In this document: positions 1 to 64,000 of the stretch, piece by piece
Layout: each line of letters starts with the position of its first letter
Position numbering within the stretch: the first letter of the stretch is position 1
From: a virus
Virus record (IMG/VR): IMGVR_UViG_3300009537_000007
Coordinates: 1-64,000 of that record
Direction: 5' to 3' (one strand)
Length of the DNA: 64,000 nt
Translations under genes and position numbers: made by a program
The notes under the pieces: model-generated
What the model saw: only the letters and a program-made list of their open reading frames with translations
Told to the model about the DNA's origin: nothing
Database searches by the model: none

Positions 1-62
1 TCGCATCATGTAATGGCGCGGGGCGGTCATGTGGCCGCCCCCACCATTCAGGAGGACTCAAC

Positions 63-344
63 ATGGGACTCATGGAAAAAATAGAAGAAATTGAATCCAC
101 GCTTATAGCGATTCAGTCCGACCTTAGCGACCTCCAATCGGAAGTCAACTCCATGGATTCGCGCATCGATGAAACGGAGGCGCTGGACCGCGACGGAGTG
201 AGGGAAATAATCTGTGATGAGGCAGTCATGCCAGAGGAAATGGAGGACCGGGTTAAAGACTGTATCGAAGATTGCGACTCGGTTAAGAGGGCCATTCGAG
301 AGGTCATAAAAGAATATTTTACTGAAACACTGGCGGCTGCCTAG
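63..344 (+). CDS. hypothetical acidic coiled-coil protein (93 aa)
   Basis: Intact ORF with AGGAGG 7 nt upstream of the ATG. E/D/I/L-rich heptad-like sequence. No family recognised. Confidence 0.6.
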   Translation: MGLMEKIEEIESTLIAIQSDLSDLQSEVNSMDSRIDETEALDRDGVREIICDEAVMPEEMEDRVKDCIEDCDSVKRAIREVIKEYFTETLAAA

Positions 345-385
345 CGCCACCAGCACCCCGCAACGCTCAACTGAAAGGAGGAAAA

Positions 386-460
386 TTGGAGAGAGCAATA
401 GCAATAATAGCTTTCGCCGTCTTTATCTGGTTTGCAATCTCACTATGGCGGAAAAGCTAG
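386..460 (+). CDS. possible 24-aa single-TM peptide (TTG start)
   Basis: AGGAGG then 4 nt then TTG. Encodes ERAIAIIAFAVFIWFAISLWRKS. Followed by a GC hairpin. Below the ORF-track size cutoff, so speculative. Confidence 0.25.
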   Translation: MERAIAIIAFAVFIWFAISLWRKS

Positions 461-503
461 GGGCGGGGCCGCCGTGCCCCTTCCCCCTCTCTCCAAAACC
501 ATC

Positions 504-920
504 ATGAAAGCCTACCTGATCGATCCGTTCAAACGAGAAATAACAGAAGTTGACCACGCCGGAGGCATCGACTCCATCTATAAACTGATAGAGGCCCGCA
601 TGTTCGACGCCGTGCGATTCAATGACGACGACTGCGTTTTCGTTGACGACGAAGGACTCTATGCCGAGCGCCGCGCCCTGTTCACCATCCACGGATATCC
701 ACAGCCACTAGTGAACAAGGGCCTTGTTTTAGGCACAGACAACCATGGCGAATCCATTTCGCCGTCCGTGTCGCTGGACTGGCTTAAGGCCAATGTGACT
801 TTTCTGGACTTTGCCCGCATCCCGGCGGGCGGGATCACAACATTCGATGAGAACGACACCCCGCACTTCGAGTCCTTCGGGGCCGACTTCGTAGTGAAGA
901 GTGAGCGCGATGCTGAATAG
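504..920 (+). CDS. DUF3846-like phage/plasmid protein
   Basis: Internal ATG of ORF 432..920. MKAYLIDPF..EVDHAGGIDSIYKLIEARMFDAV..VFVDDEGLY resembles DUF3846-type proteins (from memory, not searched). Confidence 0.55.
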   Translation: MKAYLIDPFKREITEVDHAGGIDSIYKLIEARMFDAVRFNDDDCVFVDDEGLYAERRALFTIHGYPQPLVNKGLVLGTDNHGESISPSVSLDWLKANVTFLDFARIPAGGITTFDENDTPHFESFGADFVVKSERDAE

Positions 921-1323
921 CGATCCGTTTTACATCCCGGCTTGGCTCGACGCCAACAACCCGGACAACGCCGCCCGAAGAAAGGCGGCCCGGGATCGCT
1001 GCGAGGACGACGAGCGCCGCGAGAAACGGGCGGCGGCGGCAAGACTAAAACGGACTCTAGACCGACGCGCCAAGGAGCGCGAAGGAAAAGCACGGTTAAA
1101 GGAAGAAAACCGCCGCACCCGTGAAGAGCGGGCCGCTCGCAAGAGAGCCAAGACCGAGGCTCGCGGCGCTGTGTTCGATGCGATTTCAACCGACTCTGAT
1201 ACTTTCGGAAAGATCAGGACCGCCACCGGCCTACCCGACAACCTGATTAAACTGGCTCTAAAACACCTTGTAAAAGACAACATGATTAAAAAAACCAGCA
1301 AAAGGAGATACGGCCGGGGATAA
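901..1323 (+). CDS. hypothetical R/K/E-rich protein (140 aa)
   Basis: ORF overlaps the upstream stop. Long charged helix (RRKAARDRCEDDERREKRAAAARLKR...) and a small C-terminal globular part. Start could be the ATG at 910. Confidence 0.55.
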   Translation: MSAMLNSDPFYIPAWLDANNPDNAARRKAARDRCEDDERREKRAAAARLKRTLDRRAKEREGKARLKEENRRTREERAARKRAKTEARGAVFDAISTDSDTFGKIRTATGLPDNLIKLALKHLVKDNMIKKTSKRRYGRG

Positions 1324-1344
1324 GGGGTAGGAATAGGAGATTGA

Positions 1345-1539
1345 ATGATGGAATATCAAGCTGATAAAGAATTTGACGCATACCGTGATGCTAAAAAGCT
1401 GGCCCAGGCACGGGGTTATGCTTATGCGGTTTTCTCACCCTTCACGGGATGGGCCGCACAGGCCGATAAGCCAATGACGCGATGTGACGGTATGCGTGTC
1501 ATAGAAGTCACCGATGCCGGTGAACATTATCCCGCCTAA
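1345..1539 (+). CDS. hypothetical protein (64 aa)
   Basis: AGGAG 5 nt upstream of the ATG; compact ORF in an operon context. Confidence 0.55.
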   Translation: MMEYQADKEFDAYRDAKKLAQARGYAYAVFSPFTGWAAQADKPMTRCDGMRVIEVTDAGEHYPA

Positions 1540-1563
1540 CCACTAGCTAAGGGAGTATGAAAA

Positions 1564-1788
1564 ATGACCGACAACCCAAATTGTTGCGGATCGGGCCCGC
1601 ACCGGGCCGGAACCGTTAAACTCTATCCTCTTGGCTATGGGCCCCTACACGGTAACTTGATTTTATGTCATGCCTGTTGGGCCAGGGAAAACCAATACCG
1701 CCATAATATGGGCCTAGAATACAAGCGGCCCGATGATTGGCCCCAACACGCCTGGAATGATGCCGAGGTTTATGGGACCTCCGCATGA
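1564..1788 (+). CDS. hypothetical Cys/His-containing protein (74 aa)
   Basis: AAGGGAG upstream; CCGSGPH...CHACW motif; ATGA overlap with the next ORF. Confidence 0.55.
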   Translation: MTDNPNCCGSGPHRAGTVKLYPLGYGPLHGNLILCHACWARENQYRHNMGLEYKRPDDWPQHAWNDAEVYGTSA

Positions 1789-1952
1789 CCCCCCAACCTA
1801 AACCCCAATTTTATGAATGCGGAATCTGCGGGGCCATTCATTCAGTGGAATGGCGTGGCGATTGCCGAGAAGATGCCGCGAGGCTAAACGTAGATCAATT
1901 AAACGAGACTTACGGCCCGGACGGATGGGAAGAAGTATCGATGCCTCAATAA
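1785..1952 (+). CDS. hypothetical CxxC small protein (55 aa)
   Basis: ATGA start/stop overlap with the upstream ORF. Encodes MTPQPKPQFYECGICGAIHSVEWRGDCRED.... Below the ORF-track cutoff. Confidence 0.45.
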   Translation: MTPQPKPQFYECGICGAIHSVEWRGDCREDAARLNVDQLNETYGPDGWEEVSMPQ

Positions 1953-1988
1953 AAAACCAGCAACAGCAAGGCCGCCAGCAAGATGAGG

Positions 1989-2684
1989 CTAATTCTTTTC
2001 ATGTTCGTCCCGGTAACTCAGCCAACGAACCCCATACAACTCCAGCCCACTCTTGAGGCGGGTTATCGCTTTTTCCCGTCCCATCCGGTGCCTGAGCCGC
2101 GCCGCCTTCACCGAAGCCCCGTCGATACAGATATCGATCACCAGGGGCAAATGCTGGTCCTGGGACCGGTGCATCTCATCCGCCCACGGTTTGTAGATAT
2201 GGTGATATCGATCTAAAACGGACTCTGACACCCGCAGACCATCAAAATGGCCGCTACCGCCGAGCCGGTCTGGATTCAAATTGCTACAACGAGCAGCCAC
2301 CGCCGATGTAACGGCCTCGAACAACCGCGCCAAAGACCTCGCTGATCTCTTGTGGTCCTCAGCCAAAACACCATTCTCGACCAACTTCTCAACCGGATCG
2401 TAACGTCCGGGCCTTACAACCATCTCTGCGGTCGGCCCGAAGAACTGCTGCCGGTGCGGATTTTCCTTGTCGGCATACTGGTTGATAAGATCGTTTAACT
2501 TCGTCGCTCTCTGTGATGCCCTTTCGGCCTCAGGACCGCCGGACCTCACCGCCCTCAGATAGTTATCCCTCAGATGCGCCGCATCATTCAACGCGCCGTG
2601 GAGCCGCATATCCAGCGCGGCCTTACGAGTCCTGTAAACCAGATCGAAAAACACATCCTCAACCGCTACCGCTGTGCCCCGCAT
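1989..2684 (-). CDS. hypothetical protein with C-terminal HTH-like segment
   Basis: 231-aa ORF downstream of the primase-helicase. C-terminal GASVKAARLRHRMGREKAITRLKSGLELY looks like a sigma region 4 / HTH helix pair. Start uncertain (alternative ATG at 2609). Confidence 0.55.
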   Translation of the reverse strand: MRGTAVAVEDVFFDLVYRTRKAALDMRLHGALNDAAHLRDNYLRAVRSGGPEAERASQRATKLNDLINQYADKENPHRQQFFGPTAEMVVRPGRYDPVEKLVENGVLAEDHKRSARSLARLFEAVTSAVAARCSNLNPDRLGGSGHFDGLRVSESVLDRYHHIYKPWADEMHRSQDQHLPLVIDICIDGASVKAARLRHRMGREKAITRLKSGLELYGVRWLSYRDEHEKN

Positions 2685-4497
2685 TTTTTTGCTCCAAATC
2701 CACGTAATGGTAATGCCCCTGCGGGCATTGGTTGCTTCGATACTGATAATTCTCGATGTTAAAGTGAAGCCTCACCCGCCCCGTCCAGTCGCCGTTGCGC
2801 TGCTTACTGACGTTCACCACGACACCCCCGGCATCCAAATACCGCTGCTCGTCTTCGGACAAGTCTTCATCGCTCTCTGCCCGCTCCCTCAGATTCTCCC
2901 AGTTTTTGTCACGCCATATCGATATAACATTAAACGCATTCGCCCCAATCTCCATAGCTCCCTTAACGTCTTCGATCTCCTGCGGGCCCGCACCGCGATC
3001 CCCCTTGCGGGCATGAGCGACGAAATGAACATGAACCACCCTATCGATAGCCCAGTCAACGACACGATACATCACCTGTTCCTGACCATTGTAATCATCG
3101 GACTCTATGCCGAGTCGCATCAGGGAATCGATCACAAACTGGTCACAGCCATACTTGGCGGCGGCATACTCGAAGGCCTCCAGCATCTCCTCAATCGAGG
3201 CCTTGCCCACCCGGTTGTAAACGACCAGACCGGGGTCCAGCCAAGCCAGGCATTGGTGGATATACTCCTCGGTGGGCCTGTCGGTGCCGGAAGTCTGCTT
3301 AACCATGCGCTTCAAGGTCTGCGGGGGGGCCATTTCCAAACTGGCCAGGCACACCCTGGAACCCTCCTTGATCCAGTAAACGATACAATCCGAAAGGATT
3401 TGTGACTTGCCGTGGCCAGAGGCCCCCGTCCAGATCGTAACCTCCCCCGGTCGGAAGATCACCTTATCGGTCAAGCTCCTGTATCTGAAGGAATATCCTA
3501 AATGCCGCCCCTCTTCCGGCCACAACAACCCCACAACGCTGGGCCCATAGTCTATTACCCGGGTCAGCGTTTCAGGGTCCAGCGTTACAGCCGCCGCAAT
3601 GGCTTCATCAATCTCTGCCTTCCGAACACCGCGCTGCAAACACTCGTTGGCATCTTTGTATGGAAGGGTTACAACCCGGCAACGGTGCCGCCCGAGCCTG
3701 CGACTGATCTCCTCCACCGCCGCCTTGCCCTCGGGATCGTTATCCAGGCACAGATAAATGGTTTCAAAACGGTCTAGATGCTCGTATTCGCTTTCAATCC
3801 AGTCCTGCTTACCGCCACCACCGCCGCCGAAAGGCACGGATACTGCGGGATACGAGTATGCCGCCATACTCATGGCGTCAATCTCGCCCTCGGTTATGTA
3901 GATTTCCCGGGTGTTGTCATCGACCGCCTGCCAGCCGAACAGTATTTTTTCGCAGCCCGGAGCCGTGGGGACCGGCTTCGCCCCGTCTTCCGCCAACCTG
4001 GTTTTAACCATAATCAACTCGCCCCCCCGGAGAAACGGGAAGACGATGTAATTCATCTGCTCACCAATCTTGTAAGCGCCCAAAACCTCTCCCGGGATAT
4101 TTCGATCTTCGACCAGATAATCCCTGACCCGGTTCCTGGGGGCCGAACATACCGGTTTAGGCGGCCTGACAAGCGGCCTTTCAGAAACGGGCCTGGTGTA
4201 AAACGGGGTTTCCACACCAAGCCACCCGCGAATGTCCTGAAGAGCCTCTACGACCGTTTTTTTCTGGACCTCTTTCCACAGGTCGATCAGATCGCCGCTA
4301 TCTCCGGTGGCAAAATCAGACCAGACCCCGGCTTTATTGCCCCTCAGACAAACCTTGAGGCTTTTTCCGGGCTCACCGCCGAGAGAGCCGACGCACCATT
4401 CCCCGCTTGCCGTCCTGCCGTTGGGTAACAGGTATTCACAGACCGACTGGGCCCGATCCGCCAACATGCGCTTGATTTCGTTGATGTTGGTCCTCAT
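2659..4497 (-). CDS. bifunctional DNA primase-helicase (TOPRIM + DnaB/T7 gp4-like)
   Basis: TOPRIM Glu (YITEGEIDAMS) and DxD (LDNDPEG). Helicase Walker A GASGHGKSQ, Walker B FVIDSL, and SKQRNGDWTG motif. Confidence 0.85.
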   Translation of the reverse strand: MRTNINEIKRMLADRAQSVCEYLLPNGRTASGEWCVGSLGGEPGKSLKVCLRGNKAGVWSDFATGDSGDLIDLWKEVQKKTVVEALQDIRGWLGVETPFYTRPVSERPLVRPPKPVCSAPRNRVRDYLVEDRNIPGEVLGAYKIGEQMNYIVFPFLRGGELIMVKTRLAEDGAKPVPTAPGCEKILFGWQAVDDNTREIYITEGEIDAMSMAAYSYPAVSVPFGGGGGGKQDWIESEYEHLDRFETIYLCLDNDPEGKAAVEEISRRLGRHRCRVVTLPYKDANECLQRGVRKAEIDEAIAAAVTLDPETLTRVIDYGPSVVGLLWPEEGRHLGYSFRYRSLTDKVIFRPGEVTIWTGASGHGKSQILSDCIVYWIKEGSRVCLASLEMAPPQTLKRMVKQTSGTDRPTEEYIHQCLAWLDPGLVVYNRVGKASIEEMLEAFEYAAAKYGCDQFVIDSLMRLGIESDDYNGQEQVMYRVVDWAIDRVVHVHFVAHARKGDRGAGPQEIEDVKGAMEIGANAFNVISIWRDKNWENLRERAESDEDLSEDEQRYLDAGGVVVNVSKQRNGDWTGRVRLHFNIENYQYRSNQCPQGHYHYVDLEQKNAGHSGSG

Positions 4498-4787
4498 GCA
4501 GCCGCCTCATGCTGGGCCTTCCATTTCTGAAACGTATCCGGGAACCCAGCCAGGGCCGCCACGGCGCTATCATCCAGCGTCAAAACACACCCTTCGAGTT
4601 CCTCAATACTCCGCATTTTTTCTTCAATAACGCGCAGCAATATCCGCTTTTCCGTAGCCACAAACGCCTTCGACGCCCATGGACCAAACTTACCGCCCTT
4701 CTTGCCACGGCCAAAAACAATCCATTGTAAATTATTGTAACCAATAGCAAATCTATCGTTTAACTGTAAAAAAACTCTCTCTCGCAT
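4494..4787 (-). CDS. hypothetical protein (97 aa)
   Basis: ATGA-coupled to the primase-helicase start; no family recognised. Confidence 0.6.
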   Translation of the reverse strand: MRERVFLQLNDRFAIGYNNLQWIVFGRGKKGGKFGPWASKAFVATEKRILLRVIEEKMRSIEELEGCVLTLDDSAVAALAGFPDTFQKWKAQHEAAA

Positions 4788-4937
4788 TTTTTTCTCCTAT
4801 CACCGAGCCATTTAAACGTGGCCACAGCGTCATTAGGGTGGGGGGGGGCTAGTAGGGGACCCTTTACCCTCTAACACGCACCAGCGCGAGGCTGAGGGGC
4901 TCTCAGACGATTCTACGGGCACCCCATACCCCCCATT

Positions 4938-5642
4938 TCACACCTGCGCCTCCCGAATCGCGTCTTTCATCAATTGTTGCTGATCGCTGTATTCACGATC
5001 TCCGGCTTTTAGAACGCCGACAATCCATTCGGTCGGGTTTGATTTACCGGCGGCTTCCTGAATGACCCTGAACGCATCATCCGTTCCCTTCAACTTCCGA
5101 AGCTTCGTGATTAATCCACCGGACCCCCTTCCAAGAACCTTCCTGCCCGCATCGAATAAAATTTTCTCAGGCGACGAGTCGCCCTTTACGTTAGTAAAGG
5201 TAGAGTCTAGTTCTGGTTCTGGTTCTGCGTCGGGACTCCCGCTCTTTTTCTCGGGAGTCCTGTCAACACTCCCGTCAGCACTCTCGACACCACTCCTGTC
5301 GGGACTGTTGGTTTTCGCCGCTCCCTTACGTCCACCACTGGATTTCTTTTTCCATAAATCGAAGGCTTTTTCCGCTTCACTCATGGCGCGACTGTTGGCG
5401 AGACTCCCGTCGGGACTCCTGTCGAGTTTCCCGGCGACCACCAAATCATCTACATATTGCTGCCAGTCGTCCAGATCACCCAACATGAGAGGTAATTCAG
5501 TCGCCGGACACGGTTTTGCGAAATCCCATACATAGGCGCAAATGTCAAAGTAAACCGACTTGTGAATCCTGGTCATTCGTGATGTCCCGGCGAGCCAATC
5601 CGATGTGTAAAATGCTACATAACTGTGTCGTTTGTGGCCCAT
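4938..5642 (-). CDS. DUF1376 (YdaU-like) replication-associated phage protein
   Basis: N-terminus YVAFYTSDWLAGTSRMTRIHKSVYFDICAYVW matches my recollection of the DUF1376 pattern. Sits in the replication module. Confidence 0.55.
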   Translation of the reverse strand: MGHKRHSYVAFYTSDWLAGTSRMTRIHKSVYFDICAYVWDFAKPCPATELPLMLGDLDDWQQYVDDLVVAGKLDRSPDGSLANSRAMSEAEKAFDLWKKKSSGGRKGAAKTNSPDRSGVESADGSVDRTPEKKSGSPDAEPEPELDSTFTNVKGDSSPEKILFDAGRKVLGRGSGGLITKLRKLKGTDDAFRVIQEAAGKSNPTEWIVGVLKAGDREYSDQQQLMKDAIREAQV

Positions 5643-6175
5643 TAAACTGCGACTCCGTTAATGGTTGTGTGGTCGCCGTGTCGGCAAGCGACACACATCC
5701 GGTTATGATTCCCTTCGGAAATGAAATTCTTGCCGCAGGTCATACAAGGACGGAGCTTCCGAAACTTGGTCCTTGGCCTGCCAGGGGGGCTGTGTCTTAT
5801 CCTTTTGATTTTAACCGGTTTCACGGTAACGTCGAAAGGAGCCGCAATACTCCCGATTGGGTGTGGTTGAGCCTTGGGGCCGCCAAGAATTTCCTCCCTG
5901 ATATCCTTGACGGCTTTCATGATGGCGGGATATTTGGCCCACTTTAGTCGGAATTGCTCGACGGCATAAATGACGGAACTATGATTTCGTCCCATGGCCG
6001 CCCCGATTCCGGGGTAACTATTATCAGTTAATTCCCGCGCCAGCCAAGCAGCGGCATGACGGGCAATCACATAATTCCTAACCCGGCAATCATCGTGTAG
6101 GCCTTCAACCGGCACGCCGAAAACCCGGCCCACGACTTCGATGATGTTTTCTACTGTCGTGCGTTTTTTTATCAA
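5642..6175 (-). CDS. DnaA domain IV-like DNA-binding protein with C-terminal CxxC..CxxC ribbon
   Basis: RNYVIARHAAAWLARELTDNSYPGIGAAMGRNHSSVIYAV matches the DnaA C-terminal HTH signature. The tail is RPCMTCGKNFISEGNHNRMCVACR. Confidence 0.65.
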   Translation of the reverse strand: MIKKRTTVENIIEVVGRVFGVPVEGLHDDCRVRNYVIARHAAAWLARELTDNSYPGIGAAMGRNHSSVIYAVEQFRLKWAKYPAIMKAVKDIREEILGGPKAQPHPIGSIAAPFDVTVKPVKIKRIRHSPPGRPRTKFRKLRPCMTCGKNFISEGNHNRMCVACRHGDHTTINGVAV

Positions 6176-6184
6176 CGCATCCTC

Positions 6185-6514
6185 TTATCGAACACGGTGG
6201 ACGGGAACGCCCGCCGCCTCCGCTTGTGAAATCATGTTTTCCGTCCCCCGCCCTCCGGGGAAGGCAATCACAAGATCGGGGCTGTAATCATCCAACATTC
6301 GTTTGTTGCGTATTGGGCCAGCCGCCCGTCCGTGTCGCTTCCAATCCGCCCTTACAGTTGTTCCTTCGCACCGGCATTTACGCCACTCTCTAGCTAGGGC
6401 GTCGGCCCCTGTCGCGCCGCCTTCAATTAACTCTGTGATGTGGTGGCGGCCCAAGACATTAAACACACGGTCTTTATCTGCGTAATTTCTCCCGCCGCAC
6501 ACAATAACCCTCAA
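6185..6514 (-). CDS. SLOG-fold protein (DUF2493/YspA-like)
   Basis: AGGAGG then 5 nt then TTG start. VIVCGGRNYADKDRV...IEGGATGADALA...AFPGGRGTEN is the SLOG/DprA-LOG-like Rossmann pattern. The longer ORF-track N-terminus is G/R-rich read-through. Confidence 0.6.
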   Translation of the reverse strand: MRVIVCGGRNYADKDRVFNVLGRHHITELIEGGATGADALAREWRKCRCEGTTVRADWKRHGRAAGPIRNKRMLDDYSPDLVIAFPGGRGTENMISQAEAAGVPVHRVR

Positions 6515-6864
6515 CGCACCCTCCTGTGTAAGTTCATGGCTACCAGCGCACCAGCCGCGCCGCCGAGGCCAAGGGCTGCCCCAAGGAAAAACAGCGGCCA
6601 GAAACCGTCGCCCTGCACCGCCGAAACGCTGACCGTCCCGATAATGAAAACCTCCGCCAAGCCCATTCCGAGACTGATCGGGGTTATCCACCAGACTTTG
6701 TGATGGACTACGTTAAGCTGTTGAATCGCCTTCAAAAAAACGTAAATGAGCGACGCCCCGGCGGCGGATAGGTAGATCACCGCCACCCCTCCGGTATTTT
6801 CAAACAGCGGAATTGACCCTTCATCAGAATCGGAACCGGGTTGTCCTTGATGTATTTCGTGCAT
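6511..6864 (-). CDS. small integral membrane protein (about 3 TM)
   Basis: Hydrophobic segments VAVIYLSAAGASLIYVF, ITPISLGMGLAEVFIIGTVSV and FWPLFFLGAALGLGGAAGALVAM. Its stop overlaps the SLOG gene start. Start chosen at the first ATG after the upstream gene end. Confidence 0.45.
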   Translation of the reverse strand: MHEIHQGQPGSDSDEGSIPLFENTGGVAVIYLSAAGASLIYVFLKAIQQLNVVHHKVWWITPISLGMGLAEVFIIGTVSVSAVQGDGFWPLFFLGAALGLGGAAGALVAMNLHRRVR

Positions 6865-6946
6865 TCCCCGGGGGCCGTGAAAGACTTGATGCTTATCATG
6901 TGAAGATCGGGTTCCGTGCCGAAGATGAAAACGAGGAGGACAAGGG

Positions 6947-7495
6947 TCATTCACCCCTCCCGTAAAATACCGTGCCGTCAAGCCATTGGTGGTGGGGCCT
7001 TGGTGAATTATCAAATAAATACCAAGCGCAGTTCTCGAATCCCTTTTTGCCGTTCTGCATCCAGGACACCCGGCCAACGGAAACGACCTTTCGGCAATAC
7101 TTCATGAACGGCCCCATGCGCTTGTTGTGCATCAGGTCAGCGTTTAGCAAAAGCCAGGTGGGCGCGAGGTTTGCTAGGTGGGGGATGAGTTTTGATAGAG
7201 TCGGCCAAGACCACGGCGGGTTCGTGATGAACATATCACCGTCACAGCGCGGAATATTTAAGGCATCAACTGATGGCCAGCCATCAATTATGGGCGCAAC
7301 ATCTGAACACTCTATACAGTGGTGCCCGTGGCTCTCAAGCCAAGTGATTAACTCCCCGCCGCCCATGCAGGGTTCATCAAACCGTGTTCCTTCTTTTAGG
7401 TGCGGCAATAGCGGCACAACCCCCTCATAGGGGGTCGGGTAGAAGTCTCGCGGCTTTCGCTCAAAGTTTGACCGCTTACCCATCATGCGCCTCAT
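6947..7495 (-). CDS. DNA N6-adenine methyltransferase (DFYPTP...NPPW type)
   Basis: DFYPTP, EPCMGGGEL (SAM motif I) and FITNPPW (motif IV). Confidence 0.7.
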   Translation of the reverse strand: MRRMMGKRSNFERKPRDFYPTPYEGVVPLLPHLKEGTRFDEPCMGGGELITWLESHGHHCIECSDVAPIIDGWPSVDALNIPRCDGDMFITNPPWSWPTLSKLIPHLANLAPTWLLLNADLMHNKRMGPFMKYCRKVVSVGRVSWMQNGKKGFENCAWYLFDNSPRPHHQWLDGTVFYGRGE

Positions 7496-7638
7496 TTGTT
7501 CTCACCGAATACAGTATCGTGTTCTGCCCATTTCTGACAACAGGCACAGTCGGGCTCAAAATCTGGGCATCGCGACCCCCAAAGGCGATGAATATACAGC
7601 CACGAAATGAAGCGGTCTAAAAAACCAAAAAGGTTCAT
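7492..7638 (-). CDS. hypothetical Cys-rich small protein (48 aa)
   Basis: ATGA overlaps at both ends (resolvase stop and methyltransferase start). Encodes MNLFGFLDRFISWLYIHRLWGSRCPDFEPDCACCQKWAEHD.... Below the ORF-track cutoff. Confidence 0.5.
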   Translation of the reverse strand: MNLFGFLDRFISWLYIHRLWGSRCPDFEPDCACCQKWAEHDTVFGENK

Positions 7639-7949
7639 TTTACCCCCAATAATTCAAACCAAATCCTTTCGGGCACAACGTAAAGCGGCTTTCCGCGATC
7701 CGCCCGGACCACGAGAAAGTCATTGTCTGCAAGGGCTTGGAATAGCGCGGGGAGTTTCGCCCGCCGCTTAGCCTCCCCGATAAGGGGCGCGTCCCGTCCG
7801 GGAATATACACATCTATGTCGTGGGATTTGTCGGCTCCGAACTGGCCTAGGCGGGCGTCTATCCGCATGGCGGTTATGCCGCGTTCCTTGTGGGCATTAA
7901 CGGTGGCCCTTTCAAACGCGCTTCCCTTGTTCTTTGATGCGTTGGGCAT
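7635..7949 (-). CDS. Holliday-junction resolvase-like PD-(D/E)XK nuclease (Hjc-type)
   Basis: KGSAFERATVNAHKERG ... DIDVY ... IGEAKRR fits the Hjc-type KG-x-ER / D / E-x-K arrangement. Confidence 0.6.
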   Translation of the reverse strand: MPNASKNKGSAFERATVNAHKERGITAMRIDARLGQFGADKSHDIDVYIPGRDAPLIGEAKRRAKLPALFQALADNDFLVVRADRGKPLYVVPERIWFELLGVK

Positions 7950-7957
7950 CTAACCCC

Positions 7958-8134
7958 CTAGTTTTTAGCGGTTCCTGGGGTGAATTCTGACCACCCAATC
8001 TCCGGTAGCCAAACCCTGTCGCCAGCCCGTAGATCAAGTCCACTTGCCCATTCTAGTGCCACTTTTCGGCCTTGGGGGGCGGTTGTTTCCACATCGAACA
8101 GCGCCTCTATTTCCTTCGGGCAAACATGGTCCAT
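7958..8134 (-). CDS. hypothetical protein (58 aa)
   Basis: AAGGGGG 7 nt upstream of the ATG, immediately after structured element X1. Below the ORF-track cutoff. Confidence 0.45.
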   Translation of the reverse strand: MDHVCPKEIEALFDVETTAPQGRKVALEWASGLDLRAGDRVWLPEIGWSEFTPGTAKN

Positions 8135-8154
8135 TATCTAACCCCCTTAAATTA

Positions 8155-8260
8155 GGTGGAGCGCGGCACGGCGTCTGACTAAACCGCCGTGCTTGTTTCC
8201 TTGGTTGGCCGTTACCGGGAACCACCCGGCCCAAGGGAATAGAGGCTTCCTCCGCGCTCC
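8155..8260 (-). ncRNA. structured leader element X1 (about 106 nt, closed by GGAGCGCGG/CCGCGCUCC)
   Basis: 9-bp closing stem. Internal hairpins CCUUGG...CCAAGG, CCGGG-UGGUU-CCCGG and CACGGCG-(11 nt)-CGCCGUG. The 3' end is CGCUCCACCUAAUU followed by SD and ATG. Only noise-like ORFs across it. Confidence 0.45.
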
Positions 8261-8300
8261 GAGGCGGGAATTGAGGCGGCTACCTCGCTTCCCGCATGAA

Positions 8301-8618
8301 TTATTCCAATCCCTCACCTTCGGTGTATGTGATCGTGACGGGAACACAGGCTATTCTGTCTTTACAAGAAGATATGGTTGCCTCGCGCTTGTTGAGATAT
8401 AGTGCCATTGCGCGGGTTGGAGATGGATACACATTCGTCCACCGTGTTATGGTCTTGGGAGTGGGTTTGATACGGTATTCTAAATAAGAATGCCACAGCG
8501 GCTCACCAACCACAGACCTCCACTTATCCGTACCCGGCGCAAACGAATATTCAACCTCCGCGCCATCCAGCCACGCATCGAATACTACTTTGTGCTTCTT
8601 GATTCCCTCGCGGTTCAT
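8301..8618 (-). CDS. hypothetical protein (105 aa)
   Basis: GGAGG 6 nt upstream of the ATG at 8618, directly after element X2. Confidence 0.6.
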   Translation of the reverse strand: MNREGIKKHKVVFDAWLDGAEVEYSFAPGTDKWRSVVGEPLWHSYLEYRIKPTPKTITRWTNVYPSPTRAMALYLNKREATISSCKDRIACVPVTITYTEGEGLE

Positions 8619-8633
8619 TTCAACCTCCAATTA

Positions 8634-8738
8634 GGTGGAGCGGGCCGGACGCTACCCGGCTTATCGCCTACACGACTATCGGGGTGGACAATAACCAATA
8701 GCGAATTGGCACCTTCTGTTCCACACCACCGCCGCTCC
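8634..8738 (-). ncRNA. structured leader element X2 (about 105 nt, paralogue of X1)
   Basis: Closing stem GGAGCGG/CCGCUCC. An adjacent 5-bp/7-nt-loop hairpin GCCGG-GUAGCGU-CCGGC abuts the 3' strand, giving tRNA-like acceptor/T geometry. Same 3' tail CGCUCCACCUAAUU then SD and ATG. Confidence 0.45.
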
Positions 8739-8900
8739 ATAAATCTCTAAACTGGCGGGGGTGGGCTGTGCACCGCCCTTGTGGTCAAAACCACTAACCC
8801 CCAGACCTAGCCGTATCGAACGGCTTCCCCTTTGCGCCAGGGGCGCACTCCACGCTCGGCCCATAAATCTTTAAACCAAGATACCAGTGCTATCTCCTGA

Positions 8901-8922
8901 ATAAAAAGAGGGCCGGAGCCCT
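8901..8922 (-). terminator. intrinsic terminator downstream of the HTH regulator gene
   Basis: Minus-sense AGGGC-UCCG-GCCCU followed by CUUUUUAUU. Confidence 0.5.
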
Positions 8923-9000
8923 AAGGTGCTGCGCTCTTGAGGGGAGCTACAGATTTATTTCCGTGTAAATACAAGAAGAAAGGCGGTTGTTTAGAACGGC

Positions 9001-9234
9001 TCAAGAAACCTTCTTGTAAGATGAGGGGTCGGTTTCTCGCACTTTTTCCTTGTATTCGTCAATGTGTTTCATTACTCTATCCACCATCCGCAGGGAGCAG
9101 GAACGGCCACCACGAATGTCGGAAACGAAGTTGGGATCGCCGACCACTTCTATACCAAAGCGCGACGGCGGGACTTGATTTTTTCGCAGGAAAGCCTCCA
9201 CCCTCTCCACAAAAATGTTCTGAATGCTGTTCAT
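9001..9234 (-). CDS. HTH transcriptional regulator (repressor-like)
   Basis: MNSIQNIFVERVEAFLRKNQVPPSRFGIEVVGDPNFVSDIRGGRSCSLRMVDRVMKHI resembles small prophage regulators common in alphaproteobacteria. Divergent from the 9359 operon. Confidence 0.55.
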   Translation of the reverse strand: MNSIQNIFVERVEAFLRKNQVPPSRFGIEVVGDPNFVSDIRGGRSCSLRMVDRVMKHIDEYKEKVRETDPSSYKKVS

Positions 9235-9248
9235 GTGGTATATATTAA

Positions 9249-9261
9249 TAGGGAATTTCCT
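9249..9261. promoter_or_regulatory. palindrome site a (TAGGGAATTTCCT)
   Basis: Variant of TAGGAAATTTCCTA, located in the divergent control region. Confidence 0.4.
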
Positions 9262-9294
9262 CAGACGCAAGAAATTTATTTAGGTATTTTTTTG

Positions 9295-9323
9295 TTGCAA
9301 GAGTAGGAAAAATCCTTTACTAT
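9295..9323 (+). promoter_or_regulatory. sigma70-like promoter TTGCAA-N17-TACTAT for the 9359 operon
   Basis: The -35 TTGCAA (9295-9300) is self-complementary and could also serve a leftward promoter (TTGCAA-N16-TAAATT). The spacer contains palindrome site b. Confidence 0.4.
9304..9316. promoter_or_regulatory. palindrome site b (TAGGAAAAATCCT)
   Basis: Lies inside the spacer of the predicted rightward promoter. Confidence 0.4.
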
Positions 9324-9358
9324 TTTGTAAATCAAACAGGACAACAGGAGAGAAGTAA

Positions 9359-10294
9359 ATGATTTTTCAGCAAAAGACGAGTAAATCCAACGAGTCAGGG
9401 GGGGCGGTCGTTCCCATTTTCCCCAGTGACACTCTGGAAGGTTTCAGAAATACCCTGGAATCACTGATTGCCGACCCCGGCCCTGTTCCCTTCCATCAAC
9501 TGACCCTCGATCCAGACCGGGCCAAGATCGTGCTTGAGTATTATCCCGATCCATCATCCGGTTACAGGCAGCGTCCCAAGAAGCCAAAGGTCATTACACG
9601 ATACGCTTGTCAAATGACCGTAGGCGAATGGCGGGATACCTTGATTCCGATCATCTTTACGGCTTCCGGGTTTCTCGGAGACGGTCAGCACCGGCTGAAC
9701 GCAATTATCGAATCCGGCACCACCATTACCTGCTGGGTGGGCTTCGGCGACGACGACTTAAATTTCTTCGTCTACGACACCGGTTCAATCCGCACCAACA
9801 ACGACATCTTTTCCATCAAAGGTGTCCCCAACGCCAGTCTAGTTTCTGCGGCAGTCCACTGGGTCAACGCCTACGAATGCAGACAGATCAGCGTTGGGAA
9901 ATCTCCCACCGGTGCCACCTCAACCCGTGAACGTGCCTACAAATTCTATCTTGAACATGCCGACCTGCAAGCCAGCACACATGCTGGACACCTGTTCGGC
10001 CATAAACGACTCTCAAGTCCGTCCATCATGACCGCCCTGCACTATCTGGCGGCCAAGAAGAGCCGGGCCCAAGCCGATGTCTTCTTTAAGAAGGTCGCTA
10101 CGGGCGTCGGCTTTGAGAGCCAGCGGGACCCGGCATACAAGCTCCGGGAAAAACTGCTGGACAAGAACAACGGCCCGGCCACCCGCGCCGACTTGGTGAA
10201 GCATGTCGTTCAGGCTTGGAACGCATCTCGCACTAACAAGCCGGTGGGGCGCTGGAGTCGGGGTTCTGACAACTCTTTCCCGAGGTTCATCTAA
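9359..10294 (+). CDS. ParB/sulfiredoxin-fold protein with DGQHR motif
   Basis: AGGAG upstream. GFLGDGQHRLNAIIESG is a ParB-N/DndB-like DGQHR signature. Confidence 0.55.
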   Translation: MIFQQKTSKSNESGGAVVPIFPSDTLEGFRNTLESLIADPGPVPFHQLTLDPDRAKIVLEYYPDPSSGYRQRPKKPKVITRYACQMTVGEWRDTLIPIIFTASGFLGDGQHRLNAIIESGTTITCWVGFGDDDLNFFVYDTGSIRTNNDIFSIKGVPNASLVSAAVHWVNAYECRQISVGKSPTGATSTRERAYKFYLEHADLQASTHAGHLFGHKRLSSPSIMTALHYLAAKKSRAQADVFFKKVATGVGFESQRDPAYKLREKLLDKNNGPATRADLVKHVVQAWNASRTNKPVGRWSRGSDNSFPRFI

Positions 10295-11151
10295 TGGATT
10301 TCGGGGAAGTGTATCTGGATGCCGTAACATTTGGAGAGAGGATGCGGCAATTGGACCCGGCCAAGGTGAAAGCCTTGGTCGGTTCCATCCAGGAAATCGG
10401 CCTCCAGCAGCCCATCAGCATTTGGACGCCAAACGAGCATACGTGCGTGCTGGTGAGCGGGCTCCACCGGTTTGAGGCCGCCAAGGAACTGGGCTGGACC
10501 AAGATATCGTGTGTTTATGTCGATCTGGACAATATCGACCGACAGATACTTGAAATCGACGAGAACCTAATCCGTTCCGATCTGACGGAATTGGAGAAGG
10601 CGGATCACATTGCCAAGCGCAAAGAGCTTTTCGATCTCAAGCGTGCTACGGATATCCCCCCCATCCTGGACAGGCGGGAAGAGGTGGGTGGGAAAAGTTT
10701 GCCCACCCACCTCGACTCATCTGGCAGACCGAAAACCCCACAGCAGGAAAAGGGTTTTGCTGCTGATGTCGCGGAAAAGACCGGCGTATCCAAGCGCGGC
10801 GTGAATCAAGCCATAGCCCGTGCCCAAAAAATCGACCCCAAGGTGAAAGCCGAAATCATTGATCTGCCAGTCGCCGATACCGGCGTGGAGTTGGACGCCC
10901 TTGCCAGCATGACACCGGAAGAGCAATCGCAGGCCGTGGAGCGGGTCAAGAGCGGGGCGTCAGTAAATATACGCGAGGCCAAGGCTTTCATCAAAGGCAA
11001 CGAAGACGAGTTGGCTGAAGAGCGGGTGGAGAAAGAGCTTGCGGCAATGAAAAGCGCCTGGAACAAGGCCAGCGAGGCGGCCCAAGAGGCGTTTTTGCTT
11101 TGGATGAAAAAAGACCTTGAAACCCAGCTAAGAAAGAAAAAGGCAGGATGA
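10294..11151 (+). CDS. ParB N-terminal domain (ParB-like nuclease) protein
   Basis: VKALVGSIQEIGLQQPI, VSGLHRFEAAKELGW and EIDENLIRSDLTELEKA, with a charged helical C-terminal half. Confidence 0.75.
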   Translation: MDFGEVYLDAVTFGERMRQLDPAKVKALVGSIQEIGLQQPISIWTPNEHTCVLVSGLHRFEAAKELGWTKISCVYVDLDNIDRQILEIDENLIRSDLTELEKADHIAKRKELFDLKRATDIPPILDRREEVGGKSLPTHLDSSGRPKTPQQEKGFAADVAEKTGVSKRGVNQAIARAQKIDPKVKAEIIDLPVADTGVELDALASMTPEEQSQAVERVKSGASVNIREAKAFIKGNEDELAEERVEKELAAMKSAWNKASEAAQEAFLLWMKKDLETQLRKKKAG

Positions 11152-11399
11152 ACGAGCTAGAGAAGAAGATTTTAGATTATTGGTCCCTGTCGATGGAGCT
11201 TATGAAGGGGCCGTCATACAAAAAGAGATATACCCTGTTAAGAAAGTTGCGGGAAATCCGCGACAACACACAAAACGCGCACCTATGTAAGGCTGCTTCC
11301 AAGACGGTGGATATAACCAAGATTGGGATCACCGGAATTGTCGATTTGGTGCTGGCCGACAACAGGGTGGAGCCGCCGTCAGATGTGGAGACGACATGA
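11148..11399 (+). CDS. hypothetical protein (83 aa)
   Basis: ATGA-coupled on both sides. Confidence 0.55.
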   Translation: MNELEKKILDYWSLSMELMKGPSYKKRYTLLRKLREIRDNTQNAHLCKAASKTVDITKIGITGIVDLVLADNRVEPPSDVETT

Positions 11400-11551
11400 C
11401 TGAAGAAAAGAATTTCGCCGAGGAGTTTGCGGGCTACCTGGCCCCGGAGCGTGAATTTGAAAAAGAGGCCCTGTTGGAAGACCTGCGGCGTATCTCGCTA
11501 GGCTTCGGGGCCCTGGAGAGGTTACTGGAGAAATTGGCGAGGAAACTTTAA
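11396..11551 (+). CDS. hypothetical protein (51 aa)
   Basis: ATGA overlap upstream and TAATG overlap downstream. Helical acidic sequence. Below the ORF-track cutoff. Confidence 0.45.
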   Translation: MTEEKNFAEEFAGYLAPEREFEKEALLEDLRRISLGFGALERLLEKLARKL

Positions 11552-11811
11552 TGAGCGCATACGGAAAGGTGCCCGCGCCGCACATGGAAGGCGCAATAGA
11601 GAGATACATCGAACACAGGATTTATCCCGGGGGTTTTATGGCCGCGCTTCTTTCTAATGATCTAATCGGCGCGTTTGCTCGCGCCGACCACATCAATAGC
11701 GAAAAGATGCGAGAGTGGTCGGAATGGCTCTACAACGCAAAAATCCCTCATGAATGTTGGGGGTCGGCTGAGAAAGTAGCCAAGTGGCTTGAGGGCGGCA
11801 ATGACGATTAA
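11551..11811 (+). CDS. hypothetical protein (86 aa)
   Basis: Translationally coupled ORF; no family recognised. Confidence 0.55.
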   Translation: MSAYGKVPAPHMEGAIERYIEHRIYPGGFMAALLSNDLIGAFARADHINSEKMREWSEWLYNAKIPHECWGSAEKVAKWLEGGNDD

Positions 11812-12556
11812 ACTTTATAATGGCGAAGTTGAATTGGAATTTGACGAAGCCAAGCACCTTTACTACGCCAACGGCACACTGGTTGACCTGTCCTGTTCCG
11901 GTGCGCCTTACCCGCTGGAGTTTAGCTTGGCCGCAGGGTGGGCCGCCAAGATGATCGGCGAGGAACTGGATAAACGGATTATCCCTGGCAAGAAATACAC
12001 CTTCGATGAAATCCAGAAGAAGGAATTTATCAAGACCATCAAAGGAGCGTGGAGGAAAAGGCGTGACCAAGCGGCGGATATCGGAACCCTTGTTCATGAG
12101 TTTCTGGCCGAAGTGGCATCGGGAAAAACTCCAGAACTTCCAGTCAACAAAAAGGCCGCCAAGGCCTGTGAAGAAGCCCTCTTCTGGTATCAAGAAACCA
12201 TAAAGGAGCCCATTGCCGCCGAGGCCAAGGTCTATTCCCGGGAACACAACTACGCCGGGACGCTGGACCTGGACGCCAAGACGATTCGTGGCCGGGCCAT
12301 CGTGGACTGGAAGACCGGCAACCGGGTCAAGAAATACGGTGTAAAGCCGGAACATCTTGGCCAGACGGCTGGCTATCAGAATGCCCGCCAAGAAGAGGGT
12401 TATGGCCCTTACGACCTTCGCATCATCGTCCGTATCGACCGGGACACCGGAGAGATCGCGGTGCATGAGGCGTGGGATTTCGAGAGGGATTTCGAGTCCT
12501 TCAAAGCCGCGCTGACGCTCGGCAGGTTTGTTAACGCAGTTAAGGCAACATCTTAG
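11801..12556 (+). CDS. PD-(D/E)XK (RecB/Cas4-like) exonuclease
   Basis: GAGGG 5 nt upstream of the ATG at 11801. HNYAGTLDLD...AIVDWKTG is a D...D/E-x-K nuclease core. Confidence 0.6.
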   Translation: MTIKLYNGEVELEFDEAKHLYYANGTLVDLSCSGAPYPLEFSLAAGWAAKMIGEELDKRIIPGKKYTFDEIQKKEFIKTIKGAWRKRRDQAADIGTLVHEFLAEVASGKTPELPVNKKAAKACEEALFWYQETIKEPIAAEAKVYSREHNYAGTLDLDAKTIRGRAIVDWKTGNRVKKYGVKPEHLGQTAGYQNARQEEGYGPYDLRIIVRIDRDTGEIAVHEAWDFERDFESFKAALTLGRFVNAVKATS

Positions 12557-12565
12557 GAGAAAGAC

Positions 12566-12982
12566 ATGAGAATTTCAGGAGCATTCCCGTCCGACTACTT
12601 GAAGGCGGCTGACCTGCAGGGCAGGCCTTTCGTCCTCACCGTGAAATCGATCATCATCGATAAGATCGGCGACGACCAGAAGCCCATCGTTTATTTCAAC
12701 GAGACGGAGAGGGGGTTGGTTCTCAACAAGACCAACGCCAACAACATCTCTGTTATTTACGGCGACGAAACGGATATGTGGGTCGGCAAGCAGATCGAGC
12801 TTTATCCAGCCACCACCGATTATCAGGGGCGCACGGTTGATTGCGTGCGGATCAGGGCACCACAAGTGCGGCAGGCACCGATGCAGCAGCCAACGCCGCC
12901 GCCGCCGCAGCAGCAATGGGGTGGGGGGGAAGCATATCCGGGACCGGGACCTGGCGAATTAGATGATGAGATACCATTCTAG
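12566..12982 (+). CDS. single-stranded DNA-binding protein (OB-fold-like, DDEIPF tail)
   Basis: AGGAG upstream. P/Q/G-rich linker then C-terminal ELDDEIPF, the canonical SSB acidic tip. Confidence 0.6.
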   Translation: MRISGAFPSDYLKAADLQGRPFVLTVKSIIIDKIGDDQKPIVYFNETERGLVLNKTNANNISVIYGDETDMWVGKQIELYPATTDYQGRTVDCVRIRAPQVRQAPMQQPTPPPPQQQWGGGEAYPGPGPGELDDEIPF

Positions 12983-12993
12983 GAAATTTCCTA
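12980..12993. promoter_or_regulatory. palindrome site c (TAGGAAATTTCCTA, perfect)
   Basis: Perfect 14-bp palindrome that includes the SSB stop codon, 7 nt before the next start. Confidence 0.45.
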
Positions 12994-13000
12994 TACAGAT

Positions 13001-13300
13001 ATGAAACCAATCAGATCAAAAAAGCATCTGCTCTGGGTTAGGGAGCATTGGTGTATTGGGTGTGCCAAAGGGGGCCTCTCTTGGGCTGGGCGGGTAGTGA
13101 GCGTCGCTCACCACCTGCTCCGCTCAGGAGTTAGGGGGTGGGGGTTAAAAAGCGCAGATCAGTTTTCCATCCCCGTATGCCCCAAACACCATAGGGAAAT
13201 CCATGATTGTGGGGATGATTCTGAATATGTATGGGCGGCCAAGAAGCTGGCTCTGTCCAGCCCAGACAACAGGATCGTTGAAGCCGCGAGGATGCAGTGA
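13001..13300 (+). CDS. Cys/His-rich His-Me/HNH-like protein (DUF968-like)
   Basis: CIGC...AHHL...KSADQFSIPVCPKHHREIH pattern; family assignment is from memory. Confidence 0.45.
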   Translation: MKPIRSKKHLLWVREHWCIGCAKGGLSWAGRVVSVAHHLLRSGVRGWGLKSADQFSIPVCPKHHREIHDCGDDSEYVWAAKKLALSSPDNRIVEAARMQ

Positions 13301-13440
13301 TGGGTGAGTTGACAAAGATTGCTTATTTTCTCGCTTGGGCCGCCTTCTTCATGGTGTGTATAGTTTTATTTTGGGGCGACCCCGATTTATGGGATGCTTT
13401 TTGGAAGTGGCGTGGGTGGTGGATAAGGGTGTGGGCGTGA
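13300..13440 (+). CDS. small membrane protein (46 aa)
   Basis: TGATG-type overlaps at both ends. One TM segment, IAYFLAWAAFFMVCIVLFW. Confidence 0.4.
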   Translation: MGELTKIAYFLAWAAFFMVCIVLFWGDPDLWDAFWKWRGWWIRVWA

Positions 13441-13625
13441 TGGGCGGCGGGGGAAGTGGCGTGATATTGGGCATCTTGAACGCGGTAGTGGTTGTCGCGG
13501 CCTCTATGTTGGCGGGGCTGGTGTGGGGCAATTATTTAACCCCGAGTCACCCGTCATTATTTTGGATTGGTGTCGGGATTATTTGGGGTGTGGTTATACA
13601 GGTGGTGCTAAAGGACCCAGAATGA
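13440..13625 (+). CDS. small membrane protein (61 aa)
   Basis: Two hydrophobic segments (ILGILNAVVVVAASMLAGLVW, FWIGVGIIWGVVIQVV). Coupled starts. Confidence 0.4.
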   Translation: MGGGGSGVILGILNAVVVVAASMLAGLVWGNYLTPSHPSLFWIGVGIIWGVVIQVVLKDPE

Positions 13626-13822
13626 CTGAAATGATTGATCGAGTATTAGATATAATGCTGTCTCGCGGCCTTAACGCGACACAAGATGACGCCCGCGCCG
13701 CCATTGAGGCCATGCGGGAGCCGTCTGGGGCGATGAGCAATGCTGGGTGGCGGCAAATCAGTGCGGCGACCGACCCAGACGCCGTTTATCAAGCCATGAT
13801 TAACGAGGCCCTGAAAGAATGA
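13622..13822 (+). CDS. hypothetical protein (66 aa)
   Basis: ATGA overlap with the upstream ORF. Confidence 0.5.
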   Translation: MTEMIDRVLDIMLSRGLNATQDDARAAIEAMREPSGAMSNAGWRQISAATDPDAVYQAMINEALKE

Positions 13823-13853
13823 AACTCACAGAAACGGAAGATTTGGACAACTA

Positions 13854-14264
13854 ATGAAAGTTTACGTTCGCGTCGGCAACAATGCGCTTCACCCCGTAGG
13901 GGATGTGGCAGAGGAGTTCTTCGCCAAACTTAAGTGGGGCATGGATATGCTGGTCACAATATCCAGGCCTCGAAATCTAGCTCATCACCGCAAATTCTTT
14001 ACCATGGTCCACAAGGTTTTTCAGAACCAGGAAGTTTACAGAAGTGAGGATGATTTATTGGACGCTCTTAAAATAGCCATCGGCCATGTAAAGAGGATTA
14101 TCGTTAAGGGCGTAGAACACGTAATTCCCAAGTCAATTTCATTTGCCAAAATGGACCAAGATGAATTCGACGATTTTTACAAAAGAGCCGTTGATTTCGT
14201 AAGAACGGATGTGATCCCGGGCCTGGGTGTGGCTGAACTGGAAAATGAATTGGCTGGGTTCTGA
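13854..14264 (+). CDS. hypothetical phage protein (DUF1367-like)
   Basis: 136-aa ORF. RNLAHHRKFFTMVHKVF...SISFAKMDQDEFDDFY recalls DUF1367-type proteins (from memory). Confidence 0.5.
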   Translation: MKVYVRVGNNALHPVGDVAEEFFAKLKWGMDMLVTISRPRNLAHHRKFFTMVHKVFQNQEVYRSEDDLLDALKIAIGHVKRIIVKGVEHVIPKSISFAKMDQDEFDDFYKRAVDFVRTDVIPGLGVAELENELAGF

Positions 14265-15238
14265 TGCCGACTTATTATAGGCCTGGAGAGCGAAAGAACA
14301 TCAAGCACTGGATTGCCAGGGGGCGTATCCAGGGCGAAGAACACGAACACACGGCGCGGCAGGCGAAGAGCAGGAGAGATGCCCAAAGAAGCTGGGAACG
14401 ATACAAAGTAGCCATCATCGCTGCTAACGGCGGGCCCCAGGTAGGAGGCAAGACCTTTGGTGACGCCTATGTTTTATACAGGGCGACGGGAGGGCGCAGC
14501 CCCAACCAGATCAGATATATCGAAAGGATGCTGCCGGAACTGGAACACCTGCCCCTTGATGGCATAACAACCGGCATATTACACCGGCTTGCAATCGGCC
14601 TATACCCGGGCGCGGCCAATTCAACAAGGAACAGGCAGGTCTTGGTCCCCGCCCGTGCCGTCATCAACAAGGCTGCGGAAAGTGAATGGTGTTCACATAT
14701 CAGGGTAAGAAAGCTGCCTGAGGTGAAGCCAGCGAAGCGCAGGCCAGCCAAGGGCACAGAAGAATTGTTGCTGGAGAACACGGAAGGATACCAGCGTCTT
14801 TACCTCATGATGATATTTAGACAGGGGTGGAGAATGTCGGAAACGATAAATCTTAACTGGAGTGATATTGATCTGCAAAGACGAGAATTTAGTCTTTATA
14901 TACCAAAATCCAAGACCACAAAGCCGGTGCCAATGCACAACGATGTATTCGAGTTGCTGGTGAACATAGAGGTTAAAGAGGGGCCGGTGTTTCCGTGGGC
15001 TCACCCGTCAAGTGTAAACGAATGGCTGACAAGGTTGAGGAAAAGACTTGGGGTAAAATTTACGTCGCACATGGCTCGACATGAGTGGGCATCTGCTCGC
15101 AATCAAGACGGCTTTACTCCTTCCGACATGGTGCAGGCGGGGTCTTGGACTAGTCCGGCTTCGTTATCTTCTTATCTTGATGTGGACATGGATCATGCGA
15201 AGAATGTTCTGCATAGAAGGAGGGGAGCGGTGGCATGA
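14264..15238 (+). CDS. int: tyrosine recombinase / phage integrase
   Basis: RQGWRMSETINL (Arg), HMARHEWAS (HxxR), GSWTSPASLSSYLDV (catalytic Tyr region). Confidence 0.85.
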   Translation: MPTYYRPGERKNIKHWIARGRIQGEEHEHTARQAKSRRDAQRSWERYKVAIIAANGGPQVGGKTFGDAYVLYRATGGRSPNQIRYIERMLPELEHLPLDGITTGILHRLAIGLYPGAANSTRNRQVLVPARAVINKAAESEWCSHIRVRKLPEVKPAKRRPAKGTEELLLENTEGYQRLYLMMIFRQGWRMSETINLNWSDIDLQRREFSLYIPKSKTTKPVPMHNDVFELLVNIEVKEGPVFPWAHPSSVNEWLTRLRKRLGVKFTSHMARHEWASARNQDGFTPSDMVQAGSWTSPASLSSYLDVDMDHAKNVLHRRRGAVA

Positions 15239-15253
15239 AATATGTTCATGATT

Positions 15254-15266
15254 AAGGAAATTTATT
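15254..15266. promoter_or_regulatory. palindrome-related site d (AAGGAAATTTATT)
   Basis: Half-conserved copy between int and the small-ORF array. Confidence 0.3.
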
Positions 15267-15267
15267 A

Positions 15268-15444
15268 ATGCCAACAATACTATTGGTCATCCTGATATAC
15301 ACTAACGGGGTGTGGTATATCCCTGATGGATACTCCCCCCGGGAACAACCCTCAATGGAAGTGTGTGAGCGAAGGGCAGCGTTTGTCAGGGCGACTATCA
15401 ATGGCCGGGCCGTGGTGGATTGCGTGGAGGAACGAGAAAAATGA
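15268..15444 (+). CDS. small secreted/membrane-anchored protein (58 aa)
   Basis: Hydrophobic N-terminus MPTILLVILIY. Paralogous to the next ORF. Ends in a variant junction (EEREK stop). Confidence 0.45.
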   Translation: MPTILLVILIYTNGVWYIPDGYSPREQPSMEVCERRAAFVRATINGRAVVDCVEEREK

Positions 15445-15632
15445 AAACCTGGCTGTTGATATTCCTTCTCGTTGAACCGTCGGGAAACGAGCGATTGGAA
15501 GCATGGTCCTACCCAACACTGGAATTGTGCAGGGAGTATGAAGCTGTGATCCGGGGGCTTGACGCGGGGCGGTTAGTGTCGCGGTGTAAACTGGTGAACG
15601 TGTCCCCTGTTAAGGAACGAGACAATGAGTGA
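15441..15632 (+). CDS. small secreted/membrane-anchored protein (63 aa)
   Basis: ATGA-coupled. MKTWLLIFLLV N-terminus. Ends ERDNE inside a junction repeat. Confidence 0.5.
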   Translation: MKTWLLIFLLVEPSGNERLEAWSYPTLELCREYEAVIRGLDAGRLVSRCKLVNVSPVKERDNE

Positions 15633-15918
15633 CATTGTTGATCGGCTTCGCAGCGACCGCAATAGGTATTCCCGGCGTGCGGATATTGAGCAACAGAACC
15701 TCCGCTATGAAGCGGCTGACAAGATCGAACAGATGTTAGGCAAGGTTGAACGGCTACGGTATCTCTGCCGCCGCGCCGTTTGGACAATCGAAGAATGGTA
15801 TGCCCAGGATCAGGGTGATGTTATCGGGGATCAGACAGCAAGGGAGGCTGCTCACCGTGAGGTTGCGGTAGTGCGGGATATAGACGCCGCGCTGGCAGGG
15901 GAACGAGACAATGAGTGA
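15625..15918 (+). CDS. hypothetical protein, RLR..AADKIE-LL paralogue 1 (97 aa)
   Basis: Starts MSD at a junction repeat and ends ERDNE. Shares the RLR...EAADKIEQML motif with 15911 and 16776. Confidence 0.55.
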   Translation: MSDIVDRLRSDRNRYSRRADIEQQNLRYEAADKIEQMLGKVERLRYLCRRAVWTIEEWYAQDQGDVIGDQTAREAAHREVAVVRDIDAALAGERDNE

Positions 15919-16162
15919 CCAATGTCCGAAAAGTCGCCTGACGCGCTCACAAATAAAGCCATTGCCGGAACGCTTACGTGAGGATGCCCGGATACTTCGT
16001 GCGGCAGGGGGTTTCCCAATCACAACAGTAGAGTGTGAGGAGGCCGCCACCGAGATTGAACGGCTGCTGGCCGAGATTGAGCGGCTGCGGAAAAGTGTTA
16101 TTGAGGCCAACCAGCGGGTGCGGGAATTATTGCAGGATTCGGGGGAACGAGACAATGAGTGA
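15911..16162 (+). CDS. hypothetical protein, paralogue 2 (83 aa)
   Basis: Starts MSD and ends ERDNE. Motif ERLRED...EEAATEIERLLAEIERL. Confidence 0.55.
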   Translation: MSDQCPKSRLTRSQIKPLPERLREDARILRAAGGFPITTVECEEAATEIERLLAEIERLRKSVIEANQRVRELLQDSGERDNE

Positions 16163-16184
16163 TATACTTAACCAACTGCGTGAT

Positions 16185-16223
16185 TTGTTACCGGTAACAA
16201 AAAACATTTGTTTCCGGTAACAA
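16185..16223. promoter_or_regulatory. pair of 16-bp palindromes TTGTTACCGGTAACAA / TTGTTTCCGGTAACAA
   Basis: Perfect palindrome at 16185-16200; a one-mismatch copy at 16208-16223, 23 bp centre to centre. Upstream of a TGgTAAAAT extended -10. Confidence 0.4.
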
Positions 16224-16269
16224 AAAGATAGATTTATTTTCTCATTAGGTTAAGGAACTTTCGGCATCA

Positions 16270-16278
16270 TGGTAAAAT
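16270..16278 (+). promoter_or_regulatory. candidate extended -10 (TGgTAAAAT)
   Basis: Lies 29 nt upstream of the 16307 ATG, which has an AAGGAGG RBS. The -35 is weak. Confidence 0.3.
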
Positions 16279-16306
16279 GGGTGTAGGAAGATAAAAGGAG
16301 GCCAAC

Positions 16307-16531
16307 ATGAGGATCACAAAGTTAAAAAACGGCTACCGTATCAAACTGACTGACCTAGAATATGATGCCCTTCGCCAGGCGGCTGGTAACGGAAGCAACG
16401 GGGTTGACGCGCAAGATTTGGGGATTACGGGGCGGGGTGGTGTGTGTGCCTATAACCGGATAGCTCTGTGGGCTTTTAATGGGGCGGTGGATGAAAATCG
16501 GCGGGGCGATTTAAGCAATATGGCAATCTAA
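16307..16531 (+). CDS. hypothetical protein (74 aa)
   Basis: AAGGAGG 5 nt upstream. Confidence 0.6.
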   Translation: MRITKLKNGYRIKLTDLEYDALRQAAGNGSNGVDAQDLGITGRGGVCAYNRIALWAFNGAVDENRRGDLSNMAI

Positions 16532-16549
16532 ACGATTAGGAACGAGACA

Positions 16550-16783
16550 ATGACTGACTGGCAACTAATCGAGACAGCGCAGAAGAATGGTTTAGAAATC
16601 ATCTTATATGACGGCCACGGTGTATTCGCGGGCTATTGGGAAGGCACCCCCAATTACTGGAATGAAACCGGCTGGCAAGAAGAAGGCGGACGGGGAGGTA
16701 TGTTCTTTTCCCGGCACCCGTGTAAGCCTACCCACTGGATGCCAATGCCGAGTGGGCCTCCAAAGGAACGAGACAATGAGTGA
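16550..16783 (+). CDS. DUF551-like phage protein (77 aa)
   Basis: MTDWQLIETAQKNG...KPTHWMPMPSGPP matches the DUF551 W...THWMPLP pattern. Starts and ends in junction repeats. Confidence 0.6.
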   Translation: MTDWQLIETAQKNGLEIILYDGHGVFAGYWEGTPNYWNETGWQEEGGRGGMFFSRHPCKPTHWMPMPSGPPKERDNE

Positions 16784-17030
16784 CCTTCCACGCCGACTTC
16801 GGGAAACAGCGCACCACAAACAAAACCAAGGCACCCCGCGCCCAACAAGGCTGCTTTGTGAATCCGCTGACAAGATTGAACGGCTGTTGGCGGTGCTGGG
16901 GGGGGTCGAAACATTGATGATGGCCGTAGAGCCCCGGAGCCACAAGTCCGAATACATGGACACGTTGCGAGTGGTGCGGGAGGCCTTATCGGAGGAACGA
17001 GACAATGATTACCGTATCCATCTTGATTAA
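16776..17030 (+). CDS. hypothetical protein, paralogue 3 (84 aa)
   Basis: MSDLPRRLRE...CESADKIERLLAVL. Reads through junction copy 6 (ERDND...). Confidence 0.5.
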   Translation: MSDLPRRLRETAHHKQNQGTPRPTRLLCESADKIERLLAVLGGVETLMMAVEPRSHKSEYMDTLRVVREALSEERDNDYRIHLD

Positions 17031-17202
17031 CGGCCACCCAATCTATACCAGAAGCGCGGTCAATGTCGGAGAAGATGCCAATTACCCGGGACGCCACCGC
17101 TACGCGCTAGACGATGGTTCGGAACTGATGCACACCCGCGATGATGGGGCGGTGCCACTAGCCATCCAGATGCTTGGAACCATTAAAGAACAGCTATCAT
17201 AG
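17005..17202 (+). CDS. hypothetical protein (65 aa)
   Basis: Starts at the junction copy 6 ATG. Confidence 0.5.
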   Translation: MITVSILINGHPIYTRSAVNVGEDANYPGRHRYALDDGSELMHTRDDGAVPLAIQMLGTIKEQLS

Positions 17203-17213
17203 GGAACGAGACA

Positions 17214-17315
17214 ATGACTATAAACGGTGGACTACTTTTGTTCGTCTTTCTGATGATATGCGCCATTGTGTTTCTTGGCGGTCACGAGGACGGTGATGGT
17301 GGAAGTGGTCAGTGA
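17214..17315 (+). CDS. possible 33-aa TM peptide
   Basis: Starts at the junction copy 7 ATG. Encodes GGLLLFVFLMICAIVFLGG. Confidence 0.35.
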   Translation: MTINGGLLLFVFLMICAIVFLGGHEDGDGGSGQ

Positions 17316-17365
17316 ACAACTGACGAGCGAGTAGAGGAACGAGACAATGACTGACTCGTCGATGG

Positions 17366-17491
17366 TTATTCTCCCCTAAACTTATCCCATCGGAACGGCG
17401 GCGGCGTGTTGGCCTCCTTGTCGTATTCAACAAAGAGATAAATCCAGATTGCCAGGGCGGCGACAAACACAAGGGTTCCGAACCAGGTCAT
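17366..17491 (-). CDS. small membrane protein (41 aa), last gene of the minus-strand operon
   Basis: ATGA overlap with the GNAT stop. TM segment WFGTLVFVAALAIWIYLFV. Below the ORF-track cutoff. Confidence 0.45.
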   Translation of the reverse strand: MTWFGTLVFVAALAIWIYLFVEYDKEANTPPPFRWDKFRGE

Positions 17492-17916
17492 TCCAGTTCC
17501 TTGCGCCAATAAAGGCTGCGCTTGAACGCCCATTTATTACATGGCGAATACAGCTTAAACCCGCAACTTATCAGGGAGTTCGACGACGCTAGGTTTTCCG
17601 GGGTAGTGTCTGTAACAAGCCAATTCCAGCCAAGGATTCTGGCTTTCTTCTCCCGCACCCTAATCAGGCGTTTTTGCAGCCCTTGTCCTTGGTGGGGCCA
17701 AGTCACCCCGACGCGGCACAGGTATCCGCAATCAATGTATTTGTTTGAATGATGAAGTCCGGCAAACCCCGCCGGTTTGTTGTTATGTGTTATCAGCCAC
17801 CAGTAGCCGGTTTCAATTTCGCTTTTTTTAAGCCGCTTGCCATCGAACAGCTTTTCGTGCATCGTCTGAATGTCGTCTGCAAAGCGGTCATCGACCGCTG
17901 TGATGCAGTATTTCAC
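17488..17916 (-). CDS. GNAT-family N-acetyltransferase
   Basis: YLCRVGVTWPHQGQGLQKRLIRVREKKARILGW is GNAT motif A (Q/R-x-x-G-x-G). Confidence 0.65.
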   Translation of the reverse strand: MKYCITAVDDRFADDIQTMHEKLFDGKRLKKSEIETGYWWLITHNNKPAGFAGLHHSNKYIDCGYLCRVGVTWPHQGQGLQKRLIRVREKKARILGWNWLVTDTTPENLASSNSLISCGFKLYSPCNKWAFKRSLYWRKELE

Positions 17917-18020
17917 CAGAGATTCCCCCTCATCAGCCAGCGGCCAACAAGATAGCCGACAAAAACCAACACCATGACACCCAGGATGATCCCGAAAAAC
18001 GCGCTTACCACACAGCTCAT
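17913..18020 (-). CDS. small membrane protein (35 aa)
   Basis: ATGA-coupled at both ends. Encodes MSCVVSAFFGIILGVMVLVFVGYLVGRW. Confidence 0.45.
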   Translation of the reverse strand: MSCVVSAFFGIILGVMVLVFVGYLVGRWLMRGNLW

Positions 18021-18415
18021 GGTGCCTCCAATACGGGTTTGATGTTTCTGGCAGCCGGGCCGCCGAACAGTTTCAGGGCGTTGACCCACATGGCGCGGCG
18101 CGGCCACCACATGCCATCTTCTTCTAGGATGCGCCCGAGTTCCTCATCCGCCACCGTGCGCCATTCGGGTTTCAGGAGCCCGTTACGCAACAGTTGGTAA
18201 ATCGAATCGTGGTAAAGCGACCCGCGCATAGAGTTCTTGCTGTCGTAGGTTGGCCCCGACGCCCCGTCCCAGGCATACCCGGCCTCGACGATCAGCGTTC
18301 CGTCTTTGAACAGTTGCAGGAAGCGGGTGGAAACGTCGCGGTCGGGTCGGACCTTGGTCTTGAATGTCTCGCGCTCGGATAATTGGTATTTGTAGCCGTC
18401 GCGGTAGAACATCAC
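18017..18415 (-). CDS. DUF1353-like protein
   Basis: AGYAWDGASGPT...GSLYHDSIYQL resembles the DUF1353 D-G-A-S...H-D core. Confidence 0.55.
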   Translation of the reverse strand: MMFYRDGYKYQLSERETFKTKVRPDRDVSTRFLQLFKDGTLIVEAGYAWDGASGPTYDSKNSMRGSLYHDSIYQLLRNGLLKPEWRTVADEELGRILEEDGMWWPRRAMWVNALKLFGGPAARNIKPVLEAP

Positions 18416-18615
18416 AGCCCCTTGAGCAATTCCCCGAGTTTAACCAGCATATCCCCCACGGCATGGATACTTTCCGGGGATACCCCGAACAGGGTCAACA
18501 GCCCGCCGACCACACCTAGGCCAGCAGCCTTCTTGGGGTTGTCGTCGGACTTCCCGGCTAAGAAACCTAGCCCGGTTTGGCCCTTGCGGAGCAAAAATGG
18601 TATAAGTTTCAACAC
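18412..18615 (-). CDS. holin-like small membrane protein (67 aa, GTG start)
   Basis: AGGAGG 5 nt upstream of the GTG. Hydrophobic G-rich segments. Located in the lysis region. Confidence 0.45.
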   Translation of the reverse strand: MLKLIPFLLRKGQTGLGFLAGKSDDNPKKAAGLGVVGGLLTLFGVSPESIHAVGDMLVKLGELLKGL

Positions 18616-18846
18616 GGAGACCTCCTATATCAAAATGGCGATGGTAGCTGAAATAACAATTGCGGCTGGTGTGAGTTCAGACAGGCATAAGCCGCCCTCG
18701 ATGCCAAACCATCGGGCGGCTTCAACAAACAGGCCACAGTGCGTGGCGTCTATGGGACTTTGGGCCAGCCCATTTTCCTAAACCTCTCAACGGTAATAAA
18801 ATTATATAACATTATATCTCTAAAAAACACCTAACGCGAATATACC

Positions 18847-19020
18847 TTATTTTTCAATTAGTTGATCTGGTAGTCCGGCTATTTCCTCCAAAGACCACAC
18901 ATGGTCGGCAATTCCGACATCCATAGCCGGAGTAACACGAAGGCTCTGGCAACCCGTATCGGGGGAATGCCTACCTTCGTAACCGCACAGGGCTAGTTTT
19001 AGTGTCCTGTTGTTCGTCGG
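18847..19020 (-). pseudogene. remnant of a DDE transposase C-terminus
   Basis: The frame reads ...CQSLRVTPAMDVGIADHVWSLEEIAGLPDQLIEK-stop. The RVTPAM-x-G-x-x-DHVWS-x-EE tail is one I recall at the end of IS1/IS1595-type transposases. There is no intact upstream catalytic ORF. Confidence 0.35.
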
Positions 19021-19183
19021 ATTTCAGTGAACGCCCACGAAAGGGAGAGTTGATATTGTATTCTGCTCCTGTAACACCCATCCGACGCAATTCGCGTAGG
19101 GTGGCAAGCCCCTTGTTAAGATTATTCTCGTCCACCTTTGGGTTTGCCGCAATTAAGTCCTTTGTTTTCTGCTGTTCTGCCAT
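18971..19183 (-). CDS. hypothetical protein (70 aa), possibly part of the decayed element
   Basis: GGGGG SD upstream of the ATG at 19183. No family recognised. Overlaps the transposase-tail frame. Confidence 0.35.
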   Translation of the reverse strand: MAEQQKTKDLIAANPKVDENNLNKGLATLRELRRMGVTGAEYNINSPFRGRSLKSDEQQDTKTSPVRLRR

Positions 19184-19615
19184 TTTAACCCCCAGAAAAC
19201 GGGACAAATTTTCCGTCCCTGTGAAGCACGTTTTCCAACCTTACGGTCATTTTGGCACCCGCAACGACCGAATACTACTAAAAAATCGGGCCCCGCAATC
19301 TTAGCTATCCGTTCCCGGAGGTGCTACCCAAGAGCACTTTCGCCAAGCAAGGGGCCCGATTTAAACATCCGAGGGTGTATTCCTCAGCGGAAAGGGGGAT
19401 AATAGCAAATATCCACACCCCCGTCAACTGCGTTGTGCCTTTTGGGTCGAAATATGCCAGATTTGGCATAACCGACTTTATCCCCATTATTGGGGAATTA
19501 TGCTACATGCGGTCCAGAGAGCGATCCAAGGACGGGGATTTGTGCAGTTGTCTTTTCACCCCGAAAACGCACCAGCGGGCAAATTTGGGCCTCCTGGGGC
19601 CTATTTGGGGTATAT

Positions 19616-20086
19616 TTAAACCCCGTTTACCATCCGGCGGTAGTCCAGGACATACTTAGGGGTGGTCCCGGCCCCCAGGTGGGTGTTCCAGACCCGCTTC
19701 CAATACGCCGCCTGTCCCTCCAGGTCCTCGGGGATCGGCTCCGGGTCGGACCAGTATCTAACCCGGCACATAGCTGTGGCGTAGTTGAGATTGCCTATCA
19801 ACTGCCGTTCTGGGGTGGGGTAAAGGGAAAGAAGGCTCCGCACCGACGAAGCCATGCTGTGGTGGTTTTTCATGTATCGCCAGGTATCGGAATGAGTCTT
19901 TGGCTCCATCTGATAAAAGCCAAGGGCTGGCCCCTCCGGGTGCTGTCTCAGGTGCCTCAACCCGCTTTCGACGACAGCCGTGCCTACAACCAAATCCTCG
20001 GCGGGCTGTGACCACATGCCGAGATAGCGAAGGATCGGTCCGACTACATCATTTCTTAGGTGTTCGGGATTTAGTCCGTTTGGCAT
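19616..20086 (-). CDS. lytic transglycosylase-type endolysin (SLT-like)
   Basis: GTAVVESGLRHLRQ....GPALGFYQMEP fits the SLT catalytic E-S ... G-(L/F)-x-Q motif. Confidence 0.55.
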   Translation of the reverse strand: MPNGLNPEHLRNDVVGPILRYLGMWSQPAEDLVVGTAVVESGLRHLRQHPEGPALGFYQMEPKTHSDTWRYMKNHHSMASSVRSLLSLYPTPERQLIGNLNYATAMCRVRYWSDPEPIPEDLEGQAAYWKRVWNTHLGAGTTPKYVLDYRRMVNGV

Positions 20087-20234
20087 GAAATATCCCCGCT
20101 ATGATAATTGCCTTTTTTGCCCATTTGATAAAATCATCATGGTAAAATTCCTTTACATGAGTCTCATCGTGTTCGTCGATCAGAACAACGGCGACTCCAT
20201 CAGGGCTTTCCTTCAAAAGTAATTTTGGGGTCAT
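20049..20234 (-). CDS. hypothetical protein (61 aa)
   Basis: ATGA-coupled to the upstream gene. Its 3' end overlaps the endolysin start by 38 nt. Confidence 0.4.
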   Translation of the reverse strand: MTPKLLLKESPDGVAVVLIDEHDETHVKEFYHDDFIKWAKKAIIIAGIFHAKRTKSRTPKK

Positions 20235-21760
20235 AGACGCCATGTTCCGTTTATGATGTTAAGAAGACTTCTTTTCCCGTTGCCGTAATGAACACAGTGA
20301 GTGTTCAGCCAGGATGATGGGCCTGAATTATAATTAAGTCTCAGGTATGTGCTGGTTCCGACCTGGTAACAGCCTTCATAAATCCCGGGGGAATGACCAT
20401 GTGCCACCGTTGACCTGATACCAATTTTGGAAAACCCGCGTATGTTCCCACGTGCCCCGTTCAACCCCCTGTCGCCGTGCATGCCGACCTCGACACCCTT
20501 GAGGACGCAGCTTTCATCACGACTGAGGAATTTTAACTTAGATTTTACAAGCTGTTTGGCCCAATAAAGAAACGGGTCCACGGAGGCCCCGCCCGATATG
20601 CTCATGCGAGCAGATCGAACGACAGCCAACGCGGTTTCCAGATAAAACTCTGCGTTCTCCGGGTCGTTGCGCCAGTCGCTTTCCTTTATCCAGCGAGCCA
20701 GGGCTTCTGGATGATTCGACGGGACCAATATGTTCTGGGTGTATCCGGGTGCATGAATGTCAATAAAGCTGCACGCCCTTTCAACCTCAGCTCTAACATC
20801 TCCCAATCCTGACCTGTGTTTAATTTGGGCAAGAATTGGATCGCCCCTGTGGTGGTGACTGCGTGAATAAAAGTCCAACAAGTCATGCCAAACAAGGTTT
20901 TTTGGCCTTATCGTTTTCACCATGCAATCCGGTGCAGTAAAGGTGGCGGCGATTACCCTTGGGTCGATAAAATCAACATGAGTATCGCCCATAACAAGGG
21001 CCTCTGCTTGTGGGGCACGCTTAACACCATCCTTTGTGGCCTCCTTGTCAAGATCGTTAAATGACCCATCCCTGCAGGCGATAATCTGGCGAAGATGAAA
21101 AATATCGCGCCCCACCTCTACCATTGCCGCGCCGAACGTGTGGTGGAATTCCCCCTTTTTCCCGGTTTTGGTATCAGAATAATTCAACACCGTAACAGCA
21201 CCGGTCGTGACCATGATCTTCGGTAATTTATGATGCGGTGTCGGAATGGTAATAAGCTGGACCTTTGGATGACCAACAACCCCTGATCGTTCTCCAGTTA
21301 TGCTTTCCAGTCCGGTTAGCGGGGACACCGCCGTTGGTTGAACCTTGATATCAGCAAGAATGGTCAGGTATTTATTGAGATCGAACCTCCCGTCATAGAG
21401 ATGGGGGGACAGTTGCTCATCCCACCATTCGTTGGTTTCGTTTTGTTCGGACCATAGAGAGGTTGGATTTCTGTAGCGGAACGGGATTACAATTAGCTCC
21501 GCACTTATATGTCTAGCGTAGTTTCGTAGGGCATCAAGGAAGGGCCCAAAAACTGGTGTGGCATTCTGCGCCGCAGTTATCAGGTATTTTTTTGATCTTG
21601 GTATTTTTGAAGAAAACTCGACGCTTGGTGGCTTGGAAAGGTGTGGATTTGTTGGTCGATAGCCACACTCCTGACACTTGTGGCGCTGGACTCCCGATTG
21701 CCTTCTGCCGTTCTTAACAATCCTTGAACTACCACAATTGAGACATTTTTTGTCTGACAT
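20231..21760 (-). CDS. Zn-ribbon + calcineurin-like metallophosphoesterase protein (509 aa)
   Basis: N-terminal CLNCGS..(16)..CQECG ribbon. Phosphoesterase-like motifs GDTHVDF, HDLLDF, PSNHPE, GMHGDRG and AHGHSPG in the C-terminal half. Confidence 0.55.
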   Translation of the reverse strand: MSDKKCLNCGSSRIVKNGRRQSGVQRHKCQECGYRPTNPHLSKPPSVEFSSKIPRSKKYLITAAQNATPVFGPFLDALRNYARHISAELIVIPFRYRNPTSLWSEQNETNEWWDEQLSPHLYDGRFDLNKYLTILADIKVQPTAVSPLTGLESITGERSGVVGHPKVQLITIPTPHHKLPKIMVTTGAVTVLNYSDTKTGKKGEFHHTFGAAMVEVGRDIFHLRQIIACRDGSFNDLDKEATKDGVKRAPQAEALVMGDTHVDFIDPRVIAATFTAPDCMVKTIRPKNLVWHDLLDFYSRSHHHRGDPILAQIKHRSGLGDVRAEVERACSFIDIHAPGYTQNILVPSNHPEALARWIKESDWRNDPENAEFYLETALAVVRSARMSISGGASVDPFLYWAKQLVKSKLKFLSRDESCVLKGVEVGMHGDRGLNGARGNIRGFSKIGIRSTVAHGHSPGIYEGCYQVGTSTYLRLNYNSGPSSWLNTHCVHYGNGKRSLLNIINGTWRL

Positions 21761-21804
21761 GGGGGCTCTCTCTGATTGTTTAAATCCGAAAGCCTCGCTG
21801 GGGG

Positions 21805-22182
21805 TTATGTTTTTTTCTGTTCATGTGGGCCATTGGTGGCGTTTATATACACGTAAATAGTCGCCACATCAAAAAGGCTGGCTGCCCATATCTCTCCCGG
21901 CCCCGCCTGTGAATTTATGGTTGCCTCAAGTTTCTTAAGCATCCCCGGAAACGGGAAGCTCCACGAAACGCACTGGCCGGTTCTTGTGTATTGCGTAAAC
22001 AAAAGATTTGATTCTTCCGTGCTATACACACTGATCTCGGCAATCTCGTTCAAGGTGTCTAGGTCTTTGCAAAACCCATTAACGTGAACCGTATCGCCGA
22101 CCATCCACTTCCCGGCCAGCGCCGGAGTTATAAAGAATACCACTAGAATTGCAGCGAGAATCATTTTTTGCATTGGGCCCAT
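21805..22182 (-). CDS. secreted hypothetical protein (signal peptide)
   Basis: MQKMILAAILVVFFITPALAG is signal-peptide-like, with two Cys in the mature part. Confidence 0.55.
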   Translation of the reverse strand: MGPMQKMILAAILVVFFITPALAGKWMVGDTVHVNGFCKDLDTLNEIAEISVYSTEESNLLFTQYTRTGQCVSWSFPFPGMLKKLEATINSQAGPGEIWAASLFDVATIYVYINATNGPHEQKKT

Positions 22183-22185
22183 CCT

Positions 22186-22479
22186 TTATCCACCTATTTT
22201 AACCTTAAACATCGACCACGCTTCCCGGGCCGCCGTGGCGAGAACACCGGCCCCTATCGTGACGGCTATAAGAACACCCGTGCCCTTGCTTTTCAGGGCC
22301 TTGAAGTCCTCGATGTGCTTGTGATGTTCTTCCACCCGCTTCACTACCGTCGGCAGGCAGGCAAGCCGGTTGTTCATGTCGTCCAGCTTGTCGAATATCT
22401 TGGTCTGTTGAACAGTGGCTATCTTTACCGATTCCTCCAAGTGACCAATCGCTCTGGATACATCGTCAATGCTATTCAT
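22186..22479 (-). CDS. hypothetical protein with C-terminal TM (DUF1515-like)
   Basis: Coiled N-terminus and a TGVLIAVTIGAGVLATAA TM segment. Start at an internal ATG overlapping the upstream stop. Confidence 0.45.
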   Translation of the reverse strand: MNSIDDVSRAIGHLEESVKIATVQQTKIFDKLDDMNNRLACLPTVVKRVEEHHKHIEDFKALKSKGTGVLIAVTIGAGVLATAAREAWSMFKVKIGG

Positions 22480-22714
22480 CGCGCCACTCCGGCAACTGCA
22501 TGAACGCTGGATCGCGGGTAACGGAAACACCGGGAAGGCTGTTTAGTTTTCTGGCCTCTTGTGGGGTTATCCGGCTGGACCCGAAAAACGCCAGCGTCTT
22601 GTCCTTGTTGAAGCGGGGAGTGCCGAGTTCCTCATCCAGCAGCCGGTTTAATCGGCGGTAAGCAGTCCTCGCCTCGCTGTGGCGAGCCGTGGGGATGATT
22701 ATCCAGACGATCAT
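22472..22714 (-). CDS. hypothetical protein (80 aa)
   Basis: Coupled ORF in the operon. Confidence 0.5.
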   Translation of the reverse strand: MIVWIIIPTARHSEARTAYRRLNRLLDEELGTPRFNKDKTLAFFGSSRITPQEARKLNSLPGVSVTRDPAFMQLPEWRDE

Positions 22715-22908
22715 GGCTTCACCCTATGCAAATCATCTATCCATGTTGGGTCGTTGGTGGCCGCTTCATCGTCTGAGCCTAAAAAGAAATCACCCCCGTC
22801 GAAGCTAAAGTATTCACCGCCTACCCAATAATGTTCTGGCTCTCCCCTTAAACGCCATACCAGAGAAGCAAAAAGACTAGCCAGCCAGAACCGAATTTTC
22901 CAAATCAT
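22711..22908 (-). CDS. hypothetical TM protein (65 aa)
   Basis: ATGA overlap with the tail-fibre stop. Encodes MIWKIRFWLASLFASLVW. Confidence 0.45.
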   Translation of the reverse strand: MIWKIRFWLASLFASLVWRLRGEPEHYWVGGEYFSFDGGDFFLGSDDEAATNDPTWIDDLHRVKP

Positions 22909-23735
22909 AATCCGAACCTCGATTTTGAAAGATCGTAGAAGCTGTCGCATTGGGCCTTGGTCCAGCTAACAGAGGACATTCCCCAGCCGTAAACACGGGC
23001 ACCGTTGGATAGTTTATTGCCGCCTGTGCTGGCCTCAACACCGCCAATGTCAAGCGCGGCAGTAGCGGCGGAAGCGGACGGCGATGTGTAAGTTCCATCA
23101 AACGTGTCCGCCGACGCAACCTGTAGATACGCACCCGTGTCATACATGAACGACCCGCCAGCACCCGTCGCCTCATCGAGCGAAAGAATGAACAATGCGG
23201 GGCTTCCGGTGGTGAAGCTGTCCGAGGATGTGACTGACAGGGCCGCCGTTCCCGCGCCGCCGCCCGTGTTGACCTGAAACTGGATTTTGTCGGTTCCGTT
23301 TTGAAGAATGGATATGCCGATGGAATTGGTGTTCTTGGCGTTGCCGCAAAAATCGTCTTGAGTGGACGCCACAAGCTGCATCCAGACCCAGATCGTTAAA
23401 TCCGCGTTGTTCTTGTGGAAATTATCGACATATGCTGGTTGAGTTTTCTGGTGATTGTAATCCCCGCCGTCATAGGAAAGATAGGTAGTGGACAGAAGAT
23501 TGCCCGCAGTGCCGGTAAACGTGGGATCGTCCGTGGTCGCGGTTCCGTCAACGCCGAACCACCAGTCGTCGGTAGCTGACCCGGATATGTTGGTAATTGT
23601 CTGCCCGGACCCGCCATAAGAAGTGGATGCGCCAATATCCACGACGTTCTCAAGGCCGGAAGTCAGGCCAGCGGATACAATGTTGTCGTAGAAGTTGGCC
23701 TTTATCAAACTGGGTGGAATGAACGGCATCAACAT
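22905..23735 (-). CDS. tail fibre/receptor-binding protein with LamG (concanavalin-like) fold
   Basis: S/T/G-rich beta-type sequence following the fibre gene. The pattern resembles the LamG protein at 54149. Confidence 0.5.
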   Translation of the reverse strand: MLMPFIPPSLIKANFYDNIVSAGLTSGLENVVDIGASTSYGGSGQTITNISGSATDDWWFGVDGTATTDDPTFTGTAGNLLSTTYLSYDGGDYNHQKTQPAYVDNFHKNNADLTIWVWMQLVASTQDDFCGNAKNTNSIGISILQNGTDKIQFQVNTGGGAGTAALSVTSSDSFTTGSPALFILSLDEATGAGGSFMYDTGAYLQVASADTFDGTYTSPSASAATAALDIGGVEASTGGNKLSNGARVYGWGMSSVSWTKAQCDSFYDLSKSRFGL

Positions 23736-24850
23736 TATTGCAGCGCCTTCACATGGAGATGGGAGAAGCCATTGCTTTTCGTAATGAAGAAGAAGAAATC
23801 ATCTCCATCTGTGGTTGAAATCGTGTCTCCGTCCACCAGAGTAAATCCAGATGTGGTGATCGTTCCGGCGCTTGCGTTGTTCGTATATTGAATGATAATG
23901 GTGCAACTGTTCGTCGGCGGAGCCAACGTGTGCGCCCCACCGTTGACGGCGTATTGCATATTGCCGTTAGCTTCATCGGGGGTGAATGTCCCGCTGGATT
24001 TGGTCCCGGCGTTGTAATCCGTGGCCGCAAAACCAACCGTTAGAACATCTGCCGTATCTGCGTAGAGCGTGTCCACATCAACTGCCTTACCACTTGCCCT
24101 TACGTAATTGGTGCAGCGATATGTCCCCGCGCCGTATTCGATAAACTCAGCCTCATCCCCAGCGGCAGTGGTAATGTTAACACCGCCCGGAAGAATCAGG
24201 TTCGTCGCATGATGAGTAAGGGTGAGGGCTCCGTCGAAGTGCAGCTTGATCTGAGTTCCAGCGCCGCCGGTAGTGTTGATCGATGTAATCGTGGTGGTGC
24301 CGGTAACGTCGAAGTAATTGCCGTCCGTTAAGACTGCAAGGGCCGTGGCACTAGCCACATCGGCCCCCTGTGACCACTGTATTTGCGCCCCATTACAATC
24401 CAGATCGCCACCGAGTTGTGGGGTGGTGTCTTCTACTATGTTGGAAAGGGAGTCGGCAATGTAATCAAGTCCTGCGATAACATTGGTGCCGTCGCAGTAG
24501 AGCATGGTCTTCTTGCCCTGCGTCACCGCGATGCCGGACCCGGCGGCGGTCTTAACCGTCAGGGTATAGGCCCCGGAGGTGTTGTTGAAGATGAAGTAAA
24601 CCTTGTCGCTGGTAGGAACGATGACGTTGATGTTGCCTGTAAGTGCCCCGTTATATTCGTGCCAGGCGTTCAGAGCCTCGGCAGAAGTTAAAGTAACATC
24701 AGACGATCCCGCAACACTCTTGGACAGCCGTGCGGCAACAGCATCATCGATATTATCCAGGACGGCGTTGAGCGCGGTGCCCCAGGTATTATTGTTATCG
24801 CCCGTTCCTTGTTTATCTAACGAAAGGGCGTCAGTATATGTGCTTGCCAT
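23735..24850 (-). CDS. tail fibre protein
   Basis: N-terminus ...LSLDKQGTGDNNNTWGTALNAVLDNIDDAV is a typical fibre N-terminal adaptor. G/T/A-rich beta-repeat body. Lies downstream of the giant gene, as T7 gp17 does. Confidence 0.6.
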   Translation of the reverse strand: MASTYTDALSLDKQGTGDNNNTWGTALNAVLDNIDDAVAARLSKSVAGSSDVTLTSAEALNAWHEYNGALTGNINVIVPTSDKVYFIFNNTSGAYTLTVKTAAGSGIAVTQGKKTMLYCDGTNVIAGLDYIADSLSNIVEDTTPQLGGDLDCNGAQIQWSQGADVASATALAVLTDGNYFDVTGTTTITSINTTGGAGTQIKLHFDGALTLTHHATNLILPGGVNITTAAGDEAEFIEYGAGTYRCTNYVRASGKAVDVDTLYADTADVLTVGFAATDYNAGTKSSGTFTPDEANGNMQYAVNGGAHTLAPPTNSCTIIIQYTNNASAGTITTSGFTLVDGDTISTTDGDDFFFFITKSNGFSHLHVKALQ

Positions 24851-27800
24851 TAGTCAGCCTCAAATTGGGTTTTCAGTTGTGCCATCGCCTTAGCCAGGCG
24901 CATTTTCACTTTGCGAACCTCGTCTTTCCTCTCACGCTTCTCCGTGCCGGTCATACCTTTGTGACTGCTTATCGCACGCATCATCCTGTTTAATTTTCGC
25001 ATCTGAATGTCTGCGTTGTTCAGGGATTTCCGCATGGCCAGCTTGTTCCTGTTCTCCATCAGGAGTTCCTGGGCATACTTGACTTCACCATCAGCGATTA
25101 GTTTTTGGATGGTGTCGTGGAGGCTCTGCGCTTCTTCGCGCATCTCATAGAACTGATGAATGGCCTTGGAAGACTTGGGCACTTCCGGTCCCACAAACCT
25201 ACGCAGGGCCACGATATCGGACGGCATCATGGCTTCCTTGCTTGGATAGTCGCCGACTCCCATCATCATCCAGTCTGCCAGATTCAGGCCATATGCTCCT
25301 ATGTTGGCGAAATAGCCCTCAATCACGGTTTCGATATACTTGGGTGAAACATTAGTCATGCGACCGATGTGCCTGGCCGCAATACTGGTGTTGTCATCAT
25401 ATTGTTCTGCGGGCTGTAGCCGCTCTTCCCATGGCTGGAGAATCTTGCGCTCCCGGAACTCGTCCTTGTTCGAGTAAATGCGAACAATTGGAACCGCTGC
25501 CTGCGGCACGATACTGAACCTGAACATCTCGCTCATGATCCACCTCATGCGCTGGAGAAATTCCTTACCCTCCCCCTTCTTGAGAAGATCAAGCGTCCGT
25601 TCCGGGATGCTGCCGAACAGGGCACCGACCTCGAACGGCTTGGGCAGCTTAAGCGGCTCCTTCAGGCCGAGGGCGTCACTGATGCCGTAGAACCACCAGT
25701 AGGTGTCGCGCTGGTAATCCGTCAAATCGTTGAACCGCTCATCGTCTTCGTTACTGAGCCAGAGCGCGGTCGTGGCAGCCATGACCAAACCAGCCTTTAT
25801 CATGAAGGCGCGGTTGAGCTTCGCGGTTTGCTCCTGACCTTCCCGCGCGCCACGGTAGGTTCGATACAAACCCTGAAGGCCAGCATTGAAAAACGGCACC
25901 GTATCAGCAAGGAAACGGATCAGGAAATAGTCTCCACGCATGCCGAAATCAGTGCTGATTTCGCGGGCCTGGTAAGCTGCCTCCATGAGCCCGACACCAT
26001 CCTTGCGGAGCTTCTTGAAAGCCCCGACGCGAGTGGAGTATTCGAGTGTGGATTCAATTCGTTGGAGCGCTCCGACATAATCGGACGGATTTTCGAGAAT
26101 GCTCGCTTTTTCACCACGGATGAATTTCTTCACGACACTCTTCAGGCTTGGCCTGTCAGCCTCGAACAGGGCCGACATTCCGGCTCCGGCCTGCAGAAAT
26201 TCATGCCAGTATTCATCCCCGCCAACCCAGTTGCCGTCCTTGTCGATACGGGGAAGTTGAGACTTGATGCCTTTGATACTGTCGATAAGCGGCTTGAATC
26301 CCTTGTGAGAAATCACCGAGGCGTGCATGGTGTCGCGCACGAAGTTGGCCGCCTGGAAGCTGGGGTCCAGCCCGACCATCATGGTGAGCAGGTTCTTGGC
26401 TTTCTTGAGCGGCTTTATTAGTGCATGCGTGTCCTTGCGATGCAGCATGGTAAACGACCGGAACAACATCGGATCGTCAACTTCGTAGAACTCAACCTTG
26501 CCATCCTCGACCACCGACACGATGTTATCGCCTTTCGGGGCATTACCGAGTGACCACAGGACGCGCAGGGCACCGGGATTGATGTCGTCTTCCGGTGTCA
26601 CCTCCAACCCCTGCTCATAGAGATCATCCACCATCTGCTTGTTCGTTACCAGGGCCCTTTTGGCCTTCCTGCCGATCCTGCTCATGAACAGATCGCCGGA
26701 TTTTCTGTTGAGATCAACGGCGCGGCGCATGACTTCGTTTTTTATGCTTGCTTCGATCAGACGATGTATGTTGTGTTCGTAATTGATTAGCGGATGTTCG
26801 ATCTTGCTCTTGCCGCCGGTAAGCCGGTAAAAGTTTGGATGTTGCCCGGAAAAACCCAGTCTGGACCTGGGGCTCTTGACACCCTTGCCGTTTTCTGTGA
26901 TGCGGAAGAAAGGCACATAGTTCTTGTGCATCTCATCGAAAAACGCCCGAGTATCAGCATCCAGCAGGCCGGACTCCTGTGCAAAGTCGAGTATCTTGCC
27001 GTTATAGGTCTGCAGGTCGTCGAATAGTCCGGCGAAGTCGGGGTGCTTGCGGTCCAGGGCGTCGATGGCAGCCGCAGTATCGTGGTTTGCGAACAGGGCT
27101 TCCCGGCCAACCTTTACCAAGTTTCCATTTACGTCATAAACTTTCTTGCCGCCATCCATGGCTTTAAGCTCTTCGGCTCGGCGAGAGGCCAGATAAACCT
27201 CGAACTCTTCGGCTCGCTCACCGCCGATTTCGTCCATGATTCCCATGGGAGCCTTTACACCGGCATCGATGGTGGTGGTCCCCTCCTTCCAGACCGGAGC
27301 CCCCAGGAACATTGCTTCAAAAATCAGGTCGTTGATGCCTCGGGTCAACCGGGCCAGCTTATAGGCGCTGCGGGAGTCCTCATAAAGCTGCTGGACTCCA
27401 TCGACCGCCAGCCGGGATTTCTCCTCCATAACCTTTATGAAGTGGAGATCGTCTGCTACCGACTGCTTGGCGCGGTCCACGAACTTGTCGGCCAGGACCT
27501 CGGAAACCCTCTCTTTCCATGGCTGCTTCTTGTCGGCACCGATATTATTGAGGATGCCCTTGACGATTCCTGCCTCTTTGGCAGTCAGGGAGTATTGCTC
27601 GCTGCCAGGCATTCCGGGTAGTGCCGTGCCCTTGCGCCTGCCGACTTCGCCGCTCTCGACTCGCCCTAATACGTCCTCAATGGTCTGAAAGCCAAGGCCA
27701 CGCAACATATTGCCCGTCCTCTGCAGGAAGTCGGTGAGCCGTTTGAACATGCGCTTGAAGCCTGGCGGGAAATTCTCGCCGCGCCGGTAAGACGAAAAGG

Positions 27801-30800
27801 CGTCGGCAATGGCTTCTTCGTTTCGTTTTTCTTCATTGAGATGACCGTATTTGGCATCGATGTCGTATTTGTGCCGCCACGAACTCTCCGCTTTCTTTCG
27901 CAGCAGATTCCATTCCTTGCGGGTAAACATGCCCATGCTTCGCAGAGCATGAATGGCTTCGTGGCGCAGGGTGGCAGCCGGATTGTCGTAGTTTAGGGCA
28001 ACTGTAATCAGTTGTTCTATATCCCTATACGAACCCCTGACGGTGCGTTCCTTACCGTCAACGACACGGAGCATTCTATCCACCACCCCGAGGCGTGCGT
28101 TAGGTGCAATCTGTTCGAGGATGGACTGAAGCCCCTTAACGACCCTGGCGCGTTCCTTATCTTGTCCAGGCGAAAAAATACCCGCCTCCTGGGCGGGCTT
28201 GTCCGAGAGTTTCATGCTCTCTTCGCCGGTCGGTTCCTCCGCTTCACCATCTTGCGGAGATTCCTCTTTCTGCCGTTCGGATTTAGCCAGTTTCTCCGCA
28301 AGGTTTCTTAGCGTTTCGTTGCCGTTATGGTGGGCGAAAAATGAAACACCGTGTTCGGTCTGGATCGCCTCAATCAATTTGGCAAATTCCGTTCTCGGAA
28401 AGCGAAGATACCAGATATCCTGTTCTTCTCCTCCGGTCGGCGGCCTGCCCTTCTGACGCATCATATTGCCGTGCAGGTCCTTCTCCGGGTCGCCCTCATA
28501 CCAGGTAGATTGTTCGGACTTACCAACGATATCACGGATGACTTGGGATTTTCTGATCGCCCCACGATTTTCGCCACCACGCTTGGAAATCAGTCCGAGA
28601 TAATAAGAGTGTTCCCCGCTCCACACGTTCTTTTTGAGTTTGTTGTTCCAAAAAGGATCACGCGGGTTTCTGACGGTAATAAACATCTCACCGACATTAT
28701 CGCCGATGAACCCGATGCTGCCGCCCTCGGACATATACTTCTCAAGATTTGTCGCCCAATCGAGCTTGATCGGAGCCTTCAAGACATCATCGGCGGGCGG
28801 CAAGAGAATTCCGCGCTCGACATCCCCGTTTTCATTCGTGTAACGAACGATCATCGGGCGGCGCTCTTCCGGGAGCCTCGGATCAACCTTACCGAACAGT
28901 TCCTCGTATTTCTTAAACGACCGCAGCGCGTTCCCCCTGAGAATCCAGCGCGTCTCCTTGTCTTTCTTGTCACCGACCAGCATATTGGCACCCTCCTTAA
29001 GAGAGGGCGGAGTTCCATCAGACCCCACAACCCGGCCAAGATGGAAATGCGGCCCCCACCTGCTGGTGTTGCCTGAACTATCGGCCATATCCTTGGGACG
29101 CATTTTAACCCATACGCGCTGCCCGCGACTCATGGCGACGGTTATTTGCAGGCTCTCGTTAATACCGGAAGCGGCACTGAATGGATCGCGGTCTGTTTCA
29201 AGCCCTTTGTCCTTGATGTCGATAATCACGCCCTTGGCGATGAGCCCACCACTCCCGCCTTGGGAATTATCTTTAATATCGACAACGGAACCGACCCCGA
29301 GGAACTTAACCGCCCTTAGCGCCTTGCTGATCTTCTCCATGCGCTCATTAATGATACGCTCCGCACCACGTTTCCGGGTGAGCATTCTTTCATAAGCCTC
29401 TTTTTCTTCCTTCAGCTTGGCCTTGGCTTCCCTTAAAACCTCCTTGCTGTTTTTTATCGTCTCTTCCTGTTGTTCGATATTCTCGTCCAGCTCGCCAACC
29501 CTCTGAAAGGCCGCAGCCTTACCTGCCTCATCTGCATTCTTGGCTTCTTCGCGGGCTGTCTTTTTCTGCTCCTTCAGGTCAACCATCCTGGTGTTAGCCT
29601 CATCAACGGCGCTGTCAGCAACATTGACTGCCGTCTCGGATTCTTCGACAACCCTGGCCTGCGGCTCCGCTTCCTTTTCGACTTCCGCGATGGTATCGGT
29701 GTATTCACGGTTTTCGTTATCGATGCGGCGCTGAATATCGGCCAGCAATTTTTCATTATAGCGGGCCGCGCCCTCCTCAGTCTCCCTGAGAGACTTGTCG
29801 TTAACCTCAAGTGGTGCGGGCCCCTTGATTTCAGTGTTGGCCCAGATTTTTTCCAAAACCTGGATTGGCCTGAACGGTTGGGTAATAGGATTCATGCTGA
29901 CCTGTTCAGCAATAACCCCCTTCTGGAATTCACTGTCGGTTCCGGTTTCTTCCGCCAGTCCCATAGACTGAATCACCGATGTCTCAAGATCGTAAAGCGG
30001 CACATCCCCGATGGAAATACCGGCAGCCTCCAGCGCCTCGATGCGATTGGTATAGTTCTCGATTATCGATGTGTAGATTTCATCTTGAGACGGAAGTTCG
30101 ATCTGCCCGCCGTCACGGTCAACAACATACGAACTGTTGAACACCGGCAGCATGGAAAGTCTGTTGGTGATCTTGCCGATAGCGGCCTCTACCGATCCGC
30201 TTTGCATGGATCGCAACACCTTCTCCATAGAAAGCCCGACATATTTAAGCGCATCACGCATTCTGCTCTCTGACGCGAAGGCTTCAACAATCGCATCCAC
30301 ACCATATTCATTGATGAAGTCAACTTCATCCTGTGCGAGAGCAGACCCGCTGGCCCCTGTGGTCTGGGCCGACATCTTGGACACCTTGCGCTGGAGGGCG
30401 GCGTTATACCGTTTCTCCTGCGGGACATTGGATGTCAGGACGGAATAACGAGGCATTTTAACCATGCCGGTGCGGAAGATGCGCCCGAGTATCTGGACAT
30501 GATTAAAGATGTCCAATTCCGGCTGCCCAACGATCATCCACCTGCCGGACTGGTCGTTGAATTCCGCTGCCGCATGCAGGCTGATGCCTTCAGCCGCAGA
30601 GCGGTTGATAATCAGGGCGTGATACTCACTGTCGTTATTGAAGCTGTTCATGGCCTGTTGGTCAGATAGCTTGGAGTTGTCCCTGGCCTCCAGCTTCATG
30701 GTTTCCATGTTGACCTGGATACTGCGCCCCGTGATCTCTCCCATCTTAATGCCGCGCTTGGCGAGTTCGTGAACAATGTAGTCAATGGGCGAAAGCGGGA

Positions 30801-33800
30801 GGTTGAGCCCGTCTATCTGATTGTAGATTTCCTGACCTTCGTCGTATATCTGGCGCATTCCGCCGTCTTCGTATTCACGCTCCCTGAACACCCCGAGGTC
30901 TTCAAGGTTCAGATCAAGGAACTTTTCGCTGTCTGGGATTGAATCATCGTCAAACTGTTCTTTGGTAAGACTGGCGTTTTTGAGTTGAAAATTGAACGAG
31001 CGCTTTTGGTAACGGCGAAACAGGTCTGCAAAGGACATTTGGGATACGTCATCGCCGACTACAATCCCGGCGTTCTCGAAAAACGCCTGCTGGGTAAACG
31101 AAACAGACACGATGGGTTTATGGTTGTTGCCGCCGGAATCCTTTTCGTTCCGCGCCTTAACCGCTTCCTCGATAATCGAATCCGCCTTGATTGCGAGCAT
31201 GGCGTATTGCTGCATAATCGGAAGGGCCCGATACGACAGCTTTGCCTTTTCATGTTCCCAGGTAGCCGTCCCGTCGTTGCTCAACCAGCCAAGTTTCGTG
31301 GCTTCCTTGGTGGCGACCGCTTGAATCATTTTTACTAATTGATCGCCCATCGATATGGCGGCGGTGGACCTAATGGCACCGAAAATCTGTTCGGCATTTT
31401 CGGCATCGACCTCGTATTCGACAGACGGGATAAGAACCGGCTCACCCTCGTAAAGGAAGGATTGTTCTCGCCTGACCATTCCCAAGTCTTTTGCCAGGTC
31501 CTCGGTAACAATCTGAGATAGTTTATCGCCACCGCGCACCATAAGATCATAAAGCTCTTGTGGACCGTTAACGGCGTGTCTCACGCTGGTCGTTGCCAGC
31601 ATGGTCATGGTTTCGGGATTCTTGGAGAAGGTGGCTGACGAGAGGAGCGCCCCGTTGGCTGCCTTGATTTTCGCACGCAACCAAAGCGCGGTGGAGGGTA
31701 TCTTCCCCTCTTTCGGGTCACTGAGGGATTCCAAGCTGCCGCCAGCCTTGTGACTTTCGTCCATTGCGAAATACATTTTGGACGCATTCATGTCGAAAAG
31801 CGGGCGGCGTCGGTTGGTGGTCGGCCCCTTCCCCTTCTGGACGGGGGGCAGCCCACGCTCCTTGAGATGCGCGTTTATTCTGTCTTTTGTTTTTTTATCG
31901 GCGACCGGCTTTAGCTGACCATACGATGTGAAAATAGACGAGTATTTACGCCCGGTCGAACGCCAGCGGTTGTTATCGCCCTCCTTGGTTCCAGGAACCT
32001 CTTCGACGATCTCGGGCATCTCGAATTCTTCGTGATACTGGATGGCACTGGCATACCAATCCTCATACGGCATAACCTTACCGTCGTAATAAACCATCTC
32101 GGGCTTGACCAGGAACTCGTCACCGAGTTTTTTCTGATCTGTCCCGGGACGCGGCGGAAGCATGACACCCTTGCCGACAACAACGCGCTCGTCGGTGTCC
32201 GAGTCCTCTTCCGTTTCTTCCTCGCTTTCCCGCGCCGTGAAATCATCTGTCGGAAGGGCCGTAAAATCATGCCAGCCGATCCCGTAGATATCCCTGTGCA
32301 TATCACTGTAAAGGCCGTATTTTGCGGTAATGAACACCGGCACGATGTCGTTCACGAAAGCGTAACGAAGCATACCGGCCACGGCGCGCCCCTTGCCGAG
32401 CCCTGTCTGGTCCCCAATAACGAAAGTATTGCCCTGTTTGTGGCTCCATATCGCAAGGGCGATAGCGTCCACCTGGGTTCCCATCAAGCGGCTTTTGCCG
32501 CTATCTCCCTTGTAGAGTTCGTCGTAAGTAAAATTCAGTTCGTCTGCCACGAACTGATCGATGGCCCGACCGTGCGGCAGGTCCTTATACTTGTTGTTCT
32601 GTTTTAGCTCGTCGGCCAGCCTGGAAAGACCCTCCCTGAGGGCCTTTTCGACTGCAGCCGGAACCCTGGACGGTGGCGATTCCTGTTCGCTGAGGGAGAC
32701 ATAGGCTTTTTGCATGGCGTGAGCCTGCTCCTTCCTGGCAAGCTCTTTCGCCTTGTTTGCCATTTCCTCCCGATGGCGCTTCGACTCCTTTTCCTCTTCC
32801 GTCTCGGCTTCTTCTTCGGACTCCTCCATGGCCAGCATGGATGGGTCGTTTCTGACATCGGCCTGGAAAAGCATAAACGCCTCACCGGCGCGTTTAATTT
32901 TCCATCCGGGCGCATCCTGTCTCTTAAAGGAAGCCGCAACGGCAAGGGCAAACTCTTTACGGGTTGGTTTTGTGTCGCCGGGCAGATCGGCTGCCCAACT
33001 ATGGAACTTGTTTATGAGGAAGTTTTTAAAGCCACGCTGATTATACATTTCATCGGCGTCAACGTGGCCATTTTCACCTGGGGGGATTTCTAGGGGAGGA
33101 CGCCTGTCCAGGGGGTCGCGCGGTAAATTCTCTCCGCTGATAAACCCGCCCCAATCATCTATGCCAGTTCCAGGTCCCGGTGATACGCCTGTTCCTGGAG
33201 TATCACCCCCAGGTTCACCACCGACATCTCCTCGGCCTCCCTCTGTTCCGCCTTCGTCAGTCGTTCCACGGGGGCCTCCTTCTTGCGGCGGAAGACCTCC
33301 CTCAGGAACTCCTCCACCTCCGGGAGACTCAGTAATGTCGCTGCCGCCGTCCACAGTTGATCCGCCAACCCCGCCTCCATCGGGCCGTCCAGGTCCGGGC
33401 CGTCCAGGAGGAACTCCCGCGCCTCGTTCACCACCTCCCACGCCTTCTCCGGGCTGTCCCCGAAATCCCGATCCATCTTGAGGTAGATTCTCGTCTTCAG
33501 GCTGTTCAGGTAACGCTTCTCCGACATCCGTTCCGTGCCCTCCAGGGCCCTCACCGCCAGGAGGGGCCTCAGTTCCCCCACGCCCTTCGGAGCTACCATC
33601 CAGTGGTTTTTCATTGATAATTTCCTCTACGATATCTGTCGGGTCGTCCCGGAACCTCCAGGACTTGCTGGGACCGTCCCAGGCACCGCCGGAAGCCTTG
33701 AGTTCCTTGCGGATACTGAAAGTGGAGTTTGATTTCTTGTCTCCACGGACGGCATAATCCATACCAGACAGGAAGCTGCGGTCCCCGCCATACGGGTCCA

Positions 33801-36303
33801 GAACAACAATTATATCATGTTCGGGGAAACGAGCAATTACATTAGGGCCGCCGTCCGGCTGCTGTTCGGCTGGTGCCCCTTCCTGGGGCGCTGATTCCTG
33901 CGATTCTTCTGGTGTTTCCGGGGCCTGTGGAGCTTCGGGCTTTTTTCTATCCTCGAACAGGGACGGATAATCTTCCCGCGCCCCCTCATAAACCGGCTCA
34001 CCGCGCTTCAGGGCCTCCTTGACGGCGATTCGGTGCGGATAATCCAGGTTGAAGACATCGAAAAACTTGTGGTGCCCGGGCCAAATGCGAACCCTGTCCT
34101 TGCCCCATTCCTCTTCATAATAGTCACCATCTTCGTCAGCGCCCCTGAGAAGCGGCCCGGCACTCCCGGGCATGTGTTCGTATGAAGACTTGGCACCACG
34201 AACGGGCTGATGGCTCTCCCGCTTCATGTCCAGGATGTGTTCGATTTCATGGCGAAGAGTTACAATCGCGTCCTCATCCTTGAGGAACGTGGACAACCTC
34301 ACCTCACGCTTCATCGGATGATACCATCCACCCGTGATACCGACTCCCTTGTAATCGACCTGAACCGGGTCTGGGACCTCCCTGATGGTCAGCCTGGGAA
34401 GAACGTCACGGCCAGCTTCGGTGTTGTATTTCCTCCGGTAGTAATCATAAATGCCCTGCAGGTCCTTGGTTCCGGCTTTTTTGCTTATACGCTCCGCAGC
34501 GGGCTTCATGAATTTGTCACGGAACTCCTTGCCAGACATGGAACGGGCGGCAGCCCGAGTCATCTGCGCTGTCGGTGTGTCCTGCTCATCAGCGCCGAAG
34601 ATTTTACCGATCTCATCATCGGTAAGGTCCTCTTCATCCTCGGCAAACCCACCAGTCGGCTCCTCCTTTGGCTTCTCGTCAGCGGGTTCCTTTGCGGGCG
34701 GCTCTTCAACCGGCTCGGGCTCCTTGGGCTCTTGAGCAATCCCGGGGCTGACAGGAGGCGGCGCAGTGGGCTGTGGCTCCTCCACGGGAGGCTCTTCCAC
34801 AGGCTTTGGTTCTTCGGGAGACGCTACCGGGGGCTGTCCCTCACCCGTTCCTTCATCCTGCGGTGCTATAACAGGCGGGACAGGCCCCTCGGTAGGCGGT
34901 GCAGGCTCAACAGGAGCCTGCGGTTCCCCAGGTTGTTCGACAGTGCCACCCTCATCAACCGGTTCTTCAACTGCGGGCACTTCCTGAGGCGGCCCTTCCT
35001 GAGGTTGTTCCTCTTGCTGTTGCCGGGCATCATACGCTTCCTGAAGGTCGGGGTAGTCCCACAGGACCTCTCCAGGAATGATCTGACCGTTCTCGATACC
35101 CTGAATAACCGCCTGACGATGACGGGCCATGACATCTTCGATCTCGGCCCAATTGAAGCCAAGCTCGCGGGCGGTCCTCACATAGGTCATTACAGGGCGC
35201 TGGGCGGAATACACGAAACTGCCAGCACCTTCTTTTTTGTCTTTTTCCTGCGGCTTCTCGTCAGGTGGTTTTCCCTCCGGCTGCTTAGGTTTTCCAAAGG
35301 CAGTATCATAAACCTTGGAGCCGACAGCACCGGCACCACCCATAACGCCGGTCAGCAGCGCCACTTGCGGGAGAACGTCCTTCGCAGCCTCAAGCGGCCC
35401 CTGCGACTTGTCTCGCATGCCGATATCGGCCTCGACACCGGTCTGTCCCATCTGGGTAACGACTTCGGTGCCAAGCTCGGTCCCGAATATGCCAGCAGCC
35501 TTGGCCGTTGCCCTGGCGATCATGTTTTTCATGATCGGCGATTTCATAATCACATCAACAGGAGCCCTGATAATCTTCAATGCGCCAGCGTTGCCAATGG
35601 CTTCAGGAACAGCCTCCCACAACCCGTATTCCCTGATTGCGTTTTCGTGGGTCTTAACGATATCGGACCATTCTTTTTTGGTGATCTCACGGCCACGATT
35701 TTCCTTGGATTGCTCGTTCAGGAACCCGTGCAGCTCATTGGTGAACTGGTCCTTAGCCATACGGAAGGCGACTGCACCAGAAGCCCCCATGCCCAGTGTC
35801 CACGAAGCGGCTTGCGCTCCAGGAACAGGGGCAAGCCCAAGCGGCACACCAACGCCGAGGCCAGCCAGCATACTGGTCGCCGAGAACCCAAGATTCTGTG
35901 GAAGCTCCCGGATATCCTTGTAGCTGATGTCGCCAATCGGGGTGGAGATGAACAGCTTATTCTCGTCCTCAACCCCGCCCTCTTTCATAAAAGCGTCAGC
36001 CGAAGCCTGCGCCTCATCCACCCACCGCTTGTAGTGATTCTCGTCAAGGACGTTCCTGCCAGCACGCGCGGAAGCGGCCATGGACCCTTTGATCTGGGCC
36101 GGGGCCTCCATGATCGCCTCGCCGATCAGTCCGAGGCCGCCGAAGAAGTCCGTCTCGGGCCCCTTTAGCTCTCCGTCGTCACCGGTATATGGGGCCAGAA
36201 GATCGTCTGCCGAGATATCGGCAGGAAGCAACTCCCCGTCCGTCATGCCGCCGTCAGGCGATTCCCATGCGGTCGGGTCGGGCCCGGGCTTTACGAGTGG
36301 CAC
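24850..36303 (-). CDS. giant polyvalent virion protein (3817 aa) in the T7 gp16 position
   Basis: Uninterrupted 11.45-kb ORF. HEIEH (aa 685-689), K-x-x-x-x-G-G-A-W-D...K-S-W motif (aa 866-885), helicase motif I GDQTGLGKGR (aa 1297), DESH (aa 1515), AAEGISLH and QILGRIFRTG (aa 1937), HEAIH (aa 2781-2785). Confidence 0.8.
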   Translation of the reverse strand: MPLVKPGPDPTAWESPDGGMTDGELLPADISADDLLAPYTGDDGELKGPETDFFGGLGLIGEAIMEAPAQIKGSMAASARAGRNVLDENHYKRWVDEAQASADAFMKEGGVEDENKLFISTPIGDISYKDIRELPQNLGFSATSMLAGLGVGVPLGLAPVPGAQAASWTLGMGASGAVAFRMAKDQFTNELHGFLNEQSKENRGREITKKEWSDIVKTHENAIREYGLWEAVPEAIGNAGALKIIRAPVDVIMKSPIMKNMIARATAKAAGIFGTELGTEVVTQMGQTGVEADIGMRDKSQGPLEAAKDVLPQVALLTGVMGGAGAVGSKVYDTAFGKPKQPEGKPPDEKPQEKDKKEGAGSFVYSAQRPVMTYVRTARELGFNWAEIEDVMARHRQAVIQGIENGQIIPGEVLWDYPDLQEAYDARQQQEEQPQEGPPQEVPAVEEPVDEGGTVEQPGEPQAPVEPAPPTEGPVPPVIAPQDEGTGEGQPPVASPEEPKPVEEPPVEEPQPTAPPPVSPGIAQEPKEPEPVEEPPAKEPADEKPKEEPTGGFAEDEEDLTDDEIGKIFGADEQDTPTAQMTRAAARSMSGKEFRDKFMKPAAERISKKAGTKDLQGIYDYYRRKYNTEAGRDVLPRLTIREVPDPVQVDYKGVGITGGWYHPMKREVRLSTFLKDEDAIVTLRHEIEHILDMKRESHQPVRGAKSSYEHMPGSAGPLLRGADEDGDYYEEEWGKDRVRIWPGHHKFFDVFNLDYPHRIAVKEALKRGEPVYEGAREDYPSLFEDRKKPEAPQAPETPEESQESAPQEGAPAEQQPDGGPNVIARFPEHDIIVVLDPYGGDRSFLSGMDYAVRGDKKSNSTFSIRKELKASGGAWDGPSKSWRFRDDPTDIVEEIINEKPLDGSSEGRGGTEAPPGGEGPGGHGTDVGEALPEQPEDENLPQDGSGFRGQPGEGVGGGERGAGVPPGRPGPGRPDGGGVGGSTVDGGSDITESPGGGGVPEGGLPPQEGGPRGTTDEGGTEGGRGDVGGEPGGDTPGTGVSPGPGTGIDDWGGFISGENLPRDPLDRRPPLEIPPGENGHVDADEMYNQRGFKNFLINKFHSWAADLPGDTKPTRKEFALAVAASFKRQDAPGWKIKRAGEAFMLFQADVRNDPSMLAMEESEEEAETEEEKESKRHREEMANKAKELARKEQAHAMQKAYVSLSEQESPPSRVPAAVEKALREGLSRLADELKQNNKYKDLPHGRAIDQFVADELNFTYDELYKGDSGKSRLMGTQVDAIALAIWSHKQGNTFVIGDQTGLGKGRAVAGMLRYAFVNDIVPVFITAKYGLYSDMHRDIYGIGWHDFTALPTDDFTARESEEETEEDSDTDERVVVGKGVMLPPRPGTDQKKLGDEFLVKPEMVYYDGKVMPYEDWYASAIQYHEEFEMPEIVEEVPGTKEGDNNRWRSTGRKYSSIFTSYGQLKPVADKKTKDRINAHLKERGLPPVQKGKGPTTNRRRPLFDMNASKMYFAMDESHKAGGSLESLSDPKEGKIPSTALWLRAKIKAANGALLSSATFSKNPETMTMLATTSVRHAVNGPQELYDLMVRGGDKLSQIVTEDLAKDLGMVRREQSFLYEGEPVLIPSVEYEVDAENAEQIFGAIRSTAAISMGDQLVKMIQAVATKEATKLGWLSNDGTATWEHEKAKLSYRALPIMQQYAMLAIKADSIIEEAVKARNEKDSGGNNHKPIVSVSFTQQAFFENAGIVVGDDVSQMSFADLFRRYQKRSFNFQLKNASLTKEQFDDDSIPDSEKFLDLNLEDLGVFREREYEDGGMRQIYDEGQEIYNQIDGLNLPLSPIDYIVHELAKRGIKMGEITGRSIQVNMETMKLEARDNSKLSDQQAMNSFNNDSEYHALIINRSAAEGISLHAAAEFNDQSGRWMIVGQPELDIFNHVQILGRIFRTGMVKMPRYSVLTSNVPQEKRYNAALQRKVSKMSAQTTGASGSALAQDEVDFINEYGVDAIVEAFASESRMRDALKYVGLSMEKVLRSMQSGSVEAAIGKITNRLSMLPVFNSSYVVDRDGGQIELPSQDEIYTSIIENYTNRIEALEAAGISIGDVPLYDLETSVIQSMGLAEETGTDSEFQKGVIAEQVSMNPITQPFRPIQVLEKIWANTEIKGPAPLEVNDKSLRETEEGAARYNEKLLADIQRRIDNENREYTDTIAEVEKEAEPQARVVEESETAVNVADSAVDEANTRMVDLKEQKKTAREEAKNADEAGKAAAFQRVGELDENIEQQEETIKNSKEVLREAKAKLKEEKEAYERMLTRKRGAERIINERMEKISKALRAVKFLGVGSVVDIKDNSQGGSGGLIAKGVIIDIKDKGLETDRDPFSAASGINESLQITVAMSRGQRVWVKMRPKDMADSSGNTSRWGPHFHLGRVVGSDGTPPSLKEGANMLVGDKKDKETRWILRGNALRSFKKYEELFGKVDPRLPEERRPMIVRYTNENGDVERGILLPPADDVLKAPIKLDWATNLEKYMSEGGSIGFIGDNVGEMFITVRNPRDPFWNNKLKKNVWSGEHSYYLGLISKRGGENRGAIRKSQVIRDIVGKSEQSTWYEGDPEKDLHGNMMRQKGRPPTGGEEQDIWYLRFPRTEFAKLIEAIQTEHGVSFFAHHNGNETLRNLAEKLAKSERQKEESPQDGEAEEPTGEESMKLSDKPAQEAGIFSPGQDKERARVVKGLQSILEQIAPNARLGVVDRMLRVVDGKERTVRGSYRDIEQLITVALNYDNPAATLRHEAIHALRSMGMFTRKEWNLLRKKAESSWRHKYDIDAKYGHLNEEKRNEEAIADAFSSYRRGENFPPGFKRMFKRLTDFLQRTGNMLRGLGFQTIEDVLGRVESGEVGRRKGTALPGMPGSEQYSLTAKEAGIVKGILNNIGADKKQPWKERVSEVLADKFVDRAKQSVADDLHFIKVMEEKSRLAVDGVQQLYEDSRSAYKLARLTRGINDLIFEAMFLGAPVWKEGTTTIDAGVKAPMGIMDEIGGERAEEFEVYLASRRAEELKAMDGGKKVYDVNGNLVKVGREALFANHDTAAAIDALDRKHPDFAGLFDDLQTYNGKILDFAQESGLLDADTRAFFDEMHKNYVPFFRITENGKGVKSPRSRLGFSGQHPNFYRLTGGKSKIEHPLINYEHNIHRLIEASIKNEVMRRAVDLNRKSGDLFMSRIGRKAKRALVTNKQMVDDLYEQGLEVTPEDDINPGALRVLWSLGNAPKGDNIVSVVEDGKVEFYEVDDPMLFRSFTMLHRKDTHALIKPLKKAKNLLTMMVGLDPSFQAANFVRDTMHASVISHKGFKPLIDSIKGIKSQLPRIDKDGNWVGGDEYWHEFLQAGAGMSALFEADRPSLKSVVKKFIRGEKASILENPSDYVGALQRIESTLEYSTRVGAFKKLRKDGVGLMEAAYQAREISTDFGMRGDYFLIRFLADTVPFFNAGLQGLYRTYRGAREGQEQTAKLNRAFMIKAGLVMAATTALWLSNEDDERFNDLTDYQRDTYWWFYGISDALGLKEPLKLPKPFEVGALFGSIPERTLDLLKKGEGKEFLQRMRWIMSEMFRFSIVPQAAVPIVRIYSNKDEFRERKILQPWEERLQPAEQYDDNTSIAARHIGRMTNVSPKYIETVIEGYFANIGAYGLNLADWMMMGVGDYPSKEAMMPSDIVALRRFVGPEVPKSSKAIHQFYEMREEAQSLHDTIQKLIADGEVKYAQELLMENRNKLAMRKSLNNADIQMRKLNRMMRAISSHKGMTGTEKRERKDEVRKVKMRLAKAMAQLKTQFEAD

Positions 36304-36305
36304 TC

Positions 36306-37682
36306 TTATTTACTCCACGACTTGATCTGGTCGATCCGCCTCTGGGCGGTGGCCTTGTCCTTTATTTTCCCACTCCTTACATCAGCCAAAACCTTGTTGA
36401 TTTCCCGTGTCTGGTCGGCGGAAAGGGTCTTGCCACCGCTCTTTTTCTCGGAAGACTTGGAAACGTCGAACATCCTGTCGAACTCGGCCTTCTTGGCCTT
36501 CATGACCTTGGGATCGTTAAGGGCCTGAATCCCTTCCGGCGACTCCTTCCACTCGTTGAAGGCGTCGTTGGCGGCTTCGGCACGTTTGAGATTAAGCGTC
36601 TCGCCGGATGTCGCTGCCTGGGCGCGCCGCCAATACGCCGTATTGCGGTCCTTCGCCTTAGCAAGTTCTTCAGTGCTTTTGATCTTCCTGTCGCCCTGCG
36701 CCAGGGTCTTGCCGAACTTCTCCTTGTCCCACGCGGCGGCGACTTCCCTGAGTTTCTTCTTGTCCGTATAATTAAGGGTGTCAAGACCGGCTTCACCAAG
36801 ATTACCGAGGGTCGCGCCGAACATATTCTGTCCAGGCTGGACCGGCTTGTTCCCCGCCTTCATCAGTGAAAGACCGAAACGCAGCAGGTTGTCGTAATGC
36901 TCGTCCTTGGTGAACATATCGGTGCCGAACAAACCACCACCATCGGCAGGAGCGGCAGGAGCGGTTGGAACGCCCGGCCTATATCCGGCCTCCTGATCCA
37001 TATTCATCTGTTCCATGCCTGGGGGCATGGCTACCTGTGGTGCGGCTTGCGGGGCGGCAACCTGTGGAGGCACGACAGGAGGCGGCCCATCCATACCGGC
37101 ACTGAATCCGGGCTGTGGCATCGGCTGTGAAACCTGCGCCGCACTTTGGTTGGGGCCGCCGGGCATCATCTCGGCAAACATCTGTTTTGCCTCTGGGCCG
37201 ATCCTGCCAATGTAATCGGCAATACTGTCGCCGACCCCCTCGACGCCCTCACGAAGACCGCTTCCAATTCCCTGATACCAGGGCCCATTATCCGCGACGG
37301 CTGTTGGCTGGTTTAGCCCCGTAGTAGCTGGCGGCTGAGAAGGCCATCCCATGGGTAGAGCGTCCAGAACAGTCGGGTTTTGAGGATCGACCCAGCCTGC
37401 AGGAAGGTTCGGCCCCTTCGTTGCCTGCTGGAAATTCTCCCACGCCTTGGCGGTTTTTTCATTTTCACCGGGGGAGCCGACAGCATCCTGCGCCCGCTGC
37501 GCCACGATCCGCGCCGCCTCTGGATTTTTAAGCGCGATTTCCTCCAACTCGGCGGTGGACAGGTCCTCCAGCCTGGGCGGAATAGCCGCTGCCGGGGGAC
37601 GGACATCACGGCCAGGAACCGGATAACCGCCAGGTCTTCCGCCCTGCACGAAAGGAAGAAGAGGATATGGTGTGTTTGGCAT
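36306..37682 (-). CDS. internal virion/ejection protein candidate (458 aa, P/A/Q-rich)
   Basis: Position equivalent to T7 gp13-15. Low-complexity proline-rich N-half. Confidence 0.4.
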   Translation of the reverse strand: MPNTPYPLLPFVQGGRPGGYPVPGRDVRPPAAAIPPRLEDLSTAELEEIALKNPEAARIVAQRAQDAVGSPGENEKTAKAWENFQQATKGPNLPAGWVDPQNPTVLDALPMGWPSQPPATTGLNQPTAVADNGPWYQGIGSGLREGVEGVGDSIADYIGRIGPEAKQMFAEMMPGGPNQSAAQVSQPMPQPGFSAGMDGPPPVVPPQVAAPQAAPQVAMPPGMEQMNMDQEAGYRPGVPTAPAAPADGGGLFGTDMFTKDEHYDNLLRFGLSLMKAGNKPVQPGQNMFGATLGNLGEAGLDTLNYTDKKKLREVAAAWDKEKFGKTLAQGDRKIKSTEELAKAKDRNTAYWRRAQAATSGETLNLKRAEAANDAFNEWKESPEGIQALNDPKVMKAKKAEFDRMFDVSKSSEKKSGGKTLSADQTREINKVLADVRSGKIKDKATAQRRIDQIKSWSK

Positions 37683-37692
37683 GATTTATCCC

Positions 37693-38577
37693 CTACCGAA
37701 ACTTCAGGCCCATACCGCCGAGGCCACCGGCAAGAGCGCCGATGCCGCCAAGCGTCTGGGCGAAGGTGTTGGATTGCTGGACAGGACCAGATGAGGTCGT
37801 CTGTTGATTCGTGGTGTATGGCACACCGCTGATAATGGCAGACAACCAGTTAAGCTGTTCCTGTGGATAATAGAACTGCTTCATGAAGTCGTCATAACGC
37901 AGGGTGAGATTCTGCTGTTCCTGAGATTGCTGGGAAGAGCCAATGTCAGCCAGAGAAGCCACATCGCCGAGATTGAGTGACTGAATGATCGGCGCTAGTT
38001 GGGCGTCCATGGTCGAGCCCCTGAGCGTTCTGTCTTTTTGCTCATTGGCCTGTTCCATTGCCTTGTTAAACCCACCAAGTTGAAGCGTGGCAATTGTTTC
38101 GGCCATCACGCGATTCTTGGATTCCTGGGCAGCGTTATCTACCACATCGCGGCGGTCCTCGTTCAGATAAGACCCACGCTTGGCCCAGGAGCCGTGACGG
38201 GCGTTCGTGTCCTTGTCGAATTGCCTGTTCATACGCTCGGTCACTGAGTTGATGACGCTATCGGTATATGGATTCATGTAAGCGTCGATATCTGACTGGC
38301 CGATGGGCGCGACACCCTGACCGGCCCCCGTGAAAGCCCTCTCGAAAGCTGGTTGCCATGAACCCTGGCTATCACGGACGAGATCGAAGGCGCTGGTCTG
38401 ATCGGGATTGAAATCAGCAACGCGCTGGTCGCCGTAATTTGGATAATTCCGCTCGGAAAGGGGCGAGGCCGTTTTGTATGTATCTTCGCCAGCCGCACTC
38501 ATCCAGGCCGGAATCTCATTTACGGTCTTATTCACGACCGTTTGGTTTTTGGGCTGACTGCTACCACCGAAGCACAT
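37693..38577 (-). CDS. structural protein candidate (294 aa)
   Basis: Intact ORF in the tail/internal-protein block; no family recognised. Confidence 0.4.
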   Translation of the reverse strand: MCFGGSSQPKNQTVVNKTVNEIPAWMSAAGEDTYKTASPLSERNYPNYGDQRVADFNPDQTSAFDLVRDSQGSWQPAFERAFTGAGQGVAPIGQSDIDAYMNPYTDSVINSVTERMNRQFDKDTNARHGSWAKRGSYLNEDRRDVVDNAAQESKNRVMAETIATLQLGGFNKAMEQANEQKDRTLRGSTMDAQLAPIIQSLNLGDVASLADIGSSQQSQEQQNLTLRYDDFMKQFYYPQEQLNWLSAIISGVPYTTNQQTTSSGPVQQSNTFAQTLGGIGALAGGLGGMGLKFR

Positions 38578-38578
38578 T

Positions 38579-39016
38579 TCAGAAATCCTCTATGAACATT
38601 TCACCGACCGGCGTAAATAAGCGCCGGAATAGCTTGTTTTTTTTCTCCACCCCCCCTGGCGAGAAAACACCGACAGCCAGAGGCATGCCGACCGTCTTCG
38701 CAAAATCCTTAACCATCTTGAGCAATACAAGGGCGTGCCTGGATCGCCTGTATCCCTTCTTCACGAAGGTCCAGGAATCCTGCAGATGCCAATCTTCCGA
38801 ATACCAAAACTGGCTTGGACCAATACCGACTGAGGCGATAATGTCGTCACCGTCACGGGCAACGAAAATTGCCCCCTCCGTCATGAACCTTTCGATCTCG
38901 TCCACGACCTTTATGGGAGCCAGCCTGGCTATACCGACCTCCTCATACATGAGCATGAGCAAGTCATAAATCTTCTTTTCCTCACCCCTGACGGCAACCC
39001 CGTAAGTTACGGTCAC
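38579..39016 (-). CDS. GNAT-like fold protein (145 aa, tentative)
   Basis: IFVARDGDDIIASVGI ... KKGYRRSRHALVLLKMVKDFAKTVG resembles GNAT beta4/motif A. Confidence 0.4.
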   Translation of the reverse strand: MTVTYGVAVRGEEKKIYDLLMLMYEEVGIARLAPIKVVDEIERFMTEGAIFVARDGDDIIASVGIGPSQFWYSEDWHLQDSWTFVKKGYRRSRHALVLLKMVKDFAKTVGMPLAVGVFSPGGVEKKNKLFRRLFTPVGEMFIEDF

Positions 39017-40410
39017 TTTTTCCTCTTCATGGCATTAACGGCGGCGATTAGAGCGCGCTTATCGAAATTACCGGAGTTGATCTTATCGAGCGTATCCGCC
39101 CCCAGTTTCTCAGCCACCGCCTTGCGGATAACATACTCGCCGATATCGAGATTACCCTTGCCGTCATCAGGCCCCTTGGGGTTCTTGCCCCCCAAGTGAC
39201 GAGCCTCGACAAAACCACCCGCAGCCAGGCCATCGGCATCGCCGGACCCGTCAGAATCCGCAGAGCCTCCACCAGACCCGTCACCGGACGAACCATCGCC
39301 GGACCCGCCAGAGGAATCGCCGCCGGAAGAGCCGGAGCCGCCGCTCGACCCGCCGGAGCCGCCAGCACCGCCAGAAACGGAAGCCTCGCTTCCAGACTCC
39401 CCAGGATCGTTGGATTCCATCCCAAAATTGGAATCCGCCCCACCGGCAACACCGGCACCACCCTCATGGCCCATGTCAGAAAGCGGGTCATTAACTGGAT
39501 TGGCAAGCTCTTGCTCTGTCGTCCACGGGTTTGCATATGATTGCTGTTGAGGTGGAGCCATTGCGGAAAGCTGGGCTATACTCAGCGGGCTATAGGCATC
39601 GGCGCTGTATTTACCGAACTGGTTCGACCACTGTGAAAATTGCGGATCAAGAGAGATCGGCATCGCCGGGTCGGTATTATCCATACTCCATCCCTGCCCA
39701 AACGACGTTCCAAGCCCGAGCGCCTTGGCCATGGGGTTGACGTTTTCACCGTCATCATACGCATCGGTCGTGCCAGCAGCCTTCTCGGACGCCCTGGACC
39801 TGGCCTCATGAGCCTCTTCGGTTTTGGCGTGCATATCAGGGTCCAGCGCTTCCCCGATCAAGCCGCCCACATAGCCGAGCCCCATGGCTGGAAGGGAAAA
39901 CGGCGTGGGGGCCAATGCCAGCCCGGCAAGATTACCGAGCCCTGTGCCGATGGCCTTTCCTGGGGTATAGCCCCCCGTATACCCGCCAATGCCAGCCCCA
40001 ATCGACTGCCCCAATTGAGATAGGCCAAACGGGGCCCCCGCCGCGCCGCCTACAAAACTTCCAGCGCCAGCGCCTAACATCCCGGAATCAAAACTTATAT
40101 CCGGCCACCCAAAGTCCATGGACGGCATGGCACCGGACACATAATCACCAAACTGGTCCAACATTCCAGGCGCAGCGCCGGTCACGGCGGGGCCAAGCGC
40201 GTCTGCCGCTATCCCGCCGACCACACTCGGATTGCCCGACCCCCCAGACTCATATGGCATTGACGAATCAGATGGCGCACCACCAGTGTCGCCGCCGCCA
40301 GTATCAGCATTTTTGTTTTTACCGGCTGCGCTGAGTGCGCGCAGAGCGGCAATCGGATTTCCGAAGAAGACCTCTTCAGGCCCGTATCCGTATCGTGGTT
40401 TATATTGCAT
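39013..40410 (-). CDS. Gly/Ser-rich internal virion protein candidate (465 aa)
   Basis: Long G/A/S low-complexity core including a (GS/GD) run; conserved-looking termini. Confidence 0.4.
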   Translation of the reverse strand: MQYKPRYGYGPEEVFFGNPIAALRALSAAGKNKNADTGGGDTGGAPSDSSMPYESGGSGNPSVVGGIAADALGPAVTGAAPGMLDQFGDYVSGAMPSMDFGWPDISFDSGMLGAGAGSFVGGAAGAPFGLSQLGQSIGAGIGGYTGGYTPGKAIGTGLGNLAGLALAPTPFSLPAMGLGYVGGLIGEALDPDMHAKTEEAHEARSRASEKAAGTTDAYDDGENVNPMAKALGLGTSFGQGWSMDNTDPAMPISLDPQFSQWSNQFGKYSADAYSPLSIAQLSAMAPPQQQSYANPWTTEQELANPVNDPLSDMGHEGGAGVAGGADSNFGMESNDPGESGSEASVSGGAGGSGGSSGGSGSSGGDSSGGSGDGSSGDGSGGGSADSDGSGDADGLAAGGFVEARHLGGKNPKGPDDGKGNLDIGEYVIRKAVAEKLGADTLDKINSGNFDKRALIAAVNAMKRKK

Positions 40411-40847
40411 TAGTCAGCTATGTATTGAGTTCCGTTGTAAACGATCAACTTTCTTCCATAGTCGGTTGAAATCGTCACGCTTGCCCCGCCATTGATGTTA
40501 ACCCCGCCTGGAGAGGCAATGGTGATATTGTTGCCGGATGCGCCACCGGACGAGTCCTGCACATAAAACCGCTTTCCTGATTTCAGTGAACCCACGGCGG
40601 GAAGCGTTACCGTGACAACACCGGCCCGGTTGACATCGATTACATCATCTTTCCTGAGGATGGTGTATGTCGCTGTCGTAACGCTGGTGAGCTTCGTGGT
40701 GCGCCCGCCGCTGCTGATAAGCTCACTAACCGCCTCCAGGTCCCCCTGAAGACTGGAAAAGAACTGTTCAAGCATGACAACAAGATTGGAAGCCCACCGT
40801 ATATCGTAATAATCAAGCGGTTGCGGAAGACCCCCTGGCCGCCTCAT
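40410..40847 (-). CDS. hypothetical structural protein (145 aa)
   Basis: Coupled ORF with a beta-rich C-terminal half. Confidence 0.45.
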   Translation of the reverse strand: MRRPGGLPQPLDYYDIRWASNLVVMLEQFFSSLQGDLEAVSELISSGGRTTKLTSVTTATYTILRKDDVIDVNRAGVVTVTLPAVGSLKSGKRFYVQDSSGGASGNNITIASPGGVNINGGASVTISTDYGRKLIVYNGTQYIAD

Positions 40848-42604
40848 CTGTCGCCACCCTCAATCAGGTCCATACGCAACGTGCCGAAACGCCAGCTTGT
40901 TCCAGTGGCCGAGCTGGAAATCTTGACCGCCACCTGCCTGCCGGAAGCCCTGGTGTCCACGGTTGTCGTGCTGGACGTAACACTGCCGCCGGTTTCGGTG
41001 TTTTCCGTGTCGTGCGGGTAGAACCTGGTATAAAGCGTCAGGGTAATGGTCCCAACCAGGTCCTTGAAGTCGGGCAATAAGCTCATGATCTCGACAAGGT
41101 TATTGCCGTCGCCAAGCTCGAATGGGGAGCTTTTGATGAACTCGTTCATCGCCGATCCGTCAGCGTTCACGGTGCTTTCGTGTTTATAGATGTAATCATC
41201 GGTCCCGGCCATCAATGGATTGCCGATGATGTCCCGGTCGAGCATGGCGGTTCTTGCGATACTCCCGACATCCCACGCCCTGTCGTCATAATTAAACTTG
41301 ACATAGCGATCATTCTCGGTGCCGGTAGGGTAATGCCACCATATCTCGCTAAACGCGGTATTGAGGCCGCAATAGACCTTATCCTTCTGAATGGTCGTAA
41401 GGTTGTCGAAAACAAACCGACGAACATCCTTTGAATTCGGCATTCGGCGAACAACGCCGTCATAGAAGTAGAAATCGTTCAATCCCATCCAGAACACGAT
41501 GCCATCGACCTCGACAGCGGCGCTCGGAGAGACGATGCCGGATGCCCCGGCAGCAACCTGATTAAATCCGAACACATCATCACCGGCAATGAAGTTCATC
41601 GACCACACGGCGGCATCCGTGAAAATCAAATTGGTGCCGCGCGTCCTAATGCCGGTCAGGATTTCAGAACCGCCGGTTAGATTTCTGCCACCGGCAGTGT
41701 TGGTATCGGCGGGGGTCCAAACCGTGTTGTCGTCCTGGTCACACCATTCGACCTTCATCTTGTTGCCACCGGCACCAAGCGCAACCATGTGTTTTTCTTC
41801 GGTGACGAACATGCCGATGTTGCTGGTCGGGGCGTTTGAAATTATGACAGCGCGTGTATTGCTGTTCAACTGCCACTCATAGATGTTCCCATTGCGAGGA
41901 CAGGCCACCATGAACTGCCCCCACTGGTCAACCGACCAGGTTCGCGGAGGAATAACGATATACTCAGTCCTGGCAGTGCCGTAGGTGCCCTGCCCATACC
42001 CGCCAACACCGTAACCATAACCCTGCCCGGCGTCAGCGCCGCCGACAGCAATCTCGTATTCGATGGTTACGGAGCCGCCGCCAGAAGCCGTGCTGGAGGC
42101 CGCCGAAGAGTGTTCAATCCTGTAGGTGTCAGCGTCCACGACCGTCTTGACATCATAATTACCGTCAACCGTAATGCCGCCGACCGCGCTAGCGCCGCTT
42201 ATCTCCACAAAGTCTCCCACCAAAGCCGCATGAGCGGTATCAGTAACGGTAACGGTGGCGCTGCCGCTGGTTACTGAAAACGGGTCCGTAAGAGCGGAGG
42301 TGGCCCTGATCGGCGTGATGTTGGTGAAGGACTGCCCCTCAAGGGCATACAGCTTTTTGTGTGTCCCGACACCAATTCTAACAGCAGAATTATTATCCTG
42401 CCACGCCATCAGCCCCCGGCACTTGCCGTCAAAGGTGTTGGAAACATACTTCTCCCACCCACCGATCTTCTGCGGCAGCTTGTTGACAAACCTTATCCTG
42501 TCGGAATCTGTCCACCGAATACCGCCGCGCCGCCCGGAAACCGCACGCTCGGTGTCATCCTTCACCACTCCCGCAGCGAACGAAACGTCCTTAAGGAGCC
42601 CCAT
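40844..42604 (-). CDS. tail tubular protein B-like (586 aa)
   Basis: Assigned from size and position after the putative tubular A gene, following T7-like order. No motif verification. Confidence 0.4.
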   Translation of the reverse strand: MGLLKDVSFAAGVVKDDTERAVSGRRGGIRWTDSDRIRFVNKLPQKIGGWEKYVSNTFDGKCRGLMAWQDNNSAVRIGVGTHKKLYALEGQSFTNITPIRATSALTDPFSVTSGSATVTVTDTAHAALVGDFVEISGASAVGGITVDGNYDVKTVVDADTYRIEHSSAASSTASGGGSVTIEYEIAVGGADAGQGYGYGVGGYGQGTYGTARTEYIVIPPRTWSVDQWGQFMVACPRNGNIYEWQLNSNTRAVIISNAPTSNIGMFVTEEKHMVALGAGGNKMKVEWCDQDDNTVWTPADTNTAGGRNLTGGSEILTGIRTRGTNLIFTDAAVWSMNFIAGDDVFGFNQVAAGASGIVSPSAAVEVDGIVFWMGLNDFYFYDGVVRRMPNSKDVRRFVFDNLTTIQKDKVYCGLNTAFSEIWWHYPTGTENDRYVKFNYDDRAWDVGSIARTAMLDRDIIGNPLMAGTDDYIYKHESTVNADGSAMNEFIKSSPFELGDGNNLVEIMSLLPDFKDLVGTITLTLYTRFYPHDTENTETGGSVTSSTTTVDTRASGRQVAVKISSSATGTSWRFGTLRMDLIEGGDR

Positions 42605-42607
42605 AAA

Positions 42608-43282
42608 TCAGCCCCCTATAGAAACCGACAAGTTCCCCTCGCCGATAGACACCGCAAGGTCGGTCCCGGCGAGTTCAAGGTCGCTATCCTCGTTTGCCTT
42701 GCCTATTTCACTGGTGGCGATACCGAGCCAATAAACTTTTTCCCGCTCGTTCTTCGTCCACTCATAACCCTTGTAAAGAACCGTGGCCCGGAGAAGGGTG
42801 GGATAATCATCAGTAAGAAAGTTGGTTTCGTTGGTCGTGGCAGCCAGCGCAGCAAGCGCCTTGTAATACATGAACAGATACGGATAACCCTGGTCAGCCT
42901 TAACCTCGAACTGGATATTGCTGGCGTCTGCCGCCCAATACTGGGGTCTGCCAGTCGTGCGGTTGCCGCTTCCGTCGTAATTAAAATTACTGACCACAAA
43001 ATCGATGGTCTTTTTGGTGACATGGGCCTTAGATACCGATGAGCTTCCGGTGAACATGAACAGAACCGACCCCTTGTAACCGGTCGGCAGGGTAATAGTG
43101 TCAGCATCGGCAGCAAGTGTGCCGGTGGCGGTAGTAATCATCTGACGCACGCGCAAGCGCTGATAAATCCAGGACTGGGCCTCGGTCAGCAGAGTTGCAG
43201 ACGGAGCGCCGCTGTGGTTCAGCCACTCCTTGATCGAACCTTCTGTGGTCTTGGCTCCGGTTAAAACGGTGTAAGTTGACAT
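42608..43282 (-). CDS. tail tubular protein A / adaptor-like (224 aa)
   Basis: Assigned by synteny (first tail gene after the capsid block) and size only. Confidence 0.4.
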   Translation of the reverse strand: MSTYTVLTGAKTTEGSIKEWLNHSGAPSATLLTEAQSWIYQRLRVRQMITTATGTLAADADTITLPTGYKGSVLFMFTGSSSVSKAHVTKKTIDFVVSNFNYDGSGNRTTGRPQYWAADASNIQFEVKADQGYPYLFMYYKALAALAATTNETNFLTDDYPTLLRATVLYKGYEWTKNEREKVYWLGIATSEIGKANEDSDLELAGTDLAVSIGEGNLSVSIGG

Positions 43283-44886
43283 TATCTATCCAACACTTCC
43301 TTGATTGCCTGGAACACGGTATCCGGTTTTATGCTTGCCGCGCACAAAGCAGCGCCGGTTTCCTCGTCATGAGGACAAAACTCCCTCGTATAATGCAGCC
43401 GGTGACACGGATAACAGTCCACATCTGGCTCGATAACCGTTGTGTTGTGCCAATGCTTGGTTAAATTCTCTTGGGTCGAATGCGAAAGCATTACCACCTT
43501 GGGAACGTCCAGAAGCCCACCGGCATTCATAACCCCGGTTTCAGGACCAACCAGAACATCAGCATAGGGGACAAACGAAAGCGTATCCCTAATACTCCAA
43601 TTACCGGACTTGCAGATCAGCCGATTCGCCCCGAAATACTTCTTCAACTTGAAAAGCAGCACCGACAGCTTGGTTTCATTTGTCTCCTCGTATGGCGTGC
43701 CGAAAATACTCTGGATAACCGTCTGGGTTATCCCCATCTCCAGCATTCGGCACAACTTATCACCACAGAAAACGATTTTGACATTCGTTTCGGCCAGCAA
43801 TCTCAGAACCACCTGCTCGGTCCACGGCCAGGTCTTGTTGACACTGGACCCGGCGAGAGTCCACAAGATCACCGGGACATCTCCCATTTTCTTCCGATAG
43901 TCCCCCGCTGCCGCGTCCTCGATCTTGGAGGGGTGGAACACCGCATGATACTTCTGCGGCACATCAGCCAGCATGTGAGTAAATTCGAGGTAGTTCAGAT
44001 TCTTGGTGGCGTGCCGAGCCGCCTTGGTCATGGCGTGATCGCGCCTACCAGGAAGCGCCAAAAGCGTCCCCTCGACGCTTTCCGACAAGTTGATGATCTT
44101 GTCGTATTCGTCTCCGAGCGCCTTCCAGTAATCCCCCAGTTGCTCGTTAGGAACCTGATTGTCGCCCTGCGGGCAAAATTCATCGATATACGGGTTATGT
44201 TTAAGTATGTCCTGCCCCTTCGGGGTGCATTGAAAGACGATGTGGTATTTCTCCCTCAGATAAGGAAGAATACTGGACGCTTGTATCATGTCCCCGAATC
44301 CACCATATCGTATCACCAGACAGGTCGGCTTGGTGGGCTTCTTGCTGTAAGAATACTCGCGCTTCTTGCCCTTCAGCTTTTTGTAAACCTGGAAAAACGA
44401 ATACTCGTCACGCTCGTTCCTGTCTTCGTTTTCAACCAGGTCCCAAGAGCCGACCCGCTCCATCACCCTGACGATATCCTCGGGCAGGAAATCGTGCTTG
44501 TGTTCCGGGTTATGTCCCGGCTCCCCGATATTCGGATAAAACCCCTTATGCGGCAGGTAAAGAACCAGATACCCGCCGGGCTTAATGACACGCCACCACT
44601 CCCTCAAAGTAGCCTCAGTATCCTCGACATGCTCAAGAAAGTGTGACGAATAAACAAAATCCATAGACCCTGCGGCGAATATGTCCAACAGGGTTCCATC
44701 CATTTTGATGTCGGGCGACCAATCCAGGTTCACCCATTCTTCTTTAGCGTCAATGGATATGAAGTGCGGCCATGCCTTCCATGGGCCACACCCGATGTCC
44801 AGCCCCTTGCCGCTCGTATAGGGAACGATCTTGTGCCTGATCTTCCCACTCTCATTGCCTTCCGGCGACCCTGCGATCCAGGTCAT
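43282..44886 (-). CDS. fusion: class I SAM methyltransferase + GT9 (heptosyltransferase-like) glycosyltransferase
   Basis: GLDIGCGPW, FVYSSHFLEH and IKPGGYLVLYLP in the N-terminal part. LVIRYGGFGDMIQASSILPYLREKY and LVGPETGVMNAGGLLDVP (GT9-like) in the C-terminal part. Start at an ATGA overlap. Confidence 0.65.
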   Translation of the reverse strand: MTWIAGSPEGNESGKIRHKIVPYTSGKGLDIGCGPWKAWPHFISIDAKEEWVNLDWSPDIKMDGTLLDIFAAGSMDFVYSSHFLEHVEDTEATLREWWRVIKPGGYLVLYLPHKGFYPNIGEPGHNPEHKHDFLPEDIVRVMERVGSWDLVENEDRNERDEYSFFQVYKKLKGKKREYSYSKKPTKPTCLVIRYGGFGDMIQASSILPYLREKYHIVFQCTPKGQDILKHNPYIDEFCPQGDNQVPNEQLGDYWKALGDEYDKIINLSESVEGTLLALPGRRDHAMTKAARHATKNLNYLEFTHMLADVPQKYHAVFHPSKIEDAAAGDYRKKMGDVPVILWTLAGSSVNKTWPWTEQVVLRLLAETNVKIVFCGDKLCRMLEMGITQTVIQSIFGTPYEETNETKLSVLLFKLKKYFGANRLICKSGNWSIRDTLSFVPYADVLVGPETGVMNAGGLLDVPKVVMLSHSTQENLTKHWHNTTVIEPDVDCYPCHRLHYTREFCPHDEETGAALCAASIKPDTVFQAIKEVLDR

Positions 44887-45116
44887 ACCGGCATCACCCC
44901 CACCCGACCAACATAGCACTTTGTCAAGTCATGCTCCCCCATAACTCGGTTCTTCGCCCCCCACCGATCAATGATATCCCTAACCGCCTGTTCGTCTCTC
45001 CACATCTGAGCCGTTTCCAGTGGCCCAAAACCATCATTGTAGGTTTTGCTCCATGTGCCCAGGTGCCTACCGTAATACTGTCCATTGAGAACAAGAACAT
45101 AAAGTGGCTTACTCAT
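44883..45116 (-). CDS. hypothetical protein (77 aa)
   Basis: ATGA-coupled on both sides, between the two glycosyltransferase genes. Confidence 0.5.
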   Translation of the reverse strand: MSKPLYVLVLNGQYYGRHLGTWSKTYNDGFGPLETAQMWRDEQAVRDIIDRWGAKNRVMGEHDLTKCYVGRVGVMPV

Positions 45117-46042
45117 ACCGGCAGCCCCATCGGGGAAATCTTGTTCATCGAAAGCGTCAATCGCTTCGTCGCCCATCCCGTCGTCTGTGCAAGAATCTTG
45201 GTATAGAGATACGGCAGTATCTCATCATTCATATCGGCCCTGTCCGGGTTGTTCTCTGCGAACCTTTCTGCCGTCTTCATCATTAGAATGTGGTTCGCGC
45301 ACAACTGATACATGGTAAGCTCCTGAAGCCGGGCGACCTCAGAATCCTCGCGCGCCGTCCTTATCCGCCCCTCCAAACCGGTATTGTTCTCGTCCGGGCG
45401 GCGAACATAAATATGAAGCGGCTCATGAATATAATACATGCTCCGCTTCAGCGTGGCACAAAACGGGACATAAACATCCACCAATGCGTGGTATGGCAAC
45501 GGCCCGAATTCCTCCATCAGCGCAGGATTCCAGGCGTTGGACGTTGAGCCGCCGACCATCTCGTTGATGCACTCGACGGTGCCGACAAATCTGCTTTCGT
45601 GTGGATACCCGGTCACTGAATCAGCCATGCCATTCTCAACCAACTCGTCGTGATTGGCAAAGTTCTGACAGGTCGCCACATAAAGCGGATTATGCTCACG
45701 AACGATATCCATCACTCGCCGGGCCCGCATGGGATAGGCCAGATCGTCCCCGGCCATCGTTATCCAGTAATCAAAATCCAGCCGGTCGTGGAGCCAGTTT
45801 ATGTGGTCCAGGAGTCCGGGCATGCCGCGATGCTCCGTCTTTGGGCACTGGAGCAGTAAAATCTTGTTTGGACCGTTATATTTCGCCGTCTCTGCCTTAA
45901 TGATGTCGAAGGTGTCGTCTTCCGACATCTGATCGCTGAACACCAGCGTCATTGGCGAATAATCCTGCGCCAGGACGGTCCTGACACATTCGGCGACGTA
46001 AGGAGCCTTATTCCTTACAAAAACGACGAACGCCACCCGCAT
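45113..46042 (-). CDS. family 2 glycosyltransferase
   Basis: VVFVRNKAPYVAECVRTVLAQDY...LVFSDQMSEDDT...MAGDDL (GT-A fold, DxD). Confidence 0.7.
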   Translation of the reverse strand: MRVAFVVFVRNKAPYVAECVRTVLAQDYSPMTLVFSDQMSEDDTFDIIKAETAKYNGPNKILLLQCPKTEHRGMPGLLDHINWLHDRLDFDYWITMAGDDLAYPMRARRVMDIVREHNPLYVATCQNFANHDELVENGMADSVTGYPHESRFVGTVECINEMVGGSTSNAWNPALMEEFGPLPYHALVDVYVPFCATLKRSMYYIHEPLHIYVRRPDENNTGLEGRIRTAREDSEVARLQELTMYQLCANHILMMKTAERFAENNPDRADMNDEILPYLYTKILAQTTGWATKRLTLSMNKISPMGLPV

Positions 46043-46043
46043 C

Positions 46044-46226
46044 CTACCCCCCCCGGATGGCGTCAGCTAATTTGTCCGATTCCTTTTTGGTTTTTTGGGC
46101 AGGCTCTTTCTCGGCCACCACCTCGTTGCCCTGATGGTCAAACGGAATGCCGTCCTGCTCGTATTTAATGCCGCCGTTATCGCCGATGAACTCGGCATAG
46201 GGCTTCTTGAGATTGAGTTTCTTCAT
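46044..46226 (-). CDS. hypothetical protein (60 aa)
   Basis: GAGGAG upstream; follows a hairpin. Confidence 0.5.
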   Translation of the reverse strand: MKKLNLKKPYAEFIGDNGGIKYEQDGIPFDHQGNEVVAEKEPAQKTKKESDKLADAIRGG

Positions 46227-46252
46227 GGTTCTCTCCTCACAAAAGAAAGGTG

Positions 46253-46272
46253 GCCCGGGGTTTCCCCCGAGC
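46253..46272 (-). terminator. possible attenuating hairpin CGGGG-GAAA-CCCCG
   Basis: GNRA-capped 5-bp stem followed within 8 nt by UUUCUUUUGU. Confidence 0.3.
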
Positions 46273-46280
46273 CATCAGGT

Positions 46281-46445
46281 TTATTTGAAGTTGAAGCTGT
46301 TGCCCCGATGCTTGACGGACGTATCGCCCTTCATGCCGCCATCCCCCTTTTGACCCATGAGATGGGTCTGCGGGCCTTTCGGCGCGGAGTTCAACTCCTT
46401 CTTCTTGTTCGGATTACGCCCCGAGGGCGCTTTCGTATCGGTCAT
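46281..46445 (-). CDS. tiny Lys/Gly-rich protein (54 aa)
   Basis: AAAGGAG upstream. Below the ORF-track cutoff. Confidence 0.45.
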   Translation of the reverse strand: MTDTKAPSGRNPNKKKELNSAPKGPQTHLMGQKGDGGMKGDTSVKHRGNSFNFK

Positions 46446-46447
46446 CA

Positions 46448-46573
46448 CTAGGCTCCTTTCTTGTAGCCACGCTTCAGGTCTTTTTCACTCGAACCCTTCA
46501 GCGATTTGTCGATTGGGTATCCGGGTTTCGTGGGGGCCTGAGAATAGCCCTCACCCGACTTGTTGTGTTTCAT
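46448..46573 (-). CDS. tiny Lys/Gly-rich protein (41 aa)
   Basis: GAGAGGA upstream. Its stop is 2 nt before the next start. Shares an S-x-KDL-x-RGY motif with 46576. Confidence 0.4.
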   Translation of the reverse strand: MKHNKSGEGYSQAPTKPGYPIDKSLKGSSEKDLKRGYKKGA

Positions 46574-46575
46574 AG

Positions 46576-46785
46576 CTAGTTCCTCTCTACGTCACACTTG
46601 TAACGAGGACGGCTAAGAAAACCCGGCTCGTCGGCTTCAACGAGGTCCACGCCTGAAAAAGCAGGTTTGGTCTGCCCTTCAGGCGCGGCATTGAAATACC
46701 CGCGAGACAGGTCGCCATCCTCAAGGTCCTTGAGAGACGAGCCGAACTTGGTGCCCCCCAAGGTTTTCTTGGTGTCAGAGTTCAT
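46576..46785 (-). CDS. small hypothetical protein (69 aa)
   Basis: ORF-track ORF containing SSLKDLEDGDLSRGYF. Confidence 0.5.
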   Translation of the reverse strand: MNSDTKKTLGGTKFGSSLKDLEDGDLSRGYFNAAPEGQTKPAFSGVDLVEADEPGFLSRPRYKCDVERN

Positions 46786-46799
46786 GAGAAACTCCTGAG

Positions 46800-47174
46800 T
46801 TAGGATTGCGTTGCGTCAGGAAGGACCTCGTATTCGATGACACAATTGGCAACCGCAGTCGCGTCCGTGCCTTTTACGAGCTTGACTTCCGTAAGAGCAG
46901 CAAGTGAGGTCGTGAAGGTTACACTGGAACTTACACCAGAAGCAACCGTGCCCATATCCAGAACGCCAACCGAAGTGGTGCCGATCTGAATTTCGATCTT
47001 GTTGCCAGCCGCACCGGTAGAGGTGCCAGCCACGGACATGGACGCATGGACACCCTTGAGCCTCATCTTTTGAAACGAAGCGAACCTCAGGGCAGACGAC
47101 AGGGTTGCGGGCATCGTTACCGAATGCTCACGCCGAACCGTATAGTTCGGATGGTCGTATTGATGAATAGGCAT
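46800..47174 (-). CDS. beta-rich head-associated protein candidate (124 aa)
   Basis: First ORF after the capsid terminator hairpins; S/T/V/G-rich. Confidence 0.5.
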   Translation of the reverse strand: MPIHQYDHPNYTVRREHSVTMPATLSSALRFASFQKMRLKGVHASMSVAGTSTGAAGNKIEIQIGTTSVGVLDMGTVASGVSSSVTFTTSLAALTEVKLVKGTDATAVANCVIEYEVLPDATQS

Positions 47175-47300
47175 ACCTATTACTCCGCTCTCGCAGCCTC
47201 CTTACGAGAACAAAATGGAGAGAGAAAGGCGAGGAAGGCCGCCTTTTCCCGCAGTCTCCTTGCGGGGGAATTAAGACCTTTCCGGGAGGAAGACCCGTAA

Positions 47301-47329
47301 GGTGGGTGGGAAAACTTTTCCCACCCACC
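47301..47329 (-). terminator. strong hairpin after the capsid gene (GGUGGGUGGGAAAA-C-UUUUCCCACCCACC)
   Basis: 14-bp perfect stem 14 nt after the exon 3 stop. Two further hairpins follow (CCCGCA/UGCGGG, AAGGCG/CGCCUU plus a U-rich run). Confidence 0.55.
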
Positions 47330-47342
47330 TCAGGAAGAAGTC

Positions 47343-47462
47343 TTAAGCCGCGCTATCCCATTTGACCACGCGAGCTTGTGCGGCAGCCGTCTGCGTCAGG
47401 CCGTAGCCCAGCAACGAATACCACGCGATACCCTTGGAACGTCCGTAATCGGACGGGATTTT
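47343..47462 (-). CDS. major capsid protein, exon 3 of 3 (39 aa)
   Basis: Open frame KIPSDYGRSKGIAWYSLLGYGLTQTAAAQARVVKWDSAA-stop begins 8 nt after the HNH stop. DYGRSKG-AWY is a capsid C-terminal motif I recall from HK97-fold families. It joins in frame to ...EEMRG. Confidence 0.65.
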   Translation of the reverse strand, partial: KIPSDYGRSKGIAWYSLLGYGLTQTAAAQARVVKWDSAA

Positions 47463-48261
47463 CACTAGGTTCACACAGCTTCGTTAGAGCCGTGCCGTGC
47501 AGCATACTTACCATGACGGTGATTACCGTGCTGGGAACGAATTTTGCCCTTGGCCGTCGTGCGGCGGCTTCCACGAACTATCCTGCTTACCTGAGCCTCA
47601 GAAATATCAAACCTTTCTGCGATCTCATATTGCCGAACACCTTTATCGGCAAGACAGCGGATTTTCAAAACGGCAGTATCATTAACCTTTGACTGACCGT
47701 TTTTCGTGCCGTTACATGCCCTACCCTTTTCCGCCATATCACGCATATTATCTGCCTGCGTCCCGAGAAATAAATGATCCGGGTTTACACAAAGCGGATT
47801 ATCGCAAGTATGACAAACGCTCATTGACCTCTTACCGCTGGGTTCGTTTGGGATGGAACCCTTAGACAAAACATAAGAAAGACGATGAGCATAGACTGGA
47901 ATGCGCCCCAACGGGGTTTCCAGCCAGAGAAGGCCATAACCATGGCTGGTGCCTTCGCACCATTCCCAACAACCATTTTCAAGGACTTTCCATCGGCCCT
48001 TAAAAAATTGCTGCACTGCTGCACGTTTCCGTGCAGATCGGACTATATCATCACCCCACCGGGGCGTCTGGCGCTTGGGGCTCACTTGAGCCCTACTCCC
48101 TCTCGGGATAGTCTCTGGACCGTCCTCTTTCGAGGCTTGGCTGCGGATTACCATGACCTGATATCCTTCTATGCAAGAAGGTAATTTACCAGACTTTAGG
48201 CTTCCCGTCAATTCACCAGATTATTGCCTGCGTATTACTACGCAGCGAGGCGTAAATCTTC
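47463..48261 (-). mobile_element. group I-like intron 2 (799 nt) carrying an HNH endonuclease ORF
   Basis: 5' exon ends in U and the intron ends in G. P1: exon GGGGU with GCCUC (intron nt 11-15). P10: GAUUU (nt 4-8) with exon 3 AAAUC. GNRA-capped hairpins at 48228-48245, 48124-48135, 48097-48108 and 48019-48036. Confidence 0.6.
47471..48211 (-). CDS. HNH (HNH_3-type) homing endonuclease with C-terminal HTH
   Basis: GCWEWCEGTSHGYGLLW...YAHRLSY...CHTCDNPLCVNPDHLFLGTQADNMRD plus GVRQYEIAERFDISEAQVSRIV. The true start is probably internal (ATG 48154 or GTG 48016), because the 5' part overlaps ribozyme-like hairpins. Confidence 0.75.
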   Translation of the reverse strand: MTGSLKSGKLPSCIEGYQVMVIRSQASKEDGPETIPRGSRAQVSPKRQTPRWGDDIVRSARKRAAVQQFFKGRWKVLENGCWEWCEGTSHGYGLLWLETPLGRIPVYAHRLSYVLSKGSIPNEPSGKRSMSVCHTCDNPLCVNPDHLFLGTQADNMRDMAEKGRACNGTKNGQSKVNDTAVLKIRCLADKGVRQYEIAERFDISEAQVSRIVRGSRRTTAKGKIRSQHGNHRHGKYAARHGSNEAV

Positions 48262-49116
48262 ACCCCTCATTTCCTCAGGGATCACGATGCCTTCCGCAAC
48301 GGTGTCTTCGCCGAAGAAGAAACACCAGTCGGATTTAGCACCATTCCAGGCATCGGCAGTGCCGGTGCTGGCATTCCAAGTAGTCGAGTCAGCCGCGCCA
48401 CCCTTGGGGATGAACGTCTGTTCGACAAACCGGACGTTCTCGTAACGCCCGACTTCACCGTTATGAATGAGCGTAAAGCCCTTCTCGGTGTATTGGTGGA
48501 TGGACTCCAGATCGTTTTTCAGAGTCCGGTAGGTGGAAGGCCACCCCAATGCAACGTAGTCGTCACCGACGTAGGGCGGAATGTTGCGCTCCTTCATGGT
48601 GTCAACGACGAGTTTGACATGCTCCTTCTGCAGGGCGATGTTGTTGGTCGCCGTAGCAGTGCCGTCCGTGGTGAGAGTCAGGGACGCAGTGGAGGTTCCG
48701 GCGGAAGCCGGGACAACGCGAAGCGGAGTCGTGTTGAACTGCGCGTGTGCGTCGATGTCAAACGCCTTGGTGGCGTCGTTCTTGAGAACCTTGTGAATGA
48801 TCTCGCGGATCGGCTGTTCACTCAGATCGTCAAGTTTGCCGGTATATGGAACCGAATTACCATACTCAGTCACGGTCAGCGTGCCTTGCGTGATCGTGAA
48901 CTGCGTTTCCGGCATGGTGGAGGTTTCCGTCAGGGTTCCACCCTGGTTGGAAACATCCGAATACACATTCCAATGGAACGTGTCGCCCTTACCGAGCATA
49001 TTACCTTCGGGGTTTCGAGCTTTCGTCGCGTCTTTTGCATCGCAAAATTGGCGAAACTTACACATGGGCTGAACAGCCATGCGAAGCTCCCGACTCAACT
49101 TATCGGAATACATGAA
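48262..49116 (-). CDS. major capsid protein, exon 2 of 3 (285 aa; HK97-fold type)
   Basis: FMYSDKLSRELRMAVQPMCKFRQFCD...GKGDTFHWNVYSDV... is a typical capsid sequence. Follows the scaffold gene. The ORF-track version (48238..49113) adds a 7-aa tail read from intron sequence. Confidence 0.75.
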
Positions 49117-49865
49117 CGTCCTGTTACTTTCAGCTAAAGAAGGAATCTAGCCTACTAACCAGTGATTACTGGCGAGACGACATTTCTGCCGCCTTCTTGT
49201 GCTCTCACACAAGACCGGACTATATCTTAACCCTTCATGGAAAGGGTTTCTGGCGTGTAGTCTCTGGGGATTCTATCAAGCAGTTCTTTCGGAACCGGCC
49301 TGTTACGCTCACTGGTTTTATACAGTTCGTATAACAAACACCAATCCTCGGTATCGTAGTTACTCTTGCGCCGGTCATGTGAACCGTTTTTCTTTTTTTG
49401 CAAGAGCCGCAGAACAAGATAAACACGATGCTTCTTCTCGCCAGCAAGGTGTGGATAAATAGCTTCAAGAATTATCCGCATGTATTCCTGCCGGTGAACC
49501 CGAATGGTTAAATAAGATTTCTCTTTTTTCAACCAGGTCGTGCCGCTCTTTTTCTCAACCTCGCGGTTGCTCTCGGTGATATATGGCTCTACACCGAGCT
49601 TGCTCATGACGGACATTGCTTTCCTGATAATACCGCCATCGGTATTGTGCCACTGCACGGCGAGGTCCATACCAACATACCCCTTGTGCTTTTTACGCAC
49701 GGAATATGATATGGAGCCGTCAGCATCAAGAAAACCTGCCAACCATCCTACTTCTGCTTCTGTAATAGTTTCCTGCATATTGCCCAATTCCTCGGATTTT
49801 TGCTAAGTAGCACCTTGGACTCTAAGGGTGTTCACGCATATAGCCAGATTTCAGGTAGCCTTTCA
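49117..49865 (-). mobile_element. group I-like intron 1 (749 nt) carrying a LAGLIDADG endonuclease ORF
   Basis: 5' exon ends in U (GGU) and the intron ends in G (..GGACG). P1: exon GGGUGGU with GCUACCU (intron nt 7-13). P10: UGAA (nt 1-4) with exon 2 UUCA. In-frame UGA at intron nt 1-3. Confidence 0.55.
49227..49787 (-). CDS. LAGLIDADG homing endonuclease
   Basis: VGWLAGFLDADGSISYSV motif; K/R-rich 186-aa ORF. Confidence 0.75.
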   Translation of the reverse strand: MGNMQETITEAEVGWLAGFLDADGSISYSVRKKHKGYVGMDLAVQWHNTDGGIIRKAMSVMSKLGVEPYITESNREVEKKSGTTWLKKEKSYLTIRVHRQEYMRIILEAIYPHLAGEKKHRVYLVLRLLQKKKNGSHDRRKSNYDTEDWCLLYELYKTSERNRPVPKELLDRIPRDYTPETLSMKG

Positions 49866-49904
49866 ACCACCCAAGGAGTTTGTTGCCCAAACTTGTGCAA
49901 CCAT
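49866..49904 (-). CDS. major capsid protein, exon 1 of 3 (13 aa, MVAQVWATNSLGG)
   Basis: AAGGAG 9 nt upstream of the ATG, right after the scaffold stop. ...NSLGG joins exon 2 to give NSLGGFMYSDKLS, a motif I recall at the capsid N-terminus. Confidence 0.55.
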
Positions 49905-49918
49905 GGTTGTTTACTCCT

Positions 49919-51001
49919 TCAGAGTTGTTTTTGGCGGCCCTTGATAATCTCCGCGATACCCTCCTGCCTGATCTCAACATCCGTCTTGGGTTTTTGAGGT
50001 GCAGCAGGGCCACCGCTTTGGACAGACCGCCCGGTTGGTGGTTTGACCGAAGCACGTTTTTCCGCCGACCTGTCTTTCGACAGGTTGACTTCTGCTCGGC
50101 CATTATCATCCCGATTAGGTTCAGCGCCCTCAGAGTCCTGACCGCTCGCTTTCTTCAGCCAACCACGGGTGATTACACCGGCACGATTGAAGATGTCCCG
50201 ATACGGCGGGCGAGGTTGCCCGCTTTTGGAGGCTTCAAGTGCTTCCGTGTAAAGCTTGTTGCCGATCTGGCCCGCAAGCTGAGAAAGATATGGATCGTTA
50301 ACGATGTCTGAGTATTCTTCACCGAATTCGGCTAGGGCCTGGTTCCATTCAATGCGCTCCATGACCCTTACTTCTACTTCTTCAGGCGAGGAACCTGCCC
50401 CGCCACGAAGGCTTTCTGCGGCCTTCTTTAACGCCGCAGCGGCTTCTTCCTTGTCGCCATACTGCAGCTTCTCCGCGAGATCGTCCCAGTTTGCCTGGGA
50501 TGGATCGTCTGGTGATTCTTTCTCGGGTGGCTCTTCCGCCCCCTCATTTTCTATCTTACCGGCCCTCTCCCTTGCTCTTTCCTCAAGTTCGTGGGCCCGT
50601 TTGAGAGACTCAGCGGCCTCGTTCATACGAGTCCGGGCCGCCTGCTCTATCTGATAATTCTTTTGAAGCTCGGCAAGAGTGACCTTCTGCTTCTGACCGT
50701 CAACGACGACCTCATACAGTTGCTCGTCCTGCTCTTCCTGCTCGTCCGGCTCTTCCTGCTCGGCAGATTCCTGCTCGGCAGATTCCTGCTCACCGTCTGG
50801 GGCGGCTTCCTGCCCCCCCTCTTCAGTGATCTCCTCCACCTCAAAGCCATCAGCCTTCAGCAAGTCGTTTCTTGCCTTGGTGATGTCCTCAATCGCTGCG
50901 CTCCTCCGGTCAATCGGATGGGGGCCAACAATTGCTTCGGTAGAATCAATAACGGCCCCATCCGGGGCCGCCTCTTCATTCGCCGCTTGCTTTCGTGGCA
51001 T
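49919..51001 (-). CDS. scaffolding protein (360 aa)
   Basis: Acidic, helical, E/A/Q-rich with an ESAEQESAEQ repeat. Sits between portal and capsid. Start at a TAATG overlap. Confidence 0.6.
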   Translation of the reverse strand: MPRKQAANEEAAPDGAVIDSTEAIVGPHPIDRRSAAIEDITKARNDLLKADGFEVEEITEEGGQEAAPDGEQESAEQESAEQEEPDEQEEQDEQLYEVVVDGQKQKVTLAELQKNYQIEQAARTRMNEAAESLKRAHELEERARERAGKIENEGAEEPPEKESPDDPSQANWDDLAEKLQYGDKEEAAAALKKAAESLRGGAGSSPEEVEVRVMERIEWNQALAEFGEEYSDIVNDPYLSQLAGQIGNKLYTEALEASKSGQPRPPYRDIFNRAGVITRGWLKKASGQDSEGAEPNRDDNGRAEVNLSKDRSAEKRASVKPPTGRSVQSGGPAAPQKPKTDVEIRQEGIAEIIKGRQKQL

Positions 51002-51291
51002 TACTTGTCCTCTTCTTCCAAGGTTTCTTCCTCTACCTCCATAGCCTGATGAATCATCTCCGTTATCGTCTCCTCTATCCAATTGAGACGGTAAACGGCG
51101 TTCTGATGCTTCATGATCTCTTTCGTGTCAGTCGGATCGATATGACACAGCGCGTCCTTGGCATCTTCGCGCTCACGCTCCAACTGGACCACCAGCATGG
51201 CCCAGCCTTTGCTTTCCTTAAGTTTTAAAAGCTCCTCTCCGGCAGCGATTAACGTCTGAGCGGTTACTTCAGGTTCCGTTTGGTCCACCAA
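51001..51291 (-). CDS. hypothetical acidic protein (96 aa)
   Basis: ORF between portal and scaffold. Overlaps the portal end by 23 nt. Confidence 0.45.
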   Translation of the reverse strand: MVDQTEPEVTAQTLIAAGEELLKLKESKGWAMLVVQLEREREDAKDALCHIDPTDTKEIMKHQNAVYRLNWIEETITEMIHQAMEVEEETLEEEDK

Positions 51292-53491
51292 TCAACTCCT
51301 GTAGCGTATTCTTTCTCACCTCGTTTCCAGTTTTGAGCGTTTCCAGTTCCCGATTGGCCTGCGCCCTCGACTGCTCCATATCCGCACCCTGGCGGCCCTT
51401 AAGAATTTCCTTCTGCAGAGTTGCTGTCGCCCGCTTGTCTTCCTGTTCAATATGGCCCTGGTTCTCAAGGTGCTGTTGCAGCACACGACTCATCGCGCTC
51501 ATGCGGGCAACCTCGACCTTGGCCTCGGCGTCGATCTCCTTGGTTTCAAGTTTCCGGTTCAACTCTTCGATCTGCTGCTGGAGCATCTGCACCATCGGAT
51601 CGACATCATCGAACTTGAAGAACCTCTTGCCGTCCCTGTAGCCAAGCGGGCCGAAGATTTCCTTGATTACTTCCTCGATATTCAGGAAAACATTCAAGCT
51701 ATCGCCGAAAATCGCACCGACCGACTCAGCGGCAATCCTGAACTTGTTAAGACGCTGCATAGGATCGGTAGCCCCGATTCCCACGTTCACCCTGATCGTC
51801 AAATCCTGGTCAAGAATCTTGTCGGTAATACGGTCAACGCCGAATTTCTGATACACCTGCGCCTTCTCCCCGGCGAGAGCGACCAGCTTTTCGTCCGTCT
51901 CATACGTCTGTTCCAGCCTGAGTATCTGCCTCAGGACCGGCTCGACCCAGGTTTCCGTAAACACCCGCAGATCAAGCTCCCCGACAAGATTCGCAGAACC
52001 GGACAACATCTCCATGCCGCCGACCGTTTCATTCATACGCCGGTTGGTCTGGACGGTGCCGGTAGAAAACGACCCGACAACATCGTCGAAGTCGGCATTG
52101 ATACGGTCCTGTTCCATGTAGGATGACTGAGTAACGTCCCTGGTTTCGAGGACCTTCACATCGCTATCGGTGTCTGAAACGAGGGTGGCGCTGCCGGGCG
52201 TGTTCCTCAAAATACTTCTAAGATCGACCTGCTTGCCGCGCTTGACCAGATACCGCTTGCCGAGGGCCAACTTGACATTATCCAGCCTGAGATTGACCAC
52301 ATCATTGGCTTCGGCCTGCAGGCCTTCCGTCAATTGGGGGACACCGCCCGGATAGGTTTTGTTCGTCTCCAGCATGGAATAACCCATGACGACAGGGCGA
52401 TCCCCATCCTTGCAGTGACGATATATCTCTTCCAACGGCACCGGATCGGAAAGAAGATCGGCCACACCCGCCGTGTAATAAACCCAATCGCGCCCCTTCC
52501 ACCGGATGATGTTCTCATGAACCCAGACGATGGAAAACTCTTCAACTGGAATTTCGCTTTCCTTGGAATCTTCACGATGCCCCTCACGATGAGATCGCGT
52601 TGAATCCCAAAGATGCCTGCTGGACGCCGCCTTCAATTCGGCCCTGCCAAGTTTCTTCCAGACTGGCTGGCCGTTCTTGGCGTTGGCCTCGTCCATGCGC
52701 TCCTCAACCTCATGAATATACATGGGGGTAAGAATAATCACGAATGGGCTGGTATTGATCGGGTCGCGCCAATCGGCCCCACGGTCTATCCGCACATTCT
52801 CGGGCGGCAGGACATCGATCCGTGGACGGTCGCGGAGAACAACCACATCCTCCACCGACTCCATGACCGGCAGGCCGTCATCGCCGACGACCGGCTCTCC
52901 CGTCACCTGATCCACGGCAGGCACATCAATGATTTCGATCCGCTCCTCGTATTCCCACCACTGCTTGGAGATGACCACGCCGTATTTACGGGCGTCCTGA
53001 TAAGCCCCGACAACCGTCATGAACCACGGAATGCCAGCCCGCTGGTTCGGAACCGTCAGCCGGTATTGCAGTAATTCCTTATTGATATCCGCGCTGACGC
53101 GCTGAATGTGGTCGCTATCGTTTGACGGGCGCACAGTGATGGCGTCCTCATTTGAGAAAAACGATGCCGCAGCCTGGGCCTCTCCCTGACGGATCGTTGC
53201 CCGCGTCTTGGGTCTGAACAGCTTGGAACGGGCCTTGAACGACTCCGAAAGATATTTGGAGCCGGAGGGGTGCCTGTTCTGAAACGAGCGCTCGCCCTTC
53301 TCCCACTGTGAACGAAGACTGGAATCCAAAAACTTGGTGCTGTCTTCATAGGCGTCCTGAGCCAGCTTTAACCAATCCGGCCCGGCAACATCCTTTTCGT
53401 TTTTCTCATTTCCGGTTTCTAGGCGATCCGCGCTGTCCCCCACAGACGCATCTTCGCCGGATGGCCCGTAGGGCGTTTTTACCTTGACCAC
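51269..53491 (-). CDS. portal protein (740 aa)
   Basis: Assigned from size and its position between terL and scaffold/capsid. No motif verification. Confidence 0.6.
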   Translation of the reverse strand: MVKVKTPYGPSGEDASVGDSADRLETGNEKNEKDVAGPDWLKLAQDAYEDSTKFLDSSLRSQWEKGERSFQNRHPSGSKYLSESFKARSKLFRPKTRATIRQGEAQAAASFFSNEDAITVRPSNDSDHIQRVSADINKELLQYRLTVPNQRAGIPWFMTVVGAYQDARKYGVVISKQWWEYEERIEIIDVPAVDQVTGEPVVGDDGLPVMESVEDVVVLRDRPRIDVLPPENVRIDRGADWRDPINTSPFVIILTPMYIHEVEERMDEANAKNGQPVWKKLGRAELKAASSRHLWDSTRSHREGHREDSKESEIPVEEFSIVWVHENIIRWKGRDWVYYTAGVADLLSDPVPLEEIYRHCKDGDRPVVMGYSMLETNKTYPGGVPQLTEGLQAEANDVVNLRLDNVKLALGKRYLVKRGKQVDLRSILRNTPGSATLVSDTDSDVKVLETRDVTQSSYMEQDRINADFDDVVGSFSTGTVQTNRRMNETVGGMEMLSGSANLVGELDLRVFTETWVEPVLRQILRLEQTYETDEKLVALAGEKAQVYQKFGVDRITDKILDQDLTIRVNVGIGATDPMQRLNKFRIAAESVGAIFGDSLNVFLNIEEVIKEIFGPLGYRDGKRFFKFDDVDPMVQMLQQQIEELNRKLETKEIDAEAKVEVARMSAMSRVLQQHLENQGHIEQEDKRATATLQKEILKGRQGADMEQSRAQANRELETLKTGNEVRKNTLQELIGGPNGT

Positions 53492-53839
53492 CTATTCCTC
53501 CGGTTTCTCAAAAATCATTTGCCTGTTTTCCAAATCATCGGGACGAAACTTCCCTGAATGCAACTTCAAATGCTCATATCTCTCAAGGAAATCCCCGCCC
53601 GCACGAATGACCTGAATCTCAAGATCGGGGCCGTCGATTTCGCTCTTCCTATTAAAGAAACCCATCTTCCCGTAAGGATCGCAGGTGAGATTCCTGATTA
53701 TCACCGCGTCCTGTTCAGGAGGGATATCCACACGCCACGACCAGCCCTCGTAAACCTCCGAAAGTATCCTGCCGATCTTCGCGGCAAGAACACGATCTTG
53801 GGGCCTGTCCCGTGGGCTGTCTTCAATACTTACACTCAT
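53492..53839 (-). CDS. hypothetical protein (115 aa)
   Basis: Abuts the portal start. Confidence 0.55.
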   Translation of the reverse strand: MSVSIEDSPRDRPQDRVLAAKIGRILSEVYEGWSWRVDIPPEQDAVIIRNLTCDPYGKMGFFNRKSEIDGPDLEIQVIRAGGDFLERYEHLKLHSGKFRPDDLENRQMIFEKPEE

Positions 53840-53976
53840 TCGACATCATCCTCTGCATCCTCGTCGGGCTGCGTCATGATTTCGATAATGTTCTGCTTTT
53901 CCAAATCTGACATGAACTCATATTCGCGCCGGGTAAACATTGCTCTCAGAATTCCCGGCAGATCGTCGTAGATCAT
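53836..53976 (-). CDS. hypothetical acidic protein (46 aa)
   Basis: ATGA overlap downstream and TAATG overlap upstream. Below the ORF-track cutoff. Confidence 0.4.
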   Translation of the reverse strand: MIYDDLPGILRAMFTRREYEFMSDLEKQNIIEIMTQPDEDAEDDVE

Positions 53977-54140
53977 TAGGTTTCATAGGGGCCCTTGGTC
54001 GGCCCCGAATCCCTGCGATGCCTGCCGCCGGAAAACCGATAGACGATTGGATATAGGCTCTCGGTATGCCAACTGGGGCCAGCAGCCTCCTGGACCAACT
54101 CCCGCCACCCTCTGGTTGTCGTTGTCGGTTTCCGTGCCAT
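53976..54140 (-). CDS. hypothetical basic protein (54 aa)
   Basis: GGAG 5 nt upstream of the ATG at 54140, just after the LamG stop. Confidence 0.4.
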   Translation of the reverse strand: MARKPTTTTRGWRELVQEAAGPSWHTESLYPIVYRFSGGRHRRDSGPTKGPYET

Positions 54141-54148
54141 GTCTGCTC

Positions 54149-54871
54149 CTAACTGTCCGGGAACGCCGCCGCCGGGGCGGTGAAGTTCGCCGTGTATCTT
54201 GCGACCCCCTTGGTGATGCGAATGTCGTCCAGCAGCCCATCCAGGAAATCTCCCGGCGTCGTGGAATGCTTGTATGCCCCTATGCGTAGGGTCTGGGCAG
54301 AATACAGCGTTCCGGTGTGTGCCGCTGAATCCTTTTGCGTTCCGTCCACGAACAGCCTTGCTGTGTCGCCGTCCCGCACAGCCGCCACATGATGCCACGC
54401 ATCGTCGTTAATGTCCGTCACCGCCGTTGACACCACCGTTCCAGCCCCGAGCCCCGTATTGTTCAGGTGGAATTCCAACAGAGCAGAACTGTTGTAGTAT
54501 GCAAGGTTCCATGACCGGGCACTGTTCTCCCAATCCCAATTACCCATAAGCTGACCGTTGGAACCGCTCTCTGCGGTCTTGATGAAGCATTCAACCGTGA
54601 AGCTCCCACCGGCCATATCGAAATCGGCGCTGTTGGGAACATCGACGTAGGCGCTGCTGGCCTCCACCAGGGACAGGGAATGAGTGCCGAACTTGGCCGT
54701 TGTGGAAAAGGCGTGGTTCGATCCGGTGGGCGTGTGCGGCGTGTTGGAAACATCGGTAAGGTTGTTATCAAGATGAAGGCCCAGAACAACGCTGGCGAAG
54801 TTGGGATCGGAAACCCCCCCACCGCCAACACCAGAATTGGAAAACCCCGGGCTCCCTGGCCTTATCAACAT
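54149..54871 (-). CDS. LamG/concanavalin A-like lectin domain protein
   Basis: ...FTVECFIKT...WHHVAAVRDGDTARLFVDGT...LRIGAY...GLLDDIRITKGVARY is the Laminin_G_3 pattern. Confidence 0.65.
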   Translation of the reverse strand: MLIRPGSPGFSNSGVGGGGVSDPNFASVVLGLHLDNNLTDVSNTPHTPTGSNHAFSTTAKFGTHSLSLVEASSAYVDVPNSADFDMAGGSFTVECFIKTAESGSNGQLMGNWDWENSARSWNLAYYNSSALLEFHLNNTGLGAGTVVSTAVTDINDDAWHHVAAVRDGDTARLFVDGTQKDSAAHTGTLYSAQTLRIGAYKHSTTPGDFLDGLLDDIRITKGVARYTANFTAPAAAFPDS

Positions 54872-55173
54872 TAACCCATTTCCGTAACGTGCAGATTCCC
54901 GCTAACCCCGGCAGCACTGCGTATGGCCGCCACCTTCGTCCCCGGGTTAACCGCAAAATACTCCACCGAATCTGCGGAAAGCAGTGGATCACTGGTAGTC
55001 GCGGTCGGAGCCGCACCGAAAGCAATGTGGCATTCTTCGGTAGCAATGACCCTGACGATCCTGGTGTTATTGCCAACGGCATTGCTGATCGCCGCCGACG
55101 AATCCGTGAACGCCGCTATCTGATTTGTTCCACATCCGAGGGCCTGAACTGCATGCCCACCTGATTGCGTCAT
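54871..55173 (-). CDS. hypothetical beta-rich protein (100 aa)
   Basis: Coupled ORF immediately after terL. Confidence 0.5.
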   Translation of the reverse strand: MTQSGGHAVQALGCGTNQIAAFTDSSAAISNAVGNNTRIVRVIATEECHIAFGAAPTATTSDPLLSADSVEYFAVNPGTKVAAIRSAAGVSGNLHVTEMG

Positions 55174-55184
55174 CGTTCCTTCTC

Positions 55185-56852
55185 CTAATTATCAACGTAA
55201 ATTTCTGGTTCGGTGCTGGTCGTGTGACCCGGCTCGTTCTCATAGTGGACCGGAGGACTGGCCTCCATATCGTAGATGCGCGACAACGCATCCAGGAAGT
55301 CATCACTGGGGGCGAACGGGAAGAAAGTATATTCCTCCATCATCCGGTCCAGGGTGTCGTAAAGCTTGCCGTCAGAATCCTTCTTGTGTATGGGCTTGGC
55401 TACGCGCCACTCCTCATTGTTTGCCATAACCTCTTGAGCTACCTTGGTTTTTCGCGGGTCCCTCGGGGTCCTGGCACCTTCGTCGTCGAATTCAAACACG
55501 GCTGGAAGCTTTATCCTGCCGCTCCTAAAATCAGGCTCCAGGCGCTCGATGCGCTTTTCCTTGGATGTCTTGCCGTCCCTGGGCCAGCAAAGTTCCTCAA
55601 TTGGGAAACTGCACTTCTCGATCTCCATACGCTCCTCGAAGTATTCAATATCGGTCTGCATGCCGAATTGCTCATACCCGATAAACACGCTCTCGACACC
55701 CGGCATGTTGTTCCAACGCTTCCAGAGATCACGGACAAGTTTCCACCGCACCGAAAGCGTCATCCGATGCCGCCAGCCGTCGAGAATATACTTGTTCCGG
55801 TTAACGTCCACGCCGACCACGGCAACCGCCGTCGAATCCGACTTGGCATGCTTGCCCTTGGAGGGATCGATCATGATATAAACATTCAGCCGCTTGGGCC
55901 GGACGGTCCAGAACTGCAGCCACCTGATGTCCAGCTTCGTCTCGGAGCCCGCCAGCGGATTTAGCAACATCTGGGCCGCAATCGTCGGCTTCGACGAGTT
56001 GCGCTTTTTTTTATCCCACTGCTTTTCGGTAAGAAAAACCGGCCTGCCGTCGAATGTCCCGTCGTGTGTCGCGGGATGGCGGCGCTCGCCGAGAACACCG
56101 CGCTGTATCATAACCGCGTATGTGTCGGCAAAATGATAACGGGTGCCGATGATCCACTGCCTGCCGTCCCGTGTCCCAAGATGCTCGGACAGCTCCCATC
56201 GTTCCGTGGTCTTTTTAATCATGTCCGGGGTGGTGACGTTTTCCTCGGTGATGATGTCGTCGTAAACCCTCAACCGAAAGTGCTTGCCGGTAGGCATGCC
56301 GTCCAACAGCCCCCAAGCCTCGACCGTCGCCTCCTTGGGGTTTGACTTTCGGCGCACGATAATGCCGCCGTCCTCTGACCACTTCGGCGCGTCCTTCTTG
56401 GGTTCCGCCCAAAGAACATCGGGGAACATCCCCTTCAAAAGCTCGTTTTTCTCAAGCTCTTCCTTGATCTGTTTCATGAACGCCTTGGAAGCGGGGCGGT
56501 CATGCGAGAAGATACCGATGGTAAGCTCCGGGTCCCTAAGGATTTCCTGGATCACCCCGGCAAAAGTTATGATCGAACTCTTATAATGATCTCTTGCCCA
56601 CAGATCGATGCTGTCGTCCGGGTCGGCCTCTACGTCCCTGCACCGCTGGTAAAGCCAGTCATGCCGACCGTCTGCGCGCTGCAACAGAACCGTGAAAAGA
56701 AAATAACGGTCGTGACAAGCCAACCAACGAATTGCCTGCCTGTCGTTGCGGCTGAATACGTCGGCGTAAAGCTCCTCGGCCTCCTGCCGGGTCATGGACC
56801 AGAGCCTCTCTTGCCCGGGAGCCATGTCCACCGATATCGTTGATGGCAGCAT
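55185..56852 (-). CDS. terL: terminase large subunit
   Basis: WARDHYKSSIITFAGVIQ, LRVYDDIITEE (Walker B-like), IMIDPSKGKHAKSDSTAVAVVGVD (nuclease Asp). 555 aa. Confidence 0.8.
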   Translation of the reverse strand: MLPSTISVDMAPGQERLWSMTRQEAEELYADVFSRNDRQAIRWLACHDRYFLFTVLLQRADGRHDWLYQRCRDVEADPDDSIDLWARDHYKSSIITFAGVIQEILRDPELTIGIFSHDRPASKAFMKQIKEELEKNELLKGMFPDVLWAEPKKDAPKWSEDGGIIVRRKSNPKEATVEAWGLLDGMPTGKHFRLRVYDDIITEENVTTPDMIKKTTERWELSEHLGTRDGRQWIIGTRYHFADTYAVMIQRGVLGERRHPATHDGTFDGRPVFLTEKQWDKKKRNSSKPTIAAQMLLNPLAGSETKLDIRWLQFWTVRPKRLNVYIMIDPSKGKHAKSDSTAVAVVGVDVNRNKYILDGWRHRMTLSVRWKLVRDLWKRWNNMPGVESVFIGYEQFGMQTDIEYFEERMEIEKCSFPIEELCWPRDGKTSKEKRIERLEPDFRSGRIKLPAVFEFDDEGARTPRDPRKTKVAQEVMANNEEWRVAKPIHKKDSDGKLYDTLDRMMEEYTFFPFAPSDDFLDALSRIYDMEASPPVHYENEPGHTTSTEPEIYVDN

Positions 56853-57178
56853 CAGTTGGTTCGCGCCGCCAACCTTGCATCAGCCATATCGATAAAATCC
56901 TCCACCATGTATCCGTTGACGCCCAAGCAGTAAGAAACATAACTCATGAACTCATGCGCCCCGTCGCGGTTGATCCCCTCGCCCCCCTCCAGCATGCCGC
57001 GCCGGTCTGCCGCCACCAGCATACACGCCCCCCAGAGAATGGATACGGCTTCGGAATCTTCATAAACCACGCCCCCCTCGTCCATGATCCTCAAACCGGC
57101 CTGAGAGGCGACACGCGCCAGCTCTCCGGGAATGGGCATAGAGGCGTTAACCACGAAATCGATTGCCGGGTCGCTCAT
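56852..57178 (-). CDS. hypothetical protein (108 aa)
   Basis: Its stop overlaps the terL start. Confidence 0.55.
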   Translation of the reverse strand: MSDPAIDFVVNASMPIPGELARVASQAGLRIMDEGGVVYEDSEAVSILWGACMLVAADRRGMLEGGEGINRDGAHEFMSYVSYCLGVNGYMVEDFIDMADARLAARTN

Positions 57179-57341
57179 CCATATACCCCATCGAACATTT
57201 AACCGAACAAAAATCCATGTCGTCCTCGGCGTGGAAATAAACGGCGCGGGGCCGCTTCTGGTTCGGTGCCACGATCAGAAAGCCGGTTACGGGGTCGGCG
57301 TCGAGTTCCACGAACCTGCCGCAGACATCACACTTCGTCAT
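57147..57341 (-). CDS. hypothetical Cys-containing protein (64 aa)
   Basis: Encodes MTKCDVCGRF...FCSVKC. Confidence 0.45.
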   Translation of the reverse strand: MTKCDVCGRFVELDADPVTGFLIVAPNQKRPRAVYFHAEDDMDFCSVKCSMGYMDERPGNRFRG

Positions 57342-57558
57342 CGGCAATCTCACGCCACGTATCGCCTACCGGTGCCTGCTCGATATCCCATACCCGGGCC
57401 AGCCCGGGAGTTCCGACCGGCTTCAGCTTCCAGCGCATGGCTTCCTGCGCGAAATTAAGCATTTCGGTCTTGTCTTTGGCCCTCATGATATTGATGAGAG
57501 CCCGCCTATGGATATTCGATATCTCGTAAGCGGCGTCTTCCATGAATGCGTAAGCCAT
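57328..57558 (-). CDS. hypothetical protein (76 aa)
   Basis: Internal ATG of ORF 57328..57837; the upstream part overlaps the preceding gene. Confidence 0.45.
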   Translation of the reverse strand: MAYAFMEDAAYEISNIHRRALINIMRAKDKTEMLNFAQEAMRWKLKPVGTPGLARVWDIEQAPVGDTWREIADDEV

Positions 57559-57643
57559 GCTCCATTCCAGAATTAAGTGGCCGTGGGCGGCCAGGAGGAG
57601 AGAGGAGGGAGATAACCGCCCACGACCAAGAGGGCATTGCCCC

Positions 57644-58111
57644 CTATAGGTAATTAGCATCCACGCTGTTGATCTTCGGCTTGCACGATGGGCAAATCCG
57701 AATTCCGGCGTGAGGACTAGGAAACATTTTTTCACAACCACCGAGACATTTCCGCAGTTGTTTCTGCTCGACCTCGGCGCGAAAGCCCATATCGCCGCCA
57801 CGGGTGCCGCGACGGGACAGCCCCCTCTTGGTTGCATATGCCGAAATGCTGGATGAACGAACCTTGAAATACTTGGCGATGTTCGCTATCGGAATGCCGC
57901 CATCCCACATTTTCATGAATTCGTCGTAATCTATTTTCAGTTCAGACGGCTTGCGGCCACTGACACACCTTGGCGGCAAACGCATAAGATCACGATGGCG
58001 CTGAACCACCGACACGCCGCACTGAAAATGGGCGGCGATCTTTTTGATCGCCACGCCCCCGTTCCATAGGGCGAGGAACTCCCCCCTGTCTATCTCCCGC
58101 CTCCCCATCAT
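57644..58111 (-). CDS. GcrA-like regulator with two HTH repeats and a C-terminal CxxC..CxxC ribbon
   Basis: EFLALWNGGVAIKKIAAHFQCGVSVVQRH and EFMKMWDGGIPIANIAKYFKVRSSSISAYATKRGLSRR resemble the GcrA N-terminal motif. The tail is RKCLGGCEKMFPSPHAGIRICPSC. Confidence 0.5.
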   Translation of the reverse strand: MMGRREIDRGEFLALWNGGVAIKKIAAHFQCGVSVVQRHRDLMRLPPRCVSGRKPSELKIDYDEFMKMWDGGIPIANIAKYFKVRSSSISAYATKRGLSRRGTRGGDMGFRAEVEQKQLRKCLGGCEKMFPSPHAGIRICPSCKPKINSVDANYL

Positions 58112-58296
58112 TCCAGCGGCAGCCCGTTCACAAGGTTGGACCGAACATCGAACTGCGGTATGTATTCCTTACGCAGCGCCGTATTACGCTGTTCTACCCA
58201 GAACTTCACCCCGGAAAACCCCCGCTTCCGCCAATAATCCTGCAACTTGTCAGCCAGAAAACAGGCGTTGGCGTGACTGCTCCAATTCTTCTCCAC
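58108..58296 (-). CDS. hypothetical protein (62 aa)
   Basis: ATGA-coupled. Confidence 0.5.
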   Translation of the reverse strand: MEKNWSSHANACFLADKLQDYWRKRGFSGVKFWVEQRNTALRKEYIPQFDVRSNLVNGLPLE

Positions 58297-58305
58297 CGGC
58301 TCCCC

Positions 58306-58446
58306 CTACTCGTTCCACCGGGACCACTTTTCCCGCTCCAGGTCCCTTTCGGCCTTCTGCTCGTCCAGATACTCGTCGTATTCCCGTGCGGTCGTCAGCT
58401 TGTCCGGGTCGAGCTTGTATTCCGCACAGAATTCAAGATATTCCAT
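58306..58446 (-). CDS. hypothetical acidic protein (46 aa)
   Basis: AAGGA upstream of an internal ATG. Confidence 0.4.
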   Translation of the reverse strand: MEYLEFCAEYKLDPDKLTTAREYDEYLDEQKAERDLEREKWSRWNE

Positions 58447-58621
58447 GCTTTTCCTTCTGCCTCTCATATGCCTCTGAAACGCGACGATTAACCGCTTTAT
58501 CATGTTCCTTGGTCGTCCCCGGATTTCGGTCGCCGCAGTGTGGACAGGGCGCGGATACAACCTTTGCATCCCACCACTCACGCAGGCATTTAAGGCATCG
58601 ATGATATGCTGTAAGCGCCAT
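58433..58621 (-). CDS. Zn-ribbon small protein (62 aa)
   Basis: CLKC...(13)...CPHCG; G-rich SD upstream. Confidence 0.5.
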   Translation of the reverse strand: MALTAYHRCLKCLREWWDAKVVSAPCPHCGDRNPGTTKEHDKAVNRRVSEAYERQKEKHGIS

Positions 58622-58630
58622 CGACCCCCC

Positions 58631-58921
58631 CTACTGGTCTGCCGTATGACGCACATCAGCGGCAGAGATGGCTTCGTTTATGGCGTCAATGAGCTTCTGA
58701 GCCTTGCGGGAGTTCAAGATGACCTCGGCATGGTAGATGTCATCACGCCCCAGAATAAACAGGACAGCCTGCTTCACCCGCTCTCTGAACCGTGAGTTCC
58801 GGCGGTCGGAAATTACGTCGAAGTAAATATCCTTGTCGGGAAAATCAGGATCATCCTCAAACGAAACGACGACCTGATGCTGCACCAATTCGCAGTTGCA
58901 GAAAAATACCCTGTGTTCCAC
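58631..58921 (-). CDS. hypothetical protein (96 aa, GTG start)
   Basis: AGGAGG 7 nt upstream of the GTG at 58921. The longer ORF-track N-terminus is translated tRNA sequence. Confidence 0.55.
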   Translation of the reverse strand: MEHRVFFCNCELVQHQVVVSFEDDPDFPDKDIYFDVISDRRNSRFRERVKQAVLFILGRDDIYHAEVILNSRKAQKLIDAINEAISAADVRHTADQ

Positions 58922-58937
58922 CCTCTCTCCTCCTGAT

Positions 58938-59014
58938 TGGTCGGGGGGGCTGGATTTGAACCAGCGGCCCTTCGCTCCCAAAGCGAATGCGCTACCAGAC
59001 TGCGCCACACCCCG
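58938..59014 (-). tRNA. tRNA-Pro (anticodon UGG), CCA encoded
   Basis: Hand-folded cloverleaf: acceptor CGGGGUG/CCCCCCG (one mismatch), D stem GCGC/GCGC, anticodon stem UUCGC/GCGAA with loop UUUGGGA, T arm GCUGG-UUCAAAU-CCAGC, then A-CCA. Confidence 0.85.
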
Positions 59015-59022
59015 ATAATTTT

Positions 59023-59097
59023 TGGAGCCGGTTACAGGAGTCGAACCCGTGCCTCATCCTTACGAAAGGTGCGTGCTGCCGTTAACACTAAACCGGC
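59023..59097 (-). tRNA. tRNA-Thr (anticodon CGU), CCA encoded
   Basis: Acceptor GCCGGUU/AACCGGC, anticodon loop UUCGUAA, T arm ACGGG-UUCGACU-CCUGU, then U-CCA. One C-A mismatch in the anticodon stem. Confidence 0.7.
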
Positions 59098-59271
59098 AGC
59101 AGGTGTTCGATCTTCCATTTCCAACTCCTCGTTCGATAAAAGGGTGGAGCGCAGCGGAATTCCACCGCTGTTCGGCGCACAGGGACCAGGGAAGAAATCC
59201 CGTTCGCCGTCGATCCGGCGCACCCCTCAGGGAAACTGGCAAACCCTCTCAGGCGCTGCCCGATCCACTCC

Positions 59272-59568
59272 TTAAACTCCTTCCCTCGCCTCCCAGTTCT
59301 TTCCATGAGGCCCGCACTTGTCGGTCGGGACATCCATCGATACCGGACCACGCTCGTAATCACAGCGGCGATACGGCCTCCCGGTCAGCGGATTCCTGAC
59401 CAGATCGCACAAAAACTCGGAACCGCCGTCATGAACCCGAACCACCATATGGGCACAGCCCGAACAGGGCCGCCCAGGTTCAAGCCCCAGCCCGGAGACA
59501 TTCCGGCGCTGAACATCGGAAATCTCCGACGCAATATCCTCCATCCGCTTCCACAGGTCCCTCTCCAT
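59272..59568 (-). CDS. hypothetical Cys-containing protein (98 aa)
   Basis: ORF-track ORF, the first gene after the terS-proximal non-coding region. Confidence 0.5.
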   Translation of the reverse strand: MERDLWKRMEDIASEISDVQRRNVSGLGLEPGRPCSGCAHMVVRVHDGGSEFLCDLVRNPLTGRPYRRCDYERGPVSMDVPTDKCGPHGKNWEAREGV

Positions 59569-59969
59569 AAAAAAACCCTACCCCCGAAAAATACAAAAAC
59601 CAAGAAAAAAATGAATTTTTTTCCAACAGCCCATGATCCCAAACTGGGACCCCTATTCAAACCAATTCTGGAACAAGCGTTCTATTTTAACGATATATAG
59701 GGTTTTTGTTATTTTTCAATGTATTGGCCTGTGGCAAACCATGACACATTAGGGTTTGCTAATGGATAGGCCTGGGCTGTCTGGTGCTGGCGTCTCGGAG
59801 GTGTTCATTGTTAGGTCCGGCACGCAAGCGGTGCGTTCGATTGTCGATCCGCCTGAGTGGGACCCCTATTTTGGGCTTAATGCGGCAAACGCCACCCGAA
59901 CACGAACCTGGTTAGGATGACACCTCCCGCCGGGCCTGTGTCCCCCGCGCCACCTGCCCCCCAACACCC

Positions 59970-60509
59970 TTAAGAAGGGGTGCTGGTCGCTTTGCCTTCA
60001 ATGAGTTGCGTGGGAACTCCCGGGTCTTGCGGTGTAATGTCGCGCATTTCCCTGTCCTGAAGCCTAGTTAACAGCCATTCCGGTGCCAGCGCCTTCGGCT
60101 CCACCTCAACGGTGCCGGTATGCTCCACCTGCATCTTCTCGGAGTAGCGGGCCGGGTTGAACATCTTGGCGATCCAGCGGTAATGATGGGCTAGTTCCCG
60201 TGCCTTGTGGATTTCCATCGCATCCTGTGCCGATTCCAGGGTGCGAGTCGCCTTGTTTACCCAATATTCCGCAGAATTCTGCCTCGCACGGGCGAGAGCT
60301 TGGACGAATGAGATACCATTAACGAGTTTACCCTCATCGTTCTGCCAATTACTGACACTCTCCGCACACACCCCAACCTTAGCCGCAGCCTCTTTAAGGA
60401 ACATCCCCTCATGTTGTATAAGTCGGCATATCTCTGCGCCCATGGCTTCAGTGTATATGCTCTTACGGCCTACCTTTTGTTTTGGCTTGGTGCGTTTTGA
60501 AGTTGACAC
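59970..60509 (-). CDS. terS: terminase small subunit (HTH type)
   Basis: N-terminal HTH GRKSIYTEAMGAEICRLIQHEGMFLKEAAAKVGV and ...HYRWIAKMFNPARYSEK... pattern. Heads the late operon. Confidence 0.55.
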   Translation of the reverse strand: MSTSKRTKPKQKVGRKSIYTEAMGAEICRLIQHEGMFLKEAAAKVGVCAESVSNWQNDEGKLVNGISFVQALARARQNSAEYWVNKATRTLESAQDAMEIHKARELAHHYRWIAKMFNPARYSEKMQVEHTGTVEVEPKALAPEWLLTRLQDREMRDITPQDPGVPTQLIEGKATSTPS

Positions 60510-60513
60510 GGCT

Positions 60514-60527
60514 TAGGATATTTCCTA
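60514..60527. promoter_or_regulatory. palindrome site e (TAGGATATTTCCTA)
   Basis: Lies in the 50-bp divergent gap between terS and the 60560 operon. Confidence 0.4.
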
Positions 60528-60559
60528 TTCTTGTCTTATGTTGTTGACGAAGGGAGATC

Positions 60560-60883
60560 ATGACCATGACGAAAGAAACAAGGACCATTGGCGAGATCGG
60601 AGTCGATGCGGGCCTATGCTGGATCGGCGATCCCTGCTACTGCGTCACGCCAGACGCCGACGAACACCCAGCCGAAACATGGTCGGAGTTTTGTGGCTTG
60701 CTTGGGAACGAACACCCGACCATCCAGCAATTCAACTATAAGCTAGGCCATCCGGGCCTTGGTATCTGCGTTAGCACCGGATTCGGTGATGGCGTTTATC
60801 CTGTTACAGCGGAGATCATTGACGGACGAGTCGCGTCAGTCACAGTGACCTTCATAGAAGACAAGCCACTGGACGAGGATTAA
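60560..60883 (+). CDS. hypothetical protein (107 aa)
   Basis: AAGGGAG upstream. Contains GFGDGVYPV. Ends PLDED inside a conserved junction. Confidence 0.55.
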   Translation: MTMTKETRTIGEIGVDAGLCWIGDPCYCVTPDADEHPAETWSEFCGLLGNEHPTIQQFNYKLGHPGLGICVSTGFGDGVYPVTAEIIDGRVASVTVTFIEDKPLDED

Positions 60884-60887
60884 GGAC

Positions 60888-61076
60888 ATGACCAGAACAT
60901 CCATCGAAGAATGTCCATGCGGATCAGGATACCCCGCCCTACTTGAACGCGATGCTCGCGGCATCCCGCTGGGCTTCATGTGCGACAAGTGCGAGGCCGA
61001 GAAGAAAAGCCACTACCGCCCGGACGTTCTCACTGATCCGGGATACTGGCACGATGAACCTCTGGACGAGGATTGA
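60888..61076 (+). CDS. hypothetical Cys-rich protein (62 aa)
   Basis: CPCGSG...CDKC; ends EPLDED. Confidence 0.55.
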   Translation: MTRTSIEECPCGSGYPALLERDARGIPLGFMCDKCEAEKKSHYRPDVLTDPGYWHDEPLDED

Positions 61077-61080
61077 ACCA

Positions 61081-61269
61081 ATGTTCGCAATCTACGTGGC
61101 GCACCACCCCGAGGACCCGCTTCAAATATACGAGGCCTATTCGTCGCGGCAAGCCGCCGACGATATCAGGGCCGAGTTGGAACGACAGGGAAACACGGTC
61201 GAAGTGATCTGTATCGGGGATACCGACCCCGAAGCCGTCCCATTCCTTACGAGGGAGATTCAGCCATGA
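61081..61269 (+). CDS. hypothetical protein (62 aa)
   Basis: ATG 5 nt after the upstream stop. Confidence 0.5.
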   Translation: MFAIYVAHHPEDPLQIYEAYSSRQAADDIRAELERQGNTVEVICIGDTDPEAVPFLTREIQP

Positions 61270-61433
61270 CCCCAAGAACCTTCCCATACACCGTCCCAAA
61301 GGCCGACGAGGGGCCCGAGCCCATCGATGTGTTGGAGGACACCGCCGAAGCCATCAACACTGAAATGGGCCGTCATGTGTTCGATACTCTGCAAGACGGC
61401 CTTAGCGTTCACCGGGCGATAGAGGAGCAGTAA
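61266..61433 (+). CDS. hypothetical acidic protein (55 aa)
   Basis: ATGA overlap. Below the ORF-track cutoff. Confidence 0.45.
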   Translation: MTPRTFPYTVPKADEGPEPIDVLEDTAEAINTEMGRHVFDTLQDGLSVHRAIEEQ

Positions 61434-61436
61434 GCC

Positions 61437-61673
61437 ATGAAACCCGTAACCGTTGAGGTATGGGGCAACACGATGTTTCCCTTCGATATGCTCCGATATG
61501 ATGGAGCATACCCGGCCAATCCAGACGCCTCATCCTTACTTGACGCAATAGCGCAAGAAGGTGGCCACACCCCAAAATACATCAGAGACACAAGAATGCG
61601 CCTGATCTGCACCCGACCCCCAACGCCCGCCCGATGGGCTTCTTTCGGCTGGGCCTGTGAAATAAGGGAGTAA
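61437..61673 (+). CDS. hypothetical protein (78 aa)
   Basis: GAGGAG upstream; contains FPFDMLRYDGAYP. Confidence 0.55.
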   Translation: MKPVTVEVWGNTMFPFDMLRYDGAYPANPDASSLLDAIAQEGGHTPKYIRDTRMRLICTRPPTPARWASFGWACEIRE

Positions 61674-61679
61674 CACAAC

Positions 61680-62084
61680 ATGTCAGCATTCATCGTAGAT
61701 AAAAAAACCATGGACCGAGTCCTTGGATTCATCACCTCACAGCCGGATACCTCTCTGAAGGGACGCCCCCTCGACCAGCTAGGCCGGGAATTGTTCGCCA
61801 TGAACCTCGACGCAGTGAATCAGCGTTACCCCGCCCGCAACCCGGACAGGCTGCCGGGCCCGAACGACCATTCGGATATCTTCGACAATTACACCTTCGC
61901 GCCCGATCTGGACGCCAGCGCCGCCGAGGAACTCAAAGCCGCCAAATGCCTGGTCTATCAATCATGTGAGGGAGATGTTCCCGATACATCGACGCTTTAC
62001 AGGGAACTCAACCGCCTGACACAAACACCGCTCTCCGAAGCGATCAGCGAAACCCCCGAATACGAGGCCGCCGCTTGGAGATGA
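61680..62084 (+). CDS. hypothetical protein (134 aa)
   Basis: AGGGAG upstream; no family recognised. Confidence 0.55.
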   Translation: MSAFIVDKKTMDRVLGFITSQPDTSLKGRPLDQLGRELFAMNLDAVNQRYPARNPDRLPGPNDHSDIFDNYTFAPDLDASAAEELKAAKCLVYQSCEGDVPDTSTLYRELNRLTQTPLSEAISETPEYEAAAWR

Positions 62085-62176
62085 TCCCCCAGCCCATCCG
62101 GGCCGCCTAGTCCCCCGATCCCCCCGGCGCTGGAAGCGTGGCGGGGGATTAGGTAGTAGGAAAAGGAGGAATCACC

Positions 62177-62320
62177 ATGAGAACGATTCTTAATGCCATC
62201 AGGGCCCTGCTGGGCCGCCCCAGCGCCGGACGCATCAATCTGGCCCTGTCCATTATCGAAACCACAGCCAAGGCAGACACGGCACCGCGCCCCGTTCCCG
62301 CTGGAACGGACGCTCGTTAA
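62177..62320 (+). CDS. hypothetical protein (47 aa)
   Basis: AAAGGAGG 7 nt upstream. Below the ORF-track cutoff. Confidence 0.45.
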   Translation: MRTILNAIRALLGRPSAGRINLALSIIETTAKADTAPRPVPAGTDAR

Positions 62321-62328
62321 TCTTTATT

Positions 62329-62341
62329 AAGGAAATTTCTT
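62329..62341. promoter_or_regulatory. palindrome-related site f (AAGGAAATTTCTT)
   Basis: Intergenic, 62321-62494. Confidence 0.35.
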
Positions 62342-62344
62342 AAC

Positions 62345-62360
62345 GGAATCTTGGAATCTT
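62345..62360 (+). repeat. tandem GGAATCTT x2 (each contains GANTC)
   Basis: Perfect tandem 8-mers directly after site f. Confidence 0.5.
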
Positions 62361-62417
62361 GAAAAGAAGCCTAGCACAAAAGAACGGTCGCATCAAGGCT
62401 TTTTTTTAGATAAAGGT

Positions 62418-62431
62418 TAGGAAATTTCCTT
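62418..62431. promoter_or_regulatory. palindrome site g (TAGGAAATTTCCTT)
   Basis: Followed by TACATT, in the same arrangement as site b with TACTAT. Confidence 0.4.
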
Positions 62432-62451
62432 TACATTTCACCCGTTTAGTA

Positions 62452-62465
62452 TAGGATATTACCTA
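62452..62465. promoter_or_regulatory. palindrome site h (TAGGATATTACCTA)
   Basis: 30 nt upstream of the 62495 start. Confidence 0.35.
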
Positions 62466-62494
62466 TATCCACGCTCTTAAAAGGAGATTCCACG

Positions 62495-62902
62495 ATGTTC
62501 GATAATGAAGAGAACCCCGACCCGAGCCGCTACTCCAGAATGACGCCCCAGCAACTCAAAACGGCACAGGAATTCGCACGGCATGCGTTCATGGCCTATG
62601 GCAAGAAAACCAGCGAACTCATGGGTATCTGGATGGAACACGATGATCTGACCCCCCAGATCGCCGCCAACGGCGTTGCCATCGCCATGGCCAAAGTCGC
62701 CGCCATCGCCATCAAAAGGGGCTCCATCACCTTCGACGACGACGACAACCCCTATGTCGATCCGCTGACCTCCGAAAACATTCTCGAATGCACCATGAAA
62801 ACGCTTCAAGAAGCCTTCAAGGACTATGACCCGGTGCAAAACATGATCGACCGTGGCGACTTCGACACCCGTGGCAAGGTGCCGGTTCGAGCCGTCAATT
62901 AA
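62495..62902 (+). CDS. hypothetical protein (135 aa)
   Basis: AAAGGAG upstream. Confidence 0.6.
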   Translation: MFDNEENPDPSRYSRMTPQQLKTAQEFARHAFMAYGKKTSELMGIWMEHDDLTPQIAANGVAIAMAKVAAIAIKRGSITFDDDDNPYVDPLTSENILECTMKTLQEAFKDYDPVQNMIDRGDFDTRGKVPVRAVN

Positions 62903-62974
62903 TTGCATCGTGGCGTCCGTGGCCTAGCAATCCCGCGAAAGCTTCGGACGCCACACACAGGAGATCAAACCACG

Positions 62975-64000
62975 ATGCCAAACCAAACCGAAATGACCGA
63001 AAAGCAAGTGAACGGACTGCTTGCATTCATTGACGCGAATCTCGCCGCTCAGGCTCAGGCCGCAGCGAAAAAGGGCGATGTGCCCATCCTTCACAAAGGC
63101 AAAGCCATCACCCTGCCCGCCGAACCCACGCCGATGGATATCCCGACCTCCATCGACGTTCTCAAACGCCGCTATAAAGAAGATTCCCGGATCGAAGAAG
63201 TGGCCGAAACCGTGGACGCCTTTCCGTGGGACGGGGCGGTCGCCTTTCACAAGGCCCTGAAAGCCGTTTACGGCTGGGTTGGCGGCAAGACTCTGGAAAG
63301 CATGTGGGGATCGAAACCGCCGAAACACATCTCCCTCGAAATTGGTCACGACGAAACGATTCAGGTGCCGTGGGGTGCCGTGGAAATCCCCGGCATGGAG
63401 GGCTATCTGAATACCAGCGCGGGCGAGATCGAAGGCCGCGCGGTGTTCCAGATCACCGGCGAAGTAGCGAAACGCCACCTCCCGGAAGTGCAGCGAATCG
63501 CCGCCCTGACCCGCGAAATCGTTAAGACCGACTCCATCTACAAGGGGAAGGCCGTGCGATTCCGAGTGGACGGAAATAAACTCAACATGGACGAGCCCCC
63601 GCGCTTTCTCAACCTGTCCAGCGTCAAACACACCGAACTGGTATTTACCGAGGACCTCACCGAACACTTGGGGACGAACCTCTTCGCGCTGATCGAACAC
63701 ACCGAAATCTGCCGCAAGCTTGGGATTCCGCTTAAGCGTGGCGTCCTGCTGGAAGGAAAATACGGCACCGGCAAAACACAAACGGCATTCGTGACCGCTG
63801 ACAGGGCCGTCAACAACGGCTGGACGTTCATCATGCTGGAATCGGTTTCGGCCTTGGCCGACGCGCTGGCGTTCGCACGGGCCTATCAGCCGTGCGTTGT
63901 TTTCGCGGAGGATATCGACCGAGTCGTCTCCGGTGAACACCGCTCCACGGATATCGACTCCGTGCTGAACACAATCGACGGGATCGAATCCAAGGGAACG
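62975..64000 (+). CDS. AAA+ ATPase (partial; runs off the window end)
   Basis: Open frame from ATG 62975 to the window end (342 codons). Walker A GKYGTGKT, Walker B CVVFAEDID. Missing from the ORF track because it has no stop. Confidence 0.75.
   Translation, partial: MPNQTEMTEKQVNGLLAFIDANLAAQAQAAAKKGDVPILHKGKAITLPAEPTPMDIPTSIDVLKRRYKEDSRIEEVAETVDAFPWDGAVAFHKALKAVYGWVGGKTLESMWGSKPPKHISLEIGHDETIQVPWGAVEIPGMEGYLNTSAGEIEGRAVFQITGEVAKRHLPEVQRIAALTREIVKTDSIYKGKAVRFRVDGNKLNMDEPPRFLNLSSVKHTELVFTEDLTEHLGTNLFALIEHTEICRKLGIPLKRGVLLEGKYGTGKTQTAFVTADRAVNNGWTFIMLESVSALADALAFARAYQPCVVFAEDIDRVVSGEHRSTDIDSVLNTIDGIESKGT

Follow-up and report, generated by a model that had tools for sequence, protein, structure and literature searches.

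A giant cysteine-free polyvalent protein of the LPD38 class, with a Strawberry-notch-type helicase and no methylase, encoded among phage virion genes

What is a 3,817-residue protein with a helicase and two HExxH modules doing among the virion genes of a phage? The question is raised by a gene in a 64,000-nucleotide stretch of viral DNA (IMG/VR record IMGVR_UViG_3300009537_000007, positions 1 to 64,000; hereafter the window), for which a preliminary description had proposed a polyvalent virion protein. Giant proteins carrying the LPD38 domain are found widely among podophages, from ~180 Stx-converting phages to the abundant Pelagibacter and Vibrio phages of the sea, and are usually labelled 'hypothetical', 'DNA methylase' or even 'portal'. 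Our analysis suggests that the present giant is most likely a further, stripped-down member of this already known class and not a new type of system. We hold with good confidence that it is an encapsidated, ejected 'internal virion' protein, functionally a gp16-type member of the podophage ejection set.

The single 11.45-kb reading frame described earlier is a real gene of 3,817 uninterrupted codons plus a stop (Table 1). Its start codon is GTG, with GGAG 9 nt ahead of it, and 2 nt separate this GTG from the stop codon of the ORF before it. An identical protein is present in a public collection (P0016), where it is called from M20 and thus has 3,798 residues. Every motif position given in the preliminary description is exact in the translation, and the HExxH pattern occurs only twice, as HEIEH at residue 685 and HEAIH at residue 2781 (chance expectation ~0.09). 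[quoted passage not shown] An NCBIfam scan of the whole protein and PDB sequence searches with five pieces of it gave no match. Besides the helicase and LPD38, the inventory comprises the two HExxH modules, which differ from each other, and at least two domains without assignment. One chain unites several effector or enzymatic domains that are unrelated to one another, and its gene stands among the virion structural (late) genes. The protein is, as judged from its sequence, of the phage polyvalent type, and the LPD38 match and the location of the gene bear out the earlier use of that concept.

Table 1. Features of the giant gene and its flanks, with residue numbers of the giant and nucleotide positions in the window
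Feature	Residues	Position	Strand	Evidence
Upstream block, five ORFs (145, 465, 145, 294, 458 aa)		36306..40847	(-)	PHROG, Cys count
Whole gene, 3,817-aa polyvalent protein, 0 Cys	1-3817	24850..36303	(-)	Single open frame
Gly/Ala-rich, moderately hydrophobic 'glycine-zipper' region	120-345	35269..35946	(-)	Composition and motif density
Pro/Glu-rich linker	425-580	34564..35031	(-)	Composition
'HEIEH' module	596-795	33919..34518	(-)	Alignment of relatives, AlphaFold2, Foldseek
Mini-domain with GGAWD...KSW motif	823-890	33634..33837	(-)	Sub-threshold DUF5710 match
Gly/Pro low-complexity tract	890-1045	33169..33636	(-)	Composition
Strawberry-notch-type SF2 (SWI2/SNF2-clade) ATPase/translocase	1270-2030	30214..32496	(-)	Pfam and motifs
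E/K-rich helical segment, probable coiled coil	2190-2335	29299..29736	(-)	Heptad contrast, composition
Domain common to the giant and L012 only	2340-2700	28204..29286	(-)	Within L012-matching stretch
'HEAIH' module	2710-2895	27619..28176	(-)	Homologues and phrog_10691 match
Conserved C-terminal module	2940-3810	24874..27486	(-)	tblastn, BLAST boundaries, AlphaFold2, BFVD
Most hydrophobic conserved helix	3499-3517	25753..25809	(-)	Family-averaged hydropathy, alignment A2
LPD38 match inside C-terminal module	3521-3690	25234..25743	(-)	PF18857
Tail-fibre-like gene, 371 aa, downstream of the giant		23735..24850	(-)	phrog_31104, phrog_12796, phrog_38625

The C-terminal module links the protein to its family. 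It aligns with at least 15 relatives, the match ending at the C-terminus in full-length homologues, and tblastn with it retrieves 83-236 phage records. Its carriers include PTXU04 gp25, Vibrio D274 gp20, phiARM81mr p69 (annotated as 'virion structural protein'), VvAW1 (annotated as 'DarB-like'), BA3, Pelagibacter HTVC034P, Pag-Yong1 and ~180 Stx phages, and in the giant ORFs of podophage structural modules it invariably forms the C-terminal part. The smallest members, of 1,000-1,400 residues (HTVC034P gp44 has 1,230), hold little beyond it. The AlphaFold2 model, built from 19 sequences, is mostly helical (pLDDT 68), in agreement with the ~900-residue helical domain of the preliminary description; it matches no PDB structure and 72 BFVD structures at E<=1e-3, with TM up to 0.77, whose cargos include RelA/SpoT, LT_GEWL and type I methylase. 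The module has one weakly hydrophobic conserved helix and no clear transmembrane segments; the helix, which comes after a PFFNAxxQGLxR motif, could be either a transmembrane or a buried core helix. By these comparisons, the ~870 C-terminal residues are the constant, defining part of the family, with varying cargo ahead of them, and the giant dissects cleanly into this presumptive ejection/packaging module and its swappable cargo. We infer that the module is the core for virion incorporation and ejection.

The low-complexity regions of the giant had been described earlier as Gly/Ala-rich hydrophobic segments (residues ~130-345), a P/E-rich linker (~440-560) and a G/P tract (~890-1010), and all three are evident in the composition: G 10-13% and A 12% in residues 101-400, P 18-21% and E 18-19% in residues 401-600, and G 25-35% and P 13-14% in residues 901-1100. 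Residues 120-345 also contain seven [GA]xxx[GA]xxx[GA] motifs, with ~1.5 expected from the remaining protein, which suggests a membrane-active region. Similar zipper-type regions lie at the N-termini of the relatives P0017, P0018 and L012, the likeness being one of composition; the same three have Pro-rich linkers at the corresponding place, and P0018 and L012 have a comparable Gly/Pro tract after their methylase. The coiled coil noted earlier at residues ~2200-2330 is probable, as this segment is nearly devoid of Pro and Gly and its heptad periodicity exceeds that of 300/300 shuffles. On either side of it, residues 2030-2190 gave no Pfam or PDB match and residues 2340-2700 no Pfam, PHROG or PDB match, the latter lying within a stretch (2264-3759) that is 39% identical to L012.

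Between the HEIEH module and the Gly/Pro tract lies a mini-domain with GGAWD at residue 872 and KSW at residue 880, at the place where P0018 and L012 have an N6-adenine methylase. Its earlier assignment to a type of module found with plasmid primases and topoisomerases was not confirmed: DUF5710, a small module of TraC-type primases and topoisomerases, matches over half of its model at E 0.17 and 12.1 bits (cut-off 26.5), and tblastn against 72,556 plasmids found no significant relative. The motif may still resemble that of DUF5710. Two candidate relatives of the mini-domain were discarded, namely P0020, a Calx-beta-like repeat protein whose match is a repeat artefact, its score being inflated by its 13 repeats, and the ExoX-like_C motif of D274, which was ruled out on inspection.

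The two HExxH modules of the preliminary description are both present, but they belong to different families, and structural evidence for a zincin fold, itself weak, concerns HEIEH only. In the HEIEH module the residues LRHEIEH, D, GHH and F..DY are invariant (alignment A1), with GHH following the motif by ~58 residues, and the family is rare, with 17 relatives found among 1.84 billion representative proteins, discounting the self-match; a scan of the genome collection yielded no confirmed relative. The AlphaFold2 model (pLDDT 77, pTM 0.75) places the motif on a helix after a three-stranded sheet. All of its top 15 Foldseek matches in the PDB are zincin-type, although weak (best E 0.047, TM <=0.43); they include IrrE/PprI and ImmA-like regulators and minigluzincins, with adamalysins and anthrax lethal factor ranking lower. 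Pfam gave metallopeptidase hints for this module, all below threshold, and the model suggests that it is probably a minimal zincin metallopeptidase. The HEAIH module, directly N-terminal to the C-terminal module, has homologues in P0014, P0015, P0017 and P0018, with HEAIH, W, W, EE.IA and GE invariant. Its spacing is gluzincin-like, the invariant EE following HExxH by ~45 residues; no Pfam family at cut-off and no PDB entry matches it, and the AlphaFold2 model is of low confidence here. Duplication of one module from the other was considered and is not supported (hhalign probability 9%). Judged by their alignments, the two modules thus define two separate domain families that no Pfam model matches.

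The helicase had been assigned to the Strawberry-notch (Sbno) type from its motifs, and the profiles agree. Helicase_C_4 matches residues 1840-2026 with 60.6 bits (cut-off 30.5), and AAA_34 matches residues 1271-1364 with 30.0 bits in the whole protein and 34.4 bits in a tile (cut-off 27). The latter covers only model positions 34-134 of 306, since an acidic insert of ~210 residues parts motifs I and II. GDQTGLGKGR lies at residue 1297, which makes the earlier numbering of K1304 correct, DESH at 1515, AAEGISLH at 1903 and QILGRIFRTG at 1937. When aligned with relatives (GDQTGLGKGR, DESH, SSATFSK, NRSAAEGISLH, QILGRIFRTG), motifs I, II, III and V match P0017, P0018, L012 and L017, and motif VI is intact with one substitution (GRIFRTG here, GRINRTG in relatives). 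The Walker A Lys, the DExH box and the motif VI Arg are all present, and by its motifs the translocase appears catalytically intact.

What the giant lacks is the usual partner of this helicase. The absence of a methyltransferase remarked on earlier is real and contrasts with the five helicase-bearing relatives (P0017, P0018, L012, L017 and L021), every one of which has an N6-adenine methylase upstream of the helicase. In the giant we found no methylase by Pfam, no [DNS]PP[YFW] motif and no tblastn remnant, and with the relatives' domains as queries no separate methylase elsewhere in the window; the comparison shows the loss of the methylase. LPD36, which stands N-terminal to the methylase in the DarB-type dyad, likewise gave no match in whole-protein and tiled Pfam scans. 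Strawberry-notch helicases are a rarer type among polyvalent proteins, occurring 'in a few instances' (Iyer et al. 2017, PMC5512222), and the giant is a natural methylase-less variant in which the two halves of the dyad are separated. If the lone helicase still matters in infection, it would contribute to DNA entry or to the evasion of defences in its own right.

Several observations make it most likely that the giant travels inside the capsid and enters the host by injection, together with the DNA. The genes for terminase, portal, scaffold and capsid all lie upstream of its own. The protein has no cysteine in 3,817 residues, for which the chance is ~3e-17 at the 1% Cys frequency of the window, and most of its homologues also lack cysteine, the others having at most one per ~1,100-1,600-residue protein. 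Absence of cysteine has been published as a mark of ejected proteins (PMC11445570), and the same scarcity is seen in T7 gp15/gp16, P22 gp7/gp20/gp16 and N4 gp50/gp51/gp52. It also marks the upstream block, which has 1 Cys in 1,507 residues and includes a PHROG 'DNA ejection protein', a GNAT-like ORF and Gly-zipper proteins; 4/5 of these ORFs have syntenic homologues in the IMG/VR contigs L011 and L012 (28-52% identity), the 465-residue ORF having no match in that comparison. The five products are probable co-ejected proteins. In L012, the closest syntenic relative, the N-terminus is a lytic transglycosylase with T7 gp16 as best PDB match (E 1.3e-7), which ties the LPD38 class to gp16. The LPD38 protein gp47 of phi24B, for its part, is plentiful in virions although cryo-EM does not show it, and the authors of that study propose that it is an ejection protein (bioRxiv 10.64898/2026.04.10.717836). 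The earlier placement of the giant at the ejectosome position is thus supported by its cysteine scarcity, its flanks (the PHROG ejection protein upstream and the tail-fibre-like gene downstream), the L012 transglycosylase and phi24B gp47, but this position is not notable in itself because it is the norm for the LPD38 class.

Comparison with known systems shows both shared and divergent features. Like the giant, phi24B gp47 and the Stx-phage LPD5/LPD38 giants are podophage giants encoded in the virion module, with a C-terminal LPD38 and a metallopeptidase-type module, and the C-terminal region of our protein matches the Stx-phage proteins over part of the module only (tblastn E ~1e-5, 22% identity). 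However, the domains reported for phi24B gp47 are LPD5, LPD1, LPD38 and a metallopeptidase (bioRxiv 10.64898/2026.04.10.717836); LPD5, LPD1 and the MuF-C metallopeptidase are not found in the giant by Pfam, and no helicase is reported for gp47. PTXU04 gp25 (Escherichia phage, Xuquatrovirus) resembles the giant in its C-terminal module (27% identity over residues 2931-3808, Foldseek E 9e-45), in lacking cysteines and in being encoded by the last large gene of the structural module, whereas it has 2,197 residues, LPD38 as its only Pfam domain, no recognisable helicase or HExxH module, and neighbouring genes unrelated to those of the giant. P1 DarB, which is packaged in the head, non-essential and antirestrictive (Iyer et al. 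2017, PMC5512222), is likewise a head-delivered giant with an SF2 (SWI2/SNF2-clade) helicase, such delivery being presumed for our protein, but its source is a myophage and LPD38 is missing from it. Sbno/SnoC-type SWI2/SNF2 ATPases share AAA_34, Helicase_C_4 and motifs I-VI, although they are chromatin or conjugative-element proteins and the giant stands in a virion-protein context.

With T7 gp16 (and gp14, gp15) the giant shares the gene order of internal proteins followed by tail fibre and the lack of cysteine and, by way of L012, a relative with the gp16 transglycosylase domain. Unlike gp16, it is three times larger, carries enzymes absent from gp16 and has no transglycosylase; with the relatives' domains as queries, none was found elsewhere in the window either. 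No PDB sequence match to the gp16 family was obtained with residues 1-1300 or 2700-3817, and no fold match with the C-terminal module. The virion RNA polymerases N4 gp50 and DEV gp71 are also Cys-free giants of ~3,400-3,800 residues, with an N-terminal membrane region, a central NTP-driven nucleic-acid enzyme and a large, conserved helical C-terminal domain, and smaller Cys-free ejection genes precede their gene. A putative zinc-binding motif has been reported in DEV gp71 (PMC11445570), the N4 counterpart of which was called a metallopeptidase domain (Iyer et al., PMC5512222). They differ in having an RNA polymerase in place of the SF2 translocase and in belonging to a different phage lineage, and homology of the C-terminal module to the N4 gp50 C-terminus is not detectable (hhalign probability 0.4%).

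On these grounds we propose the following model. The C-terminal ~870 residues would hold the protein in the core of the capsid and, once ejected, form part of an envelope-spanning conduit; as the module resembles no PDB structure, gp16 body or N4 gp50, the conduit role is assigned by analogy. The N-terminal Gly/Ala-zipper region would be membrane-active, and the exchangeable cargo between both ends, with disordered Pro/Glu and Gly/Pro linkers connecting the parts, would enter with the DNA. The HExxH modules, as probable zincin peptidases, may cut polyprotein linkers or envelope or host targets. In relatives, the DarB-type dyad of methylase and translocase would protect the entering DNA in cis from restriction. 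The giant, which also lacks the lytic transglycosylase of L012 and the InPase of P0017, has lost the methylase, which leaves the translocase to work on the incoming genome by itself, where it may clear or outrun host DNA-binding defences or assist DNA entry.

Three other readings were weighed. We consider it unlikely that the giant is purely accessory cargo, that is, a dispensable DarB-like anti-defence effector whose C-terminal module is a capsid-targeting or packaging adaptor without a channel role. The archetype, P1 DarB, is indeed packaged, non-essential and antirestrictive, the hugely varied cargo on a constant C-terminal module is what a delivery tag would lead one to expect, and this module has no clear transmembrane segments. 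However, PTXU04 gp25, with LPD38 as its only recognisable domain, is fitness-essential by CRISPRi-ART on a laboratory host, the essential part within gp25 not being localised, and the minimal members of the family are little more than the C-terminal module. The N-terminal lytic transglycosylase of L012 and of BFVD relatives, moreover, points to envelope penetration and not to defence evasion, and 870 residues would be very large for a targeting signal. It is very improbable that the giant is not packaged at all and that its gene just happens to stand in the structural operon, the product being a cytoplasmic enzyme made late or a component of the external tail or fibres. Non-structural genes (SAM-methyltransferase-like, GT2 glycosyltransferase and HNH endonuclease) do interrupt the structural module, and location alone is therefore no proof of packaging. 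These interlopers are nevertheless Cys-rich (2-3%), in contrast to the near absence of Cys from the giant and its upstream block; the homologue class, represented by phi24B gp47, is present in virions and absent from external density, and the AlphaFold2 C-terminal model predicts no beta-helix or fibre-like fold.

The third reading, which we regard as quite unlikely, would make the protein a genome-entry motor, in which a membrane-held Sbno translocase, kept at the inner-membrane end of the conduit by the N-terminal zipper and the C-terminal LPD38 module, reels phage DNA into the cytoplasm in the manner of the virion RNA polymerase of N4 and DEV, a proposed 'genome ejection motor' (PMC11445570), while in relatives the methylase would merely ride along. 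The layout parallels DEV gp71 and N4 gp50, the gene ends a small-medium-giant Cys-free set, and the coiled coil and long linkers would suit a tethered enzyme. The helicase motifs have also remained intact despite the loss of the methylase, which suggests a methylase-independent use of the motor. If this reading were true, the relatives' methylase would modify passing DNA, and translocation, not methylation, would be under selection here. However, many LPD38 proteins, such as the essential PTXU04 gp25 and the short HTVC034P gp44, have no recognisable helicase, so that what is generally essential about the family cannot be a helicase motor. L017 and L021, furthermore, have the helicase ahead of the HEIEH module, a domain order that differs from that of the giant and is expected for shuffled cargo.

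As for the phage itself, a T7-like lineage had been implied earlier, and this does not hold, because the portal is SU10-type and the nearest portal and capsid are those of Vibrio podophages. Megablast of the structural module against phages gave no match, and the phage appears to have no close sequenced relative. Among the neighbour genes compared with PTXU04, D274 and 431E45.1, portal and capsid alone match, and in 431E45.1 only. The 706-residue product of the 431E45.1 gene at the position equivalent to that of the giant is Cys-free, but homology is not detectable. The phage also encodes an integrase and ParB.

The giant, the 3,817-aa protein encoded on the minus strand of the window, is one of the phage polyvalent proteins of the LPD38 class, and it carries a helicase of the Strawberry-notch (Sbno) family. 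Its gene is a single frame that stays open throughout, in agreement with the 11.45-kb ORF of the preliminary description, and starts with a GTG situated 2 nt past the stop of the ORF before it, with GGAG 9 nt upstream. An exhaustive protein search found an identical protein in a public collection, with the start called at Met20 (3,798 aa), and either start is possible. All motifs lie exactly where they had been placed, and the two HExxH sites are the only ones in the protein (~0.09 expected by chance). The proposed low-complexity tracts and probable coiled coil are also supported: composition bears out the tracts rich in Gly/Ala, Pro/Glu, and Gly/Pro, the 226 aa of the N-terminal region contain seven motifs of the form [GA]xxx[GA]xxx[GA] versus ~1.5 expected, and the heptad periodicity of aa 2200-2330 exceeds that of 300 out of 300 shuffles.

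Positions of features in the giant (aa), in the window (nt), and at related loci
Feature	Position	Strand	Remark
HEIEH	aa 685		
GGAWD	aa 872		
KSW	aa 880		
AAA_34 (Pfam)	aa 1271-1364		30 bits, cut-off 27
GDQTGLGKGR	aa 1297		
DESH	aa 1515		
Helicase_C_4 (Pfam)	aa 1840-2026		60.6 bits, cut-off 30.5
AAEGISLH	aa 1903		
QILGRIFRTG	aa 1937		
Probable coiled coil	aa 2200-2330		
HEAIH	aa 2781		
Hydrophobic helix	aa 3499-3517		
LPD38 (Pfam)	aa 3521-3690		E 1.9e-35
Motif 'A.IQGIENGQIIPGEVLWDYPDL'	aa 380-425; 35029-35166	-	
ParB-like protein and tyrosine integrase	10294-11151 and 14264-15238	+	
phrog_1745 protein	20231-21760	-	509 aa; E 2e-149
Giant gene	24850-36303	-	3,817 codons
Upstream five-ORF block	36306-40847	-	1,507 aa
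'DNA ejection protein' family member	37693-38577	-	294 aa
GNAT-like ORF	38579-39016	-	145 aa
Gly-zipper ORF	39013-40410	-	465 aa
Three interrupting genes	43282-46042 and 47471-48211	-	
L012 giant, N-terminus	L012:7328-7810		IMGVR_UViG_3300032524_000094
L017 ORF	L017:686-15760		5,025 aa, complete; 56-kb IMG/VR contig
L021 ORF	L021:2-15550		at least 5,183 aa; 60-kb IMG/VR contig
Vibrio phage 431E45.1	L010:20220-22340		706 aa
Vibrio phage D274	L002:5038-14526		3,162 aa

The giant had been described as a polyvalent protein, and it does bear LPD38, the marker given for such proteins by Iyer et al. (2017, PMC5512222); Pfam searches with tiles and with the whole protein agree on the same three matches (LPD38, Helicase_C_4, and AAA_34). 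The only part that it has in common with other phage giants is the C-terminal module (aa ~2940-3810; 22-30% identity by tblastn and BLAST), and in full-length homologues the shared part runs to the C-terminus. Homologues of this module include PTXU04 gp25 (2,197 aa), Vibrio D274 gp20 (3,162 aa), phiARM81mr p69 (3,191 aa; annotation: virion structural protein), VvAW1 (annotated as 'DarB-like antirestriction'), CF418P1, FGH, BA3, Pelagibacter HTVC034P gp44 (1,230 aa), and the Pag-Yong1 'large polyvalent protein', with remoter matches in ~180 Stx-converting phages. Metagenomic relatives 1,000-1,400 aa in length have scarcely anything besides the module. Modelled with AlphaFold2 from 19 sequences, aa 2700-3817 come out mostly helical (pLDDT 68, pTM 0.63). 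The model has no match among solved structures; among predicted viral structures it has 72 matches (E<=1e-3; TM-scores reaching 0.77), whose N-terminal cargos include RelA/SpoT, lytic transglycosylase, and type I methylase. The most hydrophobic of the conserved segments in the module is a helix immediately ahead of the Pfam LPD38 region.

With aa 596-895 as query, an exhaustive search of 1.84 billion representative proteins gave only 17 relatives (E<=0.001, self-match discounted); one of them, P0020, is a Calx-beta-like repeat protein whose repeated match is an artefact, and it was rejected as a relative of the mini-domain. Two other relatives, P0018 (3,722 aa) and P0017 (4,094 aa), contain no cysteine and have the domain order HEIEH module, Sbno helicase, HEAIH module, and C-terminal module. 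A pattern scan of IMG/VR yielded 12 further loci, including L012, L017, and L021. The cysteine-free polyvalent ORFs of L017 and L021, larger still than the giant, carry the methylase, Sbno helicase, and HEIEH module in a different order together with an extra HELIH site, and their C-termini have no BLAST match to the LPD38 module. L011 and L012 are syntenic with the window, with genes of 224, 586, 145, 145 (GNAT), 294, and 458 aa at 28-56% identity followed by the giant gene. L012 is the nearest of the syntenic relatives; its giant (at least 3,956 aa) is 39% identical to that of the window over aa 2264-3759, and its N-terminus is a lytic transglycosylase with the N-terminal domain of T7 gp16 as the best PDB match (7eyb, E 1.3e-7); it additionally bears an InPase-like region (P0017 has an InPase by Pfam) and an N6-adenine methylase. 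Judged by sequence comparison, all three have been lost from the window giant. The latter is not itself a homologue of T7 gp16; its L012 relative has the gp16-like transglycosylase. One point of modest novelty is the explicit connection of giants of the LPD38 class with ejection proteins of the gp16 type.

The proposed assignment of the helicase to the Sbno type is confirmed by AAA_34 and Helicase_C_4, both of which pass the Pfam cut-off. Alignment with four relatives shows that the helicase keeps motifs I, II, III, V, and VI intact. The giant stands out solely by the greater length of the acidic insert that separates motifs I and II and by reading GRIFRTG where the relatives read GRINRTG. In P0017 and P0018, an N6-adenine methylase (Pfam) sits between the HEIEH module and the helicase, and L012, L017, and L021 have an NPPF motif at the corresponding place. 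No methyltransferase had been recognized in the giant, and we likewise found no [DNS]PP[YFW] motif and no Pfam methylase match in the protein, and no methylase remnant in any frame of the window. Its place is occupied by just the ~70-aa GGAWD mini-domain, which is followed by the Gly/Pro tract that in P0018 comes after the methylase. Because the methylase is absent, the giant can be ruled out as a dyad of the DarB type, that is, the N6-adenine methylase and helicase of polyvalent proteins such as P1 DarB. Since the lytic transglycosylase of L012 and the InPase of P0017 are absent as well, the giant is a stripped-down member of its sub-family, the standard form of which couples a DarB-like dyad of methylase and helicase to a probable ejection protein. 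The methylase-less helicase is of modest novelty.

Both HExxH sites are exact as proposed, but they represent two separate families, neither of which is matched by any Pfam model, again a modest novelty; profile-profile comparison does not show homology between them (probability 9%). The HEIEH module has the invariant residues LRHEIEH, D, GHH, and F..DY, and is found in giants, in ~1,500-aa proteins where the C-terminal module is joined straight to it, and free-standing (~180-236 aa). It has no profile match in the PDB and nothing above cut-off in Pfam (DUF6782, SprT-like, and M43 being sub-threshold). Its AlphaFold2 model (pLDDT 77, pTM 0.75) combines the HExxH helix with further helices and a three-stranded sheet. 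The top 15 Foldseek matches in the PDB are all zincin-type but weak (best E 0.047, TM <=0.43); regulators of the IrrE/PprI and ImmA-like kinds lead, selecase and other minigluzincins come next, and below these matches the list continues with adamalysins and anthrax lethal factor. On the basis of this model, the HEIEH module is likely a zincin. The HEAIH module, invariant in HEAIH and in EE.IA ~45 aa further on (a gluzincin-like spacing), has homologues in P0014, P0015, P0017, and P0018 and matches phrog_10691, has no Pfam or PDB match, and is modelled with low confidence; that it is a zincin is only plausible. The giant is not demonstrably a member of a curated zincin family. The short motif 'A.IQGIENGQIIPGEVLWDYPDL' echoes the conserved C-terminal tail of HEIEH modules, 'ALxxGxxVPxEVLxDYPxL', with no HExxH core nearby; it may be left over from a second module, or may be a motif for docking or cleavage that recurs. 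The suggested kinship of the mini-domain with modules appended to primases and topoisomerases was not confirmed: its sole objective support is a sub-cut-off DUF5710 match (E 0.17, 12 bits), and a plasmid search gave nothing significant. Membership of DUF5710 is thus not demonstrable.

The neighbours of the giant gene all lie on the minus strand, in the order small and large terminase, SU10-type portal, scaffold, and major capsid protein; HNH endonuclease, GT2 glycosyltransferase, and a SAM-methyltransferase-like gene; two 'virion structural proteins' and a five-ORF block with a PHROG 'DNA ejection protein' and the GNAT-like ORF; and finally the giant gene and a tail-fibre-like gene. The window also carries an integrase, ParB, and a primase-helicase. 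The portal and capsid protein are 37% and 51% identical to counterparts in Vibrio podophages, e.g. 431E45.1, and the phage has no nucleotide-level match to deposited phages. Of the T7-like ejectosome position suggested earlier, the location in an ejection set is supported, whereas the phage is not T7-like, and the fusion into this position, thought notable, is typical of the LPD38 class.

Cysteine is absent from the giant and occurs once in the upstream five ORFs; the mean for the remaining ORFs of the window is 1%, a frequency at which the probability of none in 3,817 residues is ~3e-17. Its homologues are mostly cysteine-free (a few true relatives have a single cysteine, and one IMG/VR ORF has three), and cysteines are likewise suppressed in T7 gp15/gp16, P22 gp7/gp20/gp16, and N4 gp50/gp51/gp52. 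Lack of cysteine is a known signature of ejected, periplasm-crossing proteins (Lokareddy et al. 2024, PMC11445570), and here provides a cheap marker for the ejection gene set. Gly-zipper hydrophobic stretches occur in several upstream proteins and in the N-terminus of the giant. The cysteine signature lends independent, composition-based support to the giant and the upstream block being an ejection set.

Among the homologues, phi24B gp47 (LPD5, LPD1, LPD38, metallopeptidase) is abundant in virions and invisible by cryo-EM, and its authors propose that it is an encapsidated ejection protein (bioRxiv 10.64898/2026.04.10.717836), while PTXU04 gp25, whose sole Pfam domain is LPD38, is fitness-essential in a CRISPRi-ART screen. 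By extension from such homologues, the giant would be packaged in the capsid and ejected, and its C-terminal module would be essential. By analogy with T7 gp14-16 and DEV gp71-73, this module and the N-terminal zipper region may take part in an envelope-spanning apparatus, with the cargo ending up in the cytoplasm. The HExxH modules might cleave the polyprotein at disordered linkers, processing being the role given to the metallopeptidases of polyvalent proteins by Iyer et al. (PMC5512222), or attack envelope or host proteins. In the relatives, helicase and methylase would shield the entering DNA; the helicase of the giant would have to act alone. That this helicase is instead a tethered DNA-entry motor, parallel to the RNA polymerase of N4/DEV, seems to us improbable: the layout of the giant, with its coiled coil and linkers, would suit such a motor, and the catalytic motifs are retained, but many LPD38 proteins, including the essential PTXU04 gp25, have no helicase, and L017 and L021 show a shuffled arrangement of the domains.

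Three cysteine-rich, apparently non-structural genes break up the morphogenesis module, encoding the GT2 glycosyltransferase, the HNH endonuclease, and a 545-aa protein that begins with a class I SAM-methyltransferase domain (Methyltransf_11), which by Pfam is not an N6-adenine DNA methyltransferase. The protein matching phrog_1745 ('DNA transfer protein') contains 10 cysteines and has an N-terminal zinc-binding domain of the IS1/IS1595 type. The ParB-like protein and integrase on the opposite strand make it probable that the podophage-like element is temperate or else a plasmid-prophage. The related podophages 431E45.1 and D274 have the same upstream gene run, followed at the equivalent position by a cysteine-free protein in the former and an LPD38 polyvalent protein in the latter, with undetectable similarity, which suggests that the ejection protein of the gp16 type has been replaced as a whole. 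In the ejection block of the window, the 465-aa ORF, with long Gly-zipper hydrophobic stretches and then a Gly/Ser/Asp low-complexity tail, and the 294-aa protein, which ends in GGIGALAGGLGGMG, look like membrane-active ejection proteins. The GNAT-acetyltransferase-like ORF in the same block has weak Pfam and PHROG matches, is kept at the same place in L011 and L012 (42% identity), and may be an injected acetyltransferase effector.

Follow-up and report, generated by a model that had tools for sequence, protein, structure and literature searches.

The introns of the phage T4 genes td, nrdB and nrdD (sunY) belong to subgroup IA, interrupt protein-coding genes and carry endonuclease ORFs (I-TevI, I-TevII and I-TevIII). 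In the nrdD/sunY intron the ORF lies 3' of the core, and the 3' splice junction is remote. The T4 introns are self-splicing; their ribosome-binding site is sequestered, and the ORF runs at one end into helices of the core (PMC3073962, PMC2988022). A group I-type intron within the major capsid gene itself is found in mycobacteriophage LittleE and lactococcal phage Tuc2009; splicing in LittleE has been shown by RT-PCR and N-terminal sequencing, and the intron has a LAGLIDADG-like ORF (PMC3706429). Three group I introns of IA type are mentioned for a single gene, orf142, of Staphylococcus phage Twort (PMC6669764). The DNA polymerase intron of Bacillus phages SPO1 and SP82 is mentioned with the HNH enzymes I-HmuI and I-HmuII, that of SPO1 being intron-encoded (PMC3706429), and the SPO1 HNH ORF is located in P8, where it overlaps by 9 nt (PMC3073962, Table 1). 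'Core creep' is the name given to endonuclease ORFs that come to extend into structural elements after gaining a start or losing a stop; the overlaps tabulated span 0 to 81 nt, and many of them, as the authors caution, may be errors of annotation (Edgell, Chalamcharla and Belfort 2011). Many group I introns were also described in uncultured, metagenome-derived phages (Jug jumbo and crAss-like phages), where they interrupt essential genes, among them terL, nrdD and the DNA polymerase gene; for some, metatranscriptome reads have confirmed the intron (PMC12880540). Introns in capsid genes, phage genes with several introns and the overlap of ORFs with ribozyme cores have all been published before.

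The locus analysed here lies in a metagenomic stretch of 64,000 nucleotides (the window; positions 1 to 64,000 of IMG/VR record IMGVR_UViG_3300009537_000007). Its late scaffold and capsid transcript very probably carries two mobile group I introns, the splicing of which would yield a 337-aa HK97-type capsid protein and the endonucleases of which would drive homing. The T4 introns differ in that they sit singly in nucleotide-metabolism genes and encode GIY-YIG enzymes, or HNH in the case of I-TevIII. LittleE and Tuc2009 have one intron per gene, with an antisense ORF in LittleE, and they differ also in capsid family, in phage type (siphoviruses of Gram-positive hosts) and in intron lineage. Whereas the Jug and crAss-like cases concern 360-400-kb Bacteroides phages and mostly ORF-less introns of ~200 nt, the window represents a ~64-kb phage of SU10-portal type, in which ORF-bearing introns are concentrated in the capsid gene.

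The capsid gene is on the minus strand, as are all the features described below, and reads join(49904..49866, 49116..48262, 47462..47343), with exons of 39, 855 and 120 nt giving 337 codons plus a stop. Exon 1 (49866..49904), which encodes MVAQVWATNSLGG, has 13 codons from the ATG at 49904 to the GGT at 49866; it starts 14 nt after the scaffold stop and is preceded, at 10 nt, by the SD AAGGAG within 49920..49905. Exon 2 (48262..49116) has 285 codons. Exon 3 (47343..47462) begins 8 nt past the HNH stop, encodes KIPSDYGRSKGIAWY...KWDSAA-stop in 39 codons followed by TAA, and lacks both an AUG and a recognisable SD of its own. Both terminal exons are thus found in the sequence as the original prediction described them, and so are the U that closes the 5' exon and the G that closes the intron at each junction. 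Since the reading frame and this group I rule (U before, terminal G) act together, only one junction is possible per site. The 291-aa ORF at 48238..49113, which is also the public gene call on the contig (P0003), corresponds to exon 2 plus a read-through into intron 2.

That this ORF is truncated at both ends, as had been proposed, is borne out by the homologues, which continue across both junctions and include both terminal exons. The spliced product aligns with them from end to end, gap-free at both junctions, which upholds the proposed three-exon join. Identities are 51 to 57% with Vibrio and Escherichia phage capsids (51% for Vibrio) and 74 to 85% with twelve metagenomic homologues, among them proteins of 336-337 aa (85% for those of 336 aa). 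A tblastn search with the spliced protein retrieved 42 GenBank phage records, each as a single piece that covers 80% or more of the protein; at the nucleotide level, megablast of 46000..54000 against GenBank phages gave no match. In intron-less homologues the two junctions read NSLGG[FY]MYSDKLS and EEMRGKIPSDYGRSKGIAWY without interruption, the N-termini follow the pattern M-x-x-Q-[VIL]-W-...-GG, and the residues encoded by exons 1 and 3 are invariant or nearly so throughout. The spliced protein passes Pfam Phage_capsid_3 (26.8 against a cut-off of 23) and matches PHROG 1357 'major head protein' (E 6e-18). Close homologues bear the JGI label 'N4-gp56 family major capsid protein', and the score against the equivalog model of this family, TIGR04387, is 48.9 bits, below the required 60; the protein is best treated as a relative of the N4-gp56 family rather than as an equivalog.

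Free-standing endonuclease genes could in principle have broken the capsid gene, its pieces being translated separately or the gene being dead, with no RNA splicing at all. Such HNH genes are indeed common in phages: one directly follows the capsid gene of Vibrio phage 1.232.O, and the IMG/VR HNH relatives L006 to L022 (at most 48% identity), set aside here as uninformative, are free-standing with no Rfam group I intron alongside. This reading is very improbable given that one terminal piece has only 13 codons, the other 39 codons and no start signals, that both carry the conserved residues just mentioned, and that both intervening segments contain group I cores whose P1 and P10 pair and covary with the exons.

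Intron 1 (49117..49865, 749 nt) has UGA as its first in-frame codon and G as its last base, and an in-frame stop at intron positions +1 to +6 is found in eight of eight intron-1 relatives. Its P1 (49853..49872) pairs exon GGGUGGU (49872..49866) with the guide GCUACCU (49859..49853), with a U.G at the splice site, and its P10 pairs UGAA (49865..49862) with exon-2 UUCA (49116..49113). The P1 and P10 pairings originally quoted are fully complementary for both introns. P1 of intron 1 covaries with the exon in eight relatives, and P1 and P10 do so in both intron families, also in relatives whose intron occupies another insertion site. The Rfam search suggested for both introns (Intron_gpI, RF00028; gathering score 50 bits) gives 92.6 bits for intron 2. 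Intron 1 stays below the gathering score and obtains 39.8 bits (E 7e-8) for a partial match at 49367..49196 that aligns sensibly only over the P7-P3'-P8-P9 half. The low score is explained by the 480-nt ORF in the P6a loop, which breaks the model, and group I membership of intron 1 is therefore argued from core covariation together with P1, P10 and the terminal G.

The 3' core of intron 1 (49196..49264) comprises the P7 5' strand, P3', P8, J8/7, the P7 3' strand and P9 with its GAGA loop; P9.1 (49193..49176), P9.1a (49172..49159) and P9.2 (49151..49133) lie 3' of P9. RNAalifold applied to seven ORF-trimmed homologues returned P1, P3, P4, P5, P6, P6a, P8, P9, P9.1, P9.1a and P9.2. With P7 added, this alignment (A4) has 75 pairs in 14 helices and 93.5% of its cells are paired, the shuffled and slid controls reaching 70.6% and 34 to 42%, respectively; compensatory changes affect 48 of the 75 pairs, a level matched by 0 of 500 shuffles. 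The predicted P3 to P9 core, with its P3/P7 pseudoknot, is backed by these changes across the family, and the comparative evidence supports a full group I fold for intron 1.

The LAGLIDADG homing-endonuclease ORF of intron 1 (49227..49778, 183 aa, as in the public call P0121) belongs to the class originally assigned, with 31.9 bits against a cut-off of 22.5 for Pfam LAGLIDADG_3 (PF14528). It opens with an AUG in P4'; the P6a loop holds its body, and its 3' end traverses P6a', P6', J6/7, P7, P3' and P8, with the UAA stop in J8/7. The ORF would thus have crept from the P6a loop into the core at both ends, and its start codons differ among the intron-1 relatives, in agreement with what the 'core creep' model predicts. 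The protein has one motif, LAGFLDADG, in the context GWLAGFLDADGS and with an acidic terminal residue; with this single motif it presumably acts as a homodimer. A candidate target is the join between CUUGGGUGGU and UUCAUGUAUUC in the intron-less relatives L003 and L005. In the PDB, matches are limited to the N-terminal 50 residues of the protein, with I-OnuI and I-MsoI chains (E 2.5e-5 to 1e-3). The family is tiny, with 7 proteins in a database of 5.8 billion sequences; a search of IMG/VR by peptide patterns found no relatives, and comparison with GenBank phages gave only ~29% identical matches, inside annotated portal genes of Gordonia phages.

The score of intron 1 below the Rfam threshold, its 3-bp P6 stem closing a 480-nt loop and the maturase activity documented for a bacterial LAGLIDADG protein (PMC3984707) are all compatible with introns that are real, one or both of them having decayed, so that splicing would be inefficient or dependent on a cofactor such as a LAGLIDADG maturase, or the phage defective. 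This appears improbable, since the core helices are all intact and under compensatory evolution, both endonuclease ORFs are uninterrupted, and the capsid gene is essential in a contig that holds a complete structural module.

Extra helices P7.1 and P7.2 define subgroup IA. Both are present in intron 2 (47463..48261, 799 nt), between AGACUA (P7 5' strand) and GCCAGA (P3'), and this intron is accordingly IA-like (IA2-like). Its core resembles the Twort ribozyme, which has P7.1 and P7.2 as well. The Rfam match that passes the gathering score (E 1e-23, full model 1-253) runs from 48271 to 48019 and delimits the catalytic core from P1 to P9 (48019..48271). P1 pairs exon GGGGU (48266..48262) with GCCUC (48251..48247), and P10 pairs intron GAUUU (48258..48254) with exon-3 AAAUC (47461..47457). 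The other helices include P2 (48245..48228, CUGCGUA-GUAA-UACGCAG), P6a (CCUC-GAAA-GAGG), P7.1 (48108..48097, UCCC-GAGA-GGGA), P7.2 (48093..48078, GGGCUC-AAGU-GAGCCC), P8 (48065..48053) and P9 (48036..48019, CUGCACG-GAAA-CGUGCAG). GNRA loops cap P2, P6a, P7.1 and P9, in line with the four or more such hairpins initially reported. The 3'-terminal domain (47463..47494), inside and just past the end of the HNH ORF, consists of the hairpin CACGGCU-CUAACGA-AGCUGUG (47494..47474), then UGAAC, a further five bases and the terminal G (47463). Folded as a single sequence this hairpin is no stabler than shuffles (z = -0.04), and the case for it is made by covariation of the stem in L031, L033, L036 and L038. 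In the ORF-less intron of Vibrio phage 1.232.O, this domain comes immediately after P9 and P9.1. A pairing of UGAAC with the J6/7 GUUCA was considered and dropped because of a mismatch in the window. A scan of the whole window with Rfam (E <= 0.01) revealed no third intron.

The endonuclease gene of intron 2 (47471..48154, 227 aa) lies 3' of P9 for most of its length and is of the HNH class, as had been proposed: it exceeds the cut-offs of Pfam HNH_3 (PF13392, 35.7 bits against 24.8) and PF05551 (32 against 27), matches PHROG endonuclease families with E down to 7e-30, and has an HNH_3/His-Me finger and a C-terminal HTH. Across 22 sequences, residues H109, H134, C136, D137, C141, H146 and N155 do not vary; a PDB sequence search found no meaningful solved relative. 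The suspected overlap with the ribozyme core is real and amounts to 136 nt. The AUG at 48154 is located in J5/4-P5', and the first 136 nt of the ORF double as P4', P6, P7, P7.1, P7.2, P3', P8, P7' and P9. About 20 homologues, a set which depends on gene callers that favour the longest ORF, all start at the same J5/4 AUG, and five loci, the window and four others with Rfam cores, have overlaps of 136 to 142 nt. By comparison, the overlap documented for I-TevI involves 20 nt at its 3' end, and the SPO1 gene is placed differently, in P8 with 9 nt shared. Unlike the tabulated 'core creep' cases, which illustrate the same phenomenon, the 5' overlap in the window is backed by the homologues and by SD sites. 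The AUG in J5/4, the 136-nt reading through the core and the retention of this arrangement in ~20 homologues are new here.

The AUG belongs to a motif, ATGRYAATCMGCAGCSAAGCC, that lies within the conserved core of at least 119 IMG/VR stretches, most of them without a long ORF, and free-standing HNH relatives start near the residue that matches a position past P9. The protein might accordingly start past P9, where a GUG (~48010) is a possible alternative start, the open frame upstream being a by-product of the conserved RNA; conservation of the HNH N-terminus could in any case come partly from constraint at the RNA level. We consider such a late start rather unlikely. From the J5/4 AUG the frame is open in all of the ~20 HNH-intron homologues (40 to 63% identity), where indels are whole codons, whereas only 13 of 122 ORF-less introns that share this core motif (11%) hold it open for at least 45 codons. 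SD-like sites precede the AUG in the window, L033, L036, L038 and L051, as opposed to 5 of 118 ORF-less introns (4%). The SD in the window, GAAGGA (48169..48164), has five of its six bases paired in the MFE and centroid folds by a hairpin within the P5 extension (48165..48181, CCUUCU-UGCAU-AGAAGG); this fold is not significantly stabler than shuffles (z = -1.6), so that sequestration of the SD is suggestive only.

Presence and absence of the introns vary among close relatives. L003 and L005 have intron-less capsid alleles (protein identity 82 to 85%), in L004 just intron 1 is present, and L161 (84%) has a site-B intron instead; such polymorphism, together with intact endonuclease genes, characterises mobile introns. 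The intron-1 site is occupied in L004, L023 and L040, and the site and layout of intron 2 recur in L031, L033, L036 and L038. L036 additionally has a site-F intron. A 323-aa protein (P0018), considered as a second intron-1 carrier, was rejected as an intron-less gene with a mis-called start. That an assembler joined foreign intron-like segments into the capsid gene has to be considered for a contig from a metagenome assembly, the more so as the related contig L041 has adapter sequence at its end. The chance of this is extremely slight, as the same introns occupy the same sites in independent samples and assemblers (L004, L023 to L025, L031, L033 to L039) and the guides fit the local exons.

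Uninterrupted genes make up 78 of the 80 best IMG/VR capsid loci. Related SU10-portal-type phages have at least six insertion sites in the capsid gene (after residues 13, 35, 102, 193, 298 and ~312) and up to four introns per gene, which is new here. The original description of two introns with two endonuclease classes as unusual is apt for cultured phages and does not extend to this clade, whose intron-bearing members carry one to four. Taken together, there are even chances that the capsid gene of the clade is a group I intron hot spot in which one LAGLIDADG-intron lineage re-targeted its guide between two sites 66 nt apart and the HNH lineage fixed a dual coding from the J5/4 start, endonuclease translation and capsid splicing being mutually exclusive on each RNA.

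In the mechanism favoured here, each intron folds as a ribozyme whose guide pairs with the final 5 to 7 bases of the exon, with the U.G of P1 at the cleavage site. An external guanosine would attack the 5' splice site, then P10 and the 3'-terminal helices would place the terminal G in the P7 pocket for exon ligation, and two such events would produce the mRNA for the HK97-type capsid of the N4-gp56/Phage_capsid_3 kind. In a mixed infection, each endonuclease would make a cut or nick in an intron-less capsid allele carried by a related phage, and recombinational repair would then copy the intron into this allele. The HNH gene, between P9 and the 3'-terminal hairpin, would be translated from the J5/4 AUG; as the 136 nt both form catalytic core and encode protein, a given RNA should not be able to fold as a ribozyme while ribosomes pass along it. 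Exact 24- and 25-mers of the spliced junctions are absent from JGI metagenome contigs, so that a cDNA-like contig and an intron-less twin of the phage are both lacking there. Promoter and terminator consensus counts in 47000..50200 are no higher than in shuffles, and an intron-internal promoter is accordingly not claimed.

These introns have gone unrecognised, and for this reason the public contig call and the GenBank entry for the cultured Vibrio phage 1.232.O both truncate the capsid, so that phylogenies and structure predictions for the clade inherit clipped N- and C-termini. The capsid gene being among the most highly expressed late genes, introns within it need rapid and accurate splicing. 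The finding leaves the general understanding of phage group I introns as it was. With one to four capsid introns and three endonuclease arrangements, the clade is a good natural system for studying how introns choose sites and move between them, and it also suits the study of how ORFs creep into cores and how endonuclease translation is reconciled with ribozyme folding. If true, the dual coding would amount to an inbuilt switch between selfish spread and expression of the host gene.

The capsid gene of the window is, with high confidence, split into three exons by two introns, all on the minus strand. Exon 1 (49904..49866) is a frame of 13 codons from the ATG at 49904, ending in GGU and immediately followed by UGA; this ATG lies 14 nt past the stop codon of a scaffold-like ORF of 387 aa and has AAGGAG upstream of it. 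Mechanical listing of ORFs gives, further along this strand, a LAGLIDADG-type ORF (49227..49787), a capsid ORF of 291 aa (48238..49113) and an HNH-type ORF (47471..48211). The exon 3 frame, with product KIPSDYGRSKGIAWY...KWDSAA, begins 8 bases past the HNH stop. Joining 49904..49866, 49116..48262 and 47462..47343 makes 337 codons, and UUGGGUGGU is predicted to meet UUCAUGUAU across intron 1, and AUGAGGGGU to meet AAAAUCCCG across intron 2. The coordinates, splice-site bases and pairings quoted in the original prediction all hold on re-derivation, and its three-exon model is right, both joins being crossed without a break in uninterrupted homologues. Indeed, when the 337-aa product is aligned with intron-less homologues, LGGFMYSD and RGK[IL]PTD[YF]GRSKG are continuous over the two joins. 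A tblastn search of the spliced protein against 50,697 GenBank phage records matched 42 of them, each covering at least 80% of the query in one piece, with Vibrio phages at the top (51% identity across residues 1-337). The top matches in a collection of 5.8 billion proteins are also uninterrupted (336-337 aa, 82 to 85% identity), the clipped exception being P0003 (291 aa), the public gene call of the window itself. This call (48238..49113, minus) corresponds to exon 2 plus read-through. In the related locus L005 (961-1932), the public call P0018 is also clipped, an internal ATG having been picked, yet the gene has no intron. Exact spliced-junction words were not found in JGI contigs.

The spliced protein matches Pfam Phage_capsid_3 and PHROG 1357 'major head protein', and scores 48.9 bits with the NCBIfam N4-gp56 equivalog model, under its cut-off of 60. 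The product is best regarded as a capsid protein related to the N4-gp56 family, not an equivalog. The neighbouring genes encode an SU10-type portal, the scaffold-like protein, a family-2 glycosyltransferase, a methyltransferase and an SU10-type adaptor. The glycosyltransferase and methyltransferase genes lie between those of capsid and adaptor (45113..46042 and 43282..44919, minus), where relatives (L003, L026, L033, L036) carry further sugar-modifying genes (Glyco_transf_4, epimerase/RmlD-like, cupin); such genes are unusual in a head module. A near-perfect 14-bp stem, GGUGGGUGGGAAAA-G-UUUUCCCACCCACC, is found 13 nt past the capsid stop codon (47329..47301, minus); a U-run is absent after it, and a terminator scan reported none there. 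Two adjacent tRNA genes are located elsewhere in the window (58941..59014 and 59026..59097, minus; Rfam 62.1 and 49 bits).

Intron 2 (48261..47463, minus, 799 nt) is recognized as group I, as originally proposed, since Rfam Intron_gpI aligns over the full model at 48271..48019 (92.6 bits, E 1e-23). The GNRA loops noticed earlier cap P2, P6a, P7.1 and P9. Two hairpins, P7.1 and P7.2, stand between the P7 5' strand and P3', an arrangement that marks subgroup IA and is shared by T4 td and Twort; the assignment is based on visible helices rather than on models of the subgroups. Downstream of P9 comes the endonuclease gene, and 555 nt separate the core from the 3' splice site. Homologous introns occur at the identical codon boundary in four other contigs (L031, L033, L036, L038), between EEMRG and KIP, or EEVRA and KLP in L038; they share the terminal G and the U-ending 5' exon, and their P1 and P10 change with the exon. 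Just 5' of the 3' end, all of these introns, that of the window included, have a hairpin with a covarying stem (CACGGCU/AGCUGUG, CGCAGCC/GGCUGUG, CACAAGG/CCUUGUG), after which come UGAAC and the terminal G. Vibrio phage 1.232.O has an ORF-less relative in which the same terminal domain directly follows P9 and P9.1. The HNH gene thus seems to have been inserted between P9 and this hairpin.

For intron 1 (49865..49117, minus, 749 nt), the expected Rfam match is only partial, 39.8 bits with the P7-P3'-P8-P9 half aligned, below the gathering score of 50 bits; the proposed core is supported by covariation in relatives. Because of this weak score, relatives were sought through the LAGLIDADG protein, whose family has just seven members in a large protein database. 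In all their contigs, the LAGLIDADG ORF has the scaffold gene on one side and the main part of the capsid gene on the other. The intron follows Gly13, the site used in the window, in L004, L023 and L040, and a related intron follows Arg35 (between KFR and QFCD) in L030, L026, L041 and L161. Seven sequences were aligned after 410 to 495 nt had been cut from inside the ORFs, and RNAalifold recovered P1 (with the exon), P3, P4, P5, P5a, P6, P6a, P8, P9, P9.1, P9.1a and P9.2. Compensatory pairs number 46 of 70 in this consensus, and 48 of 75 pairs change on both sides once P7 is included, counts taken from small alignments whose sequences are related. The share of paired cells, with P7 included as a pseudoknot, is 93.5%, against 70.6% in shuffled and 34 to 42% in slid controls. 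Fold and covariation thus show a genuine group I ribozyme, the model score being lowered by the ORF in its P6a loop. An in-frame stop (UGA or UAA) stands within the first two intron codons in all eight introns of this type (window 49865..49863; L004, L023, L040, L030, L026, L041, L161), so that ribosomes on an unspliced 5' exon would terminate before the ribozyme. Positions 1-25 of L041 are an Illumina adapter (TCCCTACACGACGCTCTTCCGATCT), a contig-end assembly artefact leaving the intron region used here unaffected.

The suspected overlap of the HNH ORF with the ribozyme core was found in five loci, where called ORF and Rfam core share 136 to 142 nt. The mechanical listing begins this ORF at a TTG (48211); about 20 HNH homologues (40 to 63% identity, in sets derived from automated gene calls) all start at the AUG equivalent to 48154. 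The resulting N-terminus, M-x-I-[RS]-S-Q-A, is encoded by AUG GUA AUC CGC AGC CAA GCC, that is J5/4-P4'-P6, and is followed by EGSETI (..CAGAGACUAU, J6/7-P7) and WGEDIVRS (..GAUGAUAUAGUCCG, J8/7-P7') ahead of the HNH domain. Indels in this core-coding stretch are whole codons. The AUG motif ATGRYAATCMGCAGCSAAGCC is itself a conserved-core element, present in at least 119 IMG/VR stretches (L042-L160). Among these mostly ORF-less introns, the frame is open for at least 45 codons in only 13 of 122, and an SD-like site precedes the core AUG in only 5 of 118; such a site is present in the window (GAAGGA), L033, L036, L038 and L051. Taken together, the shared start, the whole-codon indels and the rarity of open frame and SD in ORF-less relatives make initiation at 48154 fairly likely to be real. 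A ribosome on the HNH ORF would then have to unfold P4' to P9. The SD of the window sits in a small hairpin, similar to the sequestered ribosome-binding site of I-TevI, but its fold is not statistically distinctive. Long ORFs (110 to 229 codons) run from the core AUG in four of the core-motif stretches (examples of which are L051, L108, L123 and L047), with HNH-like sequence in L051 and GIY-YIG-like sequence in L123 (...YYLVSRSTKWYYIGITKN...). The same start may thus have been adopted by different endonuclease families.

The LAGLIDADG ORF (ATG at 49778, 183 aa, one LAGFLDADG motif) also overlaps its core, starting within P4' and running at its 3' end through P6a', P6', J6/7, P7, P3' and P8 to a UAA stop in J8/7. 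Its start varies among relatives, in J3/4-P4 in L030 and in a P5 extension in L004 and L040; varied ORF starts are a prediction of the 'core creep' idea (PMC3073962).

Further introns interrupt the capsid gene in relatives. In L036 (ENA ERZ27247824 k141_568724, 125-3193; L037 is the same element), the gene is apparently divided into five exons by four group I introns, namely after residue 35 (LAGLIDADG ORF, 319-945), after residue 102 (ORF-less, Rfam 39 bits, 1157-1433), after residue 298 (HNH ORF, 2139-2804, Rfam 71.8 bits) and after residue ~312 (ORF-less, Rfam 79.7 bits, 2818-3064, 3' splice site approximate), the exon between the last two being only ~50 nt. L033 (2842-3607; also L034, L035) combines the HNH intron after residue 298 with one after residue 193 (between MKERNIP and AYTGDDY; weak Rfam match, 32 bits), in which a LAGLIDADG_1 ORF lies on the opposite strand (2984-3412, minus), like the antisense endonuclease ORF in the capsid intron of mycobacteriophage LittleE (PMC3706429).

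Intron-less capsid alleles are found in close relatives, namely L003 (85% identical; Gly13 codon GGA) and L005 (GGC), while L004 has intron 1 only. L161, whose capsid is 84% identical, carries an intron after Arg35, and the LAGLIDADG protein of that intron is highly divergent (24% identity); 78 of the best 80 capsid loci in IMG/VR are uninterrupted. Neither endonuclease ORF of the window is disrupted, and catalytic residues are conserved in both. This patchy distribution is the pattern which homing elements show.

T4-like, SPO1-like and Twort-like phages are classic carriers of group I introns with GIY-YIG and HNH genes. Within capsid genes, published cases are Tuc2009 and LittleE, the latter proven by RT-PCR (PMC3706429); three introns are cited for Twort orf142 (in PMC6669764); and Jug phages have a mean of 18.5 introns per genome, 37 of 76 predicted introns being confirmed by metatranscriptome reads (PMC12880540). 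Reviews of the overlap between ORF and core tabulate 0 to 81 nt and warn of errors in annotation (PMC3073962, PMC3984707). The introns of the window thus belong to an already known type. In phage introns, LAGLIDADG genes are reportedly uncommon (PMC3984707), and the GenBank phage set holds no close relative of the window's LAGLIDADG protein.

A cultured phage of Vibrio tasmaniensis, Vibrio phage 1.232.O._10N.261.51.E11 (MG592596.1, 5200-9800; L241), has an unannotated ORF-less group I capsid intron after ..GVAW (Rfam 83.1 bits, ~2323-2655 in the locus). Its GenBank capsid CDS stops short at 290 aa, the last ~25 codons being unannotated, and a free-standing HNH gene lies directly downstream of the capsid gene. 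The novelty of the window is modest: it lies in the occurrence of two classes of endonuclease within one capsid gene, in a rare phage LAGLIDADG intron lineage on two sites, and in what appears to be a conserved 136-nt dual-coded core. Vibrio phage 1.232.O could be an experimental model.
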